From: Escherichia coli
GTDB taxonomy: Bacteria > Pseudomonadota > Gammaproteobacteria > Enterobacterales > Enterobacteriaceae
Assembly: GCF_003018255.1 (NCBI RefSeq)
Contig: NZ_CP027440.1
Strand: one strand, 5' to 3'
DNA length: 64,000 bases
Shown here: positions 1 to 64,000 of the stretch, piece after piece
How positions within the stretch are numbered: position 1 is the first letter of the stretch
How the letters are laid out: every line of letters begins with the position of its first letter
The notes under the pieces: model-generated
Database searches by the model: none
Told to the model about the DNA's origin: nothing
The model's input: the letters and a program-made list of their open reading frames with translations, nothing else
Position numbers and translations under genes: made by a program

Positions 1-2161
1 TGTTGTCTGGGCGTTGCTTGCCGTCTCACTGGTGCGCCACACCGATGGTACGCCGCTCTATTTTATCGCTCAGATTGAAGACATTAACGAGCTAAAACGC
101 ACCGAACAGGTGAACCAGCAACTGATGGAGCGCATCACGCTGGCTAACGAAGCGGGCGGGATTGGCATCTGGGAGTGGGAGCTAAAGCCGAATATTTTTA
201 GCTGGGATAAGCGGATGTTCGAGCTGTATGAAATTCCTCCGCATATCAAACCGAACTGGCAGGTGTGGTACGAGTGCGTACTGCCGGAAGATCGCCAGCA
301 TGCCGAAAAAGTGATTCGTGATTCGTTGCAATCACGCTCGCCCTTTAAGCTGGAATTTCGCATTGCCGTGAAAGATGGCATCCGCCATATCCGCGCCCTC
401 GCCAACCGGGTACTGAATAAAGAAGGCGAAGTCGAACGCCTGCTCGGCATTAATATGGATATGACCGAAGTGAAACAGCTTAACGAGGCATTGTTTCAGG
501 AAAAAGAGCGCCTGCACATTACGCTGGATTCCATCGGCGAAGCCGTGGTCTGTATTGATATGGCAATGAAAATTACCTTTATGAATCCGGTGGCGGAGAA
601 GATGAGCGGCTGGACGCAGGAAGAAGCGTTAGGTGTTCCGCTCCTGACGGTGTTGCATATTACTTTTGGCGACAACGGACCATTAATGGAGAACATTTAC
701 AGTGCCGACACCTCACGTTCCGCGATTGAACAAGATGTGGTGTTGCACTGTCGGAGCGGCGGCAGCTACGACGTGCATTACAGTATTACGCCGTTAAGTA
801 CTCTGGACGGCAGCAATATAGGCTCGGTTCTGGTGATTCAGGACGTCACCGAATCGCGTAAAATGCTGCGCCAGCTGAGCTACAGCGCCTCCCATGATGC
901 ACTGACGCATCTCGCCAATCGCGCCAGTTTTGAGAAGCAACTACGCATCCTGCTGCAAACGGTAAACAGTACACATCAGCGACATGCACTGGTGTTTATC
1001 GATCTTGATCGCTTTAAAGCGGTGAATGACAGCGCCGGGCACGCCGCTGGCGACGCTTTACTGCGCGAACTGGCGTCATTGATGCTGAGTATGCTGCGCT
1101 CCAGCGACGTGCTGGCGCGACTCGGTGGCGATGAATTTGGTCTGCTGCTGCCAGATTGTAATGTCGAAAGTGCGCGTTTTATCGCTACACGCATTATCAG
1201 CGCCGTGAATGACTATCACTTTATCTGGGAAGGACGTGTACATCGGGTAGGTGCCAGTGCCGGGATTACCTTGATTGATGACAACAATCATCAGGCGGCT
1301 GAAGTGATGTCGCAGGCTGATATCGCCTGTTATGCCTCCAAAAATGGTGGACGGGGCCGGGTGACGGTTTACGAACCGCAGCAAGCTGCCGCACATAGCG
1401 AACGGGCGGTGATGTCGCTTGATGAACAGTGGCGGATGATTAAAGAGAATCAGTTGATGATGATCGCCCACGGTGTCGCTTCGCCGCGGATCCCGGAAGC
1501 GCGTAATTTGTGGCTGATTTCACTTAAGCTCTGGAGTTGCGAAGGCGAGATTATTGATGAACAAACATTTCGTCGTAGCTTCAGCGATCCGGCACTTAGC
1601 CATGCTCTTGACCGACGGGTATTCCACGATTTTTTCCAGCAGGCCGCAAAAGCGATTGCCAGTAAAGGCTTAAGCATCGCCCTCCCCCTTTCCGTTGCCG
1701 GTTTGAGTAGCGCCACGCTGGTGAATGAACTGCTTGAGCAGCTGGAAAATAGCCCTCTACCCCCACGGTTATTACATCTGATTATTCCGGCAGACGCGAT
1801 TTTAGATCACGCAGAAAGCGTGCAAAAACTGCGGCTGGCGGGATGTCGGATCGTATTCAGTCAGGTGGGCCGCGATCTGCAAATCTTCAACTCGCTGAAA
1901 GCGAATATGGCAGATTACCTGCTACTTGATGGTGAGTTATGCGCCAATGTGCAGGGAAATTTGATGGATGAGATGCTGATTACGATCATTCAGGGGCACG
2001 CTCAGCGGCTCGGGATGAAGACCATCGCCGGGCCAGTAGTTTTACCCCTGGTGATGGATACGCTTTCTGGCATCGGCGTCGATCTGATTTATGGCGATGT
2101 GATTGCCGATGCCCAACCGCTGGATTTGCTGGTGAATAGCAGTTATTTCGCGATTAACTGA
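1..2161 (+). CDS. dgcE: Diguanylate cyclase DgcE (YegE), C-terminal portion only; gene begins upstream of the window
   Basis: ORF 14..2161 translation contains PAS-like segments, a GGDEF core (RLGGDEFGLLL) and a C-terminal EAL-like region; open reading frame runs to window edge. Confidence 0.8.
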   Translation, partial: VVWALLAVSLVRHTDGTPLYFIAQIEDINELKRTEQVNQQLMERITLANEAGGIGIWEWELKPNIFSWDKRMFELYEIPPHIKPNWQVWYECVLPEDRQHAEKVIRDSLQSRSPFKLEFRIAVKDGIRHIRALANRVLNKEGEVERLLGINMDMTEVKQLNEALFQEKERLHITLDSIGEAVVCIDMAMKITFMNPVAEKMSGWTQEEALGVPLLTVLHITFGDNGPLMENIYSADTSRSAIEQDVVLHCRSGGSYDVHYSITPLSTLDGSNIGSVLVIQDVTESRKMLRQLSYSASHDALTHLANRASFEKQLRILLQTVNSTHQRHALVFIDLDRFKAVNDSAGHAAGDALLRELASLMLSMLRSSDVLARLGGDEFGLLLPDCNVESARFIATRIISAVNDYHFIWEGRVHRVGASAGITLIDDNNHQAAEVMSQADIACYASKNGGRGRVTVYEPQQAAAHSERAVMSLDEQWRMIKENQLMMIAHGVASPRIPEARNLWLISLKLWSCEGEIIDEQTFRRSFSDPALSHALDRRVFHDFFQQAAKAIASKGLSIALPLSVAGLSSATLVNELLEQLENSPLPPRLLHLIIPADAILDHAESVQKLRLAGCRIVFSQVGRDLQIFNSLKANMADYLLLDGELCANVQGNLMDEMLITIIQGHAQRLGMKTIAGPVVLPLVMDTLSGIGVDLIYGDVIADAQPLDLLVNSSYFAIN

Positions 2162-2174
2162 GGCGTGCTTCTCC

Positions 2175-2265
2175 ATCGCCTGATACGACGCTAACGCGTC
2201 TTATCAGGCCTACAAATCGCTCATTCCCCAGGCCGGATAAGGCGCTCGCACCGCATCCGGCGACC
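2175..2265. repeat. REP (repetitive extragenic palindromic) elements, two units
   Basis: Imperfect palindromes gcctgatacgacgctaacgcgtcttatcaggcctac and gccggataaggcgctcgcaccgcatccggcg between convergent genes. Confidence 0.6.
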
Positions 2266-2269
2266 AACG

Positions 2270-3118
2270 TCATGCTTCGTCTGGTTGCCAGCCTTCCGTA
2301 TACCAGATATGCAACAGCGCATAAGAACGCAAGGGCTTCCAGCGTTCGGCATAACGGCGGATTTGTGCCGGTGTCATTCCCGGAAATCGCTGTTTAATCA
2401 GATAATCATCCGGCAGGAAAACATCTTTCGCCTGCCAGCCGCGCAAGGCGAAATAATTCGCCGTCCAGCGCCCGATACCCGGAAAAGTTTGCAGCGTTTT
2501 CATCGCCTGCTCCACATCGCCCGGTATTGTCATTGGTAAGGTGCCCTCCAGCGCCGCATTTGCCAGATGAATCAGCGCCTCTGCCCGTTTCAACGGCATA
2601 CCTAACGCTTTTAATGCCTGCGGATCTGCTGCTGCCAGCCGCTGAGGCGTGGGGAAGCAGACATAATCCGGAAAATCATCCAGCCTTTCGCCATAAAGCT
2701 GTGCCACTCTGGCGGTCAATTTTGCCGCCATCGCCACGCTCACCAGCTGGCCTAAAATCGCCCGCACGCCCTGCTCAAAAGCATCAACACAACCGGGTAA
2801 ACGCAATCCGGGCCGTGCCGCGCCTAACTTGCCCAACGCACCGTTAACAATCTGCGGGTTACATTGCAGATCAAACAGGCGGCTCATTTTCGCCAGACAC
2901 TCTGCGGCAACGGGTTCTAAACCTGCACTTAAATTTATGTGCAGAGTATGGCTGGCTATATCCGGAATAGCAGTCACCACGCCGCGACATTCGCCCACCG
3001 CCAGACTACGGGCATAATAATCGTCAGCGACCGTTTCCACACCGTTCACCGCACGGGCGGCGAGAAATCCCAACATCCACGACCAGTCATACGGCGGCTG
3101 CCAGTTCAGGGTATACAT
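2270..3118 (-). CDS. alkA: 3-methyladenine DNA glycosylase II
   Basis: 282 aa ORF; translation recognised as AlkA (MYTLNWQPPYDWSWMLGFLAARAV...). Confidence 0.9.
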   Translation of the reverse strand: MYTLNWQPPYDWSWMLGFLAARAVNGVETVADDYYARSLAVGECRGVVTAIPDIASHTLHINLSAGLEPVAAECLAKMSRLFDLQCNPQIVNGALGKLGAARPGLRLPGCVDAFEQGVRAILGQLVSVAMAAKLTARVAQLYGERLDDFPDYVCFPTPQRLAAADPQALKALGMPLKRAEALIHLANAALEGTLPMTIPGDVEQAMKTLQTFPGIGRWTANYFALRGWQAKDVFLPDDYLIKQRFPGMTPAQIRRYAERWKPLRSYALLHIWYTEGWQPDEA

Positions 3119-3251
3119 CGCATCTCCTTGTTAATCCGCTTTCAGCATAAACGTTATTCAGACGCTACGCTTTGCTTTCATATTCCGGTTGTCGCGACGG
3201 CAACATTTCGCTAAAGTCACGCCCCTTCTTCACCGGCATGGGGATTATTTC

Positions 3252-4604
3252 GTGTTTATTGGTTTTGATTACGGTACAGCAAACTGTTCAGTGGCGGTCA
3301 TGCGCGACGGTAAGCCGCAATTACTGAAAATGGAAAACGACAGCACGCTGCTGCCTTCAATGCTTTGCGCGCCAACGCGTGAAGCGGTAAGCGAATGGCT
3401 GTACCGCCATCATGATGTTCCGGCAGACGACGATGAAACGCAGGCGCTGTTGCGTCGGGCGATTCGTTATAACCGCGAAGAAGATATCGATGTTACGGCG
3501 AAAAGCGTGCAGTTCGGTCTTTCCTCACTGGCACAGTACATTGATGATCCAGAAGAGGTGTGGTTTGTGAAATCACCAAAATCATTCCTCGGTGCCAGCG
3601 GCTTAAAACCGCAGCAGGTAGCGCTGTTTGAGGATCTGGTCTGCGCAATGATGTTGCACATTCGCCAGCAGGCGCAGGCGCAGCTGCCGGAGGCAATTAC
3701 TCAGGCGGTGATTGGTCGCCCGATCAACTTCCAGGGGCTGGGCGGCGATGAAGCAAACGCCCAGGCGCAAGGGATTCTGGAACGCGCGGCGAAGCGTGCC
3801 GGGTTTAAGGATGTGGTATTCCAGTACGAGCCGGTCGCGGCTGGGCTGGATTACGAAGCCACCTTGCAGGAAGAAAAACGGGTGCTGGTGGTGGATATCG
3901 GCGGTGGTACGACTGACTGTTCATTGCTGCTGATGGGGCCGCAGTGGCGTTCGCGTCTCGATCGTGAAGCCAGCCTGCTGGGTCACAGTGGTTGCCGTAT
4001 TGGCGGTAACGATCTGGATATCGCACTGGCGTTTAAAAACCTGATGCCGTTACTGGGCATGGGTGGCGAAACCGAAAAAGGCATCGCCCTGCCGATTCTG
4101 CCGTGGTGGAATGCGGTTGCCATCAACGACGTTCCTGCGCAAAGTGATTTCTACAGTAGTGCCAACGGTCGTCTGCTTAACGACCTGGTACGCGATGCCC
4201 GCGAACCGGAAAAAGTGGCCCTGTTACAGAAAGTCTGGCGTCAGCGTTTAAGCTATCGCCTGGTACGTAGCGCAGAAGAGAGCAAAATTGCGCTTTCAAG
4301 CGTAGCGGAAACCCGCGCCTCACTGCCGTTTATCAGCGATGAACTGGCTACGCTGATTAGCCAGCAAGGGCTGGAAAGCGCCCTCAGCCAGCCACTGGCG
4401 CGGATTCTGGAACAGGTGCAACTGGCGCTGGATAACGCCCAGGAAAAACCGGATGTTATCTATCTGACCGGCGGTAGCGCCCGTTCACCGCTGATTAAAA
4501 AAGCGCTGACAGAACAGTTGCCGGGCATTCCGATTGCAGGTGGCGATGACTTTGGCTCCGTCACCGCCGGGCTGGCACGCTGGGCGGAAGTGGTGTTTCG
4601 TTAA
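3252..4604 (+). CDS. yegD: Hsp70/actin-fold ATPase YegD
   Basis: ORF 3189..4604; likely GTG start at 3252 giving 450 aa (VFIGFDYGTANCSVAV...), DnaK-like N-terminal phosphate loop. Confidence 0.8.
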   Translation: MFIGFDYGTANCSVAVMRDGKPQLLKMENDSTLLPSMLCAPTREAVSEWLYRHHDVPADDDETQALLRRAIRYNREEDIDVTAKSVQFGLSSLAQYIDDPEEVWFVKSPKSFLGASGLKPQQVALFEDLVCAMMLHIRQQAQAQLPEAITQAVIGRPINFQGLGGDEANAQAQGILERAAKRAGFKDVVFQYEPVAAGLDYEATLQEEKRVLVVDIGGGTTDCSLLLMGPQWRSRLDREASLLGHSGCRIGGNDLDIALAFKNLMPLLGMGGETEKGIALPILPWWNAVAINDVPAQSDFYSSANGRLLNDLVRDAREPEKVALLQKVWRQRLSYRLVRSAEESKIALSSVAETRASLPFISDELATLISQQGLESALSQPLARILEQVQLALDNAQEKPDVIYLTGGSARSPLIKKALTEQLPGIPIAGGDDFGSVTAGLARWAEVVFR

Positions 4605-4616
4605 TTGAAAACTGGC

Positions 4617-6566
4617 TCAGCAACGGCTTAAATCAGCCTGCGCCTGAGCCAGTTTTTCTGCCGCCTGACGTAGCGGTTCCATCAACGGCATGGTCCGTGC
4701 TGGAGCATGAAGGCGGAATCGCTGCAACTCTGTCGCACCGACATTCAGCGCCGATTCCAGCCGATGTCGTTTGGCGGCCATTTTTGCCATTACCGCTTGT
4801 CTGTCTGCAGGCGTTACCGCTTCGTTCGGCCTGAACACAAAACGGCGTTCACAGCTCGCTTTCCAGTCGATAACCGCCTGGGTCAGATGATCACCAAAAC
4901 CTTTCACTTGCTTAACGCTCCGTCGGGTAACATCCGCTGCTGTTTCAATACCAAAGGACCGTAACGCCGCTTTACGCGCAGGGCCAACGCCGGGAATAGA
5001 GGCAACATCAATAAAAAATCCCTCCAGAAACTTCTGCTTCTGCCGTTCCCTTGCGGTGTCCTGAAGTGCTGCCAGATCGCGCTTTTCTTCTTCCGGTAAC
5101 CCAAGAATTTCGTCCTTCATTTTTTCGAGCATCGTCCGTTTGGCGATAAAACCTTCCAGCCCGCCCAACTGCTGGATCTGGCTGACTAAATGGTCATAGT
5201 CCATTTTCGCGCGATTAAACGCCTCACGGCGTTGCTGGATTTCTGCTTTGTACGCTTTGCTTGTCAGGCTGCCAATAATCCAGATAGCCGCCAGCACAGG
5301 AACCAAAATAATATAACGTGGTTCTGTCTGAAGGCCGCAAAGCAGCAGCGATAACGCTGACAGTGCGATCTCAATCAGAATGATGTATTCACGCCTTAAC
5401 AGGCCTAAAGGAAGCGGCCTGCCAGTCGGTTGGAAATGATCGGGTAATGGTAATTGCAATGCTGGCGGTGCTACTGACGCCATCACCATCGCCCAGACTT
5501 TCGCCAGCACAAAATCACCGCTGGTGGTAATGACCTCTTCGCCGAGATCAATAAAATAGATAACGCCTTGATTATCCAGAGCACACCACGGGCAGTCAGC
5601 CAAATGACCGGGATAAACATGCATTGCCGAAACGGTACATTTCTTTAACTGTTGGCGTAGTAAATCAAGTGCCGCTACCCACGCTTTTGCCGTCGGACGC
5701 CCGGTTGCCACGCCACTTTCCGTGAATGCCTGCTGAAACATGGCTTCAACATCGCCCGGTAACATCGACAGCGGAATAGATCGTGGCGGCGGTTTTAAAC
5801 CACGTCGCTGATTATCTGACGCGTAGGCATAACGGAAATGGGCAATATCCGTCTCCAGTGCATTACCCGCATCAGAGACAAGCGGTACACCGGAATAAGG
5901 ATGCCGCCCACCAAACAAGACGTGAAAAATCAGCAACGCAAGGCCAAAATTATCGTGATTCGCGGTGCGTTCAAAGCCGACAAATGATGGCAAGGTTTGT
6001 TGCTCTGGCGGCGTAAAATGCGACACGCCGACTTCGCATAAATGCAGCGTGCCATTGGCGTTAATCTGAAAGGAGTCGCTATCAATCAACACCACTTTGC
6101 TGTCGCGACCTACCATAAAGCTGTTCTGGTTTACGTCACCCACGACGTGCCCGTGCTCGTGAATCGTAGCAAAAGATGAAGCAATATTGCGCGCAACATA
6201 GAGTAGAAAATCCCACGCACAATGAGGGTAACGTTGACGACGATGTGCCGGGCTATAGATCATATGAATCGGTTCTTTACCAGAAACTTTTGGCATCATA
6301 AAACCGATTACTTTTCCGCCTCGTCCACCGTGAAGCGTTGCCTGCGGCCAGGCGACATAATTCAACAACTGCGCGTCAGCTGTCGCAGCCATAAAGGCAA
6401 GTTTGTCCTGTTTTAAGGCGGGTGGCGGCGTGTGATAAATCTTGGCGACGCTATCGACAAACTCCTCGATATCATAAACCGCGCCTTCACCGCCTTTGCC
6501 CAGTTCACAGCCTGGCGTAACGCACTCACCAGTAGCAGTATATAAAGTGGGTTTCATGGTAACCAC
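4617..6566 (-). CDS. yegI: Ser/Thr protein kinase-like membrane protein YegI
   Basis: 649 aa ORF; N-terminal kinase-like domain, central hydrophobic segments, C-terminal helix-hairpin-helix-like region; start overlaps stop of upstream yegK. Confidence 0.8.
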   Translation of the reverse strand: MVTMKPTLYTATGECVTPGCELGKGGEGAVYDIEEFVDSVAKIYHTPPPALKQDKLAFMAATADAQLLNYVAWPQATLHGGRGGKVIGFMMPKVSGKEPIHMIYSPAHRRQRYPHCAWDFLLYVARNIASSFATIHEHGHVVGDVNQNSFMVGRDSKVVLIDSDSFQINANGTLHLCEVGVSHFTPPEQQTLPSFVGFERTANHDNFGLALLIFHVLFGGRHPYSGVPLVSDAGNALETDIAHFRYAYASDNQRRGLKPPPRSIPLSMLPGDVEAMFQQAFTESGVATGRPTAKAWVAALDLLRQQLKKCTVSAMHVYPGHLADCPWCALDNQGVIYFIDLGEEVITTSGDFVLAKVWAMVMASVAPPALQLPLPDHFQPTGRPLPLGLLRREYIILIEIALSALSLLLCGLQTEPRYIILVPVLAAIWIIGSLTSKAYKAEIQQRREAFNRAKMDYDHLVSQIQQLGGLEGFIAKRTMLEKMKDEILGLPEEEKRDLAALQDTARERQKQKFLEGFFIDVASIPGVGPARKAALRSFGIETAADVTRRSVKQVKGFGDHLTQAVIDWKASCERRFVFRPNEAVTPADRQAVMAKMAAKRHRLESALNVGATELQRFRLHAPARTMPLMEPLRQAAEKLAQAQADLSRC

Positions 6567-7315
6567 AGCGCCAGTGCCAACGTTTTATCATCATCGGTAC
6601 GCTCGTTTACCGCCGGGCCGGACAAAAACTGCTTTAACAATTCAGGTAATAAATCGAGTTGTTCCTGCGTTGCTGACGCCAGCCCATTGAAAAACGGGGT
6701 AAAGAAAGGCACATGCGGAGAATTATCCAGCATATTTAACGCCAGCCGCTGGATACCATCCGTAAATGCTGCAACTTTGTGCGCACGCTCAGTGCTGGTG
6801 AAAGTTTCCAGTCTGGAAACGGCATCTTCATCGGTAATGAAGTGCGTCATATTGGTATATTCACCCACCATCGGCGTGAGCGGCAGTTGCAAACCGTGCC
6901 CCAAATCTACCACCACGCCGCCATCGCCAATCTGCATAATCAAGGTGCCATTAGCTGATGAAATCAATCCCAAAAACGTGCAGGCAAAATCGCGAACCGC
7001 TAATTCTTTGGCTTCCGCCTCGGCAAAAAGTCGCTGACGAATGGTCAGCACAATGTCCGTTGCGAGAACATCATTAAGCCCCAATTCCCCGCCCTGCACT
7101 TTTTGCGACATATAAGCCATCGCTTCATTGACGGCGAGCATCGCACCTTCGCCTCCCTGCGAGGCGCTACCTGCGCCATCAGCGACAAATACCGACAATA
7201 ATGGCTGCTGGTCATTTAACCAGGCAACCTGCATCTGGCAGGCATCCTGGCAAGGCAAGTCCGCGCTGATGTGCGACGTTCCAACGGTTGATGCATAGAC
7301 CAGACGCCAGCTCAC
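6554..7315 (-). CDS. yegK: PP2C-family Ser/Thr protein phosphatase YegK (PphC)
   Basis: 253 aa ORF with PP2C-like metal-binding motifs (VADGAGS, FTDGI); overlaps yegL stop by 4 nt. Confidence 0.75.
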
Positions 7316-7971
7316 ACTGACGTCCAGCCTTTTGGCGCTTCCAGCACAACTTCCGTTCCCGGCGTGGAGCGGGAAACCGAACGCAGCGAACTGGATAACC
7401 AGCTAAATAGTTCGCGGAATTGTAATCCTTGAAGAGGCAAAGGCTGACGAACGCTGATTTGGGCCAGCGTCTTCATATCCGCCCCCTGAACACCGATGGA
7501 AAAGAAGGCAAACTTCTTATCTTCTTCCCCCTGAAACACCTTGTTGGCAGCAGCCTGCCACTCATCGGTTGGTGCGCCATCGGTAATCAGGAAAATCCAC
7601 GGACGATAATAGGAAATACCATTGGCGCGATACTCACGTTTGCGCTCCTCAACCATATCCAGGGCTTTGGTAATGGCGGCCCCCATTGGTGTATCGCCCT
7701 GGGCAAACAGGATGGGCGGGAAAAAATTAGCGGCGCTGGTAAATGGTTGTTCCACATGCACCGGGCCGAACGTCACAATGCCGAGTTCCACTCTTTTTAA
7801 GGCCAGCGGATCGGCAAGCAGCTCATCGCGAAAGGTAACCAATCCGGCGTTAAGTTCATTAATAGGTCTACCGTTCATAGAACCAGAAACATCCAACAGC
7901 AAAATGCAGGGGCAACGTGGTTCCGGGTTACTGGCAAAATCGCTGGTGGCAAACGTGATTTGTTCGCTCAT
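7312..7971 (-). CDS. yegL: von Willebrand factor A domain protein YegL
   Basis: 219 aa ORF with MIDAS motif DVSGSM and downstream TDG. Confidence 0.8.
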
Positions 7972-8152
7972 AAGAAATCCTTTCTTAGAGAATTATTGAG
8001 GCCCGGTATCATACCGACTGCAACAATGAAATAAGAGCAAACGAAGAAACTTTCAGAATTAGGCCCGGCGGCGCAGAAAATTTTGCTATTCGCCTCGCAA
8101 GAACGGAGAGCCGTCGATTGACACTAAGGGCGGAGTGACATAATTTCAGGAG

Positions 8153-8300
8153 TGAGGGTTAGGGAGAGGTTTCCCCCTCCCCCTGGTGTTCTTAGTAAGC
8201 CTGGAAGCTAATCACTAAGAGTATCACCAGTATGATGACGTGCTTCATCATAACCCTTTCCTTATTAAAAGCCCTCTTCTCCGGGAGAGGGTTTCCCGTT
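8153..8300 (+). ncRNA. sibA: Sib antisense RNA antitoxin, copy 1 (boundaries approximate)
   Basis: Plus-strand -35 ttgaca 8118-8123, 17 bp spacer, -10 taattt 8141-8146; transcript fully covers ibs ORF; hairpin plus T tract near 8268-8303. Confidence 0.55.
8192..8251 (-). CDS. ibsA: Ibs type I toxin, 19 aa hydrophobic peptide (MMKHVIILVILLVISFQAY)
   Basis: Reverse complement of 8192..8251 reads ATGATGAAGCACGTCATCATACTGGTGATACTCTTAGTGATTAGCTTCCAGGCTTACTAA; SD-like ggaaaggg upstream. Confidence 0.8.
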   Translation of the reverse strand: MMKHVIILVILLVISFQAY

Positions 8301-8487
8301 TCAGCGTCCCGCTGAAATCGTCGGCTTACCTCCTTTCGCCCTGAATGCAGTCTATCGCTAACGCGTGAACAAAATAGTTTCCTCTGTGATTATTGCGTAA
8401 CGACTCGCAAAGAATATTTGCTGGCAGGATCGCAGACTACAAAGCCTGCGGATTGACAATCTTATCGTGAAGGCATAATTTCAGGAG

Positions 8488-8630
8488 TGAGGGTAGAGCG
8501 GGGTTTCCCCCGCCCTGGTAGTCTTAGTAAGCTGGCCAGCTAATAACTAAGAGCACCACGATGATGAGTAGCTTCATCATGACCCTTTCCTTATTTAAGG
8601 CCCCTTCCTCGGGAGGGGCTTTCCCGTTTC
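8488..8630 (+). ncRNA. sibB: Sib antisense RNA antitoxin, copy 2 (approximate)
   Basis: ttgaca 8453-8458, 17 bp spacer, taattt 8476-8481; hairpin ggccccttcctcgggaggggct followed by ttcccgtttc. Confidence 0.55.
8524..8580 (-). CDS. ibsB: Ibs type I toxin, 18 aa (MMKLLIIVVLLVISWPAY)
   Basis: Reverse complement of 8524..8580 gives ATGATGAAGCTACTCATCATCGTGGTGCTCTTAGTTATTAGCTGGCCAGCTTACTAA. Confidence 0.8.
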   Translation of the reverse strand: MMKLLIIVVLLVISWPAY

Positions 8631-8815
8631 AGCGTCCCGCTGAAATCGGCGGCCTACCTCCTTTCGCCATGCAAGCAGTCTATCGCTAACTTGCAGATAA
8701 AATAGTTTCACATGTGATTATTGCGTAACGTCTCGCAAAGAATATTTGCTGGCAGGATCGCAGACTACAAAGCCTGCGGATTGACAATCTAATTGTGAAG
8801 GCATACTTTCAGGAG

Positions 8816-8957
8816 TGAGGGTAGAGCGGGGTTTCCCCCGCCCTGGTAGTCTTAGTAAGCCGGGAAGCTTATGACTAAGAGCACCACGATGATGATCCAC
8901 TTCATCATGACCCTTTCCTTATTTAAGGCCCCTTCCTCGGGAGGGGCTTTCCCGTTT
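8816..8957 (+). ncRNA. Sib-family antisense RNA, copy 3 (approximate)
   Basis: ttgaca 8781-8786, 17 bp spacer, -10-like tacttt 8804-8809; terminator hairpin ending near 8957. Confidence 0.5.
8852..8908 (-). CDS. Ibs-family type I toxin, 18 aa (MMKWIIIVVLLVISFPAY)
   Basis: Reverse complement of 8852..8908 gives ATGATGAAGTGGATCATCATCGTGGTGCTCTTAGTCATAAGCTTCCCGGCTTACTAA. Confidence 0.75.
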   Translation of the reverse strand: MMKWIIIVVLLVISFPAY

Positions 8958-9143
8958 CAGCGTCCCGCTGAAATCATCGGCTTACCTCCTTTCGCCCTGA
9001 ATGCAGTCTATCGCTGACTTGCGGATAAAATAGTTTCACATGTGATTATTGCGTGACGTCTCGCAAAGAATATTTGCTGGCAGGATCGCAGACTGCAAAG
9101 CCTGCGGATTGACAATCGGACCGTGAAGGCATACTTTCAGGAG

Positions 9144-9287
9144 TGAGGGTAGAGCGGGGTTTCCCCCGCCCTGGTAGTCTTAGTAAGCTGGGTAGCTAAC
9201 GACTAAGAGCACCACGATGATGAGTATCTTCATCATGACCCTTTCCTTATTTAAGGCCCCTTCCTCGGGAGGGGCTTGCCCGTTTCA
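9144..9287 (+). ncRNA. Sib-family antisense RNA, copy 4 (approximate)
   Basis: ttgaca 9109-9114, 17 bp spacer, tacttt 9132-9137; terminator hairpin ending near 9286. Confidence 0.5.
9180..9236 (-). CDS. Ibs-family type I toxin, 18 aa (MMKILIIVVLLVVSYPAY)
   Basis: Reverse complement of 9180..9236 gives ATGATGAAGATACTCATCATCGTGGTGCTCTTAGTCGTTAGCTACCCAGCTTACTAA. Confidence 0.75.
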   Translation of the reverse strand: MMKILIIVVLLVVSYPAY

Positions 9288-9444
9288 GCGTCCCGCTGAA
9301 ATCGTCGGCCTACCTCCTTTTGCCCTGAATGCAGTCTATCGCTAACGCGTAGATAAAATAGTTTCCTGTGTTATTACTGGATGGGTGCTCGCAAATGTGC
9401 CCGCCATTCAGACGATTCCCGATAGTGTTTCATAATTCCTCCAT

Positions 9445-9462
9445 TTTTCTCCCTGATTGGCT
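9445..9462 (+). promoter_or_regulatory. BaeR response-regulator binding box in mdtA promoter
   Basis: tttttctccctgattggc resembles the BaeR box consensus as recalled (TTTTTCTCCATDATTGGC); about 55 bp upstream of mdtA start. Confidence 0.5.
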
Positions 9463-9514
9463 GGCTACACTAGTATCATTCCGCGAATCGTTTCAGGAAG
9501 AGAAACTCTTAACG

Positions 9515-10762
9515 ATGAAAAGCAGTTATAAATCCCGTTGGGTAATGGTAATCGTGGTGGTTATCGCCGCCATCGCCGCATTCTGGTTCTGGCAAGGCCG
9601 CAATGACTCCCGGAGTGCAGCGCCAGGGGCGACGAAACAAGCGCAGCAATCGCCAGCGGGTGGTCGCCGTGGTATGCGTTCCGGCCCATTAGCCCCGGTT
9701 CAGGCGGCGACCGCCGTAGAACAGGCAGTTCCGCGTTACCTCACCGGGCTTGGCACCATTACCGCCGCTAATACTGTTACGGTGCGCAGCCGCGTGGACG
9801 GTCAACTGATGGCGTTGCATTTCCAGGAAGGCCAGCAGGTCAAAGCAGGCGATTTACTGGCAGAAATTGACCCCAGCCAGTTCAAAGTTGCATTAGCACA
9901 AGCCCAGGGCCAACTGGCAAAAGATAAAGCCACGCTTGCCAACGCCCGCCGTGACCTGGCGCGTTATCAACAACTGGTAAAAACCAATCTCGTATCTCGT
10001 CAGGAGCTGGATGCCCAACAGGCGCTGGTCAGTGAAACCGAAGGCACCATTAAGGCTGATGAAGCAAGCGTCGCCAGCGCGCAGCTGCAACTCGACTGGA
10101 GCCGCATCACCGCACCAGTCGATGGTCGCGTTGGTCTCAAGCAGGTTGATGTTGGTAACCAAATCTCCAGTGGTGATACCACCGGGATTGTGGTGATCAC
10201 CCAGACGCATCCTATCGATTTGCTCTTTACCCTGCCGGAAAGCGATATCGCTACCGTAGTGCAGGCGCAAAAAGCCGGAAAACCGCTGGTTGTTGAAGCC
10301 TGGGATCGCACCAATTCAAAGAAATTAAGTGAAGGCACGCTGTTAAGTCTCGATAACCAAATCGATGCCACTACCGGTACGATTAAAGTGAAAGCACGCT
10401 TCAATAATCAGGATGATGCGCTGTTTCCCAATCAGTTTGTTAACGCGCGCATGTTAGTCGACACAGAGCAAAACGCTGTGGTGATCCCAACAGCCGCCCT
10501 GCAAATGGGCAATGAAGGCCATTTTGTCTGGGTGCTGAATAGCGAAAACAAGGTCAGCAAACATCTGGTGACGCCGGGCATTCAGGACAGTCAGAAAGTG
10601 GTGATCCGCGCAGGTATTTCTGCGGGCGACCGCGTAGTGACAGACGGCATTGATCGCCTGACCGAAGGGGCGAAAGTGGAAGTAGTGGAAGCCCAGAGCG
10701 CCACCACTCCGGAAGAGAAAGCCACCAGCCGCGAATACGCGAAAAAAGGAGCACGCTCCTGA
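9515..10762 (+). CDS. mdtA: Multidrug efflux RND membrane fusion protein MdtA
   Basis: ORF 9368..10762; start placed at ATG 9515 ([16 protein letters not shown]..., 415 aa) rather than the longest ORF; periplasmic adaptor coiled-coil/lipoyl features. Confidence 0.9.
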
Positions 10763-13700
10763 TGCAGGTGTTACCCCCGAGCAGCACAGGCGGCCCGTCG
10801 CGCCTGTTTATTATGCGTCCTGTCGCCACCACGCTGCTGATGGTGGCGATCTTACTCGCCGGGATTATCGGTTATCGAGCCCTGCCCGTTTCGGCGCTGC
10901 CGGAAGTGGACTATCCGACCATTCAGGTAGTCACGCTCTACCCAGGTGCGAGCCCGGATGTCATGACCTCTGCCGTTACCGCGCCGCTTGAACGCCAGTT
11001 TGGGCAGATGTCTGGCCTGAAACAGATGTCGTCGCAAAGTTCCGGCGGTGCGTCAGTTATCACTTTGCAGTTCCAGCTAACATTACCGCTCGATGTCGCC
11101 GAGCAGGAAGTGCAGGCCGCGATTAACGCTGCGACCAACTTGTTGCCGAGCGATCTGCCTAACCCGCCGGTTTACAGCAAAGTGAACCCGGCAGATCCGC
11201 CGATCATGACGCTCGCTGTCACCTCAACCGCCATGCCGATGACGCAAGTGGAAGATATGGTGGAAACCCGCGTCGCGCAGAAAATCTCGCAGATTTCCGG
11301 CGTCGGCCTGGTGACACTTTCCGGCGGTCAGCGTCCGGCTGTTCGCGTCAAACTTAACGCTCAGGCGATTGCCGCCCTCGGCCTGACCAGCGAAACCGTG
11401 CGCACCGCCATTACCGGCGCTAACGTCAACTCGGCAAAAGGTAGCCTCGACGGCCCTTCTCGTGCGGTTACGCTTTCCGCTAACGACCAGATGCAATCCG
11501 CCGAAGAGTATCGCCAGCTAATCATCGCCTACCAGAACGGCGCGCCGATTCGTCTGGGCGATGTCGCAACCGTAGAGCAAGGTGCAGAAAACAGCTGGCT
11601 TGGCGCATGGGCTAACAAAGAACAGGCCATTGTGATGAATGTTCAGCGCCAGCCCGGTGCTAACATTATCTCCACCGCCGACAGCATTCGGCAGATGCTG
11701 CCACAGCTCACCGAGAGTCTGCCGAAATCGGTGAAGGTGACGGTACTTTCTGACCGTACCACCAATATTCGCGCATCCGTGGATGATACTCAGTTTGAAT
11801 TGATGATGGCTATCGCGCTGGTAGTCATGATTATCTACCTGTTTTTGCGTAATATTCCGGCGACCATCATTCCCGGCGTCGCAGTGCCGCTGTCGTTAAT
11901 CGGCACCTTCGCGGTCATGGTGTTTCTCGATTTTTCAATCAATAACCTGACGCTGATGGCGTTAACTATCGCCACCGGATTTGTGGTCGATGACGCCATC
12001 GTGGTGATCGAAAACATTTCCCGCTATATCGAAAAAGGCGAAAAACCGCTGGCGGCGGCGCTCAAAGGCGCAGGTGAAATCGGTTTTACCATTATCTCGC
12101 TGACCTTCTCGCTGATTGCAGTGCTGATCCCGCTACTGTTTATGGGCGATATCGTCGGGCGACTGTTCCGCGAATTTGCTATTACTCTGGCAGTCGCGAT
12201 TTTGATCTCAGCCGTGGTGTCGCTGACCCTGACACCGATGATGTGTGCGCGGATGCTCAGCCAGGAGTCGCTGCGTAAACAGAACCGCTTCTCCCGTGCC
12301 TCGGAAAAAATGTTCGACAGGATAATCGCCGCCTATGGTCAGGGACTTGCGAAAGTGCTGAATCATCCGTGGCTGACCTTAAGCGTGGCGCTCAGCACGC
12401 TGCTGCTTAGCGTGCTGTTGTGGGTGTTCATTCCGAAAGGTTTCTTCCCGGTACAGGACAACGGCATTATTCAGGGCACTTTGCAGGCACCGCAATCCAG
12501 CTCCTTTACCAATATGGCCCAGCGGCAACGCCAGGTCGCGGATGTGATTTTGCAAGATCCGGCGGTGCAAAGTCTGACCTCATTTGTTGGCGTTGATGGC
12601 ACTAACCCGTCGCTGAACAGTGCGCGTTTGCAGATCAACCTCAAACCGTTGGATGAACGTGATGATCGGGTGCAAAAAGTCATCGCCCGCCTGCAAACGG
12701 CGGTGGATAAAGTGCCGGGCGTCGATCTCTTCCTGCAACCAACGCAGGACCTGACCATCGATACTCAGGTCAGCCGCACCCAGTACCAGTTTACCTTGCA
12801 GGCCACGTCACTGGATGCGCTCAGTACCTGGGTGCCACAGTTGATGGAAAAACTCCAGCAACTGCCACAGCTTTCTGATGTCTCCAGCGACTGGCAGGAC
12901 AAAGGGCTGGTGGCGTATGTCAATGTTGATCGCGACAGCGCCAGCCGTCTGGGGATCAGCATGGCGGACGTCGATAACGCCCTTTACAACGCGTTTGGTC
13001 AGCGACTGATTTCCACTATTTATACTCAGGCCAACCAGTATCGCGTGGTGCTGGAGCACAACACCGAAAATACTCCTGGGCTTGCGGCGCTGGATACTAT
13101 TCGCCTGACCAGCAGCGACGGCGGCGTGGTACCGCTAAGCTCAATTGCCAAAATTGAGCAGCGTTTTGCGCCGCTTTCCATCAACCATCTGGATCAGTTC
13201 CCGGTAACGACCATCTCCTTTAACGTGCCGGATAACTATTCGCTGGGCGATGCGGTGCAGGCGATTATGGACACCGAAAAGACGCTGAATCTGCCGGTGG
13301 ATATCACCACGCAGTTCCAGGGCAGCACCCTCGCCTTCCAGTCGGCGTTGGGCAGCACTGTCTGGCTGATTGTCGCGGCGGTGGTGGCGATGTATATCGT
13401 GCTCGGCATTCTGTACGAGAGCTTTATTCACCCGATCACCATTCTCTCGACGCTACCCACCGCAGGGGTCGGCGCACTGCTGGCGTTACTGATTGCCGGT
13501 AGCGAGCTGGATGTGATTGCGATTATCGGCATTATTTTGCTGATCGGTATCGTGAAGAAGAACGCCATCATGATGATCGACTTCGCGCTGGCTGCTGAGC
13601 GCGAGCAAGGCATGTCGCCGCGCGATGCAATCTACCAGGCTTGTCTGTTGCGTTTTCGTCCGATCCTGATGACCACCCTGGCGGCTCTGCTTGGCGCGCT

Positions 13701-13884
13701 GCCGCTGATGTTGAGTACCGGGGTCGGCGCGGAACTGCGTCGTCCGTTAGGTATCGGCATGGTCGGCGGTCTGATTGTCAGCCAGGTGCTGACGCTGTTC
13801 ACCACGCCGGTGATTTATCTGCTATTCGACCGCCTGGCATTGTGGACCAAAAGCCGCTTTGCTCGTCATGAAGAGGAGGCGTAA
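10762..13884 (+). CDS. mdtB: RND multidrug efflux transporter MdtB
   Basis: 1040 aa ORF, 12-TM RND permease architecture; ATG overlaps mdtA stop (tgATGcag). Confidence 0.9.
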
Positions 13885-16800
13885 GTGAAGTTTTTTGCCC
13901 TCTTCATTTACCGCCCGGTGGCGACGATTTTACTGTCGGTCGCCATTACCCTGTGCGGCATACTGGGTTTCCGTATGCTGCCAGTCGCCCCGCTGCCGCA
14001 GGTCGATTTTCCGGTGATTATGGTCAGCGCCTCGCTGCCCGGTGCGTCACCAGAAACAATGGCGTCTTCCGTTGCCACGCCGCTGGAACGTTCGCTTGGA
14101 CGCATTGCCGGGGTCAGTGAAATGACCTCCAGCAGTTCGCTCGGCAGCACGCGCATTATTTTGCAGTTTGATTTTGACCGCGATATCAACGGCGCAGCGC
14201 GCGATGTGCAAGCGGCGATCAACGCCGCGCAAAGTTTGCTGCCCAGCGGGATGCCAAGCCGTCCGACCTATCGCAAAGCGAACCCGTCGGATGCGCCAAT
14301 TATGATCCTCACGCTGACATCCGATACTTATTCGCAGGGTGAACTGTACGATTTCGCCTCGACGCAGCTGGCTCCGACGATTTCGCAAATCGACGGTGTC
14401 GGTGATGTCGATGTTGGCGGCAGCTCACTGCCCGCCGTACGCATCGGGCTGAATCCGCAGGCGCTGTTTAATCAGGGCGTGTCGCTGGACGATGTGCGCA
14501 GCGCCATCAGCAATGCCAACGTGCGTAAGCCGCAGGGGGCGCTGGAAGATGATACCCATCGCTGGCAGATCCAGACTAACGATGAACTGAAAACCGCCGC
14601 CGAATATCAGCCGTTGATTATTCATTACAACAACGGCGGCGCGCTTCGTCTGGGCGATGTGGCGACGGTGACCGACTCGGTGCAGGATGTGCGCAACGCC
14701 GGGATGACCAACGCCAAACCGGCTATTTTGCTGATGATCCGCAAGCTGCCGGAAGCCAATATTATCCAGACGGTTGACAGCATCCGGGCAAAATTACCGG
14801 AGTTGCAGGAGACCATTCCGGCGGCGATTGATCTGCAAATTGCCCAGGATCGCTCCCCCACCATTCGCGCCTCGCTGGAGGAAGTCGAGCAAACGCTGAT
14901 TATCTCGGTGGCGCTGGTGATTCTGGTGGTCTTTTTATTCCTGCGCTCGGGTCGCGCCACTATTATTCCCGCCGTTGCGGTGCCGGTTTCGCTGATTGGT
15001 ACGTTTGCGGCGATGTACCTGTGCGGATTCAGTCTCAATAACCTTTCGTTAATGGCGCTCACCATCGCTACTGGTTTCGTGGTGGATGACGCCATCGTGG
15101 TGCTGGAAAACATTGCCCGTCACCTGGAAGCGGGGATGAAACCGCTACAGGCCGCGCTGCAAGGCACTCGCGAAGTCGGTTTTACGGTGCTGTCGATGAG
15201 TCTGTCACTGGTGGCGGTGTTTCTGCCGCTGCTGTTGATGGGCGGATTGCCGGGTCGCCTGTTACGCGAGTTTGCCGTGACGCTTTCTGTCGCCATTGGT
15301 ATTTCGCTGCTGGTTTCTCTGACGCTAACGCCAATGATGTGCGGCTGGATGCTAAAAGCCAGTAAGCCGCGCGAGCAAAAGCGACTACGTGGTTTTGGTC
15401 GCATGTTGGTAGCCCTGCAACAAGGCTATGGTAAGTCGCTGAAATGGGTGCTTAATCATACCCGTCTGGTGGGCGTGGTGCTGCTTGGCACCATTGCTTT
15501 GAATATCTGGCTGTATATCTCGATCCCGAAAACCTTCTTCCCGGAGCAGGACACCGGCGTGTTGATGGGCGGGATACAGGCGGATCAGAGTATTTCGTTT
15601 CAGGCGATGCGCGGTAAGTTGCAGGATTTTATGAAAATTATCCGTGACGATCCGGCAGTGGATAATGTCACCGGATTTACCGGCGGTTCGCGGGTGAACA
15701 GCGGGATGATGTTTATCACGCTGAAGCCACGCGGCGAACGCAGCGAAACGGCGCAGCAAATTATCGACCGTCTGCGCGTGAAGCTGGCGAAAGAACCGGG
15801 GGCGAATCTGTTCCTGATGGCGGTACAGGATATTCGCGTTGGCGGACGTCAGTCGAACGCCAGCTATCAGTACACGTTGCTGTCCGACGACCTGGCGGCA
15901 CTGCGCGAATGGGAGCCGAAAATTCGCAAAAAACTGGCGACATTGCCGGAACTGGCGGACGTGAACTCCGACCAGCAGGATAACGGCGCGGAGATGAATC
16001 TGGTTTACGACCGCGACACCATGGCACGGCTGGGAATCGACGTGCAGGCCGCCAACAGCCTGTTAAATAACGCCTTCGGTCAGCGACAAATCTCGACCAT
16101 TTACCAGCCGATGAACCAGTATAAAGTGGTGATGGAAGTGGATCCGCGCTATACCCAGGACATCAGTGCGCTGGAAAAAATGTTCGTTATCAATAACGAA
16201 GGAAAAGCGATCCCGCTGTCGTATTTCGCTAAATGGCAACCGGCGAATGCTCCGCTGTCGGTGAATCATCAGGGATTATCGGCAGCCTCGACCATCTCGT
16301 TCAACCTGCCGACCGGGAAATCGCTCTCGGACGCCAGTGCGGCGATCGATCGCGCAATGACCCAGCTTGGTGTGCCTTCGACGGTGCGCGGTAGTTTTGC
16401 CGGCACGGCGCAGGTGTTCCAGGAGACGATGAACTCGCAGGTGATCCTGATTATCGCCGCCATCGCCACGGTGTATATCGTGCTGGGTATCCTTTACGAG
16501 AGTTACGTACATCCGCTGACGATTCTCTCCACCCTGCCCTCGGCGGGCGTTGGAGCGCTGCTGGCGCTGGAGCTGTTCAATGCCCCGTTCAGCCTAATCG
16601 CCCTGATAGGGATCATGCTATTAATCGGCATCGTGAAGAAAAACGCCATTATGATGGTCGATTTTGCGCTTGAAGCCCAACGGCACGGTAACCTCACGCC
16701 GCAGGAAGCTATTTTCCAGGCCTGTCTGCTGCGTTTTCGCCCGATTATGATGACTACCCTGGCGGCGCTGTTTGGCGCGCTGCCGCTGGTATTGTCGGGC

Positions 16801-16962
16801 GGTGACGGTTCGGAGCTGCGGCAACCCCTGGGGATCACCATTGTCGGCGGTCTGGTCATGAGCCAGCTTCTGACGCTGTATACCACGCCGGTGGTGTATC
16901 TCTTTTTCGACCGTCTGCGACTGCGTTTTTCGCGTAAACCTAAACAAGCGGTAACCGAGTAA
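13885..16962 (+). CDS. mdtC: RND multidrug efflux transporter MdtC
   Basis: 1025 aa ORF, paralogous to MdtB; GTG start immediately after mdtB stop. Confidence 0.9.
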
Positions 16963-18378
16963 ATGACAGATCTTCCCGACAGCACCCGCTGGCAATTGTG
17001 GATTGTGGCTTTCGGCTTCTTTATGCAGTCGCTGGACACCACCATCGTTAACACCGCGCTTCCCTCAATGGCGCAAAGCCTCGGGGAAAGTCCGTTGCAT
17101 ATGCACATGGTCATTGTCTCTTATGTACTGACCGTGGCGGTGATGCTGCCCGCCAGCGGCTGGCTGGCGGACAAAGTCGGCGTGCGCAATATTTTCTTTA
17201 CCGCCATCGTGCTGTTTACTCTCGGTTCACTGTTTTGCGCGCTTTCCGGCACGCTGAACGAACTGTTGCTGGCACGCGCGTTACAGGGCGTTGGCGGCGC
17301 GATGATGGTGCCGGTCGGCAGGTTGACGGTGATGAAAATCGTACCGCGCGAGCAATATATGGCGGCGATGACCTTTGTCACGCTGCCCGGTCAGATCGGG
17401 CCGCTGCTTGGCCCGGCGCTCGGCGGTCTGCTGGTGGAGTACGCATCGTGGCACTGGATCTTTTTGATCAACATTCCGGTGGGGATTATTGGCGCGATCA
17501 CCACACTGATGTTAATGCCGAACTACACCATGCAGACGCGGCGCTTTGATCTCTCCGGCTTTTTATTGCTGGCGGTTGGCATGGCGGTATTAACCCTGGC
17601 GCTGGACGGCAGTAAAGGTACAGGTTTATCGCCGCTGGCGATTGCTGGCCTGGTCGCAGTTGGCGTGGTGGCACTGGTGCTTTATCTGCTGCACGCCAGA
17701 AATAACAACTGCGCCCTGTTCAGTCTGAAACTGTTCCGTACTCGTACCTTTTCGCTGGGTCTGGCGGGGAGTTTTGCCGGACGTATCGGTAGCGGCATGT
17801 TGCCCTTTATGACGCCGGTTTTCCTACAAATTGGCCTTGGCTTCTCACCGTTTCATGCCGGACTGATGATGATCCCGATGGTGCTCGGCAGCATGGGGAT
17901 GAAGCGAATTGTGGTACAGGTAGTGAATCGCTTTGGTTATCGTCGGGTACTGGTGGCGACCACGCTGGGTCTGTCGCTGGTCACCCTGTTGTTTATGACT
18001 ACTGCTCTGCTGGGCTGGTACTACGTTTTGCCGTTCGTCCTGTTTTTACAAGGGATGGTCAACTCGACCCGTTTCTCCTCCATGAACACCCTGACGCTGA
18101 AAGATCTCCCGGACAATCTGGCGAGCAGCGGCAACAGTCTGCTGTCGATGATTATGCAATTGTCGATGAGTATCGGCGTCACTATCGCCGGGCTGTTGCT
18201 GGGACTTTTTGGTTCACAGCATGTCAGCATCGACAGCGGCACCACACAAACCGTCTTTATGTACACCTGGCTTAGCATGGCGTTGATCATCGCCCTTCCG
18301 GTGTTTGTCTTTGCCAGAGTGCCGAGCGATACGCATCAAAATGTAGCTATTTCACGGCGAAAAAGGAGCGCGCAATGA
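16963..18378 (+). CDS. mdtD: MFS transporter MdtD
   Basis: 471 aa ORF with about 14 hydrophobic segments; starts immediately after mdtC stop. Confidence 0.85.
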
Positions 18379-19778
18379 AGTTCTGGCGACCCGGTATTAC
18401 CGGCAAACTGTTTCTGGCGATTTTCGCCACCTGCATTGTCTTGCTGATCAGTATGCACTGGGCGGTGCGTATCAGTTTTGAGCGTGGCTTTATCGATTAC
18501 ATCAAGCATGGTAATGAACAACGGCTGCAAATGCTCGGCGATGCGCTTGGTGAGCAGTACGCCCAGCACGGGAACTGGCGCTTCCTGCGTAATAACGATC
18601 GCTTTGTATTTCAGATCCTACGTTCACTGGAGCATGATAACAACGAAGATAAGCCCGGCCCCGGTATGCCACCACACGGCTGGCGCACGCAATTTTGGGT
18701 GGTTGATCAAAATAATAAAGTGCTGGTTGGCCCGCGAGCACCGGTTCCACCCGACGGCACACGGCGGCCCATTATGGTCAATGGTGCGGAAGTTGGCGCG
18801 GTGATCGCCTCCCCTGTTGAACGACTGACCCGTAATACTGATATCAATTTTGACAGACAACAGCGGCAAACCAGTTGGCTGATTGTGGCTTTATCTACCT
18901 TATTAGCGGCGCTGGCGACATTCCCACTGGCGCGCGGTTTGCTGGCTCCGGTAAAACGACTGGTGGATGGCACGCACAAACTGGCAGCGGGTGATTTCAC
19001 TACTCGCGTAGCCCCCACCAGCGAAGATGAGTTGGGCAGACTGGCAGAGGATTTCAATCAACTCGCCAGCACACTGGAGAAAAACCAGCAGATGCGCCGC
19101 GATTTTATGGCCGATATTTCTCATGAACTGCGCACGCCTTTAGCAGTACTGCGCGGCGAACTGGAAGCCATTCAGGATGGTGTGCGTAAATTCACGCCGG
19201 AGACGCTGGCTTCTTTACAGGCGGAGGTCGGTACACTGACCAAACTGGTTGACGATCTTCATCAGTTGTCGATGTCTGATGAAGGCGCTCTCGCCTATCA
19301 AAAAGCACCGGTAGATTTGATCCCACTGCTGGAAGTGGCGGGCGGCGCATTTCGCGAACGATTTGCCAGCCGTGGCCTGAAACTGCAATTTTCCCTGCCA
19401 GACAGTATTACCGTATTTGGCGATCGCGATCGTTTAATGCAGTTGTTCAATAACTTACTGGAAAACAGCCTGCGCTACACTGACAGCGGCGGCAGCCTGA
19501 AAATCTCTGCCGAGCAGCACGACAAAACGGTGCGCCTGACCTTTGCCGACAGCGCGCCGGGCGTCAGTGACGATCAGCTACAAAAATTGTTTGAACGTTT
19601 TTATCGCACCGAAGGTTCCCGCAACCGTGCCAGCGGCGGTTCCGGGCTGGGACTCGCGATTTGCCTGAACATTGTTGAAGCACATAATGGCCGCATTATT
19701 GCTGCCCATTCGCCTTTTGGCGGGGTAAGCATTACAGTAGAGTTACCGCTGGAACGGGATTTACAGAGAGAAGTATGA
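18375..19778 (+). CDS. baeS: Envelope-stress sensor histidine kinase BaeS
   Basis: 467 aa; HAMP region, H-box ([17 protein letters not shown]), GxGLGL ATP lid; start overlaps mdtD stop. Confidence 0.9.
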
Positions 19779-20497
19779 CCGAGTTACCAATCGACGAAAA
19801 CACACCGCGTATTTTGATCGTGGAAGATGAACCGAAGCTGGGACAGTTGCTCATTGATTATCTGCGTGCCGCGAGCTATGCGCCGACGCTTATCAGCCAC
19901 GGCGATCAGGTACTGCCGTATGTGCGCCAGACACCACCGGATCTGATCCTGTTGGATCTGATGCTCCCTGGCACCGATGGCCTGACGCTGTGCCGGGAAA
20001 TTCGTCGTTTTTCTGACATTCCGATCGTGATGGTGACGGCAAAAATCGAAGAGATCGACCGCCTGCTGGGGCTGGAGATTGGCGCCGATGACTACATCTG
20101 CAAGCCGTACAGCCCACGGGAAGTGGTAGCGCGTGTCAAAACCATTTTGCGCCGTTGTAAACCGCAACGCGAACTTCAGCAACAGGATGCCGAAAGCCCG
20201 TTGATGATCGACGAAGGTCGTTTTCAGGCTTCATGGCGCGGTAAAATGCTTGACCTGACGCCTGCGGAATTTCGTCTGCTGAAAACGCTCTCTCATGAAC
20301 CAGGAAAAGTGTTCTCCCGCGAGCAATTGCTCAATCATCTTTATGACGACTACCGCGTAGTAACCGACCGCACCATCGATAGCCACATTAAAAACCTGCG
20401 CCGCAAGCTGGAATCTCTCGACGCCGAACAGTCATTTATCCGTGCCGTTTACGGTGTCGGTTACCGCTGGGAAGCCGACGCCTGCCGCATCGTTTAG
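19775..20497 (+). CDS. baeR: OmpR-family response regulator BaeR
   Basis: 240 aa; receiver domain (ILIVEDEP...[14 protein letters not shown]) plus winged-helix C-terminus; overlaps baeS stop. Confidence 0.9.
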
Positions 20498-20687
20498 TTT
20501 TAGCGACATGACTTTGTTAGCCGGAGATGGCGTTCAGATCAGATCCGGCAACATTATCCCACGTATGGTCAGCAAACTGACATTATCTCTCCGCCCTGGC
20601 AGGCACCAGAAAATCGCTCATACTTTAATCGGTAAACAGCACCTTTAGATGCTGTTTTCGATACGCAATTTCAATCAAGGAGTCATT

Positions 20688-21020
20688 ATGGCTGGTTGGT
20701 TTGAACTCAGTAAGAGCAGTGATAATCAATTCCGGTTTGTGCTAAAAGCGGGCAATGGTGAGACTATCCTCACCAGCGAGCTGTATACCTCAAAAGCCTC
20801 TGCGGAAAAGGGCATCGCGTCGGTGCGTAGCAACAGCCCGCAAGAAGAACGCTATGAGAAAAAAACGGCAAGCAATGGCAAATTCTATTTCAATCTGAAA
20901 GCCGCCAATCATCAAATTATCGGCTCCAGCCAGATGTATGCCACCGCGCAATCTCGTGAAACCGGAATTGCCTCCGTTAAAGCAAATGGCACAAGCCAGA
21001 CGGTGAAAGACAATACGTAA
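20688..21020 (+). CDS. yegP: Small protein YegP (tandem DUF1508-like repeats)
   Basis: ORF 20649..21020; start placed at ATG 20688 after aaggag RBS (MAGWFELSKSSDNQFRFVLKAG..., 110 aa). Confidence 0.8.
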   Translation: MAGWFELSKSSDNQFRFVLKAGNGETILTSELYTSKASAEKGIASVRSNSPQEERYEKKTASNGKFYFNLKAANHQIIGSSQMYATAQSRETGIASVKANGTSQTVKDNT

Positions 21021-21167
21021 TTACGATGCCGGGCGCGTGTTGTTGGCGTCCGGCGCTTTACCAGCTCCCCCCTACAGCGCTACAATGCCCGCCCTTAAAG
21101 TGGGGGCACTCCCCTGGCCGCTTCATCAGGTGAAGCGGATCTGACCTGTCATCAGAACGAGAGAATT

Positions 21168-22529
21168 ATGTTTAAACCGGAACTCCTTTCCCCGGCGGGA
21201 ACGCTGAAAAATATGCGTTACGCTTTCGCTTATGGCGCAGATGCTGTTTATGCGGGCCAGCCGCGTTACTCCCTGCGTGTGCGCAACAACGAATTCAACC
21301 ACGAAAATCTTCAGCTCGGCATCAATGAAGCCCACGCGCTGGGGAAAAAGTTTTATGTCGTGGTCAACATTGCACCGCACAACGCCAAGCTGAAAACCTT
21401 TATCCGTGACCTGAAACCGGTGGTGGAAATGGGGCCGGATGCGCTAATAATGTCCGATCCAGGGCTGATTATGCTGGTGCGTGAGCACTTCCCTGAAATG
21501 CCGATCCATCTCTCGGTACAGGCTAACGCCGTGAACTGGGCGACGGTGAAATTCTGGCAGCAAATGGGACTGACCCGCGTGATCCTCTCTCGCGAGCTGT
21601 CGCTGGAAGAGATTGAAGAGATCCGCAATCAGGTGCCAGATATGGAGGTAGAGATCTTCGTTCACGGCGCGCTGTGCATGGCCTACTCTGGTCGCTGCCT
21701 GCTCTCTGGCTACATCAACAAGCGCGATCCGAATCAGGGCACCTGCACTAACGCCTGCCGCTGGGAGTACAACGTCCAGGAAGGCAAAGAAGATGACGTT
21801 GGCAACATCGTACACAAGTACGAGCCAATTCCGGTGCAAAATGTTGAGCCGACGCTGGGTATCGGCGCACCAACTGACAAAGTGTTTATGATCGAAGAAG
21901 CCCAGCGTCCGGGCGAGTATATGACCGCGTTTGAAGATGAGCACGGCACTTACATCATGAACTCGAAAGATCTGCGCGCCATCGCCCATGTAGAACGCCT
22001 GACCAAAATGGGCGTGCATTCGCTGAAAATCGAAGGTCGTACCAAATCTTTCTACTATTGCGCACGCACCGCGCAGGTTTACCGTAAAGCTATCGATGAC
22101 GCCGCTGCGGGAAAACCATTCGATACCAGCCTGCTGGAAACTCTGGAAGGTCTGGCGCATCGTGGCTATACCGAAGGTTTCCTGCGTCGTCATACTCACG
22201 ACGATTATCAGAACTACGAATACGGTTATTCAGTTTCTGACCGCCAGCAGTTTGTTGGTGAGTTTACCGGTGAGCGCAAGGGCGACCTCGCGGCGGTAGC
22301 GGTGAAAAATAAATTCTCCGTTGGCGACAGTCTTGAGCTGATGACGCCGCAAGGGAACATTAACTTTACCCTTGAGCATATGGAAAACGCCAAAGGTGAA
22401 GCTATGCCGGTCGCACCAGGCGATGGTTATACTGTGTGGATCCCGGTGCCGCAGGATCTTGAGCTAAATTACGCGCTGCTGATGCGTAATTTCTCCGGGG
22501 AAACCACGCGTAACCCCCACGGTAAGTGA
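21168..22529 (+). CDS. yegQ: U32-family peptidase-like protein YegQ
   Basis: 453 aa ORF recognised as YegQ. Confidence 0.8.
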   Translation: MFKPELLSPAGTLKNMRYAFAYGADAVYAGQPRYSLRVRNNEFNHENLQLGINEAHALGKKFYVVVNIAPHNAKLKTFIRDLKPVVEMGPDALIMSDPGLIMLVREHFPEMPIHLSVQANAVNWATVKFWQQMGLTRVILSRELSLEEIEEIRNQVPDMEVEIFVHGALCMAYSGRCLLSGYINKRDPNQGTCTNACRWEYNVQEGKEDDVGNIVHKYEPIPVQNVEPTLGIGAPTDKVFMIEEAQRPGEYMTAFEDEHGTYIMNSKDLRAIAHVERLTKMGVHSLKIEGRTKSFYYCARTAQVYRKAIDDAAAGKPFDTSLLETLEGLAHRGYTEGFLRRHTHDDYQNYEYGYSVSDRQQFVGEFTGERKGDLAAVAVKNKFSVGDSLELMTPQGNINFTLEHMENAKGEAMPVAPGDGYTVWIPVPQDLELNYALLMRNFSGETTRNPHGK

Positions 22530-22613
22530 TTAATTTCGATTATTTTTCCCGGATGGAAAATTCTTAGAAACCGATCACATACAGCTGCATTTATTAAGGT
22601 TATCATCCGTTTC

Positions 22614-22700
22614 GCTGAAAAACATAACCCATAAAATGCTAGCTGTACCAGGAACCACCTCCTTAGCCTGTGTAATCTCCCTTACACGGGCTTATTTTTT
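22614..22700 (+). ncRNA. cyaR: CyaR (RyeE) Hfq-dependent small RNA
   Basis: Sequence gctgaaaaacataacccataaaatgctagctgtaccaggaaccacctccttagcctgtgtaatctcccttacacgggcttatttttt matches CyaR as recalled, including terminator hairpin and U tract. Confidence 0.85.
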
Positions 22701-22870
22701 ATACATAAACCATAGAGACGGATTGATCCCAGGTCACCGTCTTCCATTGACCACATCGATAGAATCTCCCTTCATAGCACGATGCCTTTCACGTAACGGC
22801 ATCGTGCTCGCACAGGTTCCGGCTAAGCACAACCAGAACGCGGATGTTTGACGCTTACCAAAAAATATTC

Positions 22871-23188
22871 TCACTCTCCACATTTGAATGTCAGACGAGC
22901 GACGCCATGTAATCCTGCACCTTCTGTCTTCAGGTCAACTATCTGCATTTTTTTGCCCTGAGTAACACAGAAATGAACTGCATCATTTTTTACTATATTT
23001 TCTGCACCAGATATTCTACCCCTGGCTAAAGAAGCTTCGGCTTCGGTGTAGTATTGGTTATCGAGTTTACGCTGAATATTACTTTTATATGCAAGACCAA
23101 ATTTACCGATACTTGTCTCATCATTATGTACAGCACACCCAGACATAAGAAAAACACTAATTAATGATATAGCAGCTATCTTTTTCAT
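22871..23188 (-). CDS. yegR: Lipoprotein-like small protein YegR
   Basis: ORF 22871..23248; start placed at ATG giving 105 aa (MKKIAAISLISVFLMSGCAV..., lipobox-like LMSGC). Confidence 0.7.
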   Translation of the reverse strand: MKKIAAISLISVFLMSGCAVHNDETSIGKFGLAYKSNIQRKLDNQYYTEAEASLARGRISGAENIVKNDAVHFCVTQGKKMQIVDLKTEGAGLHGVARLTFKCGE

Positions 23189-23602
23189 CTCACCTTCCCC
23201 CATTAAATACCAACGACACGCTCTGGTGTTTAAATATAATAATGGCATGATTATTATAATTGAATAGGATTATAATAAATGTTCTGTACAACATTTCCTA
23301 CATAAGTAGGAATTACATACACGGATGCCCTTCCAGGTAACCCCATGGGGGGGTTAATATATTTTTAATAGTATATTGAAGATGCCACTGTTTAGTTGAA
23401 TATTAGGTATATGTTCTTTTTTGAAATTTACCGGTGGCTACCGTTAATATTCGCTGTTCCCATTGCAAGCTCCTGGTGGTAACCACTGAATCCTCCATAC
23501 TTGAACTGACTTTTTATCCTCCGACTTTCATCCTGTTCTGACTCCACCTTTTCTTTTCTGCTCTACACTATCTACAGTCCAATCATAAAGGCACATACGA
23601 TC

Positions 23603-24502
23603 ATGGCAGAATTTCCCGCCAGCTTACTGATTCTTAATGGCAAAAGTACTGACAATCTACCCTTGCGCGAAGCAATTATGCTGTTGCGTGAGGAAGGAAT
23701 GACGATCCATGTGCGGGTCACCTGGGAGAAAGGCGATGCCGCACGATATGTAGAGGAGGCACGGAAGTTGGGCGTCGCAACGGTGATTGCCGGTGGTGGC
23801 GATGGCACCATTAATGAAGTTTCTACGGCGTTGATTCAGTGTGAGGGGGATGACATACCCGCGCTGGGAATTTTACCATTAGGAACCGCCAATGATTTTG
23901 CCACCAGTGTAGGGATTCCTGAGGCACTGGATAAGGCGCTGAAACTGGCAATTGCCGGTAACGCCATTGCGATAGATATGGCGCAGGTCAATAAACAAAC
24001 CTGTTTTATTAATATGGCGACAGGCGGATTTGGGACGCGTATTACCACAGAAACGCCGGAAAAATTAAAAGCCGCGCTGGGTGGCGTCTCTTACATCATT
24101 CATGGCTTAATGCGCATGGATACTCTGCAACCGGACCGTTGTGAGATCCGCGGTGAAAACTTTCACTGGCAAGGTGACGCCCTGGTCATTGGTATTGGTA
24201 ACGGGCGTCAGGCCGGTGGCGGTCAGCAATTGTGCCCGAACGCGTTAATTAACGATGGCTTGCTGCAACTGCGCATTTTTACCGGCGATGAAATTCTTCC
24301 AGCTCTCGTATCAACCTTAAAATCTGACGAAGATAACCCGAATATTATCGAAGGCGCTTCGTCGTGGTTTGATATACAAGCCCCACACGAAATCACTTTT
24401 AATCTTGATGGCGAACCGTTGAGCGGACAAAACTTTCATATTGAAATACTTCCGGCGGCGTTGCGTTGTCGATTACCACCAGATTGTCCATTGTTGCGTT
24501 AA
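23603..24502 (+). CDS. yegS: Lipid kinase YegS (DAGK-catalytic-domain family)
   Basis: 299 aa; diacylglycerol-kinase-like GGDGT motif. Confidence 0.85.
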
Positions 24503-24540
24503 TCAAACTATTCTCTCTTGAACCAGGGAGAATCCGTAAT

Positions 24541-24574
24541 GCCGGATGCGGTGTAAACACCTTATCCGGCATAC
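24541..24574. repeat. REP element
   Basis: gccggatgcggtgtaaacaccttatccggcatac palindromic unit between convergent yegS and gatR. Confidence 0.6.
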
Positions 24575-24583
24575 AGAACAATA

Positions 24584-25363
24584 CTACACCGTAATTAATT
24601 TCACCCGTGTCTTCTGCAATGCCAGTTTATCCACCTCTGACACAGCATCGTCGGTAATAATAATGTCGATTTTTTCGATTGGCAGTACCTGATTAAAACC
24701 GCGACGATTAAATTTCGATGAATCGAGAACGGCAATCACTTTATTTGCGGCGGTGACCATCGCCCCGCTAATCGAATAACCTTCATTAAAGGTCGTAATA
24801 CCATTAACCGCATCAATACCATCAGCACCGACAAACATTAAATCGGCATTAATATCCTGCAATGAACGCTCGGCAATGGAACCATGCATCGAGCGTGTTT
24901 TATGGCGGACGGTCCCACCACAGACGACCAGAGTAATGTCTTTATTTTCGGAAAGGGCAAACGCCGCCGGGAGACTGTTGGTAATCACCGTGATATTTTT
25001 GGCGGTCATTAAACCTTCGGCGATAAGCATTGTGGTACTTCCGCTGTCGAGAATAACGGTCATCCCTTCGTGGATCATTTTGACTGCCGCCTGCGCTATT
25101 CTGTTTTTTGGCGCACTGGCGAGCTGAAATCGCTCTTTAAACCCAACTTCCTGGGTCTCGGTTTCGCTATTACCGGACATTATTTTCGCCGCACCGCCAT
25201 GAAAGCGCGTAACCACGCCTTTTTGTTCGAGAAAGCGCAAATCGGCACGGATTGTCGCTTCCGAGGCAGCAAATACTCCCGCCAGATCCTGAACAAGCAC
25301 GGTTCCCTGTTCATTCACTAATTGGATGATCTTATTCCTTCGCTCGAATGAATTCATCGTCAT
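24584..25363 (-). CDS. gatR: DeoR-family galactitol operon repressor GatR, uninterrupted
   Basis: 259 aa continuous ORF; N-terminal HTH (ERRNKIIQLVNEQGTVLVQDLAGVF) and DeoR sugar-binding C-terminus. Confidence 0.8.
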   Translation of the reverse strand: MTMNSFERRNKIIQLVNEQGTVLVQDLAGVFAASEATIRADLRFLEQKGVVTRFHGGAAKIMSGNSETETQEVGFKERFQLASAPKNRIAQAAVKMIHEGMTVILDSGSTTMLIAEGLMTAKNITVITNSLPAAFALSENKDITLVVCGGTVRHKTRSMHGSIAERSLQDINADLMFVGADGIDAVNGITTFNEGYSISGAMVTAANKVIAVLDSSKFNRRGFNQVLPIEKIDIIITDDAVSEVDKLALQKTRVKLITV

Positions 25364-25462
25364 TTACCCATATTCAATTGTGGCTAGTGTAAACGAAGGG
25401 GGACCATTGGTGAATGATCTGTTTTGCACAATACCGGGCCAGCATCACGCTGGCCCGCGGTT

Positions 25463-26503
25463 TCAGGGAATGAGCAACACTTTGCCCGGCATAGCATTAC
25501 GAGCGATGTCACGCACCGCCTGGGCGAAGCTTTCAAAGCTTCCACGGTGAACGATTAATGGCTCCAGGCTTAACTTACGTTCTGTCAGCAACCGACTCGC
25601 CGTTTCCCACTCCTGCCCCGGCCAAGGGCTGGAGTAGTTCATCCAGCTGCCGATCACCGTCAGCTCTTTACGTAATATTTTGCCAAACGTTGTCGATGTT
25701 AAATGCAGATCCTGATGCAACGTGCCCACCAGCGCCAGCTGGGCATGAGGCCCGGCAATCTCTACCGCCAGTTCGACAGTTTGCGGGACGCCAGCCGTCT
25801 CGAGGATAAGCTGATTAAAGCGCAGCTCGCGTAAAACGCCCTGCATTTGCGGCGCGCTCATTTCAAGGCTGTTAAATGTTTGCATCGCACCGAAAGATTT
25901 TGCCAGTGCCAGTTTTTCTGAGCTAATGTCGATAGCCGTCACACTCTTTGCTCCCAGCGCGACAGCGCACTGAATAGCCAGCAGGCCAATGGTTCCGGCA
26001 CCAATAATAATAACGTTTTTATTCTCACAACCTTGCGCTAAATGAAAAGCATGCAGGCCAACGGTAATCGGCTCAATAAAAGCCCCATCCTCAATAGGCA
26101 TATCCGTGGGTAGAGCAAAGACATTTTTTCGCTTAACGACAATATATTCAGCAAGTCCACCATCACGCCGCGAGCCAATAAAATCATATTTTGCGCACTG
26201 GGAATAAAACCCTTTCAAACACTCTGGACAAGTAAAACAGGGTAATAACGGCACACAGGCAACCACATCGCCAGGGTGTAAATCATCAACACCGGATCCC
26301 ACCGCATCAATATAGCCGCTAAATTCATGACCTAACGTTATTGGATAATAATGTGCACCATTTTTAAATATCCTGGGTAAATCGGAACCACATAAGCCCG
26401 AGCTGGCAATTTTTACCCGCACCTCATCCTGATGTTTAATTTCAGGAATGACGCTTTCTGCTACGCGCACGATACCATCAGTATCATTCACCACTGATTT
26501 CAT
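25463..26503 (-). CDS. gatD: Galactitol-1-phosphate 5-dehydrogenase
   Basis: 346 aa Zn-dependent MDR-family dehydrogenase with Rossmann GAGTIG motif. Confidence 0.9.
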   Translation of the reverse strand: MKSVVNDTDGIVRVAESVIPEIKHQDEVRVKIASSGLCGSDLPRIFKNGAHYYPITLGHEFSGYIDAVGSGVDDLHPGDVVACVPLLPCFTCPECLKGFYSQCAKYDFIGSRRDGGLAEYIVVKRKNVFALPTDMPIEDGAFIEPITVGLHAFHLAQGCENKNVIIIGAGTIGLLAIQCAVALGAKSVTAIDISSEKLALAKSFGAMQTFNSLEMSAPQMQGVLRELRFNQLILETAGVPQTVELAVEIAGPHAQLALVGTLHQDLHLTSTTFGKILRKELTVIGSWMNYSSPWPGQEWETASRLLTERKLSLEPLIVHRGSFESFAQAVRDIARNAMPGKVLLIP

Positions 26504-26550
26504 AAAAACTCCTGATTGTTAAGGGGGATAACATCCCCCTCAGGTAAAAA

Positions 26551-27906
26551 TTATTCTGCGAGAACGGCTTTCTCTTGTTTAATAAAACCACGCGCTCTAC
26601 GCCAGGTCATGAAAATACCGGTAAGATAAATTGTGCCGATAATAATGAAGCCGGGAATATTTTGCGGGGAGAAAACCTGAATCAGTAACCAGGTAATGGG
26701 AGAACCGCCCTGATCCATTGAAGCCACCATACCCCCGGCTTTTAACGCCCCAGCATTAGCCGCCAGTTGGGTGTGCAAACCAATAGTTTGCGTCGCGATC
26801 CACAGGGTGATGCTCATAATGATGACACCCGAGATTAAGGTGCGGAACAGATTTCCACGATGCACCGCGACCGCCATCGCTACAAAGAAACCGATGGTGG
26901 CAAGGTCGCCAAACGGCAGTACCTGATTACCCGGAACACAAACAGCAATTAAAATGGTGAGCGGGATAAAAATCAGGCTTGCCGATACCACCGCCGTATG
27001 CCCCAGCAGCAACGCCGGATCAAGGCCAATCAGGAACTCCTGACCGCCGAACTTCGCCTGTAAACGACTACGGGCCTGCTTAGCGATGGGCGTTAAACCA
27101 TCCATGATGGGTTTAATCACCCGTGGCATCAGCAGCATAACTGCCGCCGTTTTTACCGCCAGCTGCAATACACCTTTGACATCGTAACCCGCGAGGATGC
27201 CGATAATCAGCCCCATCACAAAGCCCACGGTGACAGGTTCGCCAAATGGGCCAAATTTGCGCTGAATATCGTCGGCGCTAAATTTAATACGGTTAACGCC
27301 TGGGATTTTCTCGATGATAGCATCCACCAGCACCGCAATTGGCCCCAGATACGCCGACGTACCGTGCGGAATAGCAATGCCTTCCAGCTCAAAGAAATTT
27401 CGGGTATCGCGGGCAAACCAGTCGCCGAGCTTATAAACAAACGCCGCGTGAATTACCACACCCGCCATCCCTATCATCCATGAACCGGTTGCCAGATGCA
27501 GCAATGCGCCGGTGAAGGTCATATGCCAGATATTCCAGATATCAACATTTACCACCCGCGTCATACGGGTCAGTAGCATCGCCACGTTAACCAGAATCGC
27601 AATCGGAATCGCCACCAGCGCAATTTGCGACGCCCAGGTCATTGGTGAAGAGCCCGGCCAACCGACATCGACCACATGCAGATTCAGGTCAAAATTTTCC
27701 GCCATCGCTTTCGCCGCCGGGCCAATGGAATCCAGCATTAAGCCAATCACAAGGCCAATACCAACAAAGCCAATCCCGATATGCAGACCTGCTTTAAAGC
27801 AATCGCCTGCCTTCATGCCTAATATTTTAGAAAAAATAATGATGACAATCGGCAGCATCACCGTAGGGCCGAGGTCGAGAATATAACGCATGACTTCTGA
27901 AAACAT
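26551..27906 (-). CDS. gatC: PTS galactitol-specific EIIC component
   Basis: 451 aa polytopic membrane protein in gat operon context. Confidence 0.9.
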   Translation of the reverse strand: MFSEVMRYILDLGPTVMLPIVIIIFSKILGMKAGDCFKAGLHIGIGFVGIGLVIGLMLDSIGPAAKAMAENFDLNLHVVDVGWPGSSPMTWASQIALVAIPIAILVNVAMLLTRMTRVVNVDIWNIWHMTFTGALLHLATGSWMIGMAGVVIHAAFVYKLGDWFARDTRNFFELEGIAIPHGTSAYLGPIAVLVDAIIEKIPGVNRIKFSADDIQRKFGPFGEPVTVGFVMGLIIGILAGYDVKGVLQLAVKTAAVMLLMPRVIKPIMDGLTPIAKQARSRLQAKFGGQEFLIGLDPALLLGHTAVVSASLIFIPLTILIAVCVPGNQVLPFGDLATIGFFVAMAVAVHRGNLFRTLISGVIIMSITLWIATQTIGLHTQLAANAGALKAGGMVASMDQGGSPITWLLIQVFSPQNIPGFIIIGTIYLTGIFMTWRRARGFIKQEKAVLAE

Positions 27907-27909
27907 AGG

Positions 27910-28194
27910 TCACCCCTGTAAGATAGTCAGAATTTTATTTTGTAATGCTTCGATACCGACACCAGAAACAAAAGGCATGCCGTGAACTAACGGAATATCG
28001 CCAAAACTTCGATCCACCCTGGCAGTGGTGCATATCAAATGCACGCCATCCATATAGGTTTCTATTTCATTAACCCGACACTGGATTAATTCAACAGGAA
28101 TATTATGACTCTGACACAACTCTTTAATTTCTTCCGCCGCCATCGTAGAGGTCGCAACCGCGCCTCCGCAAGCGACAATAATCTTGCGTTTCAT
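27910..28194 (-). CDS. gatB: PTS galactitol-specific EIIB component
   Basis: 94 aa with N-terminal active Cys ([12 protein letters not shown]). Confidence 0.9.
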
Positions 28195-28224
28195 AAATAG
28201 TCCTTTTTATTGTTACAGAGGGAT

Positions 28225-28677
28225 TTATTCGTCTGAATCTAAAACATACTTTGTGAAGTATTCCTTTAACTGGGTTTCAGGAAGAGTGATTAGTGTCTCG
28301 ACGATCTCGGGCTGTTGTAACTTGCCAAATAAACAGCGTAAAAGTTTCAATTGCTGCTGCGGATTTTCCACAATTAACGCAATAACCAACGATACCGCCA
28401 CGTCGTTATCATCATCCGCTTGCTGAAAATGAACTTTATTTGTTGGCCTTAACAGATAAATGGCTGACGACTTAGCATGAATCGCCTCACAATGCGGTAT
28501 TGCAATGGCGTGCTGCTCAAGCATTATCCCGGTAGGGAATTCTGCTTCTCTGGCAATTAATGCCTGTGGCCAGGTATCATGAACCACACCTTTCGCGAGC
28601 ATCTCATTACCGATATGGGTTAAAACTTCGCTACGATCGACAAAAGAAATTCCGCTACGAACAAACAGGTTAGTCAT
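28225..28677 (-). CDS. gatA: PTS galactitol-specific EIIA component
   Basis: 150 aa EIIA-like ORF in gat operon context. Confidence 0.9.
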   Translation of the reverse strand: MTNLFVRSGISFVDRSEVLTHIGNEMLAKGVVHDTWPQALIAREAEFPTGIMLEQHAIAIPHCEAIHAKSSAIYLLRPTNKVHFQQADDDNDVAVSLVIALIVENPQQQLKLLRCLFGKLQQPEIVETLITLPETQLKEYFTKYVLDSDE

Positions 28678-28686
28678 ATACCGTCC

Positions 28687-30886
<2,200 letters not shown>

Positions 30887-30997
30887 TTAAATGTCGCGAT
30901 AACGATCACAAAAACGACAATATGAAAATCAATCCAGGAATGAAAGGCAAAAAAAACGGCCTCCCGGGGGAAGCCGTAACAAAGTACGCGTGGTTTT

Positions 30998-31032
30998 ATG
31001 CCGGATGTGGCGTTAACGCCTTTTCCGGCCTA
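30998..31032. repeat. REP element
   Basis: atgccggatgtggcgttaacgccttttccggcctac palindromic unit between fbaB 3' end and gat promoter. Confidence 0.55.
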
Positions 31033-31060
31033 CGGGGTAGTGCTGTTCGTATGAAGCGCA

Positions 31061-32113
31061 TCAGGCGATAGTAATTTTGCTATCGAGATAAACGTCCTGC
31101 ACGGCGTTAATCAGTTTCACGCCGTCAGCCATCGATTTCTTGAACGCCTTACGTCCAAGAATCAGCCCCATTCCGCCTGCGCGTTTGTTGATAACCGCAG
31201 TACGCACTGCATCGCTGAGGTCAGTTTCACCGCCTGCAGCACCGCCGGAGTTTATCAACCCGGCCCGGCCCATATAGCAGTTAGCTAACTGATAACGCAC
31301 CAGGTCAATCGGGTTTTCACTGGTCAGTTTGCTGTAGACTCGATCGTCGGTATAACCGTAGTTAATCGCTTTATAACCGCCGTTATTTTCCGCCATTTTT
31401 TGTTTGACGATATCTGCACCTATGGTCGCCGCCAGATGGTTTGCCTGACCGGTCAGGTCGGCGAAAACATGGTAATCAACGCCATCTTTCTTAAAGGCGG
31501 AGTTACGCAAATAGGCCCACAGCACTGTCACCATGCCCAGCTCGTGCGCACGTTCAAAAGCCGCAGAAATTTCTTCAATCTGGCGACGTGACTCTTCCGA
31601 ACCAAAATAGATAGTCACACCAACCGCCACCGCGCCCATGTTGAAGGCCTGCTCCACGCTGGCATACAGCGTTTGATCGTAGGTATTCGGGTAACTTAGC
31701 GTCTCGTTGTGATTAAGTTTGACGAGGAATGGAATGCGATGCGCGTAACGCCGCGATACCGATGCCAGCACGCCGTAAGTTGACGCCACACAGTTACAGC
31801 CCGCTTCGATCGCCAGTTCAACAATGTTTTTCGGGTCAAAGTAGAGCGGGTTAGCGGCAAATGAAGCTCCGGCAGAGTGCTCAACGCCCTGGTCAACCGG
31901 CAGAATAGAAAGATATCCTGTGCCAGCCAGACGCCCAGTGTTGTACAACGTCTGCATATTACGTAACACCGCTGGCGGGCGATTATTGTCAATCATCACG
32001 CGGTCTACGTAGTCATGTCCGGGGAGATAAAGCTGGTCAGAAGGAATAGTCATACAACGGTGCTGTAAAAGGTTGTCGGCGTCTTTGCCAAGCAACTGCG
32101 CAATATCTGTCAT
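31061..32113 (-). CDS. fbaB: Fructose-bisphosphate aldolase class I
   Basis: ORF 31061..32185; start placed at ATG 32113 ([19 protein letters not shown]..., 350 aa). Confidence 0.9.
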
Positions 32114-32369
32114 TACTATGCTCCCGTAAATTCCGATTGGATATCGGCTATGGATTGTCCTGGCCCGCCTTTTGCGGGCAATCATAATCCTGGTCGTTAC
32201 AGGCGAGTTTTTCCATCTTTTGGATGTTTTTTCAGCGTTTTCTGTTGGCTCGATTCATCAGAAAAAATGTTACCGCGGTCAAGTTTTCACCGCAAAGGTA
32301 TTTAAAAGGTATTATTAAATGGTATTGTCATCGCGTACCTTACATTACCTGTCATGAAGGAATTAAAAG

Positions 32370-33647
32370 ATGAAAACAACAGCAAAGCTGTCGTTCATGA
32401 TGTTTGTTGAATGGTTTATCTGGGGCGCGTGGTTTGTGCCATTGTGGTTGTGGTTAAGTAAAAGCGGTTTTAGTGCCGGAGAAATTGGCTGGTCGTATGC
32501 CTGTACCGCCATTGCGGCGATCCTGTCGCCAATTCTGGTTGGCTCCATCACTGACCGCTTTTTCTCGGCGCAGAAAGTGCTGGCGGTATTGATGTTCGCT
32601 GGTGCGGCGCTGATGTATTTCGCTGCGCAACAGACCACTTTTGCCGGGTTCTTCCCGTTACTGCTGGCCTACTCGCTAACCTATATGCCGACCATTGCGC
32701 TGACTAACAGTATCGCTTTTGCCAACGTGCCGGATGTGGAGCGTGATTTCCCACGCATTCGTGTGATGGGCACTATCGGCTGGATTGCCTCCGGTCTGGC
32801 ATGTGGATTTTTGCCGCAAATGCTGGGTTATGCCGATATCTCTCCGACTAACATCCCGCTGCTGATTACCGCCGGAAGTTCTGCTCTGCTCGGTGTGTTT
32901 GCGTTTTTCCTGCCCGACACGCCGCCAAAAAGCACCGGCAAAATGGACATTAAAGTCATGCTCGGCCTGGATGCGCTGATCCTGCTGCGCGATAAAAACT
33001 TCCTCGTCTTTTTCTTCTGTTCATTCCTGTTTGCGATGCCACTGGCGTTCTATTACATCTTTGCCAACGGTTATCTGACAGAAGTCGGCATGAAAAACGC
33101 CACCGGCTGGATGACGCTCGGCCAGTTCTCTGAAATCTTCTTTATGCTGGCATTGCCGTTTTTCACTAAACGCTTTGGTATCAAAAAGGTATTGTTGCTT
33201 GGTCTGGTCACCGCTGCGATCCGCTATGGCTTCTTTATTTACGGTAGTGCGGATGAATATTTCACCTACGCGTTACTGTTCCTCGGCATTTTGCTGCACG
33301 GCGTCAGTTACGATTTTTACTACGTTACCGCTTACATCTATGTCGATAAAAAAGCCCCCGTGCATATGCGTACCGCCGCGCAGGGGCTGATCACGCTCTG
33401 CTGCCAGGGCTTCGGCAGTTTGCTCGGCTATCGTCTTGGCGGTGTGATGATGGAAAAGATGTTCGCTTATCAGGAACCGGTAAACGGACTGACTTTCAAC
33501 TGGTCCGGGATGTGGACTTTCGGCGCGGTGATGATTGCCATTATCGCCGTGCTGTTCATGATTTTTTTCCGCGAATCCGACAACGAAATTACGGCTATCA
33601 AGGTCGATGATCGCGATATTGCGTTGACACAAGGGGAAGTTAAATGA
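32370..33647 (+). CDS. yegT: Nucleoside-permease-like MFS transporter YegT
   Basis: 425 aa, 12 hydrophobic segments, NupG/XapB-like. Confidence 0.8.
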   Translation: MKTTAKLSFMMFVEWFIWGAWFVPLWLWLSKSGFSAGEIGWSYACTAIAAILSPILVGSITDRFFSAQKVLAVLMFAGAALMYFAAQQTTFAGFFPLLLAYSLTYMPTIALTNSIAFANVPDVERDFPRIRVMGTIGWIASGLACGFLPQMLGYADISPTNIPLLITAGSSALLGVFAFFLPDTPPKSTGKMDIKVMLGLDALILLRDKNFLVFFFCSFLFAMPLAFYYIFANGYLTEVGMKNATGWMTLGQFSEIFFMLALPFFTKRFGIKKVLLLGLVTAAIRYGFFIYGSADEYFTYALLFLGILLHGVSYDFYYVTAYIYVDKKAPVHMRTAAQGLITLCCQGFGSLLGYRLGGVMMEKMFAYQEPVNGLTFNWSGMWTFGAVMIAIIAVLFMIFFRESDNEITAIKVDDRDIALTQGEVK

Positions 33648-34648
33648 AAACAGAACGTATTCTCGGTGCTCTTTATGGGCAGGCGTTAGGGGATGCGATG
33701 GGGATGCCCTCCGAGCTTTGGCCGCGCAGTCGCGTCAAAGCACACTTTGGCTGGATTGACCGTTTTCTGCCTGGGCCAAAGGAGAATAACGCAGCCTGTT
33801 ATTTTAACCGCGCCGAATTCACCGACGATACCTCGATGGCGCTGTGTCTGGCGGATGCGTTACTGGAACGTGAAGGCAAGATCGATCCGGATCTGATTGG
33901 GCGTAATATTCTCGACTGGGCGCTGCGTTTCGACGCCTTTAACAAAAACGTACTAGGTCCGACCTCGAAGATTGCTCTCAACGCCATTCGCGACGGTAAA
34001 CCCGTTGCTGAACTGGAAAACAACGGCGTGACCAACGGCGCAGCGATGCGCGTCTCGCCATTAGGTTGTTTGCTTCCGGCGCGTGATGTTGATTCCTTTA
34101 TTGATGATGTGGCGCTGGCCTCCAGCCCGACACATAAATCCGATCTGGCGGTTGCGGGGGCGGTAGTCATCGCATGGGCGATTTCTCGTGCCATTGACGG
34201 AGAAAGCTGGTCAGCGATTGTTGATTCACTGCCTTCAATTGCGCGACATGCTCAACAAAAACGCATCACTACCTTCAGCGCCTCACTGGCAGCACGTCTG
34301 GAGATTGCGCTGAAAATTGTGCGCAATGCCGACGGCACCGAATCCGCCAGCGAACAGCTTTACCAGGTCGTTGGCGCAGGTACCAGCACTATTGAGTCCG
34401 TTCCGTGCGCCATTGCGCTGGTTGAACTGGCACAAACCGACCCGAACCGTTGCGCCGTCCTGTGCGCTAACCTTGGCGGCGACACAGACACCATCGGTGC
34501 TATGGCGACGGCAATTTGCGGCGCGTTGCATGGCGTTAATACTATCGATCCTGCGTTAAAGGCGGAACTGGATACAGTAAATCAGCTTGATTTCAACCGC
34601 TATGCCACGGCGCTGGCGAAGTATCGCCAACAACGGGAGGCGATATGA
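33644..34648 (+). CDS. yegU: ADP-ribosylglycohydrolase-family protein YegU
   Basis: 334 aa; ARH-family N-terminal motif (LGALYGQALGDAMGMP) and C-terminal GGDTDT; overlaps yegT stop. Confidence 0.8.
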   Translation: MKTERILGALYGQALGDAMGMPSELWPRSRVKAHFGWIDRFLPGPKENNAACYFNRAEFTDDTSMALCLADALLEREGKIDPDLIGRNILDWALRFDAFNKNVLGPTSKIALNAIRDGKPVAELENNGVTNGAAMRVSPLGCLLPARDVDSFIDDVALASSPTHKSDLAVAGAVVIAWAISRAIDGESWSAIVDSLPSIARHAQQKRITTFSASLAARLEIALKIVRNADGTESASEQLYQVVGAGTSTIESVPCAIALVELAQTDPNRCAVLCANLGGDTDTIGAMATAICGALHGVNTIDPALKAELDTVNQLDFNRYATALAKYRQQREAI

Positions 34649-35610
34649 GCGGCGCTCGATTACACACGCTGCTGCCTGAATTAACCTCGCGTCAGCCAGT
34701 TATGGTGATTGGCGCGGCGGTCATTGATGTGATCGCCGACGCTTATGCCCTCCCCTGGCGTGGGTGCGATATCGAACTGAAACAGCAGAGCGTTAACGTT
34801 GGCGGCTGTGCACTGAATATTGCCGTGGCATTAAAGCGCCTCGGCATCGAAGCGGGTAATGCCTTGCCGCTCGGTCAGGGGGTGTGGGCGGAGATTATTC
34901 GCAACCGGATGGCAAAAGAGGACTTAATCAGCCTGATCGATAACGCCGAAGGTGATAACGGCTGGTGTCTGGCGCTGGTTGAGCCTGATGGCGAACGCAC
35001 TTTTATGTCATTCAGCGGTGTGGAAAATCAGTGGAATCGCCAGTGGCTGGCGCGATTAACCGTTGCGCCTGGCAGCCTGCTCTATTTTTCCGGTTATCAA
35101 CTGGCCTCGCCCTGCGGCGAATTGTTAGTGGAATGGCTGGAAAAGCTGCAAGACGTGACGCCGTTTATCGATTTTGGCCCACGTATTGGCGATATCCCGG
35201 ATGCATTACTGGCGCGGATCATGGCCTGTCGACCTTTAGTGTCACTCAATCGTCAAGAGGCTGAGATTGCCGCCGAACGTTTTGCTTTATCCGCAGAGAT
35301 AACAACACTTGGCAAGCAATGGCAGGAGAAATTTGCCGCGCCGTTGATCGTTCGTCTCGATAAAGAGGGCGCATGGTATTTCAGCAACGACGCTTCTGGC
35401 TGCATTCCGGCATTTCCAACGCAAGTTGTAGACACCATTGGGGCGGGCGACAGTCATGCCGGTGGCGTACTTGCCGGGCTGGCCTCTGGTCTGCCACTGG
35501 CGGATGCCGTATTACTGGGCAATGCAGTGGCGTCGTGGGTTGTCGGGCATCGGGGCGGTGATTGTGCGCCAACGCGCGAGGAACTACTCCTCGCACACAA
35601 AAACGTATAG
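34645..35610 (+). CDS. yegV: PfkB-family sugar/nucleoside kinase YegV
   Basis: 321 aa; PfkB signature DTIGAGDSHAGG; overlaps yegU stop. Confidence 0.8.
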   Translation: MSGARLHTLLPELTSRQPVMVIGAAVIDVIADAYALPWRGCDIELKQQSVNVGGCALNIAVALKRLGIEAGNALPLGQGVWAEIIRNRMAKEDLISLIDNAEGDNGWCLALVEPDGERTFMSFSGVENQWNRQWLARLTVAPGSLLYFSGYQLASPCGELLVEWLEKLQDVTPFIDFGPRIGDIPDALLARIMACRPLVSLNRQEAEIAAERFALSAEITTLGKQWQEKFAAPLIVRLDKEGAWYFSNDASGCIPAFPTQVVDTIGAGDSHAGGVLAGLASGLPLADAVLLGNAVASWVVGHRGGDCAPTREELLLAHKNV

Positions 35611-36330
35611 ATCGCTGCGACAGTGGCTGATGCTGTACTCAATAGGCCGTTGCTGTTGGTCAAGCGCCACTTGCTTGATCACCAGCACCGGTATTTTGCT
35701 ATCTAACTGAATATGTGACTGAAACTCGGCATCCGGCATCCGGGCGCTAACGCGGGAACGCGTACGTTGTGGGTAAATGTGCTGGCTGCGGAAGTAGTCA
35801 TAAAGAGAAATCCCGATGGCATCAACATCATGAATTAAATGTGCCGGAACCCACGATTCCTCAATCGATACCGCCTCTTCATCGACATAGCGAATACGCT
35901 TAAGCAAAAAGACATCACTTCCCGCTTCGACCGCCAGCTGCTGCGCGACTTCTTCGGGACATTTCACGACACGCTTGTTAACCCATAACGTATCGGGCTT
36001 TTTCCCGCGCAATACCACCTGCTGAGAAAACCCCCGCGCTTCTTTCAGCGAGTATTCGAAGATGTTGTTGATCTGCGTGCCGTAACCACGCGAACGCGTC
36101 ACCACGCCCTCTTCTTCCAGCGACTGCATCGCCTTGCGCACCGTAATGCGCGAAACGCCGGTTAACTGACTTAAATCACGCTCACCGGGCAAAATATTGC
36201 CATGCTCCAGCACCCCGCTGCGCACGGCATTTTTTACCGTTTCGGCAAACTTAATATAAAGCGGCGTGTTATCCGCCGCTAAAATACGCTCGTTCAGTTG
36301 GGCAATCAGCTGGGTATGCGCTTGTTCCAT
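35584..36330 (-). CDS. yegW: GntR-family (HutC subfamily) transcriptional regulator YegW
   Basis: 248 aa; N-terminal winged HTH and UTRA-like C-terminus. Confidence 0.8.
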   Translation of the reverse strand: MEQAHTQLIAQLNERILAADNTPLYIKFAETVKNAVRSGVLEHGNILPGERDLSQLTGVSRITVRKAMQSLEEEGVVTRSRGYGTQINNIFEYSLKEARGFSQQVVLRGKKPDTLWVNKRVVKCPEEVAQQLAVEAGSDVFLLKRIRYVDEEAVSIEESWVPAHLIHDVDAIGISLYDYFRSQHIYPQRTRSRVSARMPDAEFQSHIQLDSKIPVLVIKQVALDQQQRPIEYSISHCRSDLYVFVCEE

Positions 36331-36381
36331 TTGTCTTTTTCCTGCCGGGGAATCTGGTGGGAGTATATCACTGCTTCTTAT

Positions 36382-37209
36382 TTAAGGCGTTTCTTTAATC
36401 CCATCAACGAATGCCTGCAACTCCTCCACCGTGCCATTAAACACATTAAAATCCACCGGACCATTAATGCCATCGACCTGTCCACGGTCGGAATGCTGCC
36501 AGAAGCGCCAGGCCATGCCGTCATTGTCCGGGCGACGTTGATAATAGTGAGCCACCCACCACGGATATTCATTGAAATAGCCCGCCAGATTGGTGTGATA
36601 AAAAACGGCTCCTGAGTAAATAATTGGCTTTTTACCCGTACGTTTTTCGACCATTTTTAGCCACTGACTTACCCGCTTGCGTAATTCTTTTGCCGATAAT
36701 TTTCCCCGTTCTTCTACGTCCAGCACGGCAGGGAAATCGCCTTGTGAGAAATCCACCGTTTGCAGAAATAATCTCGCCTGAACTGAAGCAGATACCGACG
36801 GGGAAAAATAATGATACGCCCCGCGCAGCAGGCCATTTTCGCGGCTTAGTTGCCAGTTACGCGAAAAATAGGGGTCCACCAGCTTTTCGCCTTCCGTCGC
36901 CTTAATAAAAGCAAACTGTAAGCGGATACCGTTGTCGCGCATTTTTGCCACACGCTGCCAGTCGATCCGCTCCTGCCAGCGTGAAACATCTATTCCGTGA
37001 ATGGTGTAACTGGCAGGAATGCGAATAGCGAAAGATTTAACCGGGCGATAACCGTAGAAGTGGATGTAGTCTTTAATCTGAATTGCTGTCGAATAGAAAA
37101 AATTCACCGTCTGACGCGGATAAATTGCAACGATGGAAATTAGCCCAAGAGCGCATAATAAAACGGTGAATTTTTTTCGACTGGTGATTCTCAACTGCAT
37201 TGGTTTCAT
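36382..37209 (-). CDS. yegX: Glycoside hydrolase family 25 (lysozyme-like) protein YegX
   Basis: 275 aa; N-terminal signal/anchor (FTVLLCALGLISIVAIY) followed by GH25-like domain (GIDVSRWQERIDW...). Confidence 0.7.
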   Translation of the reverse strand: MKPMQLRITSRKKFTVLLCALGLISIVAIYPRQTVNFFYSTAIQIKDYIHFYGYRPVKSFAIRIPASYTIHGIDVSRWQERIDWQRVAKMRDNGIRLQFAFIKATEGEKLVDPYFSRNWQLSRENGLLRGAYHYFSPSVSASVQARLFLQTVDFSQGDFPAVLDVEERGKLSAKELRKRVSQWLKMVEKRTGKKPIIYSGAVFYHTNLAGYFNEYPWWVAHYYQRRPDNDGMAWRFWQHSDRGQVDGINGPVDFNVFNGTVEELQAFVDGIKETP

Positions 37210-37264
37210 CCCTGAATGTCAGCACCAAAGGCTGACAATAACCAAAGCAGCTATAGTACGGTGC

Positions 37265-38065
37265 TCACCACCAGGCGTGGAAGTGGTGAACCGGACCAAT
37301 ACCGTGACCAACTTCCAGCGTGTCGGCCTGGGCTAATGCCGATGAAAGCCAGCTTTTTGCCTCCTGTACGGTGTCAGCCCAGTTTGTATGGCGCGGGCGT
37401 AGTGCAGCCAACGCCGCAGAGAGCGTACAACCAGTGCCGTGGGTGTTTTTGGTCATAATGCGCGGTGCAGTAAATCGTTGTTCCCCCTCACGAGTAAACA
37501 GCCAGTCCGGGCTTTGCTCATCATCCAGATGACCACCTTTCATTAGCACTGCGCCACAGCCCATCACCAACAGCGATCGCCCTTGTTCCAGCATTTCCTG
37601 TTCGGTGCGCGCGTGTGGCGCGTCGAGCAAGGCGGCTGCTTCGGGCAAGTTTGGCGTTATTAATGAAACATGTGGCAATAATCGACTGCGCAGCGTAGCA
37701 ACCGCCGAAGGTGAAAGCAGCGGGTCGCCGCTTTTTGCCAGCATAACGGTGTCGAGTACCACGTTTTGGATCTGATAACGTTGCAACCGTTCTGCCACCG
37801 CTTCAACAATATCGGTTTCCGCCAACATACCGATTTTAGTGGTGTCGATTCGCACATCACTGAACACCGAATCGAGCTGGGCGGCGACAAAATCAGGCTC
37901 AATGCGATACACCGACTGTACACCACGGGTATTTTGCGCCACCAGTGCAGTAATAACTGAGCAACCATAAGCGCCAAGTGCCGAGAAGGTTTTAAGATCG
38001 GCCTGAATCCCCGCACCACCACTCGGATCAGTACCGGCAATCGTCAGAGCGTTAATTCGTTTCAT
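37265..38065 (-). CDS. thiD: Hydroxymethylpyrimidine/phosphomethylpyrimidine kinase
   Basis: 266 aa ORF recognised as ThiD; overlaps thiM stop. Confidence 0.9.
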
Positions 38066-38850
38066 GCCTGCACCTCCTGCGTCAATTGCCAGAGCGCATC
38101 AAGGAAATGTGGAACAAAACTGCCTGGCCCCTCGCTTCTGGCAACTGCGCGTTCTCCGGCTTGTTTCATCCAGTGACAGGCAGATGCGATATTTTCCAGC
38201 GTATCGCCTGGTAGCGCACAACAGGCAGCGACAACCGCCGATAGTGCACAGCCAGTTCCTACCACTTTGGCCATTAGCGGATCGCCACCGTGAATGCCAA
38301 CGGTGCGACGACCATCGGTAACATAATCCACCTCGCCAGTGACCACGACGATTGCGCCAGTTTCCCGTGCCAGTGTTTGTGCAGCGGGTATCGCATTAGC
38401 TGCGGCGTCAGTGGTATCCACTCCCCGTCCACCATTAGCAACGCCAGCTAATGCCATGATTTCCGAAGCATTACCACGTATGGCGGTTGGCTTATGGGAC
38501 AGAAGTTCCACACAAAAACGGCGGCGATAATCGAGCGCACCAACCGCAACCGGATCAAGCGTCCAGGGCGTTTGTGATCGTGTTGCTTGCTCAACGGCAG
38601 CACTCATCGCTTGCGCTCGTGGCTGCGTCAGTGTGCCAACGTTAATCAGCAACGCACTGGCGATAGCCGCAAACTGACTGGCTTCTTCGGTTTCGATAAC
38701 CATCGCTGGCGATGCACCGAGCGCCAGCAAGGTATTGGCAGTAAAGGTTTGCACCACATCGTTGGTCATACAGTGCACAAGAGGGGAATGTTGGTGAAAA
38801 AGGTGTAACGCGTGCGCAGATTGCGCTGAACTCAGCAGGTCGACTTGCAT
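38062..38850 (-). CDS. thiM: Hydroxyethylthiazole kinase
   Basis: 262 aa ORF recognised as ThiM. Confidence 0.9.
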
Positions 38851-38859
38851 AGTTTGCTC

Positions 38860-38975
38860 CTGCCATAACGTGAAGAAGCAATGACCTGGTGGTCCGTGAC
38901 TTCCCTACGCTGGCATTATCCAGATCAGGTGATACGGGTATTTCTCAGCCTTCACAAAGAAGGGCACCCCGAGTC
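38860..38975 (-). promoter_or_regulatory. TPP (THI-box) riboswitch in thiMD leader
   Basis: Minus-strand sequence ...ctcggggtgcccttct...ctgagaaatacccgtatcacctgatctggataatgccagcgtagggaagtcacggacc... matches the thiM thi-box aptamer as recalled. Confidence 0.85.
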
Positions 38976-39072
38976 GTTTGGTTGCGATAATAAATCGCAG
39001 AGGAGGATGGTAATGTCCAGCGCACGCGTTGTAAACGGGGAAAAACGGCGGTATTACAATCGCGTTAATAAA

Positions 39073-39345
39073 TTATTTGATATAAGAATCCAGCACCTTC
39101 AGAACGACATCCAGATCTTCTTCACGTTTTAGCTCATCCCCCTGGTGAACGATGTGTTCCGTCAGATGGCCTTTAATCACTTCCCGCATCAGACCGTTTA
39201 CCGCGCCACGGATAGCAGCAATCTGTTGTAAAACTGCAGCGCATTCATGCGGTTCGTCGAGCATTTTCTTGAGCGCCACGACCTGGCCCTGAATCTTACT
39301 GGCACGCGCTTTCAGTTTCTGTTTATCACGGATTGTATGAGACAT
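39073..39345 (-). CDS. rcnR: Ni/Co-responsive transcriptional repressor RcnR
   Basis: 90 aa ORF recognised as RcnR (CsoR/RcnR family). Confidence 0.9.
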
Positions 39346-39392
39346 GGCAACACCTGGTTAACAAGAATATGAAAAATCATAGCACTATTAAT

Positions 39393-39428
39393 CTACTGGG
39401 GGGTAGTATAAGGTACTGGGGGGGAGTA
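39393..39428. promoter_or_regulatory. Two tandem RcnR operator sites (TACT-G6/7-N-AGTA) in rcnR-rcnA intergenic region
   Basis: tactggggggtagta (39393-39407) and tactgggggggagta (39414-39428), G-tract-centred inverted repeats. Confidence 0.75.
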
Positions 39429-39465
39429 GAATCAGATTGCCGAATTAATACTAAGAATTATTATC

Positions 39466-40290
39466 ATGACCGAATTTACAACACTTCTTCAGCAAGGAAA
39501 CGCCTGGTTCTTCATCCCCAGCGCCATCTTACTTGGTGCGCTTCATGGCCTGGAACCGGGGCACTCAAAAACGATGATGGCGGCGTTTATCATCGCCATC
39601 AAAGGCACCATTAAACAGGCGGTGATGCTCGGACTGGCAGCAACTATTTCGCATACCGCAGTGGTCTGGTTAATTGCCTTTGGCGGGATGGTGATCAGCA
39701 AACGCTTTACTGCTCAATCAGCAGAACCGTGGCTCCAGTTGATTTCCGCAGTGATCATTATTAGCACCGCGTTCTGGATGTTCTGGCGTACCTGGCGCGG
39801 CGAACGCAACTGGCTGGAGAATATGCACGAGCATGATCATGAGCATCATCACCACGATCACGAAGATCACCACGACCATGGACATCATCACCATCACGAA
39901 CATGGCGAGTATCAGGATGCCCATGCACGAGCCCATGCCAATGACATTAAACGACGCTTTGATGGTAGAGAGGTCACCAACTGGCAAATTTTGCTATTTG
40001 GCTTAACCGGTGGCCTTATCCCCTGCCCGGCAGCAATTACCGTGCTGTTGATTTGCATTCAGTTGAAAGCCCTGACACTGGGCGCAACACTGGTCGTCAG
40101 TTTCAGCCTCGGCCTGGCGTTAACGCTTGTCACCGTAGGCGTTGGCGCAGCAATCAGCGTTCAGCAGGTCGCAAAACGCTGGAGCGGATTTAACACTCTC
40201 GCTAAACGCGCTCCCTATTTTTCCAGTCTGTTGATTGGCTTAGTTGGTGTGTATATGGGCGTACATGGCTTCATGGGCATAATGCGATAA
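39466..40290 (+). CDS. rcnA: Ni/Co efflux protein RcnA
   Basis: 274 aa membrane protein with His-rich cytoplasmic loop (HEHDHEHHHHDHEDHHDHGHHHHHEHGEYQDAHARAH). Confidence 0.9.
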   Translation: MTEFTTLLQQGNAWFFIPSAILLGALHGLEPGHSKTMMAAFIIAIKGTIKQAVMLGLAATISHTAVVWLIAFGGMVISKRFTAQSAEPWLQLISAVIIISTAFWMFWRTWRGERNWLENMHEHDHEHHHHDHEDHHDHGHHHHHEHGEYQDAHARAHANDIKRRFDGREVTNWQILLFGLTGGLIPCPAAITVLLICIQLKALTLGATLVVSFSLGLALTLVTVGVGAAISVQQVAKRWSGFNTLAKRAPYFSSLLIGLVGVYMGVHGFMGIMR

Positions 40291-40508
40291 CTCAATCCTT
40301 TAGGCTTGCATGTTATCTTCAGCCCAGGATGATTCTTAAATCAGCTATTTCCGCTGACTCTCTGCTCGCTAAGGATGCTTTTAGGGCATCCTTTCATTTA
40401 CACTTTTTACGAAATCATGGGATCACTAACAAAATATCGCTTGTCAGTTATATTGTATGGCAGGAAAGATATGCGACTGATATTACAGATCCCCAAAGTG
40501 GAGAGTTT

Positions 40509-40847
40509 ATGACCATTAAAAATAAGATGTTGCTGGGTGCGCTTTTGCTGGTTACCAGTGCCGCCTGGGCCGCACCAGCCACCGCGGGTTCGACCAATAC
40601 CTCGGGAATTTCTAAGTATGAGTTAAGCAGTTTCATTGCTGACTTTAAGCATTTCAAACCAGGTGACACCGTCCCAGAGATGTACCGCACCGATGAGTAC
40701 AACATTAAGCAGTGGCAGTTACGTAACCTGCCCGCGCCTGATGCCGGGACGCACTGGACCTATATGGGTGGCGCGTACGTGTTGATCAGCGACACCGACG
40801 GTAAAATCATTAAAGCCTACGACGGTGAGATTTTTTATCATCGCTAA
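40509..40847 (+). CDS. rcnB: Periplasmic Ni/Co homeostasis protein RcnB (YohN)
   Basis: ORF 40329..40847; start placed at ATG 40509 (MTIKNKMLLGALLLVTSAAWA signal peptide, 112 aa). Confidence 0.8.
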   Translation: MTIKNKMLLGALLLVTSAAWAAPATAGSTNTSGISKYELSSFIADFKHFKPGDTVPEMYRTDEYNIKQWQLRNLPAPDAGTHWTYMGGAYVLISDTDGKIIKAYDGEIFYHR

Positions 40848-40873
40848 AAAAAAGCCCCCTCGGAGAGAGGGGG
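40845..40873 (-). terminator. Rho-independent terminator downstream of yehA
   Basis: GC hairpin gccccctcggagagagggggg with adjacent A run on the plus strand (U tract on the minus strand). Confidence 0.6.
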
Positions 40874-40928
40874 GAATGCAGACACCTTAATATTTTTATT
40901 ATTAGCCACTTGCTCGTCTTGCTTGTTA

Positions 40929-41963
40929 TTAGTCGTATTTCACGTTGATTAATGCGGTTGCCTCCAGTGCGCCAGATTTAACTTTGTTTGTATCGTAGAC
41001 GTAGTAACTGGCCGTTATCGGAATTGAAACCGTTGTATCTGTAAGTTTTGACTTTGCCGCAATTTCTTTTAAATTTGTATATCCTTTACTGCTGTTAGTG
41101 ATATTTAAAAGTGTGACTGGCGTACCATTACTTTCAAGAATAAATCCTACGCCATTATCTTCCGCACCTTTCAGGATCGTGTTGCTGTTGGTTAACAAGT
41201 CAGAACTTGATAAATACACCTGCATTTTCCGTGATGTTTGATTTTGTTGACCTAATAAATTTTTACAACGCAGAATAATATCCCCTTTTTTACTATTTAT
41301 TGTTGTTTTGTTACCTGTGGCTGGTAATTGTGAAACGGGAATACTCTCTAACGTAATTAATAAATCGTCCGGTTTGCAGGTTGTGGTTATCGGGTTGTAT
41401 GACAATGTCAGATTAAAGGAATAGACACCTGCATTTTGTGCCAATGCATTTCTGTAGCTATTTACACATGCATCCCATGACTTACCACCTAATAAACACA
41501 GTAGAAATTGTACTGCGGCACTCCCGCGTGTCGATGATGAAGCACTGGATAATGTCGCAACTCCATTAATCATCACTGAACCACCGCCCCCCGCAGAAAC
41601 ATTCACTTTTGCATTACTGGCCGCAGGTGTCACCGTCACCGAATAACCACTGGTGAAACTGGTCTGATTATTTGACAACGTAATGTTGTTTTTATTGGTC
41701 CATTCAAAATGTAAATTTAATTTAATGGTATCGTTATAAAGTCCAACAATAATATCCGACGGGCTCATAGGTGTGATAGTATTTGTACTCACGCATGACG
41801 AATCATTAAAATTATGCTCATATGTCGCCATTTGTGTTTGAGTAAGTGCAAAATCCCCCTGAACAACCAAATTGTGCTGAACAGATAACTCACTATAACA
41901 TGCCGCATAGCTCACAGGCATAACCATCATCATTACTATAAATAGCATTATGCGAATTTCCAT
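40929..41963 (-). CDS. yehA: Fimbrial adhesin-like protein YehA
   Basis: 344 aa, signal peptide, Thr/Ser-rich; last gene of chaperone-usher operon. Confidence 0.8.
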   Translation of the reverse strand: MEIRIMLFIVMMMVMPVSYAACYSELSVQHNLVVQGDFALTQTQMATYEHNFNDSSCVSTNTITPMSPSDIIVGLYNDTIKLNLHFEWTNKNNITLSNNQTSFTSGYSVTVTPAASNAKVNVSAGGGGSVMINGVATLSSASSSTRGSAAVQFLLCLLGGKSWDACVNSYRNALAQNAGVYSFNLTLSYNPITTTCKPDDLLITLESIPVSQLPATGNKTTINSKKGDIILRCKNLLGQQNQTSRKMQVYLSSSDLLTNSNTILKGAEDNGVGFILESNGTPVTLLNITNSSKGYTNLKEIAAKSKLTDTTVSIPITASYYVYDTNKVKSGALEATALINVKYD

Positions 41964-41978
41964 AGAACCACCTGACTA

Positions 41979-44474
41979 TTACTGGCAAATATAATTTCTA
42001 CTTTCATCAATCTCTTTACCGAAGGTGATTGTGCATGAAAGCCCTTGTTGCTTATCAATTGCCACATTAACCGATGGCGGTACTTCATTGGTGCGAATAA
42101 ATAACTGGCTTCCCTGGCCGACAACACCAATATTATGACCATGGATATCATTGACTTCATAACCAAACGTTAATGGTTGCCCATCCGCTCTTAACGCTTT
42201 TATAAACCATGGCTTGCGCTGATCGGTATCAAAATTAACCAGTACAACCGCGCCGCGATAAGGGGCGGCAATTTTCCGGTTGCCACGTAATTCTGCTTCG
42301 CTATCGCTTTGTGACACATCCAACATCAGGTAATTTTCCCGATAAGGTGTCATTCCGTCGTATACCACCACTCCATTACGGTTTGTTGTGCGATATTTTT
42401 GCCCATTGACATAAGCATCTTTAATTCCTGGCGCATTCATCACAGCAAACGTTTCAGAAAGACGGTTTGCCAGATTAACGCCACCCGACCAGGCGACAAT
42501 GCCCCCTGAAACACTGGCTCCAGCCTGTCGATAAGCACTCGACTGACTATAACTGCCATTCACTGTCGCAACCGGCGCGTTCCAGGTTAAATTCGCCCCA
42601 GCTGTCGTTTCATTTCCCTGATACTGATAACTCAGGTTGACCCCATAGTTAAACTGATCCCGGCTTCCAACGGTTCCTGATAATCCCGTATTATTTGAGG
42701 CAACCCCCTGATCATCAAACGTCGTTGAGTTAGACATATATATTTGCCGACGAGGCGTCGTAACGTCATCACCCCAATCAAAGGGAATCGATATAAAAAT
42801 ATTAAAACGTTTCTCTTCATGATGATTCTCGTCATAAGCATGGCTTGCCGCGAGGGTATAGCTTATCCTTCGCAGGTTGTTGGAATAACTCAACTGATAA
42901 TCCTTACTGCTGCCGCTACGCCCCCAGTAATCTCGCCATAACGTACTTAAGGACACAGAACCCCAGCCTTCTGGCAATGACTGACTCATATTGGCAGAGA
43001 AGCTATTTTTACGGCCAAAATCGTTCTGGTAATAATCGGCAATGTCATAGATATCGTTTTCATCACGGCGATAATTATCTTTATTGTTTGCCCATACGTG
43101 ATCATTAAATGTCCGATAATCACGCGACGAATAACGCCAGGCCGCCAGACCAAAACGTGTCGACGTTTGGCTCACAAATTTGTTGTAGGCAATTTGATAA
43201 CTTTGCCCGTCAAACACATCGCCGTTGTCTTGTTTACTATGCGACTTCGTGGCATCGACGGAAATGGCACCAATGCGTGTATTCCAGCCAGTCCCCAAAG
43301 TGAACGCGTAATAATTATTCGCGACCATCGAGCCACCATACAGCGTTAATAAGTTATTAAAACCATACTGATGACCCGCCTGGACAAAATCACTTTGTTT
43401 GCTCGCCCCTTCAATATGGCTACGACCCGCCGCAAAATCATATTTCGACACGCCGGGTTGCAGCATATTTGGTACCGCTGCATAAGGCACCAGATAGGTG
43501 GTTACCGAACCGTCCGCCTCTTTCACGCTGACATCAAGATCTGCTCCACCTCCGGCCAACTGCAAATCTGTAATCGCAAACGGGCCAGGAGGAACCTCTT
43601 TCTGATAAACCACAAAACCATTCTGTTCAATAGTTACCAGCGCGTTACTCTGAGCAATCCCCTGCACCCGTGGCGTAAAATTTTGTTTCGAGTTAGGCAA
43701 CATCTGCATATCACGAAACAACCGCACACCGCTGAAGCGAACAGAATCAAAAATATCGCTTGATGTGTACATATCACCCACACGAAGCGTGCCGAGAAGT
43801 TGGGCAAATCCACGTTCCAGATACAGGGTATTGCTTTTCCACACCCCTGGATTGTTATTTGTTTTACTGAAACTGGCATCAGAATGCAGTTGCCACCCCT
43901 GTAAATTTAACCCGCTGTTAAAACGTACATATGTACTCTTGCTATTACCCGACGCTTTATAGTCGCTGTAATACTGACTCACATAATAAGAGGTATAAAA
44001 CGCATTAATACCCCGCTCCCAGTTTTCCGGTGGAACATAGCCACTTTCCAGTTCTTCCACCCACGCCTGCGGGACACTGAAATCGAGACGAAAAACTCCG
44101 ATATCCCAGGTATAGCTCCCACCCTGAACAAGTTGCTCAAATGTTAAACATTGCTTACCGCTGGCAAAGTTATCGGTATTAATGCCTAACCGCTTGATAA
44201 TTTCCCTTGATAAACATGTTTCTTGCGGGTTGTCTTTAACAATAATCTCATATTTCCCGCGCCATTGCTTATTGACATAAATATCGATGTCATACTGCCC
44301 CGGCAAGGGTTGATTATCATCAAGACGAATATTTGCAACCTGCTGGTCTTTCATTCCACCTATCATGAAATGGGTATCAAAGGTTTCTTCAGCTGCATAA
44401 GCTTCAATGCCGAGCAATAACGCTACGATTGCTGATGCAAGTGGGGTCATTCTCAACATAGGCAGCTCCTGCAA
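41979..44474 (-). CDS. yehB: Fimbrial outer-membrane usher YehB
   Basis: 831 aa ORF, signal peptide, usher-family architecture (true start may be a downstream in-frame ATG). Confidence 0.85.
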   Translation of the reverse strand: MQELPMLRMTPLASAIVALLLGIEAYAAEETFDTHFMIGGMKDQQVANIRLDDNQPLPGQYDIDIYVNKQWRGKYEIIVKDNPQETCLSREIIKRLGINTDNFASGKQCLTFEQLVQGGSYTWDIGVFRLDFSVPQAWVEELESGYVPPENWERGINAFYTSYYVSQYYSDYKASGNSKSTYVRFNSGLNLQGWQLHSDASFSKTNNNPGVWKSNTLYLERGFAQLLGTLRVGDMYTSSDIFDSVRFSGVRLFRDMQMLPNSKQNFTPRVQGIAQSNALVTIEQNGFVVYQKEVPPGPFAITDLQLAGGGADLDVSVKEADGSVTTYLVPYAAVPNMLQPGVSKYDFAAGRSHIEGASKQSDFVQAGHQYGFNNLLTLYGGSMVANNYYAFTLGTGWNTRIGAISVDATKSHSKQDNGDVFDGQSYQIAYNKFVSQTSTRFGLAAWRYSSRDYRTFNDHVWANNKDNYRRDENDIYDIADYYQNDFGRKNSFSANMSQSLPEGWGSVSLSTLWRDYWGRSGSSKDYQLSYSNNLRRISYTLAASHAYDENHHEEKRFNIFISIPFDWGDDVTTPRRQIYMSNSTTFDDQGVASNNTGLSGTVGSRDQFNYGVNLSYQYQGNETTAGANLTWNAPVATVNGSYSQSSAYRQAGASVSGGIVAWSGGVNLANRLSETFAVMNAPGIKDAYVNGQKYRTTNRNGVVVYDGMTPYRENYLMLDVSQSDSEAELRGNRKIAAPYRGAVVLVNFDTDQRKPWFIKALRADGQPLTFGYEVNDIHGHNIGVVGQGSQLFIRTNEVPPSVNVAIDKQQGLSCTITFGKEIDESRNYICQ

Positions 44475-45149
44475 TTAAATTTTGTCACTAATATAGTTGC
44501 CATGGTCATCGATAATGGTCAGATGCCAGTTATTCGCATTATTACTTTTGACATTAATACTCTGACTTTCTAAGGGGGCAATCATAATAGTTTCATAATT
44601 GACTTTGACATTATTAGCTTTGACATCCGAAATCGTTACCCAATTTTCTGAGTCATTTTTTATCACCAATCCATTGCCACTGCGATTTACCAGTAACTTT
44701 TTAAATGTCGCTTTATTTACCGGAGCAATACCCGCTGGCCGGTAAAACAACTTAATTCTGTTTTGCATCGCAAACTTCAGTGCATTCTTACCTTCTTGTT
44801 CTGGACTATTTGGTGGAATATCCAGAACATTCAGATAAAAAATACTCTCTTTATTAGTGGGTAGTTTATTCGGCATAATTTTAATTTTTACTTGCTGCCC
44901 GGAATTTGCCCCTATTTTTGCCACTGGTGGCGTTAACATGAAAGGAACCTGAATTTTTTCTGGTGGTAATGACGTATCGCCATCATCAATCCACGCCTGC
45001 AGCAGCGAAGAACGGTTTCCCTGGTTCATCAACTGCACCATCACTTCTTTATTTTCTGCCGGGTAAATAATGCGCGTCCCGTAGATAACAATACCGGCAT
45101 GTGCAGGAAGGACCATAGAAGAAATGAGTAAAGCTAATAATCCTTTCAT
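44475..45149 (-). CDS. yehC: Periplasmic fimbrial chaperone YehC
   Basis: 224 aa, signal peptide (MKGLLALLISSMVLPAHA), PapD-like chaperone. Confidence 0.8.
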   Translation of the reverse strand: MKGLLALLISSMVLPAHAGIVIYGTRIIYPAENKEVMVQLMNQGNRSSLLQAWIDDGDTSLPPEKIQVPFMLTPPVAKIGANSGQQVKIKIMPNKLPTNKESIFYLNVLDIPPNSPEQEGKNALKFAMQNRIKLFYRPAGIAPVNKATFKKLLVNRSGNGLVIKNDSENWVTISDVKANNVKVNYETIMIAPLESQSINVKSNNANNWHLTIIDDHGNYISDKI

Positions 45150-45157
45150 CTTAATGC

Positions 45158-45193
45158 CTCTTAAATTAAAAGGCCGCCATGGGGATAGCGGCC
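45158..45193 (-). terminator. Intra-operon rho-independent terminator/attenuator between yehD and yehC
   Basis: Hairpin ggccgccatggggatagcggcc; on the minus strand it is followed by TTTTAATTT. Confidence 0.55.
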
Positions 45194-45229
45194 ATGTTTA
45201 TTACCTGGAGAAACTTGCAATTTTATTTA

Positions 45230-45772
45230 TTAATCCTGCGCCACACGCATAACCAGAGAAGATAACACATCACCTGATTGCACTGAATTATCTGTCAGCT
45301 TCAGGTATTTTGCTTTAAACGGAATAGCATATTGACCTTCCGCTGTTTTATAACTCTCAATGTTAAAAGGTGCAGAAATATCCAGGACATCACTGTTATC
45401 ACCTAAATAGAGATAGTAACCCACGGTATCGTTGCTACTGGCTATCGCCTTATCGTTGCCGGTTATTTTGTCGTTTGTGATCAACGAGAGTTTTACACCA
45501 GCAACTTCTTTCGGGCAGCTAATTTTTAACATGCTGCTGGTTACACCGACTGCATCATCATAGGTAGAATATTTAGCTTTACCTTCAAAGACAGTGGTTG
45601 GTACAGTTGGCATATTAATACTTACTGAATCGCCACCTGCTTCGAATTTACACGGAGATTCTGCAATATTCCCTTTAATGGTTAATGTTCCGGTATCAAC
45701 GTCTGCGGCAAATACCCCAGCGCTCATAAAAAAAGAAGAAAAAACAGCGGCAGCAATAATTGAACGTTTCAT
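45230..45772 (-). CDS. yehD: Major fimbrial subunit-like protein YehD
   Basis: 180 aa, signal peptide, fimbrial-subunit-like C-terminus. Confidence 0.8.
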   Translation of the reverse strand: MKRSIIAAAVFSSFFMSAGVFAADVDTGTLTIKGNIAESPCKFEAGGDSVSINMPTVPTTVFEGKAKYSTYDDAVGVTSSMLKISCPKEVAGVKLSLITNDKITGNDKAIASSNDTVGYYLYLGDNSDVLDISAPFNIESYKTAEGQYAIPFKAKYLKLTDNSVQSGDVLSSLVMRVAQD

Positions 45773-46001
45773 AATATGCTCCTTAATAAAATCTATTTTT
45801 GGTTGTTAAGAGTCTGTATCTCTTGGAAACAAATTTCTCACACCCAAAAAGTTGCCGCAATGTAAACACATTGTTTTATTGATTTAAAGCAAATTAACCA
45901 TTGCAATATAAACACAACAAATACTTAAACGCATTAAATATTTATCAAATCTATTAATTAATGTAGATTTCTATAAATGGTATTATTAATATCAATAAAA
46001 A

Positions 46002-46040
46002 AGCTTAAATCATTCATGTGAATGATTTAAGCTTTCTAAA
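46002..46040 (-). terminator. Rho-independent terminator downstream of yehE
   Basis: Perfect 15 bp inverted repeat agcttaaatcattca/tgaatgatttaagct with 2 bp spacer; U tract on the minus strand. Confidence 0.55.
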
Positions 46041-46064
46041 TCCGATTAAAACCAGGGTGGCAAA

Positions 46065-46346
46065 TTAATCGTAGCGATTTAACACGATTCGACGTTTGCT
46101 ATCGCTATCTGCAGCAATCACTTCCGTCGTTACACCTTTAACTGGCGAAGAAACCTGATGACGGGTATCAACATTATACGTTAACTGACCACAATGCTGT
46201 TGAGGTTGACCATTAACCATAGCCATACTGCATGTCGGGGGACTGATCCTACCATTAATCGTTAATGTGGCAGTTTCTGAAGAGAACGCGGGAGAGGCCA
46301 ATCCATAGGCAAGAAAAATAATTCCTGACAGCCAATACTTATTCAT
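46065..46346 (-). CDS. yehE: Small secreted protein YehE
   Basis: 93 aa with signal peptide. Confidence 0.7.
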   Translation of the reverse strand: MNKYWLSGIIFLAYGLASPAFSSETATLTINGRISPPTCSMAMVNGQPQQHCGQLTYNVDTRHQVSSPVKGVTTEVIAADSDSKRRIVLNRYD

Positions 46347-46608
46347 TGAACGTTATCCCTGTAGTAAAGGTTATGCCTGGATAGAATGAGTGCATAACAA
46401 ACTATAGCTGTACATCCACTACACAGCCACGAAGGATGATAATGAAGCATTGCCTGTACGATCAATCGACTTTGTAGAGTTTCGGACGAAGGTCCGCAGA
46501 ATATTCGCAGCATTAAATAAGTGTTCATTAATGCGGCAAAAACAAATACACCGCATCAATGTAACATCTCTGCGGTGTATGAAGAATAACCAGAATGGTT
46601 AATACGCG

Positions 46609-47718
46609 TTAGACCGCGCGGAAGGAAATCTCGCCTGGAATGACTTCACCCTGCCAGTAAAGCTGAGCTGCAACGCGGTCAGCCAGCTGGCGGTAGATAG
46701 CGGTAAATTCGCTCTCAGGACGGCTGATAACCGTTGGCGTGCCTTTATCGAGATCCTCACGTAAGGAGATGTGTAACGGCATCTGCCCCAGCAGCTGTGT
46801 GTGGTATTTCTCGGCCAGTTTCTCTGCACCACCGGTACCGAAAATCGGTTCATGGTGACCACAGTTACTGCAAATATGCACACTCATGTTCTCGACAATA
46901 CCGAGCACCGGAACCTCGACTTTCTCGAACATCACAATGCCTTTTTTCGCATCGATCAACGCGATGTCCTGCGGGGTGGTGACCACGACTGCACCGGTTA
47001 CTGGAATGTTTTGTGCCAATGTCAATTGAATGTCACCGGTACCTGGCGGCATATCAAGCACCAGATAGTCGAGATCCGGCCACAAGGTTTCCTGCAACAT
47101 TTGCATTAACGCCTTGCTCGCCATTGGGCCACGCCACACCATCGCATTGTCGTCTGTCACCAGATAACCAATTGAATTAGTTGCCAGGCCATGAGACATA
47201 ATCGGTGCCATATGGGTACCGTCCGGCGAAGTTGGACGCTGATTTTCTGCACCCAGCATGTTAGGGATTGATGGGCCGTAGATATCGGCGTCCAGAATGC
47301 CGACTTTCGCCCCTTCCGCCGCCAGTGCCAACGCCAGGTTTACCGCCGTGGAGGATTTACCCACGCCACCTTTACCGGAACTGACCGCGATAATGTTCTT
47401 CACGCCGTTAATTCCCGGCTGATTCTTCACGCGTTTCAGAGTGGCTATGTTATGCGACAGTTTCCAGTCGATAGCTTTCGCTCCGGTGATGCGCAGCAGT
47501 TCGGCGCTACATTGCTCTTTTAACTCTTCGAACGCGCTATGCCAGACGAATGGCATAACCAGTTCCACATGCAGCGTGTCGTCCATCCAGGCGACATGGT
47601 GCAACGCTTTCAGCGTTGTGAGGTTATGCTTCAGGGTTGGGTGCTGAAAATTGGCCAGTGTCCCGGCGACCATTGCGCGCAAGGCTTCTGGTGATTTGGC
47701 CTGGGATTGTTCGTTCAT
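46609..47718 (-). CDS. mrp: Fe-S cluster carrier ATPase Mrp/ApbC
   Basis: ORF 46609..47748; start placed at ATG 47718 (MNEQSQAKSPEAL..., 369 aa); P-loop SGKGGVGKS, CxxC motif. Confidence 0.9.
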   Translation of the reverse strand: MNEQSQAKSPEALRAMVAGTLANFQHPTLKHNLTTLKALHHVAWMDDTLHVELVMPFVWHSAFEELKEQCSAELLRITGAKAIDWKLSHNIATLKRVKNQPGINGVKNIIAVSSGKGGVGKSSTAVNLALALAAEGAKVGILDADIYGPSIPNMLGAENQRPTSPDGTHMAPIMSHGLATNSIGYLVTDDNAMVWRGPMASKALMQMLQETLWPDLDYLVLDMPPGTGDIQLTLAQNIPVTGAVVVTTPQDIALIDAKKGIVMFEKVEVPVLGIVENMSVHICSNCGHHEPIFGTGGAEKLAEKYHTQLLGQMPLHISLREDLDKGTPTVISRPESEFTAIYRQLADRVAAQLYWQGEVIPGEISFRAV

Positions 47719-47849
47719 CCCGACTCCTTTTTTGTATAGATAAACCATCAGTTGATAGTTTACCTGAAGAATATAGAGAAGTACTTACTTAACATTTTCC
47801 CATTTGGTACTATCTAAGCCCTTTTCACTATTAAGAAGTAATGCCTACT

Positions 47850-49883
47850 ATGACTCAAGTCGCGAAGAAAATTCTGGTGACGTGCGCACTGCCGTACGCT
47901 AACGGCTCAATCCACCTCGGCCATATGCTGGAGCACATCCAGGCTGATGTCTGGGTCCGTTACCAGCGAATGCGCGGCCACGAGGTCAACTTCATCTGCG
48001 CCGACGATGCCCACGGTACACCAATCATGTTGAAAGCTCAGCAGCTTGGTATCACTCCGGAGCAGATGATTGGCGAAATGAGTCAGGAGCATCAGACTGA
48101 TTTCGCAGGCTTTAACATCAGCTATGACAACTATCACTCGACGCACAGCGAAGAGAACCGCCAGTTGTCAGAACTTATCTACTCTCGCCTGAAAGAAAAC
48201 GGTTTTATTAAAAACCGCACCATCTCTCAGCTGTACGATCCGGAAAAAGGCATGTTCCTGCCGGACCGTTTTGTAAAAGGCACCTGCCCGAAATGTAAAT
48301 CCCCGGATCAATACGGCGATAACTGCGAAGTCTGCGGCGCGACCTACAGCCCGACTGAACTGATCGAGCCGAAATCGGTGGTTTCTGGCGCTACCCCGGT
48401 AATGCGTGATTCTGAACACTTCTTCTTTGATCTGCCCTCTTTCAGCGAAATGCTGCAGGCATGGACCCGCAGCGGTGCGTTGCAGGAGCAGGTGGCAAAT
48501 AAAATGCAGGAGTGGTTTGAATCTGGCCTGCAACAGTGGGATATCTCCCGCGACGCCCCTTATTTCGGTTTTGAAATTCCGAACGCGCCGGGCAAATATT
48601 TCTACGTCTGGCTGGACGCACCGATTGGCTACATGGGTTCTTTCAAGAATCTGTGTGACAAGCGCGGCGACAGCGTAAGCTTCGATGAATACTGGAAGAA
48701 AGACTCCACTGCCGAGCTGTACCACTTCATCGGTAAAGATATTGTTTACTTCCACAGCCTGTTCTGGCCTGCCATGTTGGAAGGTAGCAACTTCCGCAAG
48801 CCGACCAACCTGTTTGTTCACGGCTATGTAACGGTGAACGGCGCGAAGATGTCCAAGTCTCGCGGCACCTTTATTAAAGCCAGCACCTGGCTGAATCATT
48901 TTGACGCTGACAGCCTGCGTTACTACTACACTGCGAAACTCTCTTCGCGCATTGATGATATCGATCTCAACCTCGAGGATTTCGTTCAGCGTGTGAATGC
49001 TGATATCGTCAACAAAGTGGTTAATCTGGCGTCCCGTAACGCGGGCTTTATCAACAAACGTTTTGACGGCGTGCTGGCAAGCGAACTGGCTGACCCGCAA
49101 CTGTACAAAACCTTCACTGATGCCGCTGAAGAGATTGGCGAAGCGTGGGAAAGCCGTGAATTTGGTAAAGCAGTGCGCGAAATCATGGCACTGGCTGACC
49201 TGGCTAACCGCTATGTCGATGAACAGGCTCCGTGGGTGGTGGCGAAGCAGGAAGGTCGCGATGCTGACCTGCAGGCGATTTGCTCTATGGGCATTAACCT
49301 GTTCCGCGTACTGATGACTTACCTGAAGCCGGTACTGCCGAAACTGACTGAACGAGCAGAAGCATTCCTGAATACGGAACTGACCTGGGATGGTATCCAG
49401 CAACCGCTGCTGGGCCATAAAGTGAATCCGTTCAAAGCACTGTATAACCGTATCGACATGAAGCAGGTTGAAGCACTGGTGGAAGCGTCTAAAGAAGAAG
49501 TGAAAGCCACTACCGCGCCAGTTACTGGCCCACTGGCAGATGATCCGATTCAGGAAACCATCACCTTTGACGACTTCGCTAAAGTTGACCTGCGCGTGGC
49601 GCTGATTGAAAACGCAGAGTTTGTTGAAGGTTCTGACAAACTGCTGCGCCTGACGCTGGATCTCGGCGGTGAAAAACGCAATGTCTTCTCCGGCATTCGT
49701 TCTGCTTACCCGGATCCGCAGGCACTTATTGGTCGTCACACCATTATGGTGGCTAACCTGGCACCACGTAAAATGCGCTTCGGTATCTCCGAAGGCATGG
49801 TGATGGCTGCTGGTCCTGGCGGGAAAGATATCTTCCTGCTAAGCCCGGATGCCGGTGCTAAACCGGGTCATCAGGTGAAATAA
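47850..49883 (+). CDS. metG: Methionyl-tRNA synthetase
   Basis: ORF 47841..49883; start at ATG 47850 ([10 protein letters not shown]..., 677 aa); HIGH motif ([12 protein letters not shown]), KMSKS present, Zn knuckle CPKC...CEVC. Confidence 0.95.
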
Positions 49884-49893
49884 TCCCCCCTTC

Positions 49894-49925
49894 AAGGCGC
49901 TGCATCGACAGCGCCTTTTCTTTAT
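49894..49925 (+). terminator. Rho-independent terminator of metG
   Basis: Hairpin aaggcgctgcatcgacagcgcctt followed by ttctttat. Confidence 0.7.
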
Positions 49926-50024
49926 AAATTCCTAAATTTGTTTTCTTGCGATTTTGTCTCTCTCTAACCCGCATAAATACTGGTAGCATCTGCATTCAAC
50001 TGGATAAAATTACAGGGATGCAGA

Positions 50025-53000
50025 ATGAGACACTTTATCTATCAGGACGAAAAATCACATAAATTCTGGGCGGTGGAGCAGCAGGGAAACGAACTGCACA
50101 TCAACTGGGGTAAAGTCGGCACCAACGGACAAAGCCAGGTAAAAAGTTTTGCGGATGCAGCAGCGGCGGAAAAAGCGGGACTGAAGCTGATTGCAGAGAA
50201 GGTGAAGAAGGGGTATGTGGAGCAAGCGAAGGATAATTCTTTGCAACCTTCCCAAACGGTAACGGACTCTCTCAAGGTAGCTGACTTATCCACCATTATT
50301 CAGGAACAACCCTCTTTCGTAGCAGAAACCCGTGCGGCTGACAAAAATACAGATGCTGTTTTACCGTGGCTGGCGAAAGATATTGCTGTCGTTTTTCCGC
50401 CCGAAGTTGTACACACCACGTTAAGTCATCGCCGCTTTCCCGGAGTTCCTGTTCAGCAAGCAGACAAATTGACCCAATTACGTCGCTTAGCCTGTAGTGT
50501 GTCGCAACGGGATAATAAAACAGCCACATTTGACTTCAGCGCCTGTTCTTTAGAATGGCAAAACACCGTCGCCCAGGCGATCAGTCAGATCGACGGCCTG
50601 AAAACAACACAGCTACCATCACCCGTAATGGCTGTACTCACTGCACTTGAAATGAAATGCACAAGATATAAAGAGCGTGAGGATGTTATGGATCAGATTA
50701 TTCAGGAAGGCGGTCTGGAATATGCTACTGATGTAATAATACATCTTCAACAAATATCTATTGAATGGGATTATGTCAACAATAATATTGTTTTCCTGTC
50801 GTCTGGCATTTCACCTGATTACTTGCAGCAATATTCCAGCTTTGAATTACGCCTACGTAAACATTTATCACTGGCGGAAGAGTCTCTCTGGCAAAAATGT
50901 GCACAAAAACTTATTGCCGCAATTCCACATATTCCAGAATGGCGGCAACCATTAATTGCTTTGTTATTACCCGAAAAACCAGAAATTGCACATGAAATTT
51001 CCCAGCGTCTACTGGGGCAAAAGAAATTACCCTCGCTTGAGTGGCTAAAAATAGTGGCGACTGATGAGCACATTCTTGCCTCATTAGAAAAATATCACGA
51101 GCCATATGCCATTTTTGATGATTACTATTGTGGTGCGATATGGTCAGCCACCGTATTACAGGAGCAAGGTGTTACAGCCCTGCCCCGATTTGCTCCCTAT
51201 GCCGCAAGTGACTACTGCGCCGATGTGTTGCGTCATATCAATCATCCGTTCGCATTAACACTGCTTATACGTGTAGCCGGGCATACTAAACGCTGTCACG
51301 ATCGAATGACGAAAGCCTGCGCTGCGTTCCCACACGCAGCACTGGCAGCACTGGCGGAACTTCTAGTGCAAAAAGAAGAGAATAGTTGGCGCATTATGCT
51401 AATGACGATGCTTATCTCGCATCCGACACTAGCAGAACAGGTCATTCCCTGGCTTTCGACACCCGCAGTTGCAGTGCTGAAATCATGTCAGCAACAACTG
51501 ACACAGCCCTCAAACCATGCCAGCGCCGATCTACTGCCGGCCATAGTAGTCTCCCCACCATGGCTTTCGAAAAAGAAAAAATCGCCGATTCCGGTGCTGG
51601 ATTTAGCACCGCTCAACCTCGAATCCATATGCACAATAACCGACACAGAAGCTAAAGAGTTTCAAACTCATTGGGACTGGGAACCGCATAAGCCAAGTGA
51701 AGGTGCTAAAAATTTCCTTTACTCGCTGGGGTATCGCCGCTGGGATTTTGACACATATAAATATATCGGCGCTTCTGACTCGGCAATTGACGCATGGGAA
51801 CGTGAGGACTTCGCTACACTCATCCAAATGTTTAAAGCCCACCATGCACCGTATCAGGGGGAGTGGCATCTCAACTCACTTCCCTTTTTACCTATGCAAA
51901 AAGCGATTAAGCTATGGGAATTTCTCAGCAAAGAGCCGCATACCGCGATAAAACCAGTCATGCTTTATTTGCGACTGGCAGGTATGAGTGGTTTTCTACA
52001 CTCGTTTTCACGCTACCCTCAAGAAGGTTTTGCGGTTGCTAATTATTTTGCCGCAACGGAACTGGCTCCTGCCGTCGCCCGCGCCTTCAACAAACTCAAA
52101 ACATTACGACAAGACGCCAGTAGCTGGCTGCTGAAATACCCGGAACACGCCATTACCGGCCTGCTGCCTGCAGCGCTCGGCAAAGCCAGTGAAGCACAGG
52201 ACAACGCCCGTGCTGCCTTGCGTATGCTTACCGAAAACGGTCATCAGCCATTGCTGCAAGAAATCGCCCGGCGTTATAACCAGCCGGAAGTAACCGATGC
52301 GGTGAACGCTCTACTTGCGCTCGATGCCTTAGATAATCACCCGACAAAAATCCCCACTCTTCCGACCTTTTATCAGCCATCGCTCTGGACGCGCCCGTTA
52401 TTAAAAGCAAACGCCCAATCACTGCCTGATAGCGCACTCCTCCACCTCGGTGAAATGCTCCGCTTCCCTCAGGAAGAGGCACTGTATCCGGGATTATTGC
52501 AGGTGAAAGATGCCTGTACCACCGACTCACTGGCTGAATTTGCCTGGGATCTGTTTACCGCCTGGCAGACCGCTGGCGCGCCGTCGAAAGAGAGTTGGGC
52601 GTTCACTGCGTTAGGCGTTCTCGGTAACGATGACACCGCCCGCAAACTGACGCCTTTGATTCGCGCCTGGCCTGGTGAATCCCAGCATAAACGCGCCACC
52701 GTCGGGTTGGATATTCTCGCTGCTATCGGTAGTGATATCGCCCTGATGCAGCTTAACGGCATCGCCCAGAAACTGAAATTCAAAGCATTACAGGAGCGGG
52801 CAAAAGAAAAAATTGCCGACATTGCCGAGAGCCGCGAACTCACGGTGGCGGAGCTTGAAGATCGGTTAGCACCGGATCTCGGTCTGGATGATAATGGTTC
52901 GTTGTTGCTGGATTTCGGCCCACGCCAGTTCACCGTCAGCTTTGATGAAACCTTAAAACCGTTTGTGCGTGACGCTTCCGGCAGTCGTCTGAAAGACCTG

Positions 53001-53813
53001 CCCAAACCAAACAAAAGCGATGATGAATTACAGGCGAACAATGCTGTTAACCGCTACAAATTGCTGAAAAAAGATGCGCGTACCGTCGCCGCCCAGCAGG
53101 TAGCAAGGCTGGAATCCGCCATGTGCCTGCGTCGCCGCTGGTCACCGGAAAACTTTCAGCTCTTCCTGGTTGAGCATCCGCTGGTCCGCCACTTAACCCG
53201 CCGTCTGATTTGGGGCGTTTATAGCGCCGAAAACCAGCTACTGGCTTGCTTTCGCGTAGCGGAAGATAACAGCTACAGCACCGCTGACGATGATCTTTTC
53301 ACCCTGCCGGAAGGCGATATCTCTATTGGTATTCCTCACGTTCTGGAAATATCACCGACGGATGCTGCCGCCTTCGGGCAGCTTTTTGCCGACTACGAAC
53401 TGTTACCACCGTTCCGCCAGCTTGATCGTAACAGTTACGCGCTGACAGAAGCCGAGCGCAATGCCAGCGAACTGACACGCTGGGCAGGCAGAAAATGCCC
53501 GAGTGGTCGGGTAATGGGGCTGGCAAATAAAGGCTGGATGCGTGGTGAACCGCAGGACGGTGGCTGGATCGGCTGGATGATCAAACCTCTGGGCCGCTGG
53601 TCGTTAATCATGGAAATCGATGAAGGTTTTGCGGTCGGCATGTCGCCAGCCGAACTCAGTGCCGAGCAACTCTTAAGCAAGCTGTGGCTATGGGAAGGCA
53701 AAGCGGAAAGCTATGGCTGGGGGAGTAATTCAACACAGGAAGCGCAGTTCTCCGTACTCGATGCCATCACCGCCAGCGAGCTAATTAACGATATTGAAGC
53801 CCTGTTTGAATAA
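50025..53813 (+). CDS. molR: Large WGR-domain / DUF4132 protein (MolR/YehH family), uninterrupted 1262 aa
   Basis: Single continuous ORF; N-terminal WGR-like domain (FWAVEQQGNELHINWGKVGTNGQ); extensive similarity to the downstream paralog. Confidence 0.75.
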   Translation: MRHFIYQDEKSHKFWAVEQQGNELHINWGKVGTNGQSQVKSFADAAAAEKAGLKLIAEKVKKGYVEQAKDNSLQPSQTVTDSLKVADLSTIIQEQPSFVAETRAADKNTDAVLPWLAKDIAVVFPPEVVHTTLSHRRFPGVPVQQADKLTQLRRLACSVSQRDNKTATFDFSACSLEWQNTVAQAISQIDGLKTTQLPSPVMAVLTALEMKCTRYKEREDVMDQIIQEGGLEYATDVIIHLQQISIEWDYVNNNIVFLSSGISPDYLQQYSSFELRLRKHLSLAEESLWQKCAQKLIAAIPHIPEWRQPLIALLLPEKPEIAHEISQRLLGQKKLPSLEWLKIVATDEHILASLEKYHEPYAIFDDYYCGAIWSATVLQEQGVTALPRFAPYAASDYCADVLRHINHPFALTLLIRVAGHTKRCHDRMTKACAAFPHAALAALAELLVQKEENSWRIMLMTMLISHPTLAEQVIPWLSTPAVAVLKSCQQQLTQPSNHASADLLPAIVVSPPWLSKKKKSPIPVLDLAPLNLESICTITDTEAKEFQTHWDWEPHKPSEGAKNFLYSLGYRRWDFDTYKYIGASDSAIDAWEREDFATLIQMFKAHHAPYQGEWHLNSLPFLPMQKAIKLWEFLSKEPHTAIKPVMLYLRLAGMSGFLHSFSRYPQEGFAVANYFAATELAPAVARAFNKLKTLRQDASSWLLKYPEHAITGLLPAALGKASEAQDNARAALRMLTENGHQPLLQEIARRYNQPEVTDAVNALLALDALDNHPTKIPTLPTFYQPSLWTRPLLKANAQSLPDSALLHLGEMLRFPQEEALYPGLLQVKDACTTDSLAEFAWDLFTAWQTAGAPSKESWAFTALGVLGNDDTARKLTPLIRAWPGESQHKRATVGLDILAAIGSDIALMQLNGIAQKLKFKALQERAKEKIADIAESRELTVAELEDRLAPDLGLDDNGSLLLDFGPRQFTVSFDETLKPFVRDASGSRLKDLPKPNKSDDELQANNAVNRYKLLKKDARTVAAQQVARLESAMCLRRRWSPENFQLFLVEHPLVRHLTRRLIWGVYSAENQLLACFRVAEDNSYSTADDDLFTLPEGDISIGIPHVLEISPTDAAAFGQLFADYELLPPFRQLDRNSYALTEAERNASELTRWAGRKCPSGRVMGLANKGWMRGEPQDGGWIGWMIKPLGRWSLIMEIDEGFAVGMSPAELSAEQLLSKLWLWEGKAESYGWGSNSTQEAQFSVLDAITASELINDIEALFE

Positions 53814-53822
53814 GGAAAGAGC

Positions 53823-56800
53823 ATGGACAAGGAATTACCGTGGCTGGCGGATAACGCCCAACTGGAACTGAAATATAAAAAAGGCAAAACACCACTCAGC
53901 CATCGCAATTGGCCAGGCGAACCGGTACCTGTTATCACTGAAAACATCATTCAGACACTGGGTGATGAATTGCTACAAAAAGCAGAGAAGAAAAAAAACA
54001 TTGTCTGGCGTTATGAAAACTTTTCACTGGAGTGGCAGTCCGCCATCACGCAGGCCATCAACTTGATCGGCGAACACAAACCCTCAATCACGGCCCGGAC
54101 AATGGCGGCGCTAGCCTGTATCGCGCAAAATGATAGCCAACAGTTGCTCGACGAAATCGTCCAACACGAGGGGCTGGAATATGCAACTGAGGTGGTGATT
54201 GCACGCCAGTTTATTGTACGGTGTTATGAGAGTGATCCTCTGGTAGTAACATTGCAATATCAGAACGAGGACTATGGCTATGGTTATCGCTCAGAAACCT
54301 ATAACGAATTCGATCTCCGATTGCGTAAGCATCTCTCTCTGGCAGAGGAAAGCTGCTGGCAGCGTTGCGCCGACAAACTCATTGCCGCACTGCCAGGAAT
54401 AACCAAAGTTCGCCGCCCTTTTATTGCGCTGAACCTCCCGGAAAAACCCGAAATCGCCAACGAGCTGGTAAGCCTTGAATGTTCGCAAACTCATTTTCGC
54501 TCAAAAGAGTGGTTAAAAGTTGTTGCTGATGACCCTAAGGCGGTGAAAGAACTCGCACGTTACTGGAGCCAGGATATATTTAGCGATCGAGAAGCCAGCT
54601 ACATGTCGCATGAAAACCACTTCGGCTACGCGGCCTGCGCTGCCCTTTTGCGCGAACAAGGACTGGCAGCCGTTCCGCGCCTCGCGATGTATGCACATAA
54701 AGAAGATTGCGGCAGTCTGCTGGTACAAATTAACCATCCGCAAGTCATCCGCACCTTGCTACTGGTGGCTGATAAAAACAAACCCAGCCTGCAACGTGTG
54801 GCTAAATACAGTAAAAACTTCCCCCATGCGACGCTCGCCGCACTGGCAGAACTGCTGGCGTTAAAAGCCCCCCCTGCGCGCCCTGGTTATCCCATCATCG
54901 AAGACCAAAAGCTGCCTGCACAGCAAAAAGCACGTGATGAATACTGGCATACGCTGTTACAAACGCTGATGGCATCGCAGCCACAACTGGCAGAAGAGGT
55001 GATGCCGTGGTTAAGTACTCAAGCCCGGGCAGTGCTGAATAGTTATTTATCGGCACCGCCCAAAACGGTTATTGATAGCACCGATAACAGCCAAATGCCT
55101 GAAATCCTCGTTTCACCACCGTGGCGTAGTAAGAAAAAAATGACAGCTCCACGTCTTGATTTGGCACCGCTCGAATTAACCCCGCAAGTTTACTGGCAAC
55201 CAGGCGAACAAGAGAGGCTTGCCTCCACTGAGTCTGCCCGTTATTTCAGCACGGAATCTCTTGCTGAACGCATGGAACAAAAAAGTGGACGAGTTGTATT
55301 ACAGGAACTGGGTTTTGGGGATGATGTATGGCTGTTTCTGAATTATATACTCCCCGGAAAACTGGATGCTGCACGCAATTCACTCATTGTTCAGTGGCAT
55401 TACTACCCAGGGCGGGTTGAAGAGATCATGAATGGCTGGAGCTCCCCGGAAGCTCAATTAGCAGAACAGGCGCTTCGCAGCGGTCACGTAGAAGTGTTAA
55501 TTAACATATGGGAAAATGACAGCTACTCACGTTATCGTCCGGAAAAGAGTGTCTGGAACCTGTATTTATTGGCACAGTTGCCGCGTGAGATGGCTTTGCC
55601 TTTCTGGCTACGTATCAATGAGAAAAAGCATCTGTCTGCGGGTGAGGACTATTTTCTCAGTATCTTCGGATTGGATGCTCTACCAGGTCTGCTGTTGGCT
55701 TTTTCACATCGTCCAAAAGAAACATTTCCGTTAATTTTAAATTTTGGCGCAACAGAACTGGCCCTGCCCGTTGCCCGCGTCTGGCGACGTTTCGCGGCGC
55801 AGCGTGATCTGGCCCGCCAGTGGATTTTACAATGGCCGGAACATACGGCTACTGCACTTATCCCTCTTGTCTTCACCAAACCCAGCGATAATAGCGAAGC
55901 TGCATTACTTGCCCTACGTTTACTTTACGAACAGGGACATGGTGAATTGCTGCAAACCGCGGCAAACCGCTGGCAGCGTACAGATGTATGGCCTGCCCTG
56001 GAGCATTTACTTAAACAGAGTCCAATAGAGATTTACCCGGCACGCATGCCAAAAGCCCCTGATTTCTGGCATCCGCTAATGTGGTCCAGGCCGCGCCTAA
56101 TCATTAATCATCAACTTATTACCGATGACGCTCTGGAAATTATCGGCGAAATGCTGCGCTTTACCCAGGGGGGACGTTTTCATAGCGGGCTGGAACAACT
56201 GAAAACGTTCTGCCAGCCGCAAACGCTGGCAGCTTTTGCCTGGGATCTCTTCACTGCGTGGCAACAAGCTGGTGCCCCCGCAAAAGACAACTGGGCATTT
56301 CTGGCGTTAAGTCTCTTTGGTGACGAAAGCACGGCACGGGATCTAACGACACAGATCCTCGCCTGGCCACAAGAAGGCAAATCTACCCGTGCTGTCAGTG
56401 GCCTGAACATCCTTACCCTGATGAATAATGATATGGCGCTGATACAGCTGCATCATATATCGCAACGGGCGAAATCCCGCCCCTTACGTGATAACGCGGC
56501 GGAATTTCTTCAGGTGGTCGCAGAAAATCGCGGGCTAAGCCAGGAAGAGTTAGCGGACAGATTAGTCCCAACACTGGGCCTTGATGATCCGCAGGCGTTG
56601 AGTTTTGATTTTGGTCCCCGGCAGTTTACCGTTCGCTTCGATGAAAACCTTAACCCGGTTATCTTTGATCAGCAAAACGTTCGCCAGAAAAGCGTTCCCC
56701 GGTTGCGCACCGATGACGATCAACTGAAAGCGCCCGAGGCACTGGCCCGATTAAAAGGGCTAAAAAAAGATACGACTCAGGTGAGCAAAAACCTGCTCCC

Positions 56801-57455
56801 CCGTCTTGAAGCTGCCCTGCGTACCACCCGACGCTGGTCGCTGGCAGATTTTCATTCTCTGTTTGTTAATCATCCCTTTACCCGTCTGGTTACCCAGCGA
56901 TTAATATGGGGCGTGTATCCGGCAAATGAACCGCGTCGTTTACTCAACGCCTTTCGTGTGGCCGCAGAGGGGGAGTTCTGCAATGCGCAAGATGAGCCCA
57001 TTGACCTGCCTGCGGATGCTCTGATTGGCATTGCCCACCCGTTAGAAATGACAGAAGGAATGCGCAGTGAATTTGCACAGCTTTTTGCCGATTACGAAAT
57101 TATGCCGCCTTTTCGCCAGTTGGCGCGGCGCACGGTGCTGCTCACACCTGACGAGTCAACCAGTAACAGCCTGACTCGCTGGGAAGGTAAATCCGCTACC
57201 GTTGGGCAGCTTATGGGAATGCGATACAAAGGCTGGGAGTCAGGCTATGAGGACGCATTTGTCTATGGCCTGGGCGAGTACCGGCTGGTCCTTAAGTTTT
57301 CACCCGGTTTTAACCACTACAATGTTGATAGCAAAGCGTTAATGAGCTTCCGTTCTCTTCGAGTGTACCGTGACAATAAATCCGTCACTTTTGCCGAACT
57401 TGATGTGTTTGATTTGAGTGAGGCGTTAAGCGCACCTGACGTCATTTTCCATTAA
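53823..57455 (+). CDS. yehI: Large DUF4132 protein YehI, paralog of MolR
   Basis: 1210 aa ORF; shared blocks with MolR (LRLRKHLSLAEES, AWDLFTAWQ.AGAP, GEMLRF). Confidence 0.8.
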   Translation: MDKELPWLADNAQLELKYKKGKTPLSHRNWPGEPVPVITENIIQTLGDELLQKAEKKKNIVWRYENFSLEWQSAITQAINLIGEHKPSITARTMAALACIAQNDSQQLLDEIVQHEGLEYATEVVIARQFIVRCYESDPLVVTLQYQNEDYGYGYRSETYNEFDLRLRKHLSLAEESCWQRCADKLIAALPGITKVRRPFIALNLPEKPEIANELVSLECSQTHFRSKEWLKVVADDPKAVKELARYWSQDIFSDREASYMSHENHFGYAACAALLREQGLAAVPRLAMYAHKEDCGSLLVQINHPQVIRTLLLVADKNKPSLQRVAKYSKNFPHATLAALAELLALKAPPARPGYPIIEDQKLPAQQKARDEYWHTLLQTLMASQPQLAEEVMPWLSTQARAVLNSYLSAPPKTVIDSTDNSQMPEILVSPPWRSKKKMTAPRLDLAPLELTPQVYWQPGEQERLASTESARYFSTESLAERMEQKSGRVVLQELGFGDDVWLFLNYILPGKLDAARNSLIVQWHYYPGRVEEIMNGWSSPEAQLAEQALRSGHVEVLINIWENDSYSRYRPEKSVWNLYLLAQLPREMALPFWLRINEKKHLSAGEDYFLSIFGLDALPGLLLAFSHRPKETFPLILNFGATELALPVARVWRRFAAQRDLARQWILQWPEHTATALIPLVFTKPSDNSEAALLALRLLYEQGHGELLQTAANRWQRTDVWPALEHLLKQSPIEIYPARMPKAPDFWHPLMWSRPRLIINHQLITDDALEIIGEMLRFTQGGRFHSGLEQLKTFCQPQTLAAFAWDLFTAWQQAGAPAKDNWAFLALSLFGDESTARDLTTQILAWPQEGKSTRAVSGLNILTLMNNDMALIQLHHISQRAKSRPLRDNAAEFLQVVAENRGLSQEELADRLVPTLGLDDPQALSFDFGPRQFTVRFDENLNPVIFDQQNVRQKSVPRLRTDDDQLKAPEALARLKGLKKDTTQVSKNLLPRLEAALRTTRRWSLADFHSLFVNHPFTRLVTQRLIWGVYPANEPRRLLNAFRVAAEGEFCNAQDEPIDLPADALIGIAHPLEMTEGMRSEFAQLFADYEIMPPFRQLARRTVLLTPDESTSNSLTRWEGKSATVGQLMGMRYKGWESGYEDAFVYGLGEYRLVLKFSPGFNHYNVDSKALMSFRSLRVYRDNKSVTFAELDVFDLSEALSAPDVIFH

Positions 57456-57516
57456 AAACACAGCGGGCAGTGATGCAACTGCCCGTTATCAACACGACTT
57501 ACCAGCGGGGAAAGCG

Positions 57517-57870
57517 ATGATCGTGCAAAAAGAGCTGGTTGCTATTTACGATTATGAGGTCCCTGTACCTGAAGATCCGTTTTCCTTCAGACTTGAGATC
57601 CATAAATGCTCTGAATTATTTACAGGTTCCGTCTATCGACTGGAGCGATTCCGGCTACGTCCAACATTTCATCAACGTGATCGAGAAGATGCTGACCCGC
57701 TAATAAATGATGCGTTGATTTATATAAGAGATGAGTGTATTGATGAGCGGAAATTACGAGGTGAATCACCTGAAACTGTAATAGCAATTTTTAATCGTAA
57801 ACTACAGAATATATTCAACCAACTAATAGAATATTACTTTATTAAAGGGGGAAGCGGTTTTCCCCCTTAG
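57517..57870 (+). CDS. yehK: Small uncharacterised protein YehK
   Basis: 117 aa ORF; its last codons run into the terminator hairpin shared with zorO. Confidence 0.65.
   Translation: MIVQKELVAIYDYEVPVPEDPFSFRLEIHKCSELFTGSVYRLERFRLRPTFHQRDREDADPLINDALIYIRDECIDERKLRGESPETVIAIFNRKLQNIFNQLIEYYFIKGGSGFPP
57844..57867. terminator. Bidirectional hairpin terminator shared by yehK (+) and zorO (-)
   Basis: Stem ggggga/tccccc with loop agcggttt; T-rich on both sides. Confidence 0.55.
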
Positions 57871-57889
57871 TTGCGTTTCAATTTGCCCA

Positions 57890-57979
57890 TTACTTCAACA
57901 AATCAATCAACCGTAACAGAGCCACTAATAGCTCCAGTACAGCAATGAGCACGGTTAACTTTTGTGTCAGCGTGTCCAT
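57890..57979 (-). CDS. zorO: ZorO type I toxin, 29 aa (MDTLTQKLTVLIAVLELLVALLRLIDLLK)
   Basis: Reverse complement of 57890..57979: SD aaggagag, ATGGACACGCTGACACAAAAG...TTGAAGTAA; matches ZorO as recalled. Confidence 0.85.
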   Translation of the reverse strand: MDTLTQKLTVLIAVLELLVALLRLIDLLK

Positions 57980-58160
57980 CCGCTCTCCTTATTAAGGAGC
58001 GCAACACCAGCACCTTACCCTTACACTGCCTGTCGACACTGGTTTACGTTTGTTGAGTCGCCATGTTGCACTCCGGATCAGAGCACTACCTGCGGCACCA
58101 CCCGTCCGGTAGCCAGGACTTGAAATGGGTTCGATCCGGCGCAACTTCCCAACAGTCAGG

Positions 58161-58211
58161 ATTATAAATCTCATTATCTTAATTGCAACACGGTCCAGCG
58201 GTGGTTATAAT
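58161..58211. promoter_or_regulatory. Divergent sigma70 promoters for zorO (-) and orzO (+) sharing one palindromic -35 hexamer
   Basis: + strand: -35 ttgcaa 58183-58188, 17 bp spacer, -10 tataat 58206-58211. - strand: -10 tataat (complement of 58161-58166), 16 bp spacer, same ttgcaa hexamer. Confidence 0.6.
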
Positions 58212-58217
58212 TCGTTC

Positions 58218-58304
58218 GTTGAGATGCCATGTTGCACTATCAGTAACTTAACATCAAAGTAGTAAATAAAAGAACCTGCCTCACCAGCAGGTTCTTTTAT
58301 TTTC
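58218..58304 (+). ncRNA. orzO: OrzO small RNA antitoxin (approximate ends)
   Basis: Starts about 7 nt after tataat; contains gccatgttgcact complementary to the zorO 5' UTR (plus-strand coordinates about 58060-58073); terminator aaagaacctgcctcaccagcaggttctttt plus T tract. Confidence 0.65.
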
Positions 58305-58497
58305 TGCGATCTACTTTCCAGATATTTTTCGCCAATAGCCCACCATAAATATTCACATCCCGGCCAAATAGTACGTTGATTATAAAATCGATGAATTTAT
58401 AAATAAAAATGAGTTATATGATGAATTAATAAAAACAGTAATCATTTTATTAAAGGGGGAAACGGTATTCCCCCTTAGATGCGTTTCAATTTGCCCG

Positions 58498-58587
58498 TTA
58501 CTTCAACAAATCAATCAACCGTAACAGAGCCACTAATAGCTCCAGTACAGCAATGAGCACGGTTAACTTTTGTGTCAGCGTGTCCAT
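58498..58587 (-). CDS. zorP: ZorP type I toxin, second copy, 29 aa
   Basis: Reverse complement of 58498..58587 encodes a peptide identical or near-identical to ZorO, with the same SD. Confidence 0.8.
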   Translation of the reverse strand: MDTLTQKLTVLIAVLELLVALLRLIDLLK

Positions 58588-58768
58588 CCGCTCTCCTTAT
58601 TAAGGAGCGCAACACCAGCACCTTACCCTTACACTGCCTGTCGATACTGGTTTACGTATGTTGGTACGAAACGTTGCTCTCCGGATCAGGGCACCGCCTG
58701 CGGCACCACCCGTCCAGCAGCCAGGACTTAAAATTGGTCCGATCCGGCACAACCTCCCAACGGGCAGG

Positions 58769-58819
58769 ATTATAAATCTCATTCACTGAATTGCAATGGA
58801 GTGTGGATATGGTTATAAT
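58769..58819. promoter_or_regulatory. Divergent promoters for zorP (-) and orzP (+), second module
   Basis: + strand: ttgcaa 58791-58796, 17 bp spacer, tataat 58814-58819. Confidence 0.55.
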
Positions 58820-58825
58820 TTATTC

Positions 58826-58909
58826 GTTGGTACGAAATGTTGCACAATCAGCAAGTTAGCGTCATTGTAGTAAATAAAAGAACCTGCCTCACCAGCAGGT
58901 TTTTTTATT
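58826..58909 (+). ncRNA. orzP: OrzP small RNA antitoxin (approximate ends)
   Basis: Contains ttggtacgaaatgttgcac, imperfectly matching gttggtacgaaacgttgc in the zorP leader; terminator aaaagaacctgcctcaccagcaggttttttt. Confidence 0.6.
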
Positions 58910-59017
58910 TACTGTGATCTGCTTTCCAGATATTTTTCGCTCAAACAACTAATGCGGCAAACATTTATTGCGCGTAAAATATCGTTTATTTCATTAATAC
59001 ATTTCAGGGATGAATAT

Positions 59018-60106
59018 ATGTCACCGCAGAATAATCATCTGCAGCGTCCGCCTGCCGCTGTGTTATACGCCGATGAACTGGCAAAATTAAAACAAAATGA
59101 TCACGCACCTTGCCCGCCCGGTTGGCAGTTAAGTTTGCCTGCGGCCCGCGCTTTTATCCTTGGCGATAGCGCGCAAAATATTAGCCGTAAAGTCGTGATC
59201 AGTCCCTCCGCTGTCGAACGCATGTTAGTCACTCTCGCTACCGGGCGCGGTTTGATGTTGGTGGGGGAACCTGGCACCGCAAAATCGCTCCTGTCTGAAT
59301 TACTGGCAACCGCTATTAGCGGCGATGCCGGGTTAACCATCCAGGGCGGCGCATCTACCACCGAAGATCAAATCAAGTACGGCTGGAACTACGCCCTGCT
59401 TATCAACCATGGTCCGTCAACGGAAGCGCTGGTCCCTGCCCCGCTTTACCAGGGAATGCGCGACGGCAAAATTGTCCGTTTTGAAGAGATAACGCGTACA
59501 CCGCTGGAAGTACAAGACTGTCTGTTAGGTATGCTTTCTGACAGGGTAATGACGGTGCCGGAACTCACCGGTGAAGCCAGTCAGCTCTATGCGCGAGAAG
59601 GCTTTAATATTATTGCCACTGCCAATACCCGCGATCGCGGCGTCAATGAGATGAGTGCCGCGCTAAAGCGTCGCTTCGATTTTGAAACCGTCTTTCCGAT
59701 TATGGATTTCGCCCAGGAGCTGGAACTGGTCGCCAGTGCTTCGGCGCGTTTGCTGGCCCATAGCGGTATTCCGCATAAAGTGCCTGACGCGGTACTGGAG
59801 TTACTGGTCCGCACCTTCCGCGATCTGCGTGCCAACGGCGAAAAGAAAACGTCAATGGATACCCTGACGGCAATTATGTCCACCGCTGAAGCCGTGAACG
59901 TGGCCCACGCAGTGGGCGTCCGCGCCTGGTTTTTAGCGAATCGCGCAGGTGAGCCAGCCGATCTGGTGGACTGTATTGCCGGAACCATCGTCAAAGATAA
60001 CGAAGAAGATCGCGCTCGTCTGCGCCGTTACTTCGAACAGCGAGTCGCCACACATAAAGAAGCTCACTGGCAGGCTTATTATCAAGCTCGCCACCGCCTG
60101 CCGTGA
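59018..60106 (+). CDS. yehL: MoxR-type AAA+ ATPase YehL
   Basis: ORF 58952..60106; start placed at ATG 59018 (MSPQNNHLQRPP...); Walker A GEPGTAKS, Walker B-like IVRFEEI. Confidence 0.8.
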   Translation: MSPQNNHLQRPPAAVLYADELAKLKQNDHAPCPPGWQLSLPAARAFILGDSAQNISRKVVISPSAVERMLVTLATGRGLMLVGEPGTAKSLLSELLATAISGDAGLTIQGGASTTEDQIKYGWNYALLINHGPSTEALVPAPLYQGMRDGKIVRFEEITRTPLEVQDCLLGMLSDRVMTVPELTGEASQLYAREGFNIIATANTRDRGVNEMSAALKRRFDFETVFPIMDFAQELELVASASARLLAHSGIPHKVPDAVLELLVRTFRDLRANGEKKTSMDTLTAIMSTAEAVNVAHAVGVRAWFLANRAGEPADLVDCIAGTIVKDNEEDRARLRRYFEQRVATHKEAHWQAYYQARHRLP

Positions 60107-60116
60107 GGAAAGATGC

Positions 60117-62396
60117 ATGAGCGAGCCGTTAATTGTCGGCATCCGGCATCATAGTCCGGCCTGCGCCCGGCTGGTGAAATCGTTAATCGAAAGCCAGCGG
60201 CCACGATACGTGTTGATTGAAGGCCCGGCTGATTTTAATGACCGGGTAGACGAACTGTTTTTAGCCCACCAGCTTCCGGTAGCTATTTACAGTTATTGCC
60301 AGTATCAGGACGGTGCAGCCCCCGGGCGTGGTGCCTGGACGCCATATGCTGAATTTTCGCCGGAGTGGCAGGCGCTACAAGCCGCTCGTCGTATTCAGGC
60401 ACAAACTTACTTCATCGATTTGCCTTGCTGGGCGCAGAGTGAAGAAGAGGACGATTCGCCTGATACGCAAGAGGAAAGCCAGACCTTGCTGCTGCGTGCC
60501 ACCCGCATGGATAACAGCGACACCCTGTGGGATCACTTGTTCGAAGATGAAAGCCAGCAAACTGCATTACCCTCTGCACTGGCGCACTATTTTGCACAAC
60601 TGCGGGGCGATTCCCCCGGAGATGCTCTCAATCGTCAGCGCGAAGACTTTATGGCCCGCTGGATTGGTTGGGCGATGCAGCAAAACAATGGCGACGTGTT
60701 AGTCGTCTGCGGTGGCTGGCACGCTTCTGCACTGGCAAAAATGTGGCGCGAATGCCCGCAGGAAATTAACACGCCGGAATTGCCCTCGCTGGCAGATGCC
60801 GTTACAGGTTGTTATCTCACCCCCTACAGTGAAAAGCGCCTTGATGTGCTGGCAGGATACCTTTCCGGTATGCCTGCCCCGGTCTGGCAAAACTGGTGCT
60901 GGCGGTGGGGCTTGCAGCAGGCAGGTGAACAACTGCTGAAAACGGTTCTTACCCGTTTGCGCCAGCACCACTTGCCTGCTTCAACAGCGGATATGGCTGC
61001 CGCTCATCTGCATGCGATGGCACTGGCACAGTTGCGTGGTCATACACTACCGTTACGCACTGACTGGCTGGATGCCATAGCAGGCTCGCTGATTAAAGAA
61101 GCCCTGAATGCGCCGTTGCCGTGGAGCTATCGCGGCGTTATTCATCCCGATACCGATCCGATTCTGCTAACGTTGATAGACACATTAGCGGGTGACGGAT
61201 TCGGTAAACTTGCCCCCTCTACGCCACAGCCGCCTCTGCCAAAAGATGTCACCTGCGAACTGGAACGTACAGGAATCTCTTTTCCGGCGGAGCTTACTTT
61301 AAATCGCTTTACCCCCGATGGACTGGCGCAAAGTCAGGTGTTACATCGGCTGGTAATACTGGAGATCCCAGGGGTTGTGCGCCAGCAGGGAAGTACACTG
61401 ACACTTGCAGGCAACGGTGAAGAACGCTGGAAATTAACCCGCCCGCTTAGCCAACATGCGGCATTAATTGAGGCCGCCTGCTTTGGTGCCACACTCCAGG
61501 AAGCCGCACGCAATAAATTAGAAGCCGATATGCTGGACGCGGGTGGAATCGGCAGTATCACCACATGTCTTAGCCAGGCGGCGTTAGCGGGTCTGGCGTC
61601 CTTCAATCAACAATTACTGGAGCAACTCACATTATTAATCGCCCAGGAAAATCAGTTTGCCGAAATGGGCCAGGCGCTGGAAGTGCTATATGCCTTATGG
61701 CGGCTGGATGAAATTAGCGGTATGCAGGGCGCGCAGATATTACAAACGACATTATGCGCGGCCATCGATCGCACGCTGTGGCTATGTGAATCCAACGGCA
61801 GACCGGATGAAAAGGAGTTTCACGCTCACCTGCATAGCTGGCAAGCGCTTTGCCATATCCTGCGCGATCTACATAGCGGCGTTAATTTACCCGGCGTTTC
61901 TCTTTCTGCGGCGGTAGCCTTACTGGAGCGACGCAGTCAGGCGATTCATGCCCCGGCGCTGGATCGCGGCGCGGCACTTGGCGCACTGATGCGTCTGGAA
62001 CATCCCAACGCCAGTGCCGAAGCGGCGCTGACAATGCTGGTGCAATTATCCCCGACACAATCCGGCGAGGCGCTGCACGGTTTGCTGGCATTAGCCCGTC
62101 ATCAACTGGCCTGTCAGCCGGTATTTATCGCCGGTTTCAGCAGTCATTTAAATCAACTGAGTGATGCCGATTTTATCAATGCCCTGCCCGATTTACGCGC
62201 GGCGATGGCCTGGCTACCACCACGAGAACGCGGGACGCTGGCGCATCAGGTGCTTGAGCATTATCAACTGGTGCAACTTCCCGTTTCGGCACTGCAAATG
62301 CCGTTGCATTGTCCACCACAAGACATTGCACATCATCAACAACTCGAACAGCAGGCACTGGCATCGCTGCAACACTGGGGAGTTTTCCATGTCTGA
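60117..62396 (+). CDS. yehM: Large uncharacterised protein YehM (759 aa)
   Basis: ORF 59949..62396; start placed at ATG 60117 (MSEPLIVGIRHHSPACARLVK...) 11 nt after yehL stop. Confidence 0.75.
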   Translation: MSEPLIVGIRHHSPACARLVKSLIESQRPRYVLIEGPADFNDRVDELFLAHQLPVAIYSYCQYQDGAAPGRGAWTPYAEFSPEWQALQAARRIQAQTYFIDLPCWAQSEEEDDSPDTQEESQTLLLRATRMDNSDTLWDHLFEDESQQTALPSALAHYFAQLRGDSPGDALNRQREDFMARWIGWAMQQNNGDVLVVCGGWHASALAKMWRECPQEINTPELPSLADAVTGCYLTPYSEKRLDVLAGYLSGMPAPVWQNWCWRWGLQQAGEQLLKTVLTRLRQHHLPASTADMAAAHLHAMALAQLRGHTLPLRTDWLDAIAGSLIKEALNAPLPWSYRGVIHPDTDPILLTLIDTLAGDGFGKLAPSTPQPPLPKDVTCELERTGISFPAELTLNRFTPDGLAQSQVLHRLVILEIPGVVRQQGSTLTLAGNGEERWKLTRPLSQHAALIEAACFGATLQEAARNKLEADMLDAGGIGSITTCLSQAALAGLASFNQQLLEQLTLLIAQENQFAEMGQALEVLYALWRLDEISGMQGAQILQTTLCAAIDRTLWLCESNGRPDEKEFHAHLHSWQALCHILRDLHSGVNLPGVSLSAAVALLERRSQAIHAPALDRGAALGALMRLEHPNASAEAALTMLVQLSPTQSGEALHGLLALARHQLACQPVFIAGFSSHLNQLSDADFINALPDLRAAMAWLPPRERGTLAHQVLEHYQLVQLPVSALQMPLHCPPQDIAHHQQLEQQALASLQHWGVFHV

Positions 62397-63525
62397 ACTG
62401 AACGATCTTCTGACCACCCGTGAGCTACAACGCTGGCGATTAATTCTTGGCGAAGCGGCAGAAACGACGCTTTGTGGGCTGGATGACAACGCCCGGCAGA
62501 TAGACCACGCGATGGAGTGGCTGTATGGGCACGATCCTGAACGGTTCCAGCGTGGTGAACGCTCCGGTGGATTAGGTTGCTCAAATCTCACCCCCCCTGA
62601 GTGGATCAACAGTATTCACACGCTGTTTCCGCAACAGGTGATTGAACGGCTGGAAAGCGATGCCGTACTGCGCTACGGCATTGAAGATGTGGTGACGAAT
62701 CTCGACGTGCTGGAACGTATGCAACCGTCTGAAAGCCTGCTACGCGCCGTTTTGCACACCAAACATCTGATGAATCCCGAAGTACTGGCTGCCGCCCGCC
62801 GGATAGTACGCCAGGTTGTTGAAGAAATTATGGCTCGACTGGCAAAGGAAGTTCGTCAGGCTTTTTCTGGTGTCCGCGATCGCCGCCGTCGCTCATTTAT
62901 TCCACTGGCGCGTAATTTCGATTTCAAAAGTACGCTGCGTGCCAACCTGCAACACTGGCATCCGCAACACGGCAAGTTGTATATCGAATCCCCCCGCTTT
63001 AACAGCCGCATTAAGCGCCATAGCGATCAATGGCAACTGGTCTTACTGGTTGATCAAAGCGGATCGATGGTTGACTCGGTGATCCACTCAGCGGTGATGG
63101 CGGCCTGTTTATGGCAGTTACCCGGCATTCGTACCCATCTGGTGGCGTTTGACACCAGCGTGGTTGATCTCACGGCAGACGTTGCCGATCCGGTAGAGTT
63201 ATTAATGAAAGTACAACTGGGCGGCGGGACCAATATCGCCAGTGCCGTGGAGTATGGTCGGCAACTTATTGAACAACCTGCAAAAAGTGTCATTATCCTC
63301 GTGAGCGATTTCTATGAAGGTGGTTCATCATCATTGCTGACGCATCAGGTGAAAAAGTGTGTCCAGAGCGGCATCAAAGTGCTGGGACTGGCGGCGCTCG
63401 ATAGCACCGCAACACCTTGCTATGACCGCGATATGGCCCAGGCACTGGTTAATGTCGGTGCACAAATAGCCGCCATGACGCCGGGCGAACTGGCGACCTG
63501 GCTTGCGGAGAATCTTCAGTCATGA
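62389..63525 (+). CDS. yehP: von Willebrand factor A domain protein YehP
   Basis: ORF 62161..63525; start placed at ATG 62389 (MSELNDLLTTRELQRW..., 378 aa) overlapping yehM stop; MIDAS motif LVDQSGSM. Confidence 0.8.
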   Translation: MSELNDLLTTRELQRWRLILGEAAETTLCGLDDNARQIDHAMEWLYGHDPERFQRGERSGGLGCSNLTPPEWINSIHTLFPQQVIERLESDAVLRYGIEDVVTNLDVLERMQPSESLLRAVLHTKHLMNPEVLAAARRIVRQVVEEIMARLAKEVRQAFSGVRDRRRRSFIPLARNFDFKSTLRANLQHWHPQHGKLYIESPRFNSRIKRHSDQWQLVLLVDQSGSMVDSVIHSAVMAACLWQLPGIRTHLVAFDTSVVDLTADVADPVELLMKVQLGGGTNIASAVEYGRQLIEQPAKSVIILVSDFYEGGSSSLLTHQVKKCVQSGIKVLGLAALDSTATPCYDRDMAQALVNVGAQIAAMTPGELATWLAENLQS

Positions 63526-64000
63526 ATTCACTACGTCCGGAATTATTAGAACTGACACCACAGGCACTGACGGCGTTAAGCAATGCCGGTTTTGTTAAGC
63601 GCAGCCTTAAAGAACTGGAAAATGGCAACGTCCCGGAAATCAGTCATGAGAACGGCGCTTTAATCGCCACCTTCAGTGACGGTGTCCGCACCCAGCTGGC
63701 GAACGGCCAGGCACTGAAAGAGGCTCAGTGCAGCTGCGGGGCCAGCGGCATGTGCCGCCATCGCGTGATGCTGGTTTTAAGTTATCAGCGACTTTGCGCC
63801 ACCACCCAGCCTACGGAAAAAGAAGAAGAGTGGGATCCGGCAATCTGGCTGGAAGAACTGGCTACCCTGCCCGATGCCACCCGCAAACGCGCACAGGCGC
63901 TGGTCGCTAAAGGCATCACCATTGAGTTGTTCTGTACGCCGGGCGAAATTCCCTCTGCCCGCTTACCGATGAGCGATGTACGTTTTTATTCCCGCAGCAG
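63522..64000 (+). CDS. yehQ: SWIM zinc-finger protein YehQ, N-terminal portion; continues past the window end
   Basis: ATG 63522 overlaps yehP stop (caTGAat); translation MNSLRPELLELTPQALTALSN... contains CSCGASGMCRHRVMLVL (CxC...CxH SWIM-like); no stop before window end. Confidence 0.7.
   Translation, partial: MNSLRPELLELTPQALTALSNAGFVKRSLKELENGNVPEISHENGALIATFSDGVRTQLANGQALKEAQCSCGASGMCRHRVMLVLSYQRLCATTQPTEKEEEWDPAIWLEELATLPDATRKRAQALVAKGITIELFCTPGEIPSARLPMSDVRFYSRS

Follow-up and report, generated by a model that had tools for sequence, protein, structure and literature searches.

Between yehK and yehL, the Escherichia coli DNA analyzed here (a 64,000-nucleotide stretch, referred to as the window) carries two similar units in tandem. 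The question raised by this arrangement is whether the site holds one toxin–antitoxin module twice or two modules of different specificity, and what its presence says about the source strain. The 57833..59017 region is almost certainly an intact two-module zor–orz type I toxin–antitoxin locus at its canonical yehK–yehL site. The system is known and much studied in E. coli, and the version in the window is intact, ordinary, and widespread.

Two tandem units and their specificity types

The units appear as two pairs of direct repeats, 57833-58132 with 58441-58740 (300 nt, 92% identity) and 58202-58332 with 58810-58940 (131 nt, 86% identity), each pair spaced by 608 bp (Table 1). Annotated genomes, used for comparison, identify the neighboring genes as yehK and yehL. 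The first ~38 nt of unit 1 are shared with the 3' end of yehK. In every genome inspected, the zor toxins and orz small RNAs (sRNAs) carry no RefSeq/PGAP annotation.

Table 1. Features of the zor–orz locus and its flanks, in window coordinates
Feature	Position	Strand	Basis or remark
yehK, 117-aa variant, left flank	57517..57870	+	ORF list; annotated homologues
Tandem unit 1, zorQ/orzQ-type	57833..58440		608-bp repeat register, unit alignment, type assignment
G+C-rich hairpin AAGGGGGAAGCGGTTTTCCCCCTT, unit-1 zor mRNA 3' end/terminator	57845..57868		Terminator-like site, inverted repeat
Unit-1 toxin ORF, 29 aa	57890..57979	-	Equals ZorO; not the A20S "ZorQ" variant
Unit-1 RBS AAGGAG	57990..57985 (+164..+169)	-	Inside palindrome CUCCUUAAUAAGGAG
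Unit-1 zor 5' UTR, 174 nt	57980..58153	-	TSS 58153 inferred by homology
OrzQ target, unit-1 leader +82..+102	58052..58072	-	20/21 pairs with OrzQ +1..+21
Unit-1 EAP, +73..+102	58081..58052	-	Register of published EAP
Unit-1 divergent promoter block	58161..58211		zor -10 58166..58161 (-); orz -10 58206-58211 (+)
OrzQ-type antitoxin sRNA, ~85 nt	58218..58302	+	Rfam RF02083 OrzO-P, 90.2 bits at 58225-58298
Tandem unit 2, zorO/orzO-type, including yehL-proximal flank	58441..59017		Repeat register and unit alignment
Hairpin, unit-2 zor mRNA 3' end	58453..58476		Inverted repeat and alignment
Unit-2 toxin ORF, 29 aa, ZorO	58498..58587	-	ORF list and exact-sequence look-up
Unit-2 RBS	58598..58593	-	Within the unit-2 zor leader
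Unit-2 zorO 5' UTR, 174 nt	58588..58761	-	TSS 58761 inferred
OrzO target, unit-2 leader +85..+102	58660..58677	-	18 continuous pairs, one G·U at Orz +13
Unit-2 EAP	58689..58660	-	Register of published EAP
Unit-2 divergent promoter block	58769..58819		zor -10 58774..58769 (-); orz -10 58814-58819 (+)
OrzO antitoxin sRNA, ~85 nt	58826..58910	+	Rfam RF02083, 88.9 bits at 58833-58906
yehL, 1089 nt, right flank	59018..60106	+	Annotation of 13P477T and others

Both toxin ORFs encode the same 29-aa peptide, MDTLTQKLTVLIAVLELLVALLRLIDLLK, which exactly matches the UniProt entry "Small toxic protein ZorO, ZORO_ECO57". The peptide has a GRAVY of 1.4 and a hydrophobic core, LTVLIAVLELLVALL; NCBIfam offers no model for it. 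In both units, the Shine–Dalgarno (SD) sequence AAGGAGAG lies 5 nt upstream of the ATG. On the opposite strand, each unit encodes an sRNA that matches the Rfam OrzO-P family along the whole model (1-76/76; gathering score 60), with E-values of about 1e-14. These two matches, together with a peptide identical to a named UniProt entry, place the features of the locus far beyond chance. The Rfam alignment and the fold display G+C-rich hairpin and T-run terminators for both sRNAs, the stem-loop of the OrzQ-type RNA spanning 58264-58302. An identity as ohsC (RF02495) was rejected: its match scored 35.4 bits against a gathering score of 50 and is overlapped by the stronger OrzO-P match. The sub-threshold Rfam matches to ohsC, STnc370, ncr1015, and reverse-strand OrzO-P (25 bits) reflect the common terminator hairpin.

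Each unit has its own pair of divergent promoters. Specifically, the plus strand carries TTGCAA-N17-TATAAT at 58183-58211 and 58791-58819, the minus strand TTGCAA-N16-TATAAT at 58188-58161 and 58796-58769, every promoter agreeing with the consensus at 10 of 12 positions. The palindromic -35 hexamer TTGCAA is common to zor and orz (58183-58188 in unit 1, 58791-58796 in unit 2). The hexamers equal the EDL933 elements given in Table 3 of a published survey (PMC11264685). These results bear out much of the first-pass annotation of this DNA, which had placed two tandem ~608 bp modules between yehK and yehL, recognized them as Zor–Orz type I toxin–antitoxin modules, and credited each with a hydrophobic 29-aa minus-strand peptide behind a strong SD and with a divergent sRNA possessing its own promoter and intrinsic terminator. 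That annotation also took the modules to be duplicated ZorO/OrzO, a description that suits unit 2 and, as recounted below, misses unit 1.

The differences between the units concentrate in the recognition region. Judged by sequence, unit 2 is of the zorO/orzO type: its GTTGGTACGAAATGTTGC is identical to that of the O157:H7 unit, its V1 is GAA, and it shares 98.2% identity over 492 nt with the O157:H7 zorO/orzO unit. The window OrzO departs from the O157:H7 allele at the single base 58865 (T/C). Unit 1, by its recognition sequences, is of the zorQ/orzQ type, the third published type. With +1 inferred at the G of GTTGAGATGCC, its V1 (+9..+11) reads GCC; the same numbering reproduces the published V1 of OrzO (GAA) and OrzP (ACG). 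The unit-1 recognition sequences are distinct from those of the O and P types, and both its Orz GTTGAGATGCC and its target GTTGAGTCGCC also occur in the A20S-encoding units of O103:H2 CEC12044 and ECL27829. The Q label is thus assigned through co-occurrence, elsewhere, of these sequences with the ZorQ A20S protein variant; the unit-1 peptide itself has A20, not S20. Neither unit is of the zorP/orzP type (V1 = ACG, OrzP 5' end GTTGGAACACG), and therefore the locus is not the O–P pair of EDL933.

Target recognition and predicted insulation of the modules

Each sRNA is complementary to the leader of its own toxin. In the OrzQ cognate duplex, written 6(1)14, six base pairs precede the A·A mismatch at +7; a G·U pair at +8 and 13 further bp complete the helix. 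The 18 continuous pairs of unit 2 agree with the published zorO–orzO complementarity of 18 nt (PMC3919570). The 13-nt core gccatgttgcact, which had been proposed to match sRNA to toxin leader, is confined to unit 1, where the sRNA carries it at 58226-58238 and the leader copy lies at 58060-58072; in unit 2 that proposal does not hold, and recognition involves GTTGGTACGAAATGTTGC in the sRNA (58826-58843) and GTTGGTACGAAACGTTGC in the leader (58660-77). Published work sets the functional cut-off at ≥15 continuous pairs or ≥17 with one internal mismatch (PMC3919570, PMC11264685). Both cognate pairs lie above these values, unit 1 with 20 pairs as 6(1)14 and unit 2 with 18 continuous; having 14 continuous pairs, the Q pair does so under the "discontinuous" criterion only. 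Its mismatch at +7 adjoins +9, a position critical in OrzO.

Duplex energies computed with RNAduplex separate the modules. The unit-1 target yields -37.6 kcal/mol with its cognate OrzQ versus -25.0 kcal/mol with OrzO, and the unit-2 target -34.0 kcal/mol with OrzO versus -23.4 kcal/mol with OrzQ. With cognate duplexes at -34 to -38 kcal/mol and cross duplexes at -23 to -25, the two modules are expected to be mutually insulated; because the recognition sequences differ between the units, each Orz should be limited to its own zor and repress that toxin alone. A search of the literature returned no expression, toxicity, or rescue experiments on this strain or on any Q-type unit, and we infer that the Q-type unit acts as the O-type unit does and is insulated from it.

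Leader structure and proposed mechanism

The transcription start sites assigned at 58153 and 58761 reproduce what is published for zorO, namely an RBS at +164..+169, a 174-nt UTR, and an EAP at +73..+102 (PMC5397157). The predicted unit-1 transcript, from 58153 to 57845, is 309 nt long, as compared to a published zorO transcript of ~310 nt (PMC3919570). On the opposite strand, the extended frame of yehK covers the hairpin at the 3' end of this transcript.

By analogy with zorO–orzO of EDL933, each module would produce, from a sigma-70 promoter, a minus-strand mRNA of ~309 nt in which a leader of 174 nt precedes the frame for the 29-aa, putatively membrane-active ZorO. The SD would be locked by a local hairpin, and in the full-length RNA the 5' ~22 nt would pair with the +73..+102 EAP region. 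Loss of the first 28 nt would free the EAP, which could then act as a ribosome standby site for translation. The back-to-back promoter, with its common palindromic -35, would yield the ~85-nt plus-strand Orz, and pairing of Orz with the EAP target would block standby loading and bring about RNase III-dependent decay. Toxicity and RNase III-dependent, Hfq-independent rescue by Orz are established for EDL933 zorO–orzO only (PMC3919570), and structure probing for the O-type leader (PMC5397157). The window itself shows the identity of the sequences, their membership of the family, their potential for base pairing, and their genomic context; toxicity, dependence on RNase III, Δ28 processing, and opening of the EAP are carried over from the EDL933 O-type module and presumably apply here.

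Thermodynamic folding speaks to parts of this scheme. RNAfold gives the unit-1 RBS a P(unpaired) of 0.21-0.22, with 0.07-0.22 for the SD hairpin over the folds. In the full-length minimum free energy (MFE) structure of unit 2, +1..+22 pair with +74..+102, and constraining the 5'-end:EAP fold costs nothing (ddG 0.0). Removal of the first 28 nt lifts the predicted P(unpaired) of the EAP from 0.31 to 0.41 in unit 2; in unit 1 it does not increase (0.27 before, 0.25 after), and there the 5'-end:EAP fold is predicted to lie 5.4 kcal/mol above the MFE. The folds thus recover the reported opening of the EAP only weakly, which we do not count against it.

Distribution, array origin, and alternative readings

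At least 80% of the region is present in 3,390 of 5,426 complete E. coli genomes (about 63%). For comparison, the published survey reports one copy in 25% and two copies in 42% of 2,212 genomes (PMC11264685). Among the 5,426, the 63 nt of the unit-1 Orz occur exactly in 855, the O type in 1,261, and the window OrzO allele exactly in 139; the P unit, found in 4,696, is near-universal. Published work restricts zor–orz to E. coli/Shigella (PMC3919570). The closest genome by direct BLAST is that of the pig isolate 13P477T, with 99.91% identity over 4,501 nt and 1 difference inside the locus. That match disposes of a rare or recombinant allele, a reading suggested by an apparent maximum of 97.4% versus 99.4% in the flanks, which came from off-register HSPs joined and averaged across the repeat. 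The same Q–O array occurs in 13P477T, 08-00022, and M23314, and NT1F10 carries Q–O–P. The first-pass annotation had taken the locus to be absent from K-12 and the source to be EHEC-like or of another non-K-12 lineage. K-12 indeed lacks zor, but its yehK–yehL gap still contains an intact orzP and the promoter that serves it, along with the initial stretch of the zor leader; the survey describes this remnant as the expressed OrzPmg and finds orz alone in about 30% of genomes (PMC11264685). Because the region occurs in ~63% of genomes and the nearest one is from a pig isolate, the EHEC-like inference fails. The wider notion of another non-K-12 lineage holds, but trivially.

On the 3' side of the unit-2 Orz terminator, sequence of the internal-spacer type gives way to the P-unit/yehL-proximal type. 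Recombination within the conserved 3' stem-loop of Orz probably removed the P unit from a Q–O–P array and left the Q–O array. More speculatively, with a likelihood we put a little short of even, yehK–yehL is a three-slot orthogonal array of fixed order Q–O–P, with the smaller arrays as deletion derivatives and with an address block that diverges while cis-repression is kept. Recombination in the ~45-nt invariant Orz 3' stem-loop would produce the derivatives Q–O, Q–P, O–P, O, P, and orzP-only. The specificity block would be EAP +90..+98, looped out when the leader 5' end pairs with the blocks on either side of it, GCAAC (+85..89) and CAAC (+99..102). Being looped out of the 5'-end:EAP pairing, the address block could diverge freely, so that the trans-address would shift with cis-repression kept. 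The survey text, in the part available, gives types and copy numbers (PMC11264685); the fixed order, crossover point, and structural rationale were not found there.

Known systems provide the frame for these comparisons. The zorO–orzO/zorP–orzP locus of EDL933 reportedly goes back to Fozo 2010. It was studied further by Wen, Won & Fozo in 2014 (PMC3919570) and by Wen, Harp & Fozo in 2017 (PMC5397157). It shares with the window the yehK–yehL site, the 608-609-bp unit design, the promoters, the 174-nt leader with SD hairpin and EAP, and the ZorO peptide, and its zorO/orzO unit, with the 18-nt pairing, matches unit 2. In EDL933, however, the order is O then P (ZorP = T3S), whereas the window has Q upstream of O and no P, an OrzO one base different, and a 117-aa yehK extending across the zor terminator hairpin. 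The zorQ/orzQ type, the third in the survey (PMC11264685), is linked to unit 1 through units that encode the A20S variant and agree with unit 1 in Orz 5' end and in leader target; the window peptide is ZorO rather than A20S. K-12 MG1655, with its OrzPmg, shares the gap, the promoter block, and the Orz 3' stem-loop, and the downstream flank of unit 2 is of the K-12/P type; MG1655 has orzP and a short zor leader stretch, while the window lacks a P-type Orz and carries both of its modules in full. As in zor–orz, the tisB–istR1, shoB–ohsC, and dinQ–agrB systems use a divergent sRNA that pairs far 5' of a sequestered RBS, activation by 5' processing, and a single site at which antitoxin and standby ribosome compete (PMC5397157). 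Their peptides and RNAs are different, and they are single-copy, with no orthogonal-specificity arrays.

Other readings of the two units deserve weighing. The modules could be functionally redundant, either Orz repressing either zor, such that duplication raises dosage only. Identical ORFs, repeated parts that are 86-92% identical, and the 16 of 21 in-register positions that can pair in cross combinations all fit such redundancy, which we nonetheless consider distinctly unlikely: most of the divergence falls in the recognition block, and the cross pairs contain 5 mismatches in +1..+21, 4 of them internal, including V1 +10/+11, with longest runs of 7-9. The cross duplexes are, moreover, weaker than OrzP with zorO (-29.5 kcal/mol), a combination that does not rescue experimentally (PMC3919570). 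Tandem repeats are prone to mis-assembly, but that the duplication is an artefact of a single-copy locus is scarcely credible, given units that differ at 8-14% of positions, coordinated differences in sRNA and target, and the same two-unit array in several independent complete genomes.

With two insulated modules as the favored reading, there is still the issue of whether they work, and at what. A decaying relic, with one or both modules lacking expression or function, would accord with how commonly the locus suffers loss, orz being all that is left in K-12 and in about 30% of genomes (PMC11264685), and with the absence from the window of the near-universal P unit. It is very unlikely, as both units keep promoters, SD, an ORF identical to the toxic reference, full-length Rfam matches, terminators, and cognate complementarity exceeding the published thresholds, and as an independent isolate, 13P477T, differs by one base across the locus. 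The Orz RNAs or the array might instead chiefly serve another role, for example trans-regulation of other mRNAs, with the toxin secondary. Conservation and expression of OrzP in K-12 without zor, and a reported increase in aminoglycoside MIC by multicopy zor–orz (both PMC11264685) lend this idea some appeal. We regard it as unlikely: the window contains no pointer to further targets, and wherever a full unit was sampled, the 5' end of Orz varies together with its leader target, a pattern that speaks for selection on toxin control.

What the locus means for E. coli biology is circumscribed. Presence or absence of zor–orz units is of no use as an EHEC marker and is uninformative on pathotype, and significance beyond correct annotation is little. 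Because RefSeq/PGAP leaves the toxins and sRNAs without annotation, flagging them is useful curation, and the locus represents a natural Q+O pair for testing sRNA–target orthogonality.

An intact zor-orz locus between yehK and yehL

The yehK–yehL gap carries an intact member of the well-characterized zor-orz family (toxin gene zor, divergent antitoxin sRNA Orz) at its canonical site. Both plus-strand RNAs are full-length matches to Rfam OrzO-P (RF02083), at 90.2 and 88.9 bits against a gathering score of 60, and for the peptide an identical public-database entry exists, "Small toxic protein ZorO, ZORO_ECO57". The first-pass annotation named the family correctly, and the tandem 608-bp units, 29-aa minus-strand ORFs, divergent promoters, terminators, and yehK/yehL flanks are present as it described. 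The system is already known; our refinements concern the recognition types (Q plus O, i.e., zorQ/orzQ plus zorO/orzO, rather than O plus zorP/orzP), a K-12 remnant, and withdrawal of the inference of an EHEC-like source.

Start-to-start spacing is 608 bp in both direct-repeat families of the locus. In each unit, AAGGAGAG precedes the ORF, and consensus-like promoters (10/12 matches) lie back-to-back: TTGCAA-N17-TATAAT rightward and TTGCAA-N16-TATAAT leftward. A single palindromic TTGCAA is the -35 element of both. Polymerase occupying one promoter should block access to its opposite, so within a unit the starts of toxin and antitoxin transcription may exclude each other. Rightward transcription terminates at a G+C-rich hairpin of at least 12 bp followed by a T-run (Rfam alignment and fold). 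With zor starts set 7 nt past each -10, all experimentally mapped EDL933 zorO landmarks are reproduced: RBS +164..+169, a 174-nt 5' UTR, the EAP leader segment at +73..+102, and an ~309-nt transcript (PMC5397157; PMC3919570). [quoted passage not shown] When Orz is numbered from the G of GTTG, the O157:H7 comparison locus yields the published V1 (Orz +9..+11), GAA for OrzO and ACG for OrzP.

Features of the locus and other RNA features of the window
Feature	Position	Strand	Remark
Direct repeat	57833-58132 / 58441-58740		300 nt, 92%
Direct repeat	58202-58332 / 58810-58940		131 nt, 86%
Unit-1 toxin ORF, 29 aa	57890..57979	-	encodes MDTLTQKLTVLIAVLELLVALLRLIDLLK
Unit-2 toxin ORF, 29 aa	58498..58587	-	encodes MDTLTQKLTVLIAVLELLVALLRLIDLLK
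Putative zor starts, units 1, 2	58153, 58761	-	
Shared -35, units 1, 2	58183-58188, 58791-58796		
Putative Orz +1, units 1, 2	58218, 58826	+	
yehK	57517-57870	+	comparison with annotated genomes
yehL	59018-60106		comparison with annotated genomes
Sib array	8118-9251	+	four Sib RNAs
CyaR/RyeE sRNA	22612-22697	+	100.7 bits; ordinary E. coli feature
TPP riboswitch	38885-38981	-	71.2 bits; ordinary E. coli feature

Here yehK is a 117-aa variant, compared with 105 aa in K-12 and O157:H7 and 106 aa in O104:H21. Its last 12 codons (ending YYFIKGGSGFPP, stop) cross the opposite-strand zor terminator hairpin at 57845-57868. Strains 13P477T, 08-00022, and M23314 share the variant, which RefSeq labels "hypothetical protein". 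Elsewhere, directly upstream of an mdtABCD/baeSR-sized operon, lies a second tandem type I toxin–antitoxin array, of Sib RNAs (Rfam RF00113, 137-150 bits) spaced 335, 328, and 328 bp. Opposite each is a minus-strand, 18-19-aa Ibs-type ORF (MMKHVIILVILLVISFQAY, MMKLLIIVVLLVISWPAY, MMKWIIIVVLLVISFPAY, MMKILIIVVLLVVSYPAY). K-12 presumably has two copies at this site, sibA and sibB.

Two recognition types and their pairing

Alignment of both units to their O157:H7, NT1F10, and K-12 counterparts, and classification of 18 comparison loci by recognition sequence, give three recognition types. In unit 2, Orz GTTGGTACGAAATGTTGC and target GTTGGTACGAAACGTTGC pair without a break over 18 nt, one of the pairs being a G·U at +13. 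This pairing is the published 18-nt complementarity of zorO/orzO, and by its sequence unit 2 is of that type. In unit 1, Orz GTTGAGATGCCATGTTGCACT (V1 GCC) faces target GTTGAGTCGCCATGTTGCACT, pairing at 20 of 21 positions: 6 bp, then A·A unpaired at +7, followed by G·U at +8 and a further 13 bp. Units of O103:H2 CEC12044 and ECL27829 that encode the A20S "ZorQ" peptide have these same sequences. By this co-occurrence proxy, unit 1 belongs to the third type, named zorQ/orzQ in a 2024 survey (PMC11264685), although its own peptide is the ZorO sequence and not A20S. Thus, of the two ZorO/OrzO modules first proposed, unit 2 stands and unit 1 is reassigned; the proposed 13-nt core gccatgttgcact holds for unit 1 but not for unit 2, which uses another recognition sequence. 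Typing the recognition sequences of both units revealed no zorP/orzP unit in the locus.

Published thresholds for function are 15 or more continuous pairs or, where a single internal mismatch occurs, 17 or more; each cognate pair clears them. In the cross pairs, 5 mismatches fall within +1..+21 (4 internal), and the longest runs span 7-9. RNAduplex energies are -37.6 and -34.0 kcal/mol (cognate) versus -23.4 and -25.0 (cross); as a yardstick, OrzP x zorO, experimentally unable to rescue, gives -29.5. From these figures, we infer that the two modules are insulated from each other. We found no experimental test of the Q-type pairing geometry in the literature.

Leader folding and a divergent address

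Experiments on the EDL933 O-type module show ZorO to be a small inner-membrane toxin whose full-length mRNA is poorly translated because the SD is enclosed in a hairpin and the EAP is sequestered by the 5' end. Once 28 nt are lost, the EAP, which contains GGAGUG/GGAGAG and is probably a standby site for ribosomes, becomes open. Base pairing of the Orz 5' end to the 3' portion of the EAP prevents translation and favors decay that depends on RNase III but not on Hfq (PMC3919570, PMC5397157, PMC11264685). By analogy, the same scheme would operate here. The SD hairpin sequence is CUCCUUAAUAAGGAG, and the hairpin is predicted to be stable in full-length and Δ28 leaders (P unpaired 0.07-0.22); the GGAGUG/GGAGAG motif lies at +80..+85 in both units. 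In the unit-2 full-length MFE, +1..+7, +9..+13, and +15..+22 pair with +96..+102, +85..+89, and +74..+81, and the thermodynamic fold predicts modest EAP opening after Δ28 (P unpaired 0.31 to 0.41). In unit 1, all 17 cis pairs are possible, yet relative to the MFE that fold costs 5.4 kcal/mol, and the model predicts no EAP opening.

In this scheme, the constant blocks GCAAC (+85..89) and CAAC (+99..102) would be contacted by both the leader 5' end and Orz, and the variable block between them would be read by Orz alone. Thus, the address could diverge with cis-repression undisturbed. The zor mRNA 5' end GUUGGGAAGUUGCGCC (58153..58133, -) and the Orz 5' end GUUGAGAUGCCAUGUUGCAC (58218..58238, +) both start GUUG, both carry GUUGC, and can pair with the same two EAP blocks. 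The likeness might reflect mimicry of the antitoxin in cis, or it might be what is left of an inverted duplication around the shared -35.

Distribution and origin of the Q-O array

The flanking DNA is ordinary for E. coli: many strains match it at 99.4% identity across 17.5 kb. Of 5,426 complete genomes, 3,390 carry 80% or more of the region, and 5,231 have some match; zor-orz is thus not EHEC-specific, and the suggested EHEC-like source is not upheld. With the tandem-repeat query, joined off-register pieces depress per-record identity (97.4% reported for the best hit versus a real match of 99.9%), making identity bands unusable. Queries of 63-65 nt from Orz 5' ends count Q in 855 genomes, O in 1,261, and P in 4,696. 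The survey gives one copy in 25%, two in 42%, and orz only in ~30% of genomes (PMC11264685).

Among the sampled loci, arrangements comprise Q-O-P (NT1F10), O-P (O157:H7 and three others), Q-P (six strains, including O104:H21 and O103:H2), Q-O (the window, 13P477T, 08-00022, M23314), O only (FDAARGOS_536), P only (536), orzP only (K-12), and a single Q-like unit (LF82). From yehK to yehL, the order is Q, then O, then P in 19/19 cases. The window and the pig isolate 13P477T differ at 4 of 4,501 bases, within the locus only at 58217. The NT1F10 array (NZ_CP075462.1, 4001-5786) encodes the ZorO peptide in all three units, and yehI there has an internal stop. LF82 (NZ_CP082771.1) joins a Q-type leader target to a fourth Orz 5' end, GTTGGGGCGCCATGTTGCAT, pairing as 6(1)13 (paired run, mismatch, paired run) with two G·U pairs, one at +5 and one at +20; its yehK is frameshifted.

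The locus had been called absent from K-12. The toxin is indeed absent, but the K-12 gap keeps orzP, its promoter block, and the start of the zor leader, a remnant published as the expressed OrzPmg (PMC11264685). Unit 2 is O-type through the Orz terminator; from 58911 onward (…TTTATTTACTGTGATCTGC…) it matches the sequence that follows OrzP beside yehL in O157:H7 and K-12, and unit alignment finds no match to the spacer after internal OrzO. A P-type flank after an O-type unit fits derivation from a Q-O-P array, from which the P unit would have been lost through a crossover inside the invariant stretch 58867-58910.

The zor ORFs and Orz sRNAs are unannotated by RefSeq/PGAP in every comparison genome inspected ("none" under the match). 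Standard annotation is systematically blind to this locus, which, with the insulation predicted here, would be a natural orthogonal Q/O pair.

Follow-up and report, generated by a model that had tools for sequence, protein, structure and literature searches.

Both zor/orz modules in the window, which is the whole stretch of 64 kb of Escherichia coli DNA that was analysed, carry their toxin and antitoxin promoters back to back around a single palindromic TTGCAA, which is read as a -35 hexamer on both strands. The hexamer is in register with a TATAAT box on either side, and two RNA polymerases probably exclude each other from it. A reading with about an even chance of being correct is that the common box and the exclusive binding impose a fixed ratio of initiations, biased toward the antitoxin, and that the two promoters interfere with each other only conditionally.

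Identity of the locus

The locus is the zor/orz type I toxin-antitoxin tandem pair, which consists of two modules and was first described in E. coli O157:H7 (PMC2887945, PMC3919570). It is located between yehK (yehI) and yehL, as identified from the ORFs in the window and from the annotated homologous regions of O157:H7, K-12 and NT1F10. The genes of each module are, as the first-pass annotation had proposed, a toxin gene (zor, minus strand) and a divergent gene for an antitoxin sRNA (orz, plus strand). The zor toxin ORF of module 1 (57890..57979, minus strand) encodes a hydrophobic peptide of 29 aa, MDTLTQKLTVLIAVLELLVALLRLIDLLK. The zor ORF of module 2 (58498-58587), which together with its 174-nt leader (58588-58761) spans 58498..58761 on the minus strand and is of the EDL933 zorO type, encodes the same peptide, and this peptide is identical to ZorO of O157:H7. 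A search for distant zor/orz relatives on plasmids returns matches only to chromosome-like E. coli records.

Module 2 (58478-58935) is zorO/orzO of the EDL933 type, with 98.2% identity to the O157:H7 copy. The identity of module 1 is 88.6% to zorO/orzO and 90.9% to zorP/orzP of O157. Judging from these values, module 1 is a third variant, which is neither of the EDL933 O type nor of the P type despite its ZorO-identical peptide. The label 'zorO/orzO' that had been given to module 1 is therefore loose: its toxin and antitoxin are correctly identified, while its exact name does not hold. In module 1, the segment with the promoter and orz (58100-58320) matches an E. coli chromosome with 100% identity. 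The toxicity of Zor and its rescue by the cognate Orz have been determined experimentally for the EDL933 copies (PMC3919570). A GC-rich, terminator-like hairpin is located directly past the zor stop codon of module 1 (57845..57868), where it overlaps the end of an extended yehK-like ORF; it is assigned here to the minus strand, and the scan reports it on the plus strand.

Architecture of the promoter core

The palindromic TTGCAA of module 1 occupies 58183..58188 and is assigned as the -35 hexamer of both strands from the sequence, from a promoter scan and from Table 3 of PMC11264685. On the plus strand, it is separated by a 17-bp spacer (58189-58205) from the orz -10 box TATAAT (58206..58211). 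On the minus strand, it is separated by a 16-bp spacer (58167-58182) from the zor -10 box (58161..58166), which appears as ATTATA in the plus strand and is TATAAT in the minus strand. The assignment of TTGCAA to zor is a prediction, here as well as in the published papers. The first-pass annotation had placed one palindromic TTGCAA between opposed TATAAT boxes with spacers of these lengths, and its coordinates are correct to the base. It had also stated that the layout recurs in the second module, and this is indeed the case at 58769-58819, where the 16/17 spacing is identical: the zor -10 box (58769..58774, minus strand) is separated by 16 bp from the common TTGCAA (58791..58796), which is separated by 17 bp from the orz -10 box (58814..58819, plus strand). 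The two -10 boxes of a module are separate elements with 39 bp between them. No hexamer other than TTGCAA gives TTG... in register on the two strands, and the perfect palindrome at this position is 6 bp long in module 1 and 8 bp long in module 2 (ATTGCAAT).

The exact 51-bp pattern is found twice in the 64-kb window and is not found in 100 dinucleotide-preserving shuffles. This result indicates that the 51-bp core is clearly not a product of chance. A consensus promoter scan of the region 57400-59300 detects only four sigma-70-like sites, which are the zor and orz promoters of the two modules. Each of these four promoters matches the consensus at 10 of 12 positions, and the TGn extension is absent from all of them.

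A longer operator palindrome that would contain TTGCAA was considered and rejected, because the symmetry extends over no more than 6-8 bp and the flanking sequence is variable. No conserved operator to which a regulator could bind was found in the common region, and both spacers vary freely among 18 modules. A LexA box is absent from the zor/orz core, unlike that of dinQ. A non-palindromic regulator site may nevertheless be present in the core.

Transcripts and start sites

The zorO leader has been published to be 174 nt long, with the ribosome-binding site at +164..+169 (PMC5397157). When this start site is transferred to the window, the zor 5' UTR of module 1 covers 57980..58153 on the minus strand (174 nt, +1 = G at 58153), and the ribosome-binding site AAGGAG is located at the published position (57990..57985, minus strand). 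The zor +1 of module 2 is at 58761. Both start sites are 8 nt past the minus-strand -10 box, which occupies -13..-8 relative to the transferred +1. The distance from the zor -10 box to the ATG codon is identical in both modules of the window and in both modules of O157, and the transfer of the start site is therefore safe.

The predicted +1 of orz is the G 7 nt past TATAAT, at 58218 in module 1 and at 58826 in module 2. The Orz sRNA of module 1 would thus extend over 58218..58302 on the plus strand (~85 nt) and end with a terminator stem (58275-58295) that is followed by a T-run; its assignment is based on Rfam, on pairing and on the K-12 homologue. The Orz sRNA of module 2 (58826..58908, plus strand) is of the EDL933 OrzO type and is assigned from Rfam and pairing, with a terminator detected in the scan. 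The Rfam family OrzO-P (RF02083, gathering score 60) matches 58225-58298 with 90.2 bits and 58833-58906 with 88.9 bits. A weak alignment of OrzO with the ohsC family of Rfam also starts at 58218, the predicted +1.

Pairing with the zor leader begins at the first nucleotide of Orz. In module 1, Orz nt 1-21 form 20 of 21 pairs with one mismatch, and the target in the leader (58052-58072, minus strand) corresponds to zor +82..+102. In module 2, Orz nt 1-20 form 19 of 20 pairs, also with one mismatch, so that the pairing covers zor from +82 or +83 to +102 across the two modules. Membership in the zor/orz family has been defined by complementarity of the Orz 5' end to the zor 5' UTR over at least 15 contiguous nt, or over 17 nt with one mismatch (PMC11264685), and both modules of the window pair to this extent. 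OrzO has been published as acting via its 5' end. The pairing from nt 1 agrees with this mode of action and supports the assignment of the orz +1 to 58218 and 58826.

Mapped RNA ends lead to the same site. E. coli K-12 retains an orz-only remnant with an identical 51-bp core, including both -10 boxes. The dRNA-seq table of K-12 (Romero 2014, PMC4681348, Table S2) gives 2202424, in older coordinates, as a forward start site. When an offset of 1978 bp between the coordinate versions is added, which was computed in this study and may be off by 1, this site corresponds to 2204402 in NC_000913.3 and is the G 7 nt past TATAAT. A Term-seq 3' end is located at 2204485, which is 84 nt downstream of the orz start (Adams 2021, PMC7815308). 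This distance agrees with the northern band of Orz of ~85 nt (PMC2887945). Both zor and orz are active in vivo: primer extension has mapped, and northern blots have detected, both RNAs (PMC2887945). The start sites of zor and orz are 65 bp apart in both modules. Mapped start sites inconsistent with the two -10 boxes, which would have refuted the reading of the first-pass annotation, are not seen; both boxes fit the mapped starts.

Conservation of the core

Eighteen unique intact modules were compared, from E. coli genomes and from Escherichia sp. MOD1-EC7003, Escherichia sp. E1V33 and E. whittamii. The modules outside E. coli were found with a degenerate DNA pattern for residues 8-19 of ZorO and are therefore independent of the promoter; all four of them carry ATTATA-16-TTGCAA-17-TATAAT. 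Among the 18 modules, TTGCAA is unchanged in 17 and the orz -10 box in all. Variation affects one of 18 alignment columns in the hexamers and 20 of the 33 spacer columns (Fisher p = 1e-4). One E. coli module carries TTGCAG, the sole variant of a hexamer, which alters position 6 of the orz -35 but position 1 of the zor -35. The spacer lengths of 16 and 17 bp are constant in 18 of 18 modules, even though an indel is located just outside the core. The pattern reads as the footprint of functional promoter elements that are held in fixed register on both sides. The length of the 16-bp zor spacer is fixed while its sequence varies, which suggests that its register with TTGCAA is being kept.

These elements are already present in the literature. 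Among the papers on zor/orz (Fozo et al. 2010, PMC2887945; Wen et al. 2014, PMC3919570; Wen et al. 2017, PMC5397157; Shore et al. 2024, PMC11264685), the study of 2014 marks predicted -35 and -10 elements by boxes (Wen et al., Figure 1A), and the starts have been mapped by primer extension. Table 3 of Shore et al. 2024 gives TTGCAA as the -35 and TATAAT as the -10 for both Zor and Orz. The conservation of TTGCAA in that study is 99.4% for zor and 99.4% for orz over 2,439 loci, and 99.7% and 99.7% in orz-only loci. The equal values for the two genes are as expected if a single hexamer has been counted twice. The searchable text of these papers contains no statement of a single common -35 or of polymerase competition, nor an experiment in which one promoter rises when the other is weakened. 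A full-text phrase search for 'shared -35' wording yields nothing relevant, which is weak evidence. A 2025 review states that the regulation of zor/orz is still to be worked out (PMC11951105). The promoter elements are thus already known, and their sharing is implicit in the literature and undiscussed in its searchable text; the competition mechanism is an addition of the first-pass annotation. The consequence of the common -35 is a modestly interesting hypothesis.

Probable exclusive binding and its possible consequence

The zones from -40 to +10, which have been used as polymerase contact zones in the overlap criterion of Bendtsen et al. 2011 (PMC3167631), overlap by 16 bp between zor and orz (58178-58193), and the footprints from -55 to +20 overlap by 46 bp (58163-58208). 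The first-pass annotation had proposed that the two polymerases are mutually exclusive, and this is a sound structural inference from the 65-bp spacing of the starts and the 16-bp overlap. Binding of two polymerases at once would be excluded because sigma region 4 needs the same six base pairs whichever way the polymerase faces, and because the starts are only this far apart.

The core would then work as follows. Polymerase would dock in either of two orientations around one palindromic -35, at two sigma-70 promoters that stand back to back. When docked rightward, it would use the 17-bp spacer and TATAAT to initiate the ~85-nt Orz RNA at 58218; when docked leftward, it would use the 16-bp spacer and TATAAT to initiate, at 58153, the zor mRNA, whose 174-nt leader is self-inhibitory. 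A seated polymerase would keep the other polymerase out for as long as it is bound. The two promoters would form a compact, unregulated pair in which each initiation is a choice of direction, and the ratio of toxin to antitoxin initiations would be set by the spacer lengths (17 versus 16 bp), by the G at -14 of orz, by the flanks and by the initial transcribed sequence. Without a regulator on one side, a fixed partition of initiations is expected rather than a switch. Cross-inhibition, by which one promoter goes up when the other goes down, would appear only at high occupancy, and high occupancy is possible given two consensus -10 boxes.

The cues for relative promoter strength that can be read from the sequence conflict. 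In favour of orz are the optimal 17-bp spacer, the G at -14 and the AT-richness of the upstream flank, while the spacer of zor, with AT at 13 of 16 positions as opposed to 5 of 17 in the GC-rich orz spacer, would favour zor. Orz is abundant in exponential phase (PMC2887945), the orz start is the only one that the K-12 table of start sites gives for this intergenic region (PMC4681348), and ZorO has been reported to be undetectable from a single native copy. These observations suggest that Orz dominates at steady state, with RNA levels reflecting a mixture of promoter strength and RNA stability. A bias of initiation toward orz would be consistent with them.

Whether exclusive binding becomes visible as interference depends on occupancy. 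In the model of Bendtsen et al. 2011 (PMC3167631), interference depends on the fraction of time for which a promoter is occupied, and not on overlap or strength as such. Warman et al. 2026 (PMC12825309) detected no competition at basal activity in five of five bidirectional promoters and strong competition once one -35 had been improved. The zor and orz promoters are much nearer to the consensus than these five, and competition is therefore possible. There is about a one-in-three chance that a knockout of the orz -10 box raises zor initiation by at least 2-fold.

A built-in toggle, by which the common -35 makes toxin and antitoxin transcription anticorrelated, was suggested by the first-pass annotation, and it could act in bulk, in single cells or in both. 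It is a reasonable hypothesis in a well-known class, that of polymerase interference at overlapping divergent promoters, and is considered unlikely to describe zor/orz; in its strong form, as hard-wired anticorrelation, it is likewise unlikely. Exclusive binding follows from the geometry, both promoters have perfect -10 boxes and 10 of 12 consensus positions and are on paper stronger than the weak bidirectional promoters that do not compete, these did compete after improvement of the -35 (PMC12825309), and overlapping-promoter switches such as mtrR/mtrCDE and lambda PR/PRM are known. However, theory ties interference to the occupied fraction of time and not to overlap alone (PMC3167631), and with no one-sided regulator a change in free polymerase would shift both promoters in the same way. 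Homologous systems also manage without a toggle, as the dinQ -10 box is 14 bp from TTGCAA and the promoters of shoB and ohsC are ~70 bp apart, and ZorO is controlled mainly after transcription, by leader structure, by processing and by pairing with Orz (PMC11264685, PMC5397157). If the two promoters share the hexamer at low occupancy instead, they would be independent neighbours, and the sharing would be a by-product of compaction and common descent with no regulatory consequence. This is a doubtful explanation that nevertheless deserves weight. Both discriminators have a C two bases past the -10 box (TCG... and CCT...), which fits such independence. A C at that discriminator position, which is contacted by sigma region 1.2, tends toward short-lived open complexes. 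The same core is present in dinQ/agrA with the toxin side out of register, so that the layout predates dual use, and the five bidirectional promoters tested at basal activity show no competition (PMC12825309). Against independence, the zor-side length of 16 bp is invariant over a varying sequence, by which the register is kept, and near-consensus promoters are usually highly occupied.

The two promoters might also rise and fall together, so that the ratio of toxin to antitoxin is protected rather than inverted. Occlusion or mutation of the hexamer would hit both promoters, and negative supercoiling behind a departing polymerase would help the other promoter to open. With one hexamer, both promoters necessarily have the same target, and bacterial promoters have been reported to stimulate divergent transcription reciprocally (10.1101/2020.01.31.928960). 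In the TTGCAG variant, the altered base is position 6 when read for orz, where conservation is weak, and position 1 when read for zor, where it is high; this is the safe direction. One variant is an anecdote, however, and coupling through supercoiling has usually been studied over larger separations; such positive coupling is quite improbable. Least of all is it expected that the zor promoter works without a -35 element, by its strong -10 box and AT-rich spacer, with TTGCAA unused by zor and nothing in common between the promoters. An AT-rich spacer such as that of zor can offset a missing -35 (PMC12825309), and the homologues dinQ and tisAB lack a good -35. The 16-bp register is nevertheless strict in 18 of 18 modules, the zor side has no TGn extended -10, and the published annotation gives TTGCAA to zor (PMC11264685), so that this explanation is very improbable. 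The preferred reading is that of a common box with exclusive binding, a fixed orz-biased ratio and conditional interference.

Occurrence of the layout in phage contigs

Phage contigs were scanned for ATTATA-N(10-24)-TTGCAA-N17-TATAAT, and at least 120 loci were listed. Among the matches listed, 22 distinct sites have a left gap of 17 bp, as compared with ~6 sites per off-register gap, where each off-register bin counts two configurations. In a control scan with a right gap of 12 bp, no symmetric 12/12 sites are found among the matches listed. According to a rough estimate from the matches listed in both scans, the class that is in register on both sides is ~3.6 times commoner than independence predicts, and one protein family drives much of this excess. 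Many of the 17/17 sites carry a TGn extended -10 on one or both sides, and ~10 of them are located between a gene for an Arc-like repressor of ~50 aa and a divergent gene for an HNH or GIY-YIG homing endonuclease. The 17/17 sites were also considered as plain inverted repeats, and this was rejected, because the complementarity of their spacers (2-8 of 17 positions) is at chance level. The recurrence of the design outside zor/orz lowers its uniqueness, and it hints at a small, unnamed class of promoters with a common -35.

Implications

One short DNA segment can serve both directions through a symmetric -35 as well as through a symmetric -10. A coincident palindromic -35 might define a distinct, direction-choosing class of promoters beside the class with a common -10; in zor/orz it would fix the ratio of toxin to antitoxin initiations, make single initiation events exclude each other and generate anticorrelated bursts. 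The probability of this is considered low. If it is true, anticorrelated bursts of zor and orz could seed cell-to-cell differences in toxin expression, and the recurrence in phages between genes for Arc-like repressors and homing endonucleases would suggest a reusable device rather than a one-off. If the common -35 truly couples the promoters, it would be the first link at the level of transcription between a type I toxin and its antitoxin. Otherwise, the core amounts to two constitutive promoters, compactly arranged and well conserved, which are already annotated.

Comparison with known systems

The homology of the dinQ/agrAB locus of E. coli K-12 to zor/orz covers the entire module (score of 219 in a global alignment, as compared with 104 +/- 11 for shuffles), and the leaders are 63% identical over 152 nt. 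The dinQ/agrA part of this locus has the same back-to-back core, CAGG-TTATAA...TTGCAA...17 bp...TAGCAT (agrA), with starts ~64 bp apart. Unlike zor, however, dinQ has its -10 box (TATAAC) only 14 bp from TTGCAA, so that the toxin promoter is out of register with the hexamer. In addition, the dinQ start carries an inserted LexA operator, by which the toxin is under SOS control, whereas zor/orz has no LexA box. At agrB, TTGCAA-17-(-10) is kept while the divergent toxin promoter is absent, which indicates that conservation of TTGCAA does not need dual use.

The shoB/ohsC and tisB/istR-1 systems are similar to zor/orz in that a toxin mRNA with a long leader is divergent from a short sRNA that pairs by its 5' end. 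The shoB promoter (GTGACC-18-TAAAAT) is ~70 bp from the TTGTAA of ohsC, so that its -35 is separate, unlike that of zor/orz. An overlapping -35 for shoB (TTTACA-16-TAGCAT on the minus strand, over TTGTAA) was considered and rejected in favour of this published promoter. The tisAB promoter has no assigned -35 and that of IstR-1 is TTGCGC, and hence the -35 is not common in this system either. Relatives work without a common -35, and sharing is therefore not needed for this kind of system. By this comparison, TTGCAA is first of all the -35 of the antitoxin, and the toxin is predicted to be in register with it only in zor/orz among these relatives.

In E. coli, ~14% of promoters overlap with one that reads in the opposite direction (Bendtsen et al. 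2011, PMC3167631). In tail-to-tail overlapping promoters (Bendtsen 2011; lambda and P22 PR-PRM, P22 Pant-Pmnt, mtrR-mtrCDE), the footprints overlap and a bound polymerase represses the other promoter, as in zor/orz. [quoted passage not shown] P22 PR/PRM has crossed -35 boxes at a distance of 4 bp, and its starts are separated by 53 bp, as compared with 65 bp in zor/orz, and in P22 Pant/Pmnt the -10 box of one promoter lies over the -35 box of the other with starts ~37 bp apart. In PR/PRM, Pant/Pmnt and mtrR/mtrCDE, each promoter has a -35 box of its own and the balance is tipped by a regulator, whereas the hexamers of zor/orz coincide and no regulator is evident. A conserved operator, by which such repressor switches are recognized, is not evident in the zor/orz modules compared, and zor/orz does not fit this type.

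The bidirectional promoters of Warman and Grainger are similar to zor/orz in that symmetry lets polymerase bind in two mutually exclusive orientations, and the same question of competition arises for both. Their common element is the -10, with starts 10-23 bp apart, whereas that of zor/orz is the -35. Separate divergent promoters are excluded from this bidirectional class (PMC12825309), and zor/orz, with starts 65 bp apart and two -10 boxes 39 bp apart, falls outside its definition. The exact coincidence of the two -35 boxes in zor/orz is a particular point on the known continuum of overlapping divergent promoters.

Retention, variation and disruption of the zor/orz promoter core

The 51-bp core, in which TTGCAA is the predicted −35 hexamer of both the zor and the orz promoter, is kept complete in the orz-only remnant of E. 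coli K-12 located between yehK and yehL (L002:1540-1600), including a zor −10 that is no longer followed by an ORF. If the zor promoter of this remnant fires, it would drive antisense transcription into yehK. No reverse start at this promoter is listed in the one K-12 transcription start site table that was consulted. A natural variant of this hexamer, TTGCAG, is found in the middle module of the three-module E. coli strain NT1F10 (L003:2421-2471). For orz, this change falls on position 6 of the hexamer, which is weakly conserved; for zor, it falls on position 1, which is highly conserved.

Loss of yehL-yehQ is associated with IS1 insertions in two E. coli strains (L012:1342-1440 and L011:1533-2230), such that yehR comes after IS1. 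In the former, the IS1 junction lies at the orz −10, so that orz is destroyed and the zor −10 and TTGCAA remain intact. In the latter, IS1 is located downstream of an intact orz-only module.

The yehK-like ORF of the window (57517-57870) encodes 117 amino acid residues, as compared to 105 for its K-12 counterpart, and is annotated as 'hypothetical protein' in the strains with the same layout. This ORF extends as far as the base of the hairpin (57845-57868) of the zor terminator, and therefore its 3' end overlaps the terminator region of the toxin gene.

Symmetric arrangement of the motif in phage contigs

The phage contigs (L020-L139) were scanned for the motif together with a comparison scan, and the counts refer only to the matches listed, which include at least 22 sites of the 17/17 type. 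Among these matches, ATTATA-17-TTGCAA-17-TATAAT is several-fold commoner than the off-register spacings (examples at L132:124-175, L032:2282-2333 and L076:282-333), and TGn extended −10 boxes are frequent at the 17/17 sites. Approximately 10 of the 22 listed sites are located between a gene for an Arc-like RHH repressor (phrog_3180/582) and a divergent gene for a homing endonuclease of the HNH or GIY-YIG type.

Comparison with ohsC and dinQ/agrA

The predicted duplex between Orz and zor RNA of module 1 (58218-58238 versus 58052-58072) contains 20 paired positions out of 21; position 7 is an A-A mismatch, and position 8 pairs as G-U. This duplex conforms to the published '17 with one mismatch' rule, but not by a wide margin to the '15 contiguous' rule. 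The Rfam ohsC_RNA model weakly matches the window within 58218-58302, with 35.4 bits, which is below the gathering score of 50, overlapping the OrzO-P hit. The first 20 nucleotides of Orz and OhsC are visibly alike (GTTGAG...TG.TGCAC). Sequence similarity thus suggests that the orz and ohsC antitoxins are of common ancestry.

When the whole K-12 dinQ/agrA module (L016:1206-1650) is aligned with zor/orz (57890-58305), the score is 219, as compared to 104 ± 11 for shuffles. The dinQ/agrA module differs from zor/orz in that the LexA operator of dinQ appears as inserted sequence at the start site of the toxin transcript, and in that the toxin-side spacer of dinQ is shorter than that of zor by 2 bp, because of which TTGCAA is out of register for dinQ.

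What the first reader, a model, noticed from the sequence alone, without database searches (positions are those of the whole stretch)
58952..64000. yehLMPQ: MoxR AAA+ ATPase + large partner + VWA + SWIM zinc-finger cluster of unknown function, translationally coupled
Four co-directional genes with overlapping or near-abutting stop/start codons (yehL stop to yehM start 11 nt; yehM/yehP and yehP/yehQ overlap) encode a MoxR-type AAA+ ATPase (GEPGTAKS), a 759 aa protein with no motif I can assign, a VWA/MIDAS protein (DQSGSM) and a SWIM-type zinc-finger protein. MoxR-VWA pairs act as chaperone-like remodelling modules. No function is established for this cluster to my knowledge. It sits directly downstream of two giant WGR-DUF4132 proteins and a duplicated type I toxin locus. 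A role in a regulated stress or conflict system is speculation.
Basis: partly seen in the sequence, partly recalled or inferred. Interest (0 to 1): 0.65.

Follow-up and report, generated by a model that had tools for sequence, protein, structure and literature searches.

The report
Conserved five-gene MoxR–VWA machine
The four E. coli genes yehLMPQ are real, and with the giant WGR-DUF4132 genes just upstream they form a five-part ATP-driven protein machine of untested function, conserved from E. coli to actinomycetes, whose "unknown" 759-residue subunit carries a protease/esterase-like (TIKI/TraB) domain.

Summary
The window is E. coli chromosome, with intact yehL (59018-60106), yehM (60117-62396), yehP (62389-63525) and the first 159 codons of yehQ (63522 onward). 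Stop and start codons overlap or nearly abut.

The domain calls are right: AAA_5/MoxR-class ATPase, CoxE-type VWA with a complete MIDAS, and a SWIM protein.

In 60 of 63 well-flanked loci from Proteobacteria, Myxococcota and Actinomycetota, L-M-P-Q sit next to one to five DUF4132 giant proteins, usually WGR-bearing. No other neighbour is conserved. YehH and YehI therefore belong to the system.

YehM (DUF5682) is not motif-less. A high-confidence model shows an N-terminal TIKI/TraB/ChaN/erythromycin-esterase fold with invariant His/Glu/Arg residues, followed by a HEAT-like solenoid. YehM-YehP fusions occur naturally. YehQ models as SWIM plus an RPA70-like tandem OB pair.

In enterics the first gene carries a published SOS box.

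My inferred reading is a MoxR/MIDAS motor coupled to a TIKI-type hydrolase and nucleic-acid-binding modules, acting on the co-encoded giant proteins. A phage-defence role is neither supported nor excluded: PADLOC gives no hit, the locus is core in E. coli, and its flanks are housekeeping genes. No function has been tested.

The parts
50000..50015 (+). LexA-like SOS box CTGGATAAAATTACAG, 10 nt upstream of the yehH (molR) start codon
   Evidence: It has one mismatch to CTGT-N8-ACAG. Alone this is weak: 27 such sites occur in the window against 17 expected. However, molR is listed among E. coli genes with a known SOS box (PMC6590174). The same CTGG-N8-ACAG is kept just upstream of the first DUF4132 gene in Klebsiella and Intestinirhabdus, but not in Serratia or other phyla.
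50025..53813 (+). yehH/molR-type giant protein (1262 aa): N-terminal WGR domain, long helical middle, very conserved C-terminal ~450 aa including DUF4132 (about residues 986-1171)
   Evidence: Annotation. WGR is supported by PDB 2ra8 at 2e-18 and, with the profile, PARP3 WGR at 1e-3. DUF4132 scores 1.5e-51. A DUF4132 protein is present next to L-M-P-Q in 61 of 63 loci.
53823..57455 (+). yehI (1210 aa): WGR-less paralogue of YehH, second DUF4132 protein
   Evidence: It is 37% identical to YehH over about 1180 aa, aligning from YehH residue 110 onward. The same tandem pair occurs in Klebsiella.
59018..60106 (+). yehL (362 aa): AAA_5 / MoxR-family (YehL subfamily) ATPase; Walker A at 59264-59287
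   Evidence: Pfam AAA_5 2.6e-34. The best PDB sequence hits are Midasin AAA modules at 3e-10, then MoxR 2r44. Walker A, the Walker B pair E156/E157, N203 and R218/R219 are invariant in 82 relatives.
60117..62396 (+). yehM (759 aa, DUF5682): N-terminal TIKI/TraB/ChaN/Ere-like domain (about residues 1-215, 60117-60761) plus a helical HEAT/ARM-like solenoid
62389..63525 (+). yehP (378 aa): CoxE-type VWA protein with a complete MIDAS (DxSxS at 63052-63066, T281, D307)
   Evidence: VWA_CoxE 2e-71. D222, S224, S226, T281 and D307 are invariant in 81 of 81 relatives.
63522..64000 (+). yehQ, first 159 of 667 codons (cut by the window end): SWIM zinc finger (C70-H80 at 63729-63761). The full protein adds a second SWIM-like motif, helical bundles and a tandem OB-fold pair.

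Best explanation
yehLMPQ is four fifths of a self-contained, widely conserved five-component cassette. The order is WGR-DUF4132 giant protein(s) (here YehH and YehI), then YehL, YehM, YehP, YehQ.

Shown here: the components always travel together, their catalytic motifs are intact, and their folds can be assigned.

Inferred mechanism:
1. YehL forms a MoxR/Midasin-type AAA+ ring.
2. YehP is its MIDAS adaptor and grips an acidic residue of a client, as CbbO, NorD or the Midasin MIDAS domain do.
3. YehM is physically attached to YehP (the two are fused in some genomes). It supplies a HEAT-like scaffold and a TIKI/TraB-type hydrolase site, most likely a site-specific peptidase.
4. YehQ (SWIM plus an RPA70-like tandem OB pair) and the WGR domain of the giant protein supply recognition of single-stranded or broken nucleic acid.
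5. The co-encoded giant DUF4132 proteins are the clients or outputs, which ATP hydrolysis remodels or exposes to cleavage.

In Enterobacteriaceae the first gene is under LexA (SOS) control. The most likely trigger is therefore damaged or abnormal DNA. That DNA could be the cell's own or an invader's.
For: Cassette:
- YehM relatives occur in at least 562 species-level genomes and about 2200 clusters at 50% identity.
- Of 63 loci with enough flank, L is present in 63, P in 63, Q in 61, a DUF4132 protein in 61, and all of them in 60. The order is almost always D-L-M-P-Q.
- Independent Pfam annotation confirms the cassette in Variovorax, Serratia, Klebsiella and three further contigs.
- Flanks differ between genera and no other neighbour is conserved, so any client must be encoded inside the cassette or be universal.

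Motor:
- Walker A, Walker B, sensor-1 and Arg residues are invariant in 82 of 82 YehL relatives. The full MIDAS is invariant in 81 of 81 YehP relatives.
- YehL's closest solved relatives by sequence are Midasin AAA modules.

Hydrolase:
- The invariant H11/H12, E35, R175/E176 and H202 match the superfamily's 2His/2Glu-plus-basic-residue signature described in PMC6254334.
- Sub-threshold TraB and ChaN Pfam hits appear in individual family members.

Linkage of M to P:
- Full-length M-P fusions occur in four separate 50%-identity clusters and in a verified contig.
- A 4-nt overlap is the norm.

Nucleic-acid theme:
- The WGR domain matches PARP3 WGR at 1e-3 with the profile.
- The SWIM motif is invariant.
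- molR/yehH has a known SOS box, and the box is conserved in Klebsiella and Intestinirhabdus.
- WGR and DUF4132 genes of Deinococcus belong to the DdrO/IrrE DNA-damage regulon (PMC8533742).
Against: - No experiment links any of these proteins to each other, to DNA or to proteolysis.
- OB and SWIM folds are generic and also bind proteins. The Foldseek E-values are only about 3e-3.
- The LexA-like box is confined to Enterobacteriaceae.
- In this strain yehK, a terminator-like hairpin and the zor/orz locus separate yehHI from yehLMPQ. In K-12 yehL/yehM respond to H-NS instead (PMC3686432).
- WGR was detected in only 52 of 78 loci.
- That the giant proteins are the clients is an argument from co-encoding only.
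Confidence: 0.35

Rival explanations
1. It is an anti-phage or other conflict system of the 'MoxR-vWA plus third component' type. The motor would set a threshold, YehQ and WGR would sense invader nucleic acid, and the TIKI peptidase and/or the DUF4132 domain would act as effector, causing abortive infection or growth arrest. This overlaps with the best explanation in mechanism and differs in biological purpose.
For: - The distribution is patchy with differing flanks, which implies horizontal transfer.
- DUF4132 genes expand to 2-5 tandem paralogues in actinomycetes.
- The cassette is common in Actinomycetota and Myxococcota. Whether it is enriched there was not measured. Kaur et al. 2020 describe their MoxR-vWA ternary conflict systems as preponderant in multicellular prokaryotes, and derive them from CoxD/CoxE-type pairs (PMC7159879).
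- There is a weak bpMoxR Pfam signal: 0.002 here and faint or weak elsewhere.
- A type I toxin-antitoxin pair is inserted inside the locus in this strain.
- yehP has been suggested to be horizontally acquired (PMC2790909).
Against: - None of 7 proteins hits any of the 5027 PADLOC models.
- The locus is present at one syntenic site in 98% of complete E. coli genomes, unlike typical accessory defence islands.
- Flanking genes in six inspected loci are housekeeping or regulatory, not defence genes.
- It is rare on plasmids (37 of 72,556 records, mostly chromids or mislabelled chromosomes) and absent from GenBank phages.
- No recognised toxic effector domain is present.
Confidence: 0.25
2. It is a cofactor- or metal-centre-insertion chaperone system. 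It would be analogous to CoxD/CoxE, NorQ/NorD or the class I chelatases CobS/CobT/CobN, in which an AAA_5 ATPase and a VWA protein work on a subunit of about 140 kDa. The DUF4132 giant would be that large subunit. This would fit the old name MolR, 'molybdate metabolism regulator'.
For: - YehP is specifically of the CoxE VWA type at 2e-71.
- There are weak NCBIfam similarities to cobaltochelatase (YehP) and to GvpN (YehL).
- A PHROG 'porphyrin biosynthesis' AAA family hits YehL.
- The three-part ATPase, VWA and giant-subunit layout resembles CobNST and BchHID (my own knowledge of those systems).
- ChaN, the top structural match of YehM, is a haem-binding protein.
Against: - No metalloenzyme or cofactor-biosynthesis gene is conserved next to the cassette in about 80 loci.
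- The giant proteins show no relation to CobN or BchH. Pfam finds only WGR and DUF4132.
- WGR, SWIM and OB modules have no precedent in such systems.
- In Deinococcus, molybdenum genes did not co-vary with the WGR and DUF4132 genes (PMC8533742).
Confidence: 0.1
3. The narrow reading: yehLMPQ is an independent four-gene operon, and its adjacency to yehH/yehI is only local synteny in Escherichia.
For: - In this strain about 1.5 kb separates yehI from yehL, containing yehK, a terminator-like hairpin and two zor/orz modules.
- In K-12 yehL/yehM have their own H-NS-bound upstream region, while molR has its own BglJ-RcsB-activated promoter that is not H-NS repressed.
Against: - A DUF4132 gene lies beside L-M-P-Q in 61 of 63 loci across three phyla, usually abutting yehL. 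Gaps are 60-80 nt in Klebsiella and Serratia and near zero in several others.
- When the DUF4132 gene is moved, it stays attached: it follows Q in Burkholderia and is divergent in two myxobacterial loci.
Confidence: 0.05

Closest known systems
MoxR-VWA chaperone pairs (RavA-ViaA, CbbQ-CbbO, NorQ-NorD, CoxD-CoxE); YehL is the type of the 'YehL subfamily' of MoxR ATPases
   Same: An AAA+ ATPase of the MoxR/AAA_5 class is encoded next to a VWA protein with an intact MIDAS. The VWA is of the CoxE type. The catalytic motifs are conserved (PMC3893208).
   Different: No client enzyme is encoded nearby. Three further obligatory partners are present that none of the characterised pairs has: a TIKI-like/HEAT protein, a SWIM/OB protein and WGR-DUF4132 giants.
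vWA-MoxR ternary conflict systems (VMAP, iSTAND, beta-propeller and FtsH types; Kaur et al. 2020, PMC7159879)
   Same: A MoxR-vWA pair, thought to derive from CoxD/CoxE, is coupled to extra components that would sense and execute. Both are common in actinomycetes and myxobacteria. A peptidase-type module is attached to the vWA side.
   Different: No VMAP, iSTAND, beta-propeller or FtsH component is present. That paper mentions neither YehL nor WGR nor TraB. The bpMoxR Pfam match is only 0.002. The effector-like domains are constant rather than swapped between loci. The locus is core in E. coli.
Midasin/Rea1 (eukaryotic AAA_5 ring plus MIDAS domain that pulls assembly factors off pre-60S ribosomes)
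   Same: YehL's closest solved relatives by sequence are Midasin AAA modules, at 3e-10. The motor-plus-MIDAS logic is shared, as is the association with large helical-repeat proteins.
   Different: Midasin is a single 5000-residue chain with six AAA modules. Here the ATPase, the MIDAS protein and the solenoids are separate gene products, and nothing links the locus to ribosomes.
TIKI / TraB / PrgY / ChaN / erythromycin-esterase superfamily (includes the Ras-cleaving RRSP and HopBA1)
   Different: Sequence similarity is below detection: no PDB hit, and Pfam TraB/ChaN hits only at 0.06-0.08 in single members. The domain is fused to a solenoid of about 540 residues and operon-coupled to an AAA+/VWA motor, which is not described for any member that I could find.
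Class I chelatases (CobS-CobT-CobN; BchI-BchD-BchH)
   Same: An AAA+ ATPase, a VWA protein and a third subunit of about 140 kDa are encoded together.
   Different: The giant proteins are unrelated to CobN or BchH (Pfam finds only WGR and DUF4132). No tetrapyrrole genes are nearby.

Membership tests
MoxR family of AAA+ ATPases (YehL subfamily) | AAA+ core with Walker A, Walker B, sensor-1 and arginine residues | tested here: met
   GEPGTAKS at 83-90. E156/E157, N203 and R218/R219 are invariant in 82 of 82 relatives.
MoxR family of AAA+ ATPases (YehL subfamily) | Profile match to the MoxR/dynein-related AAA class | tested here: met
   AAA_5 scores 2.6e-34. AAA_3 (MoxR proper) scores only 0.014, so this is a sister subfamily, not MoxR proper. 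E. coli YehL is the name-giving member of the subfamily (PMC3893208).
MoxR family of AAA+ ATPases (YehL subfamily) | Gene adjacent to a VWA-protein gene | tested here: met
   YehP-type VWA is present in 63 of 63 well-flanked loci.
MoxR family of AAA+ ATPases (YehL subfamily) | Hexameric ring with ATPase activity stimulated by the VWA partner | not testable with these tools
   This needs biochemistry or a multimer prediction.
VWA/MIDAS proteins, CoxE type | Complete MIDAS motif DxSxS...T...D | tested here: met
   D222, S224, S226, T281 and D307 are invariant in 81 of 81 relatives. VWA_CoxE scores 2e-71 over the full model.
TIKI/TraB/ChaN/Ere superfamily | Parallel beta-sheet core flanked by helices (TIKI fold) | tested here: met
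TIKI/TraB/ChaN/Ere superfamily | Catalytic 2His/2Glu set plus a conserved basic residue (PMC6254334) | tested here: inconclusive
   H11 (with H12), E35, R175/E176 and H202 are invariant or nearly so at the ends of the core strands. I could not superpose coordinates to prove residue equivalence.
TIKI/TraB/ChaN/Ere superfamily | Significant sequence-profile match to a family member | tested here: not met
   There are no TIKI-family hits in PDB profile searches. Pfam TraB_PrgY_gumN is at best 0.083 and ChaN 0.061, each in single members. Membership is therefore at the fold or superfamily level only.
SWIM zinc-finger proteins | CxCxnCxH signature | tested here: met
RPA-like tandem OB ssDNA-binding modules | Two consecutive OB barrels superposable on RPA70 DBD-A/B | tested here: inconclusive
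Known anti-phage defence systems (PADLOC-DB v2) | Any component matching a defence-system HMM | tested here: not met
   There are 0 hits for YehH, I, K, L, M, P and Q at E up to 0.01. The database dates from 2023, so later systems are not covered.
vWA-MoxR ternary conflict systems (Kaur et al. 2020) | Third component of VMAP, iSTAND, beta-propeller or FtsH type with swappable effector domains | tested here: not met
   Pfam on all components finds none of these. The partner set is constant across 60 loci.
LexA (SOS) regulon | LexA box in the promoter, and DNA-damage induction | tested here: inconclusive
   A box with one mismatch lies at 50000-50015 and is conserved in Klebsiella and Intestinirhabdus only. 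molR is listed as having a known SOS box. Whether yehLMPQ itself is induced was not tested.

The most novel reading that the evidence does not exclude
The cassette is a previously undescribed kind of nucleic-acid-triggered, ATP-gated proteolytic switch. WGR and RPA-like OB/SWIM modules would detect broken or single-stranded DNA. A Midasin-like AAA ring with a MIDAS adaptor would then remodel giant DUF4132 proteins so that a TIKI-family peptidase processes them, giving a DNA-damage checkpoint or an immune output. That would make it a bacterial system combining the sensor logic of PARP and RPA with the motor logic of Midasin, present in the core genome of E. coli.
Probability: 0.2. Interest if true: 0.8.

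Novelty: new variant of a known kind. Interest (0 to 1): 0.55.

Why it matters
These are core genes of E. coli, the best-studied bacterium, and they are still without a function. YehL is one of only two MoxR ATPases in E. coli and gives its name to an uncharacterised subfamily.

Three results turn a vague 'unknown operon' into testable hypotheses:
- The real unit has five components and is conserved in at least 562 species.
- The DUF5682 subunit carries a TIKI/TraB-like catalytic domain.
- Two components carry nucleic-acid-binding-type modules, and in enterics the first gene is under SOS control.

The direct tests are point mutants of H11, E35 and H202, DNA-binding assays, and DNA-damage and phage challenges. 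If the mechanism holds, it would add a new partner architecture to MoxR-VWA biology, and it would assign a role to three sizeable domain families of unknown function (DUF5682, DUF4132 and the YehQ family).

Tried and rejected
- PADLOC, NCBIfam and PHROGs scans of all components gave nothing informative. PADLOC found nothing. NCBIfam had only sub-cutoff AAA and VWA hits. PHROGs returned near-identical small families that look like host DNA in mis-delimited prophages.
- PDB sequence and profile searches with YehM (whole protein and N-domain), YehP and the giant proteins found no relatives except WGR.
- Profile-profile comparison of YehM, YehQ and the giant proteins with each other showed no shared domains.
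- I looked for a sixth conserved neighbour or a client enzyme by clustering all flanking ORFs of about 80 loci. Only genus-level synteny appeared.
- YehK is not a conserved component. It occurs only in Escherichia and is unrelated to the small ORF at the same position in Variovorax.
- LexA boxes were sought upstream of the cassette in all loci using proteobacterial and actinobacterial consensus sequences. They are conserved only in Enterobacteriaceae, so SOS control is not a general property.
- A phage or plasmid origin was tested by tblastn. The cassette is essentially absent from phages and rare on true plasmids.
- Eight literature searches found no functional study. Many 'yehL' hits are the author K. 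Yehl.
- The giant proteins could not be modelled.


Full report
**What is in the window.** The region is E. coli chromosome. The 5 kb of the finding is 99.7% identical to strain JNE112863 and occurs once, at a syntenic site, in 5337 of 5426 complete E. coli genomes.

Transferring the RefSeq annotation and translating the window gives intact genes:

| Gene | Coordinates | Length |
|---|---|---|
| yehH/molR-type | 50025-53813 | 1262 aa |
| yehI | 53823-57455 | 1210 aa |
| yehK-like | 57517-57870 | 117 aa |
| yehL | 59018-60106 | 362 aa |
| yehM | 60117-62396 | 759 aa |
| yehP | 62389-63525 | 378 aa |
| yehQ | 63522 onward | 667 aa; only residues 1-159 lie inside the window |

The annotated start, which also fits the orthologues, is 59018. 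The junctions are as described: 10 nt between yehL and yehM with a GGAAAG, an 8-nt yehM/yehP overlap, and an ATGA yehP/yehQ overlap.

The space between yehK and yehL holds two zor/orz type I toxin-antitoxin modules. Rfam OrzO-P matches 58225-58298 and 58833-58906, and identical 29-aa ZorO-type ORFs lie at 57890-57979 and 58498-58587 on the minus strand.

**Domain assignments.**
- YehL matches AAA_5 at 2.6e-34. Its best solved relatives by sequence are Midasin AAA modules at 3e-10, ahead of a MoxR structure. The literature treats E. coli YehL as the type of one of seven MoxR subfamilies, uncharacterised (PMC3893208).
- YehP matches VWA_CoxE at 2e-71.
- YehQ has a SWIM motif, CSCGASGMCRH, at 70-80 and a second one at 166-176.
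- YehM matches only DUF5682 at 5e-95.
- YehH has an N-terminal WGR domain (2ra8 at 2e-18; PARP3 WGR at 1e-3 with a profile) and DUF4132 near the C-terminus.
- YehI is a WGR-less paralogue, 37% identical.

**The real unit has five components.** YehM relatives form about 2200 clusters at 50% identity. A scan of one genome per species found at least 562 species with a relative. These span Enterobacterales, other Gamma- and Betaproteobacteria, Myxococcota and many Actinomycetota. Plasmid hits add Rhizobiaceae.

I searched the ORFs of 83 fetched loci with the E. coli proteins. Among 63 loci with enough flank:

| Component | Loci with it |
|---|---|
| YehL | 63 |
| YehP | 63 |
| YehQ | 61 |
| at least one DUF4132 giant protein | 61 |
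| all of the above | 60 |

- The order is almost always D(1-5 copies)-L-M-P-Q. In two Burkholderia loci D follows Q, and in two myxobacterial loci it is divergent.
- Precomputed Pfam annotation confirms the same set in Variovorax, Serratia, Klebsiella and three other contigs.
- Flanks differ between genera, and clustering of all flanking ORFs finds no further conserved neighbour.
- YehK occurs only in Escherichia and is unrelated to a small ORF at the same junction in Variovorax.

yehK and the zor/orz modules are lineage-specific inserts at the D|L junction.

**Integrity of the catalytic parts.** Across 81-82 relatives the following are invariant:
- YehL: Walker A, the Walker B pair E156/E157, N203 and R218/R219.
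- YehP: all five MIDAS residues, D222, S224, S226, T281 and D307.

The SWIM Cys/His residues are invariant in 45 YehQ relatives. Stop/start overlaps of 4 nt are the norm for M/P (53 of 82) and P/Q (60 of 78). This is compatible with coupled translation but does not show it.

**YehM.** The 87-sequence alignment shows invariant or nearly invariant residues in three blocks. They are G-V-R10-H11-H12-S-P followed by L-I-E35-G-P; R175-E176-x-x-M179; and G-G-x-H202. The pattern resembles the GxxH / E / R[DN]xxM / GxGH pattern of TraB/TIKI proteins; that comparison comes from my own knowledge.

- An AlphaFold2 model built on this alignment is confident (pLDDT 93.5, pTM 0.91).
- The remaining 540 or so residues match HEAT/ARM solenoids: symplekin, huntingtin and importins.
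- The superfamily's active enzymes share a 2His/2Glu set plus a basic residue. Members lacking that set, such as PMT, are inactive (PMC6254334). YehM keeps a matching set.
- Sequence profiles alone do not reach the superfamily. Single family members give sub-threshold TraB (0.083) and ChaN (0.061) Pfam hits.
- Full-length YehM-YehP fusions exist in four distinct 50%-identity clusters and on a verified contig. This argues that the two proteins work as one unit.

**YehQ.** The model (pLDDT 92.9) shows the SWIM region, helical bundles and a beta-rich centre.
- The best Foldseek hits are RPA70 DBD-A/B on ssDNA (probability 0.99, E 3e-3), baculovirus LEF-3, Teb1 AB, CTC1 and MNDA HIN.
- This supports a tandem OB pair, but the scores are marginal and OB folds are versatile.

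**The giant proteins.** In a 28-sequence alignment the C-terminal 450 or so residues are strikingly conserved across phyla, with many invariant charged residues. Nothing in the PDB or Pfam explains them beyond 'DUF4132'. I could not model them. A WGR-bearing copy was detected in 52 of 78 loci. Some misses are due to truncated flanks.

**Regulation.** CTGGATAAAATTACAG lies 10 nt before the yehH start. molR is listed among E. coli genes with a known SOS box (PMC6590174).
- The same box is kept in Klebsiella and Intestinirhabdus but not in Serratia or other phyla.
- The molR promoter is activated by BglJ-RcsB (PMC3950696).
- In K-12, yehL and yehM are up-regulated in hns/stpA mutants, with H-NS bound in the adjacent intergenic region (PMC3686432).
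- In Deinococcus, WGR and DUF4132 genes belong to the DdrO/IrrE DNA-damage regulon (PMC8533742).

**Interpretation.** Three things are shown: a constant five-component cassette, intact ATPase and MIDAS motifs, and fold assignments for YehM and YehQ.

The mechanism is inferred. A YehL ring with the YehP MIDAS adaptor would act as a remodelling motor, as in CbbQO, NorQD or Midasin. YehM, attached to YehP, would add a scaffold and a TIKI-type hydrolase. YehQ and WGR would bind single-stranded or broken nucleic acid. The co-encoded giants would be the clients or outputs. I give the full chain about 0.35.

The conflict-system reading (0.25) shares the mechanism but changes the purpose.
- In its favour: patchy distribution, paralogue expansion, and frequent occurrence in actinomycetes and myxobacteria, as with the vWA-MoxR ternary systems (PMC7159879).
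- Against it: no PADLOC hit, core status in E. coli, housekeeping flanks, and near absence from plasmids and phages.

A metal- or cofactor-insertion role (0.1) fits the CoxE-type VWA and the chelatase-like three-part layout. It lacks any neighbouring client, and the giants are unrelated to CobN or BchH.

**Novelty.** The genes and their 'unknown function' status are long known, and the YehL subfamily was named in the MoxR literature. I did not find three things described in the searchable literature: the five-gene definition of the system, the TIKI-like catalytic domain in DUF5682, and the OB/SWIM architecture of YehQ. I file it as a new variant of the MoxR-VWA kind, of moderate interest.

Noticed in passing
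window 57890-58906: There are two tandem zor/orz type I toxin-antitoxin modules. Identical 29-aa ZorO-type ORFs (MDTLTQKLTVLIAVLELLVALLRLIDLLK) lie at 57890-57979 and 58498-58587 on the minus strand. OrzO-P RNAs lie at 58225-58298 and 58833-58906 on the plus strand. The modules are inserted between yehK and yehL. At least 80% of this 1.1-kb spacer is found in 3390 of 5426 E. coli genomes.
   Followed up: partly
window 63247-63262: The sequence GTGGAGTATGGTCGGC sits in frame in yehP. It is the cassette reported as a +1 ribosomal frameshift site, giving a 303-aa truncated YehP in reporter and mass-spectrometry experiments (PMC2790909). I did not test whether it is conserved outside Escherichia.
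   Followed up: partly
window 57517-57870: yehK (117 aa) has no Pfam, NCBIfam or PADLOC match and occurs only in Escherichia loci. It is followed by a terminator-like hairpin at 57845-57868. The D|L junction seems to be an insertion hotspot: an unrelated 145-aa ORF sits there in Variovorax (L002:8387-8824).
   Followed up: partly
L086 (GCA_022841245.1), 3227-23468: Two cassettes lie in tandem. The first has a true YehM-YehP fusion (1180 aa). The second has a HEAT_2 protein (580 aa) and a 501-aa protein where the DUF4132 giant would be. A DNA-ligase-like gene lies upstream on the other strand.
   Followed up: no
PHROGs families phrog_30700, 33984, 31592, 29006, 20839, 36602 and 36295: These are near-identical matches to E. 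coli YehM (split at residue 509/517), YehP, YehQ, YehH (split) and YehK. Yet GenBank phage genomes hold no E. coli-like YehM. The families probably derive from host DNA with pseudogenised yehM and molR inside a mis-delimited prophage.
   Followed up: partly
window 49883-50025 and L004/L006/L009: The LexA-like box upstream of the first DUF4132 gene is conserved only in the metG-linked Enterobacteriaceae loci. The same promoter is reported to be activated by BglJ-RcsB (PMC3950696).
   Followed up: partly
Actinomycetota loci, e.g. L040, L046, L056, L070: DUF4132 genes are amplified to 2-5 tandem paralogues upstream of single-copy L-M-P-Q. Some paralogues lack the WGR domain.
   Followed up: partly
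phage collection hit H34, MT835988.1 11208-12770: A 14-kb 'Bacteriophage sp.' contig from human faeces encodes a distant YehM relative (27% identity over residues 1-515). The record has no annotation and was not examined.
   Followed up: no
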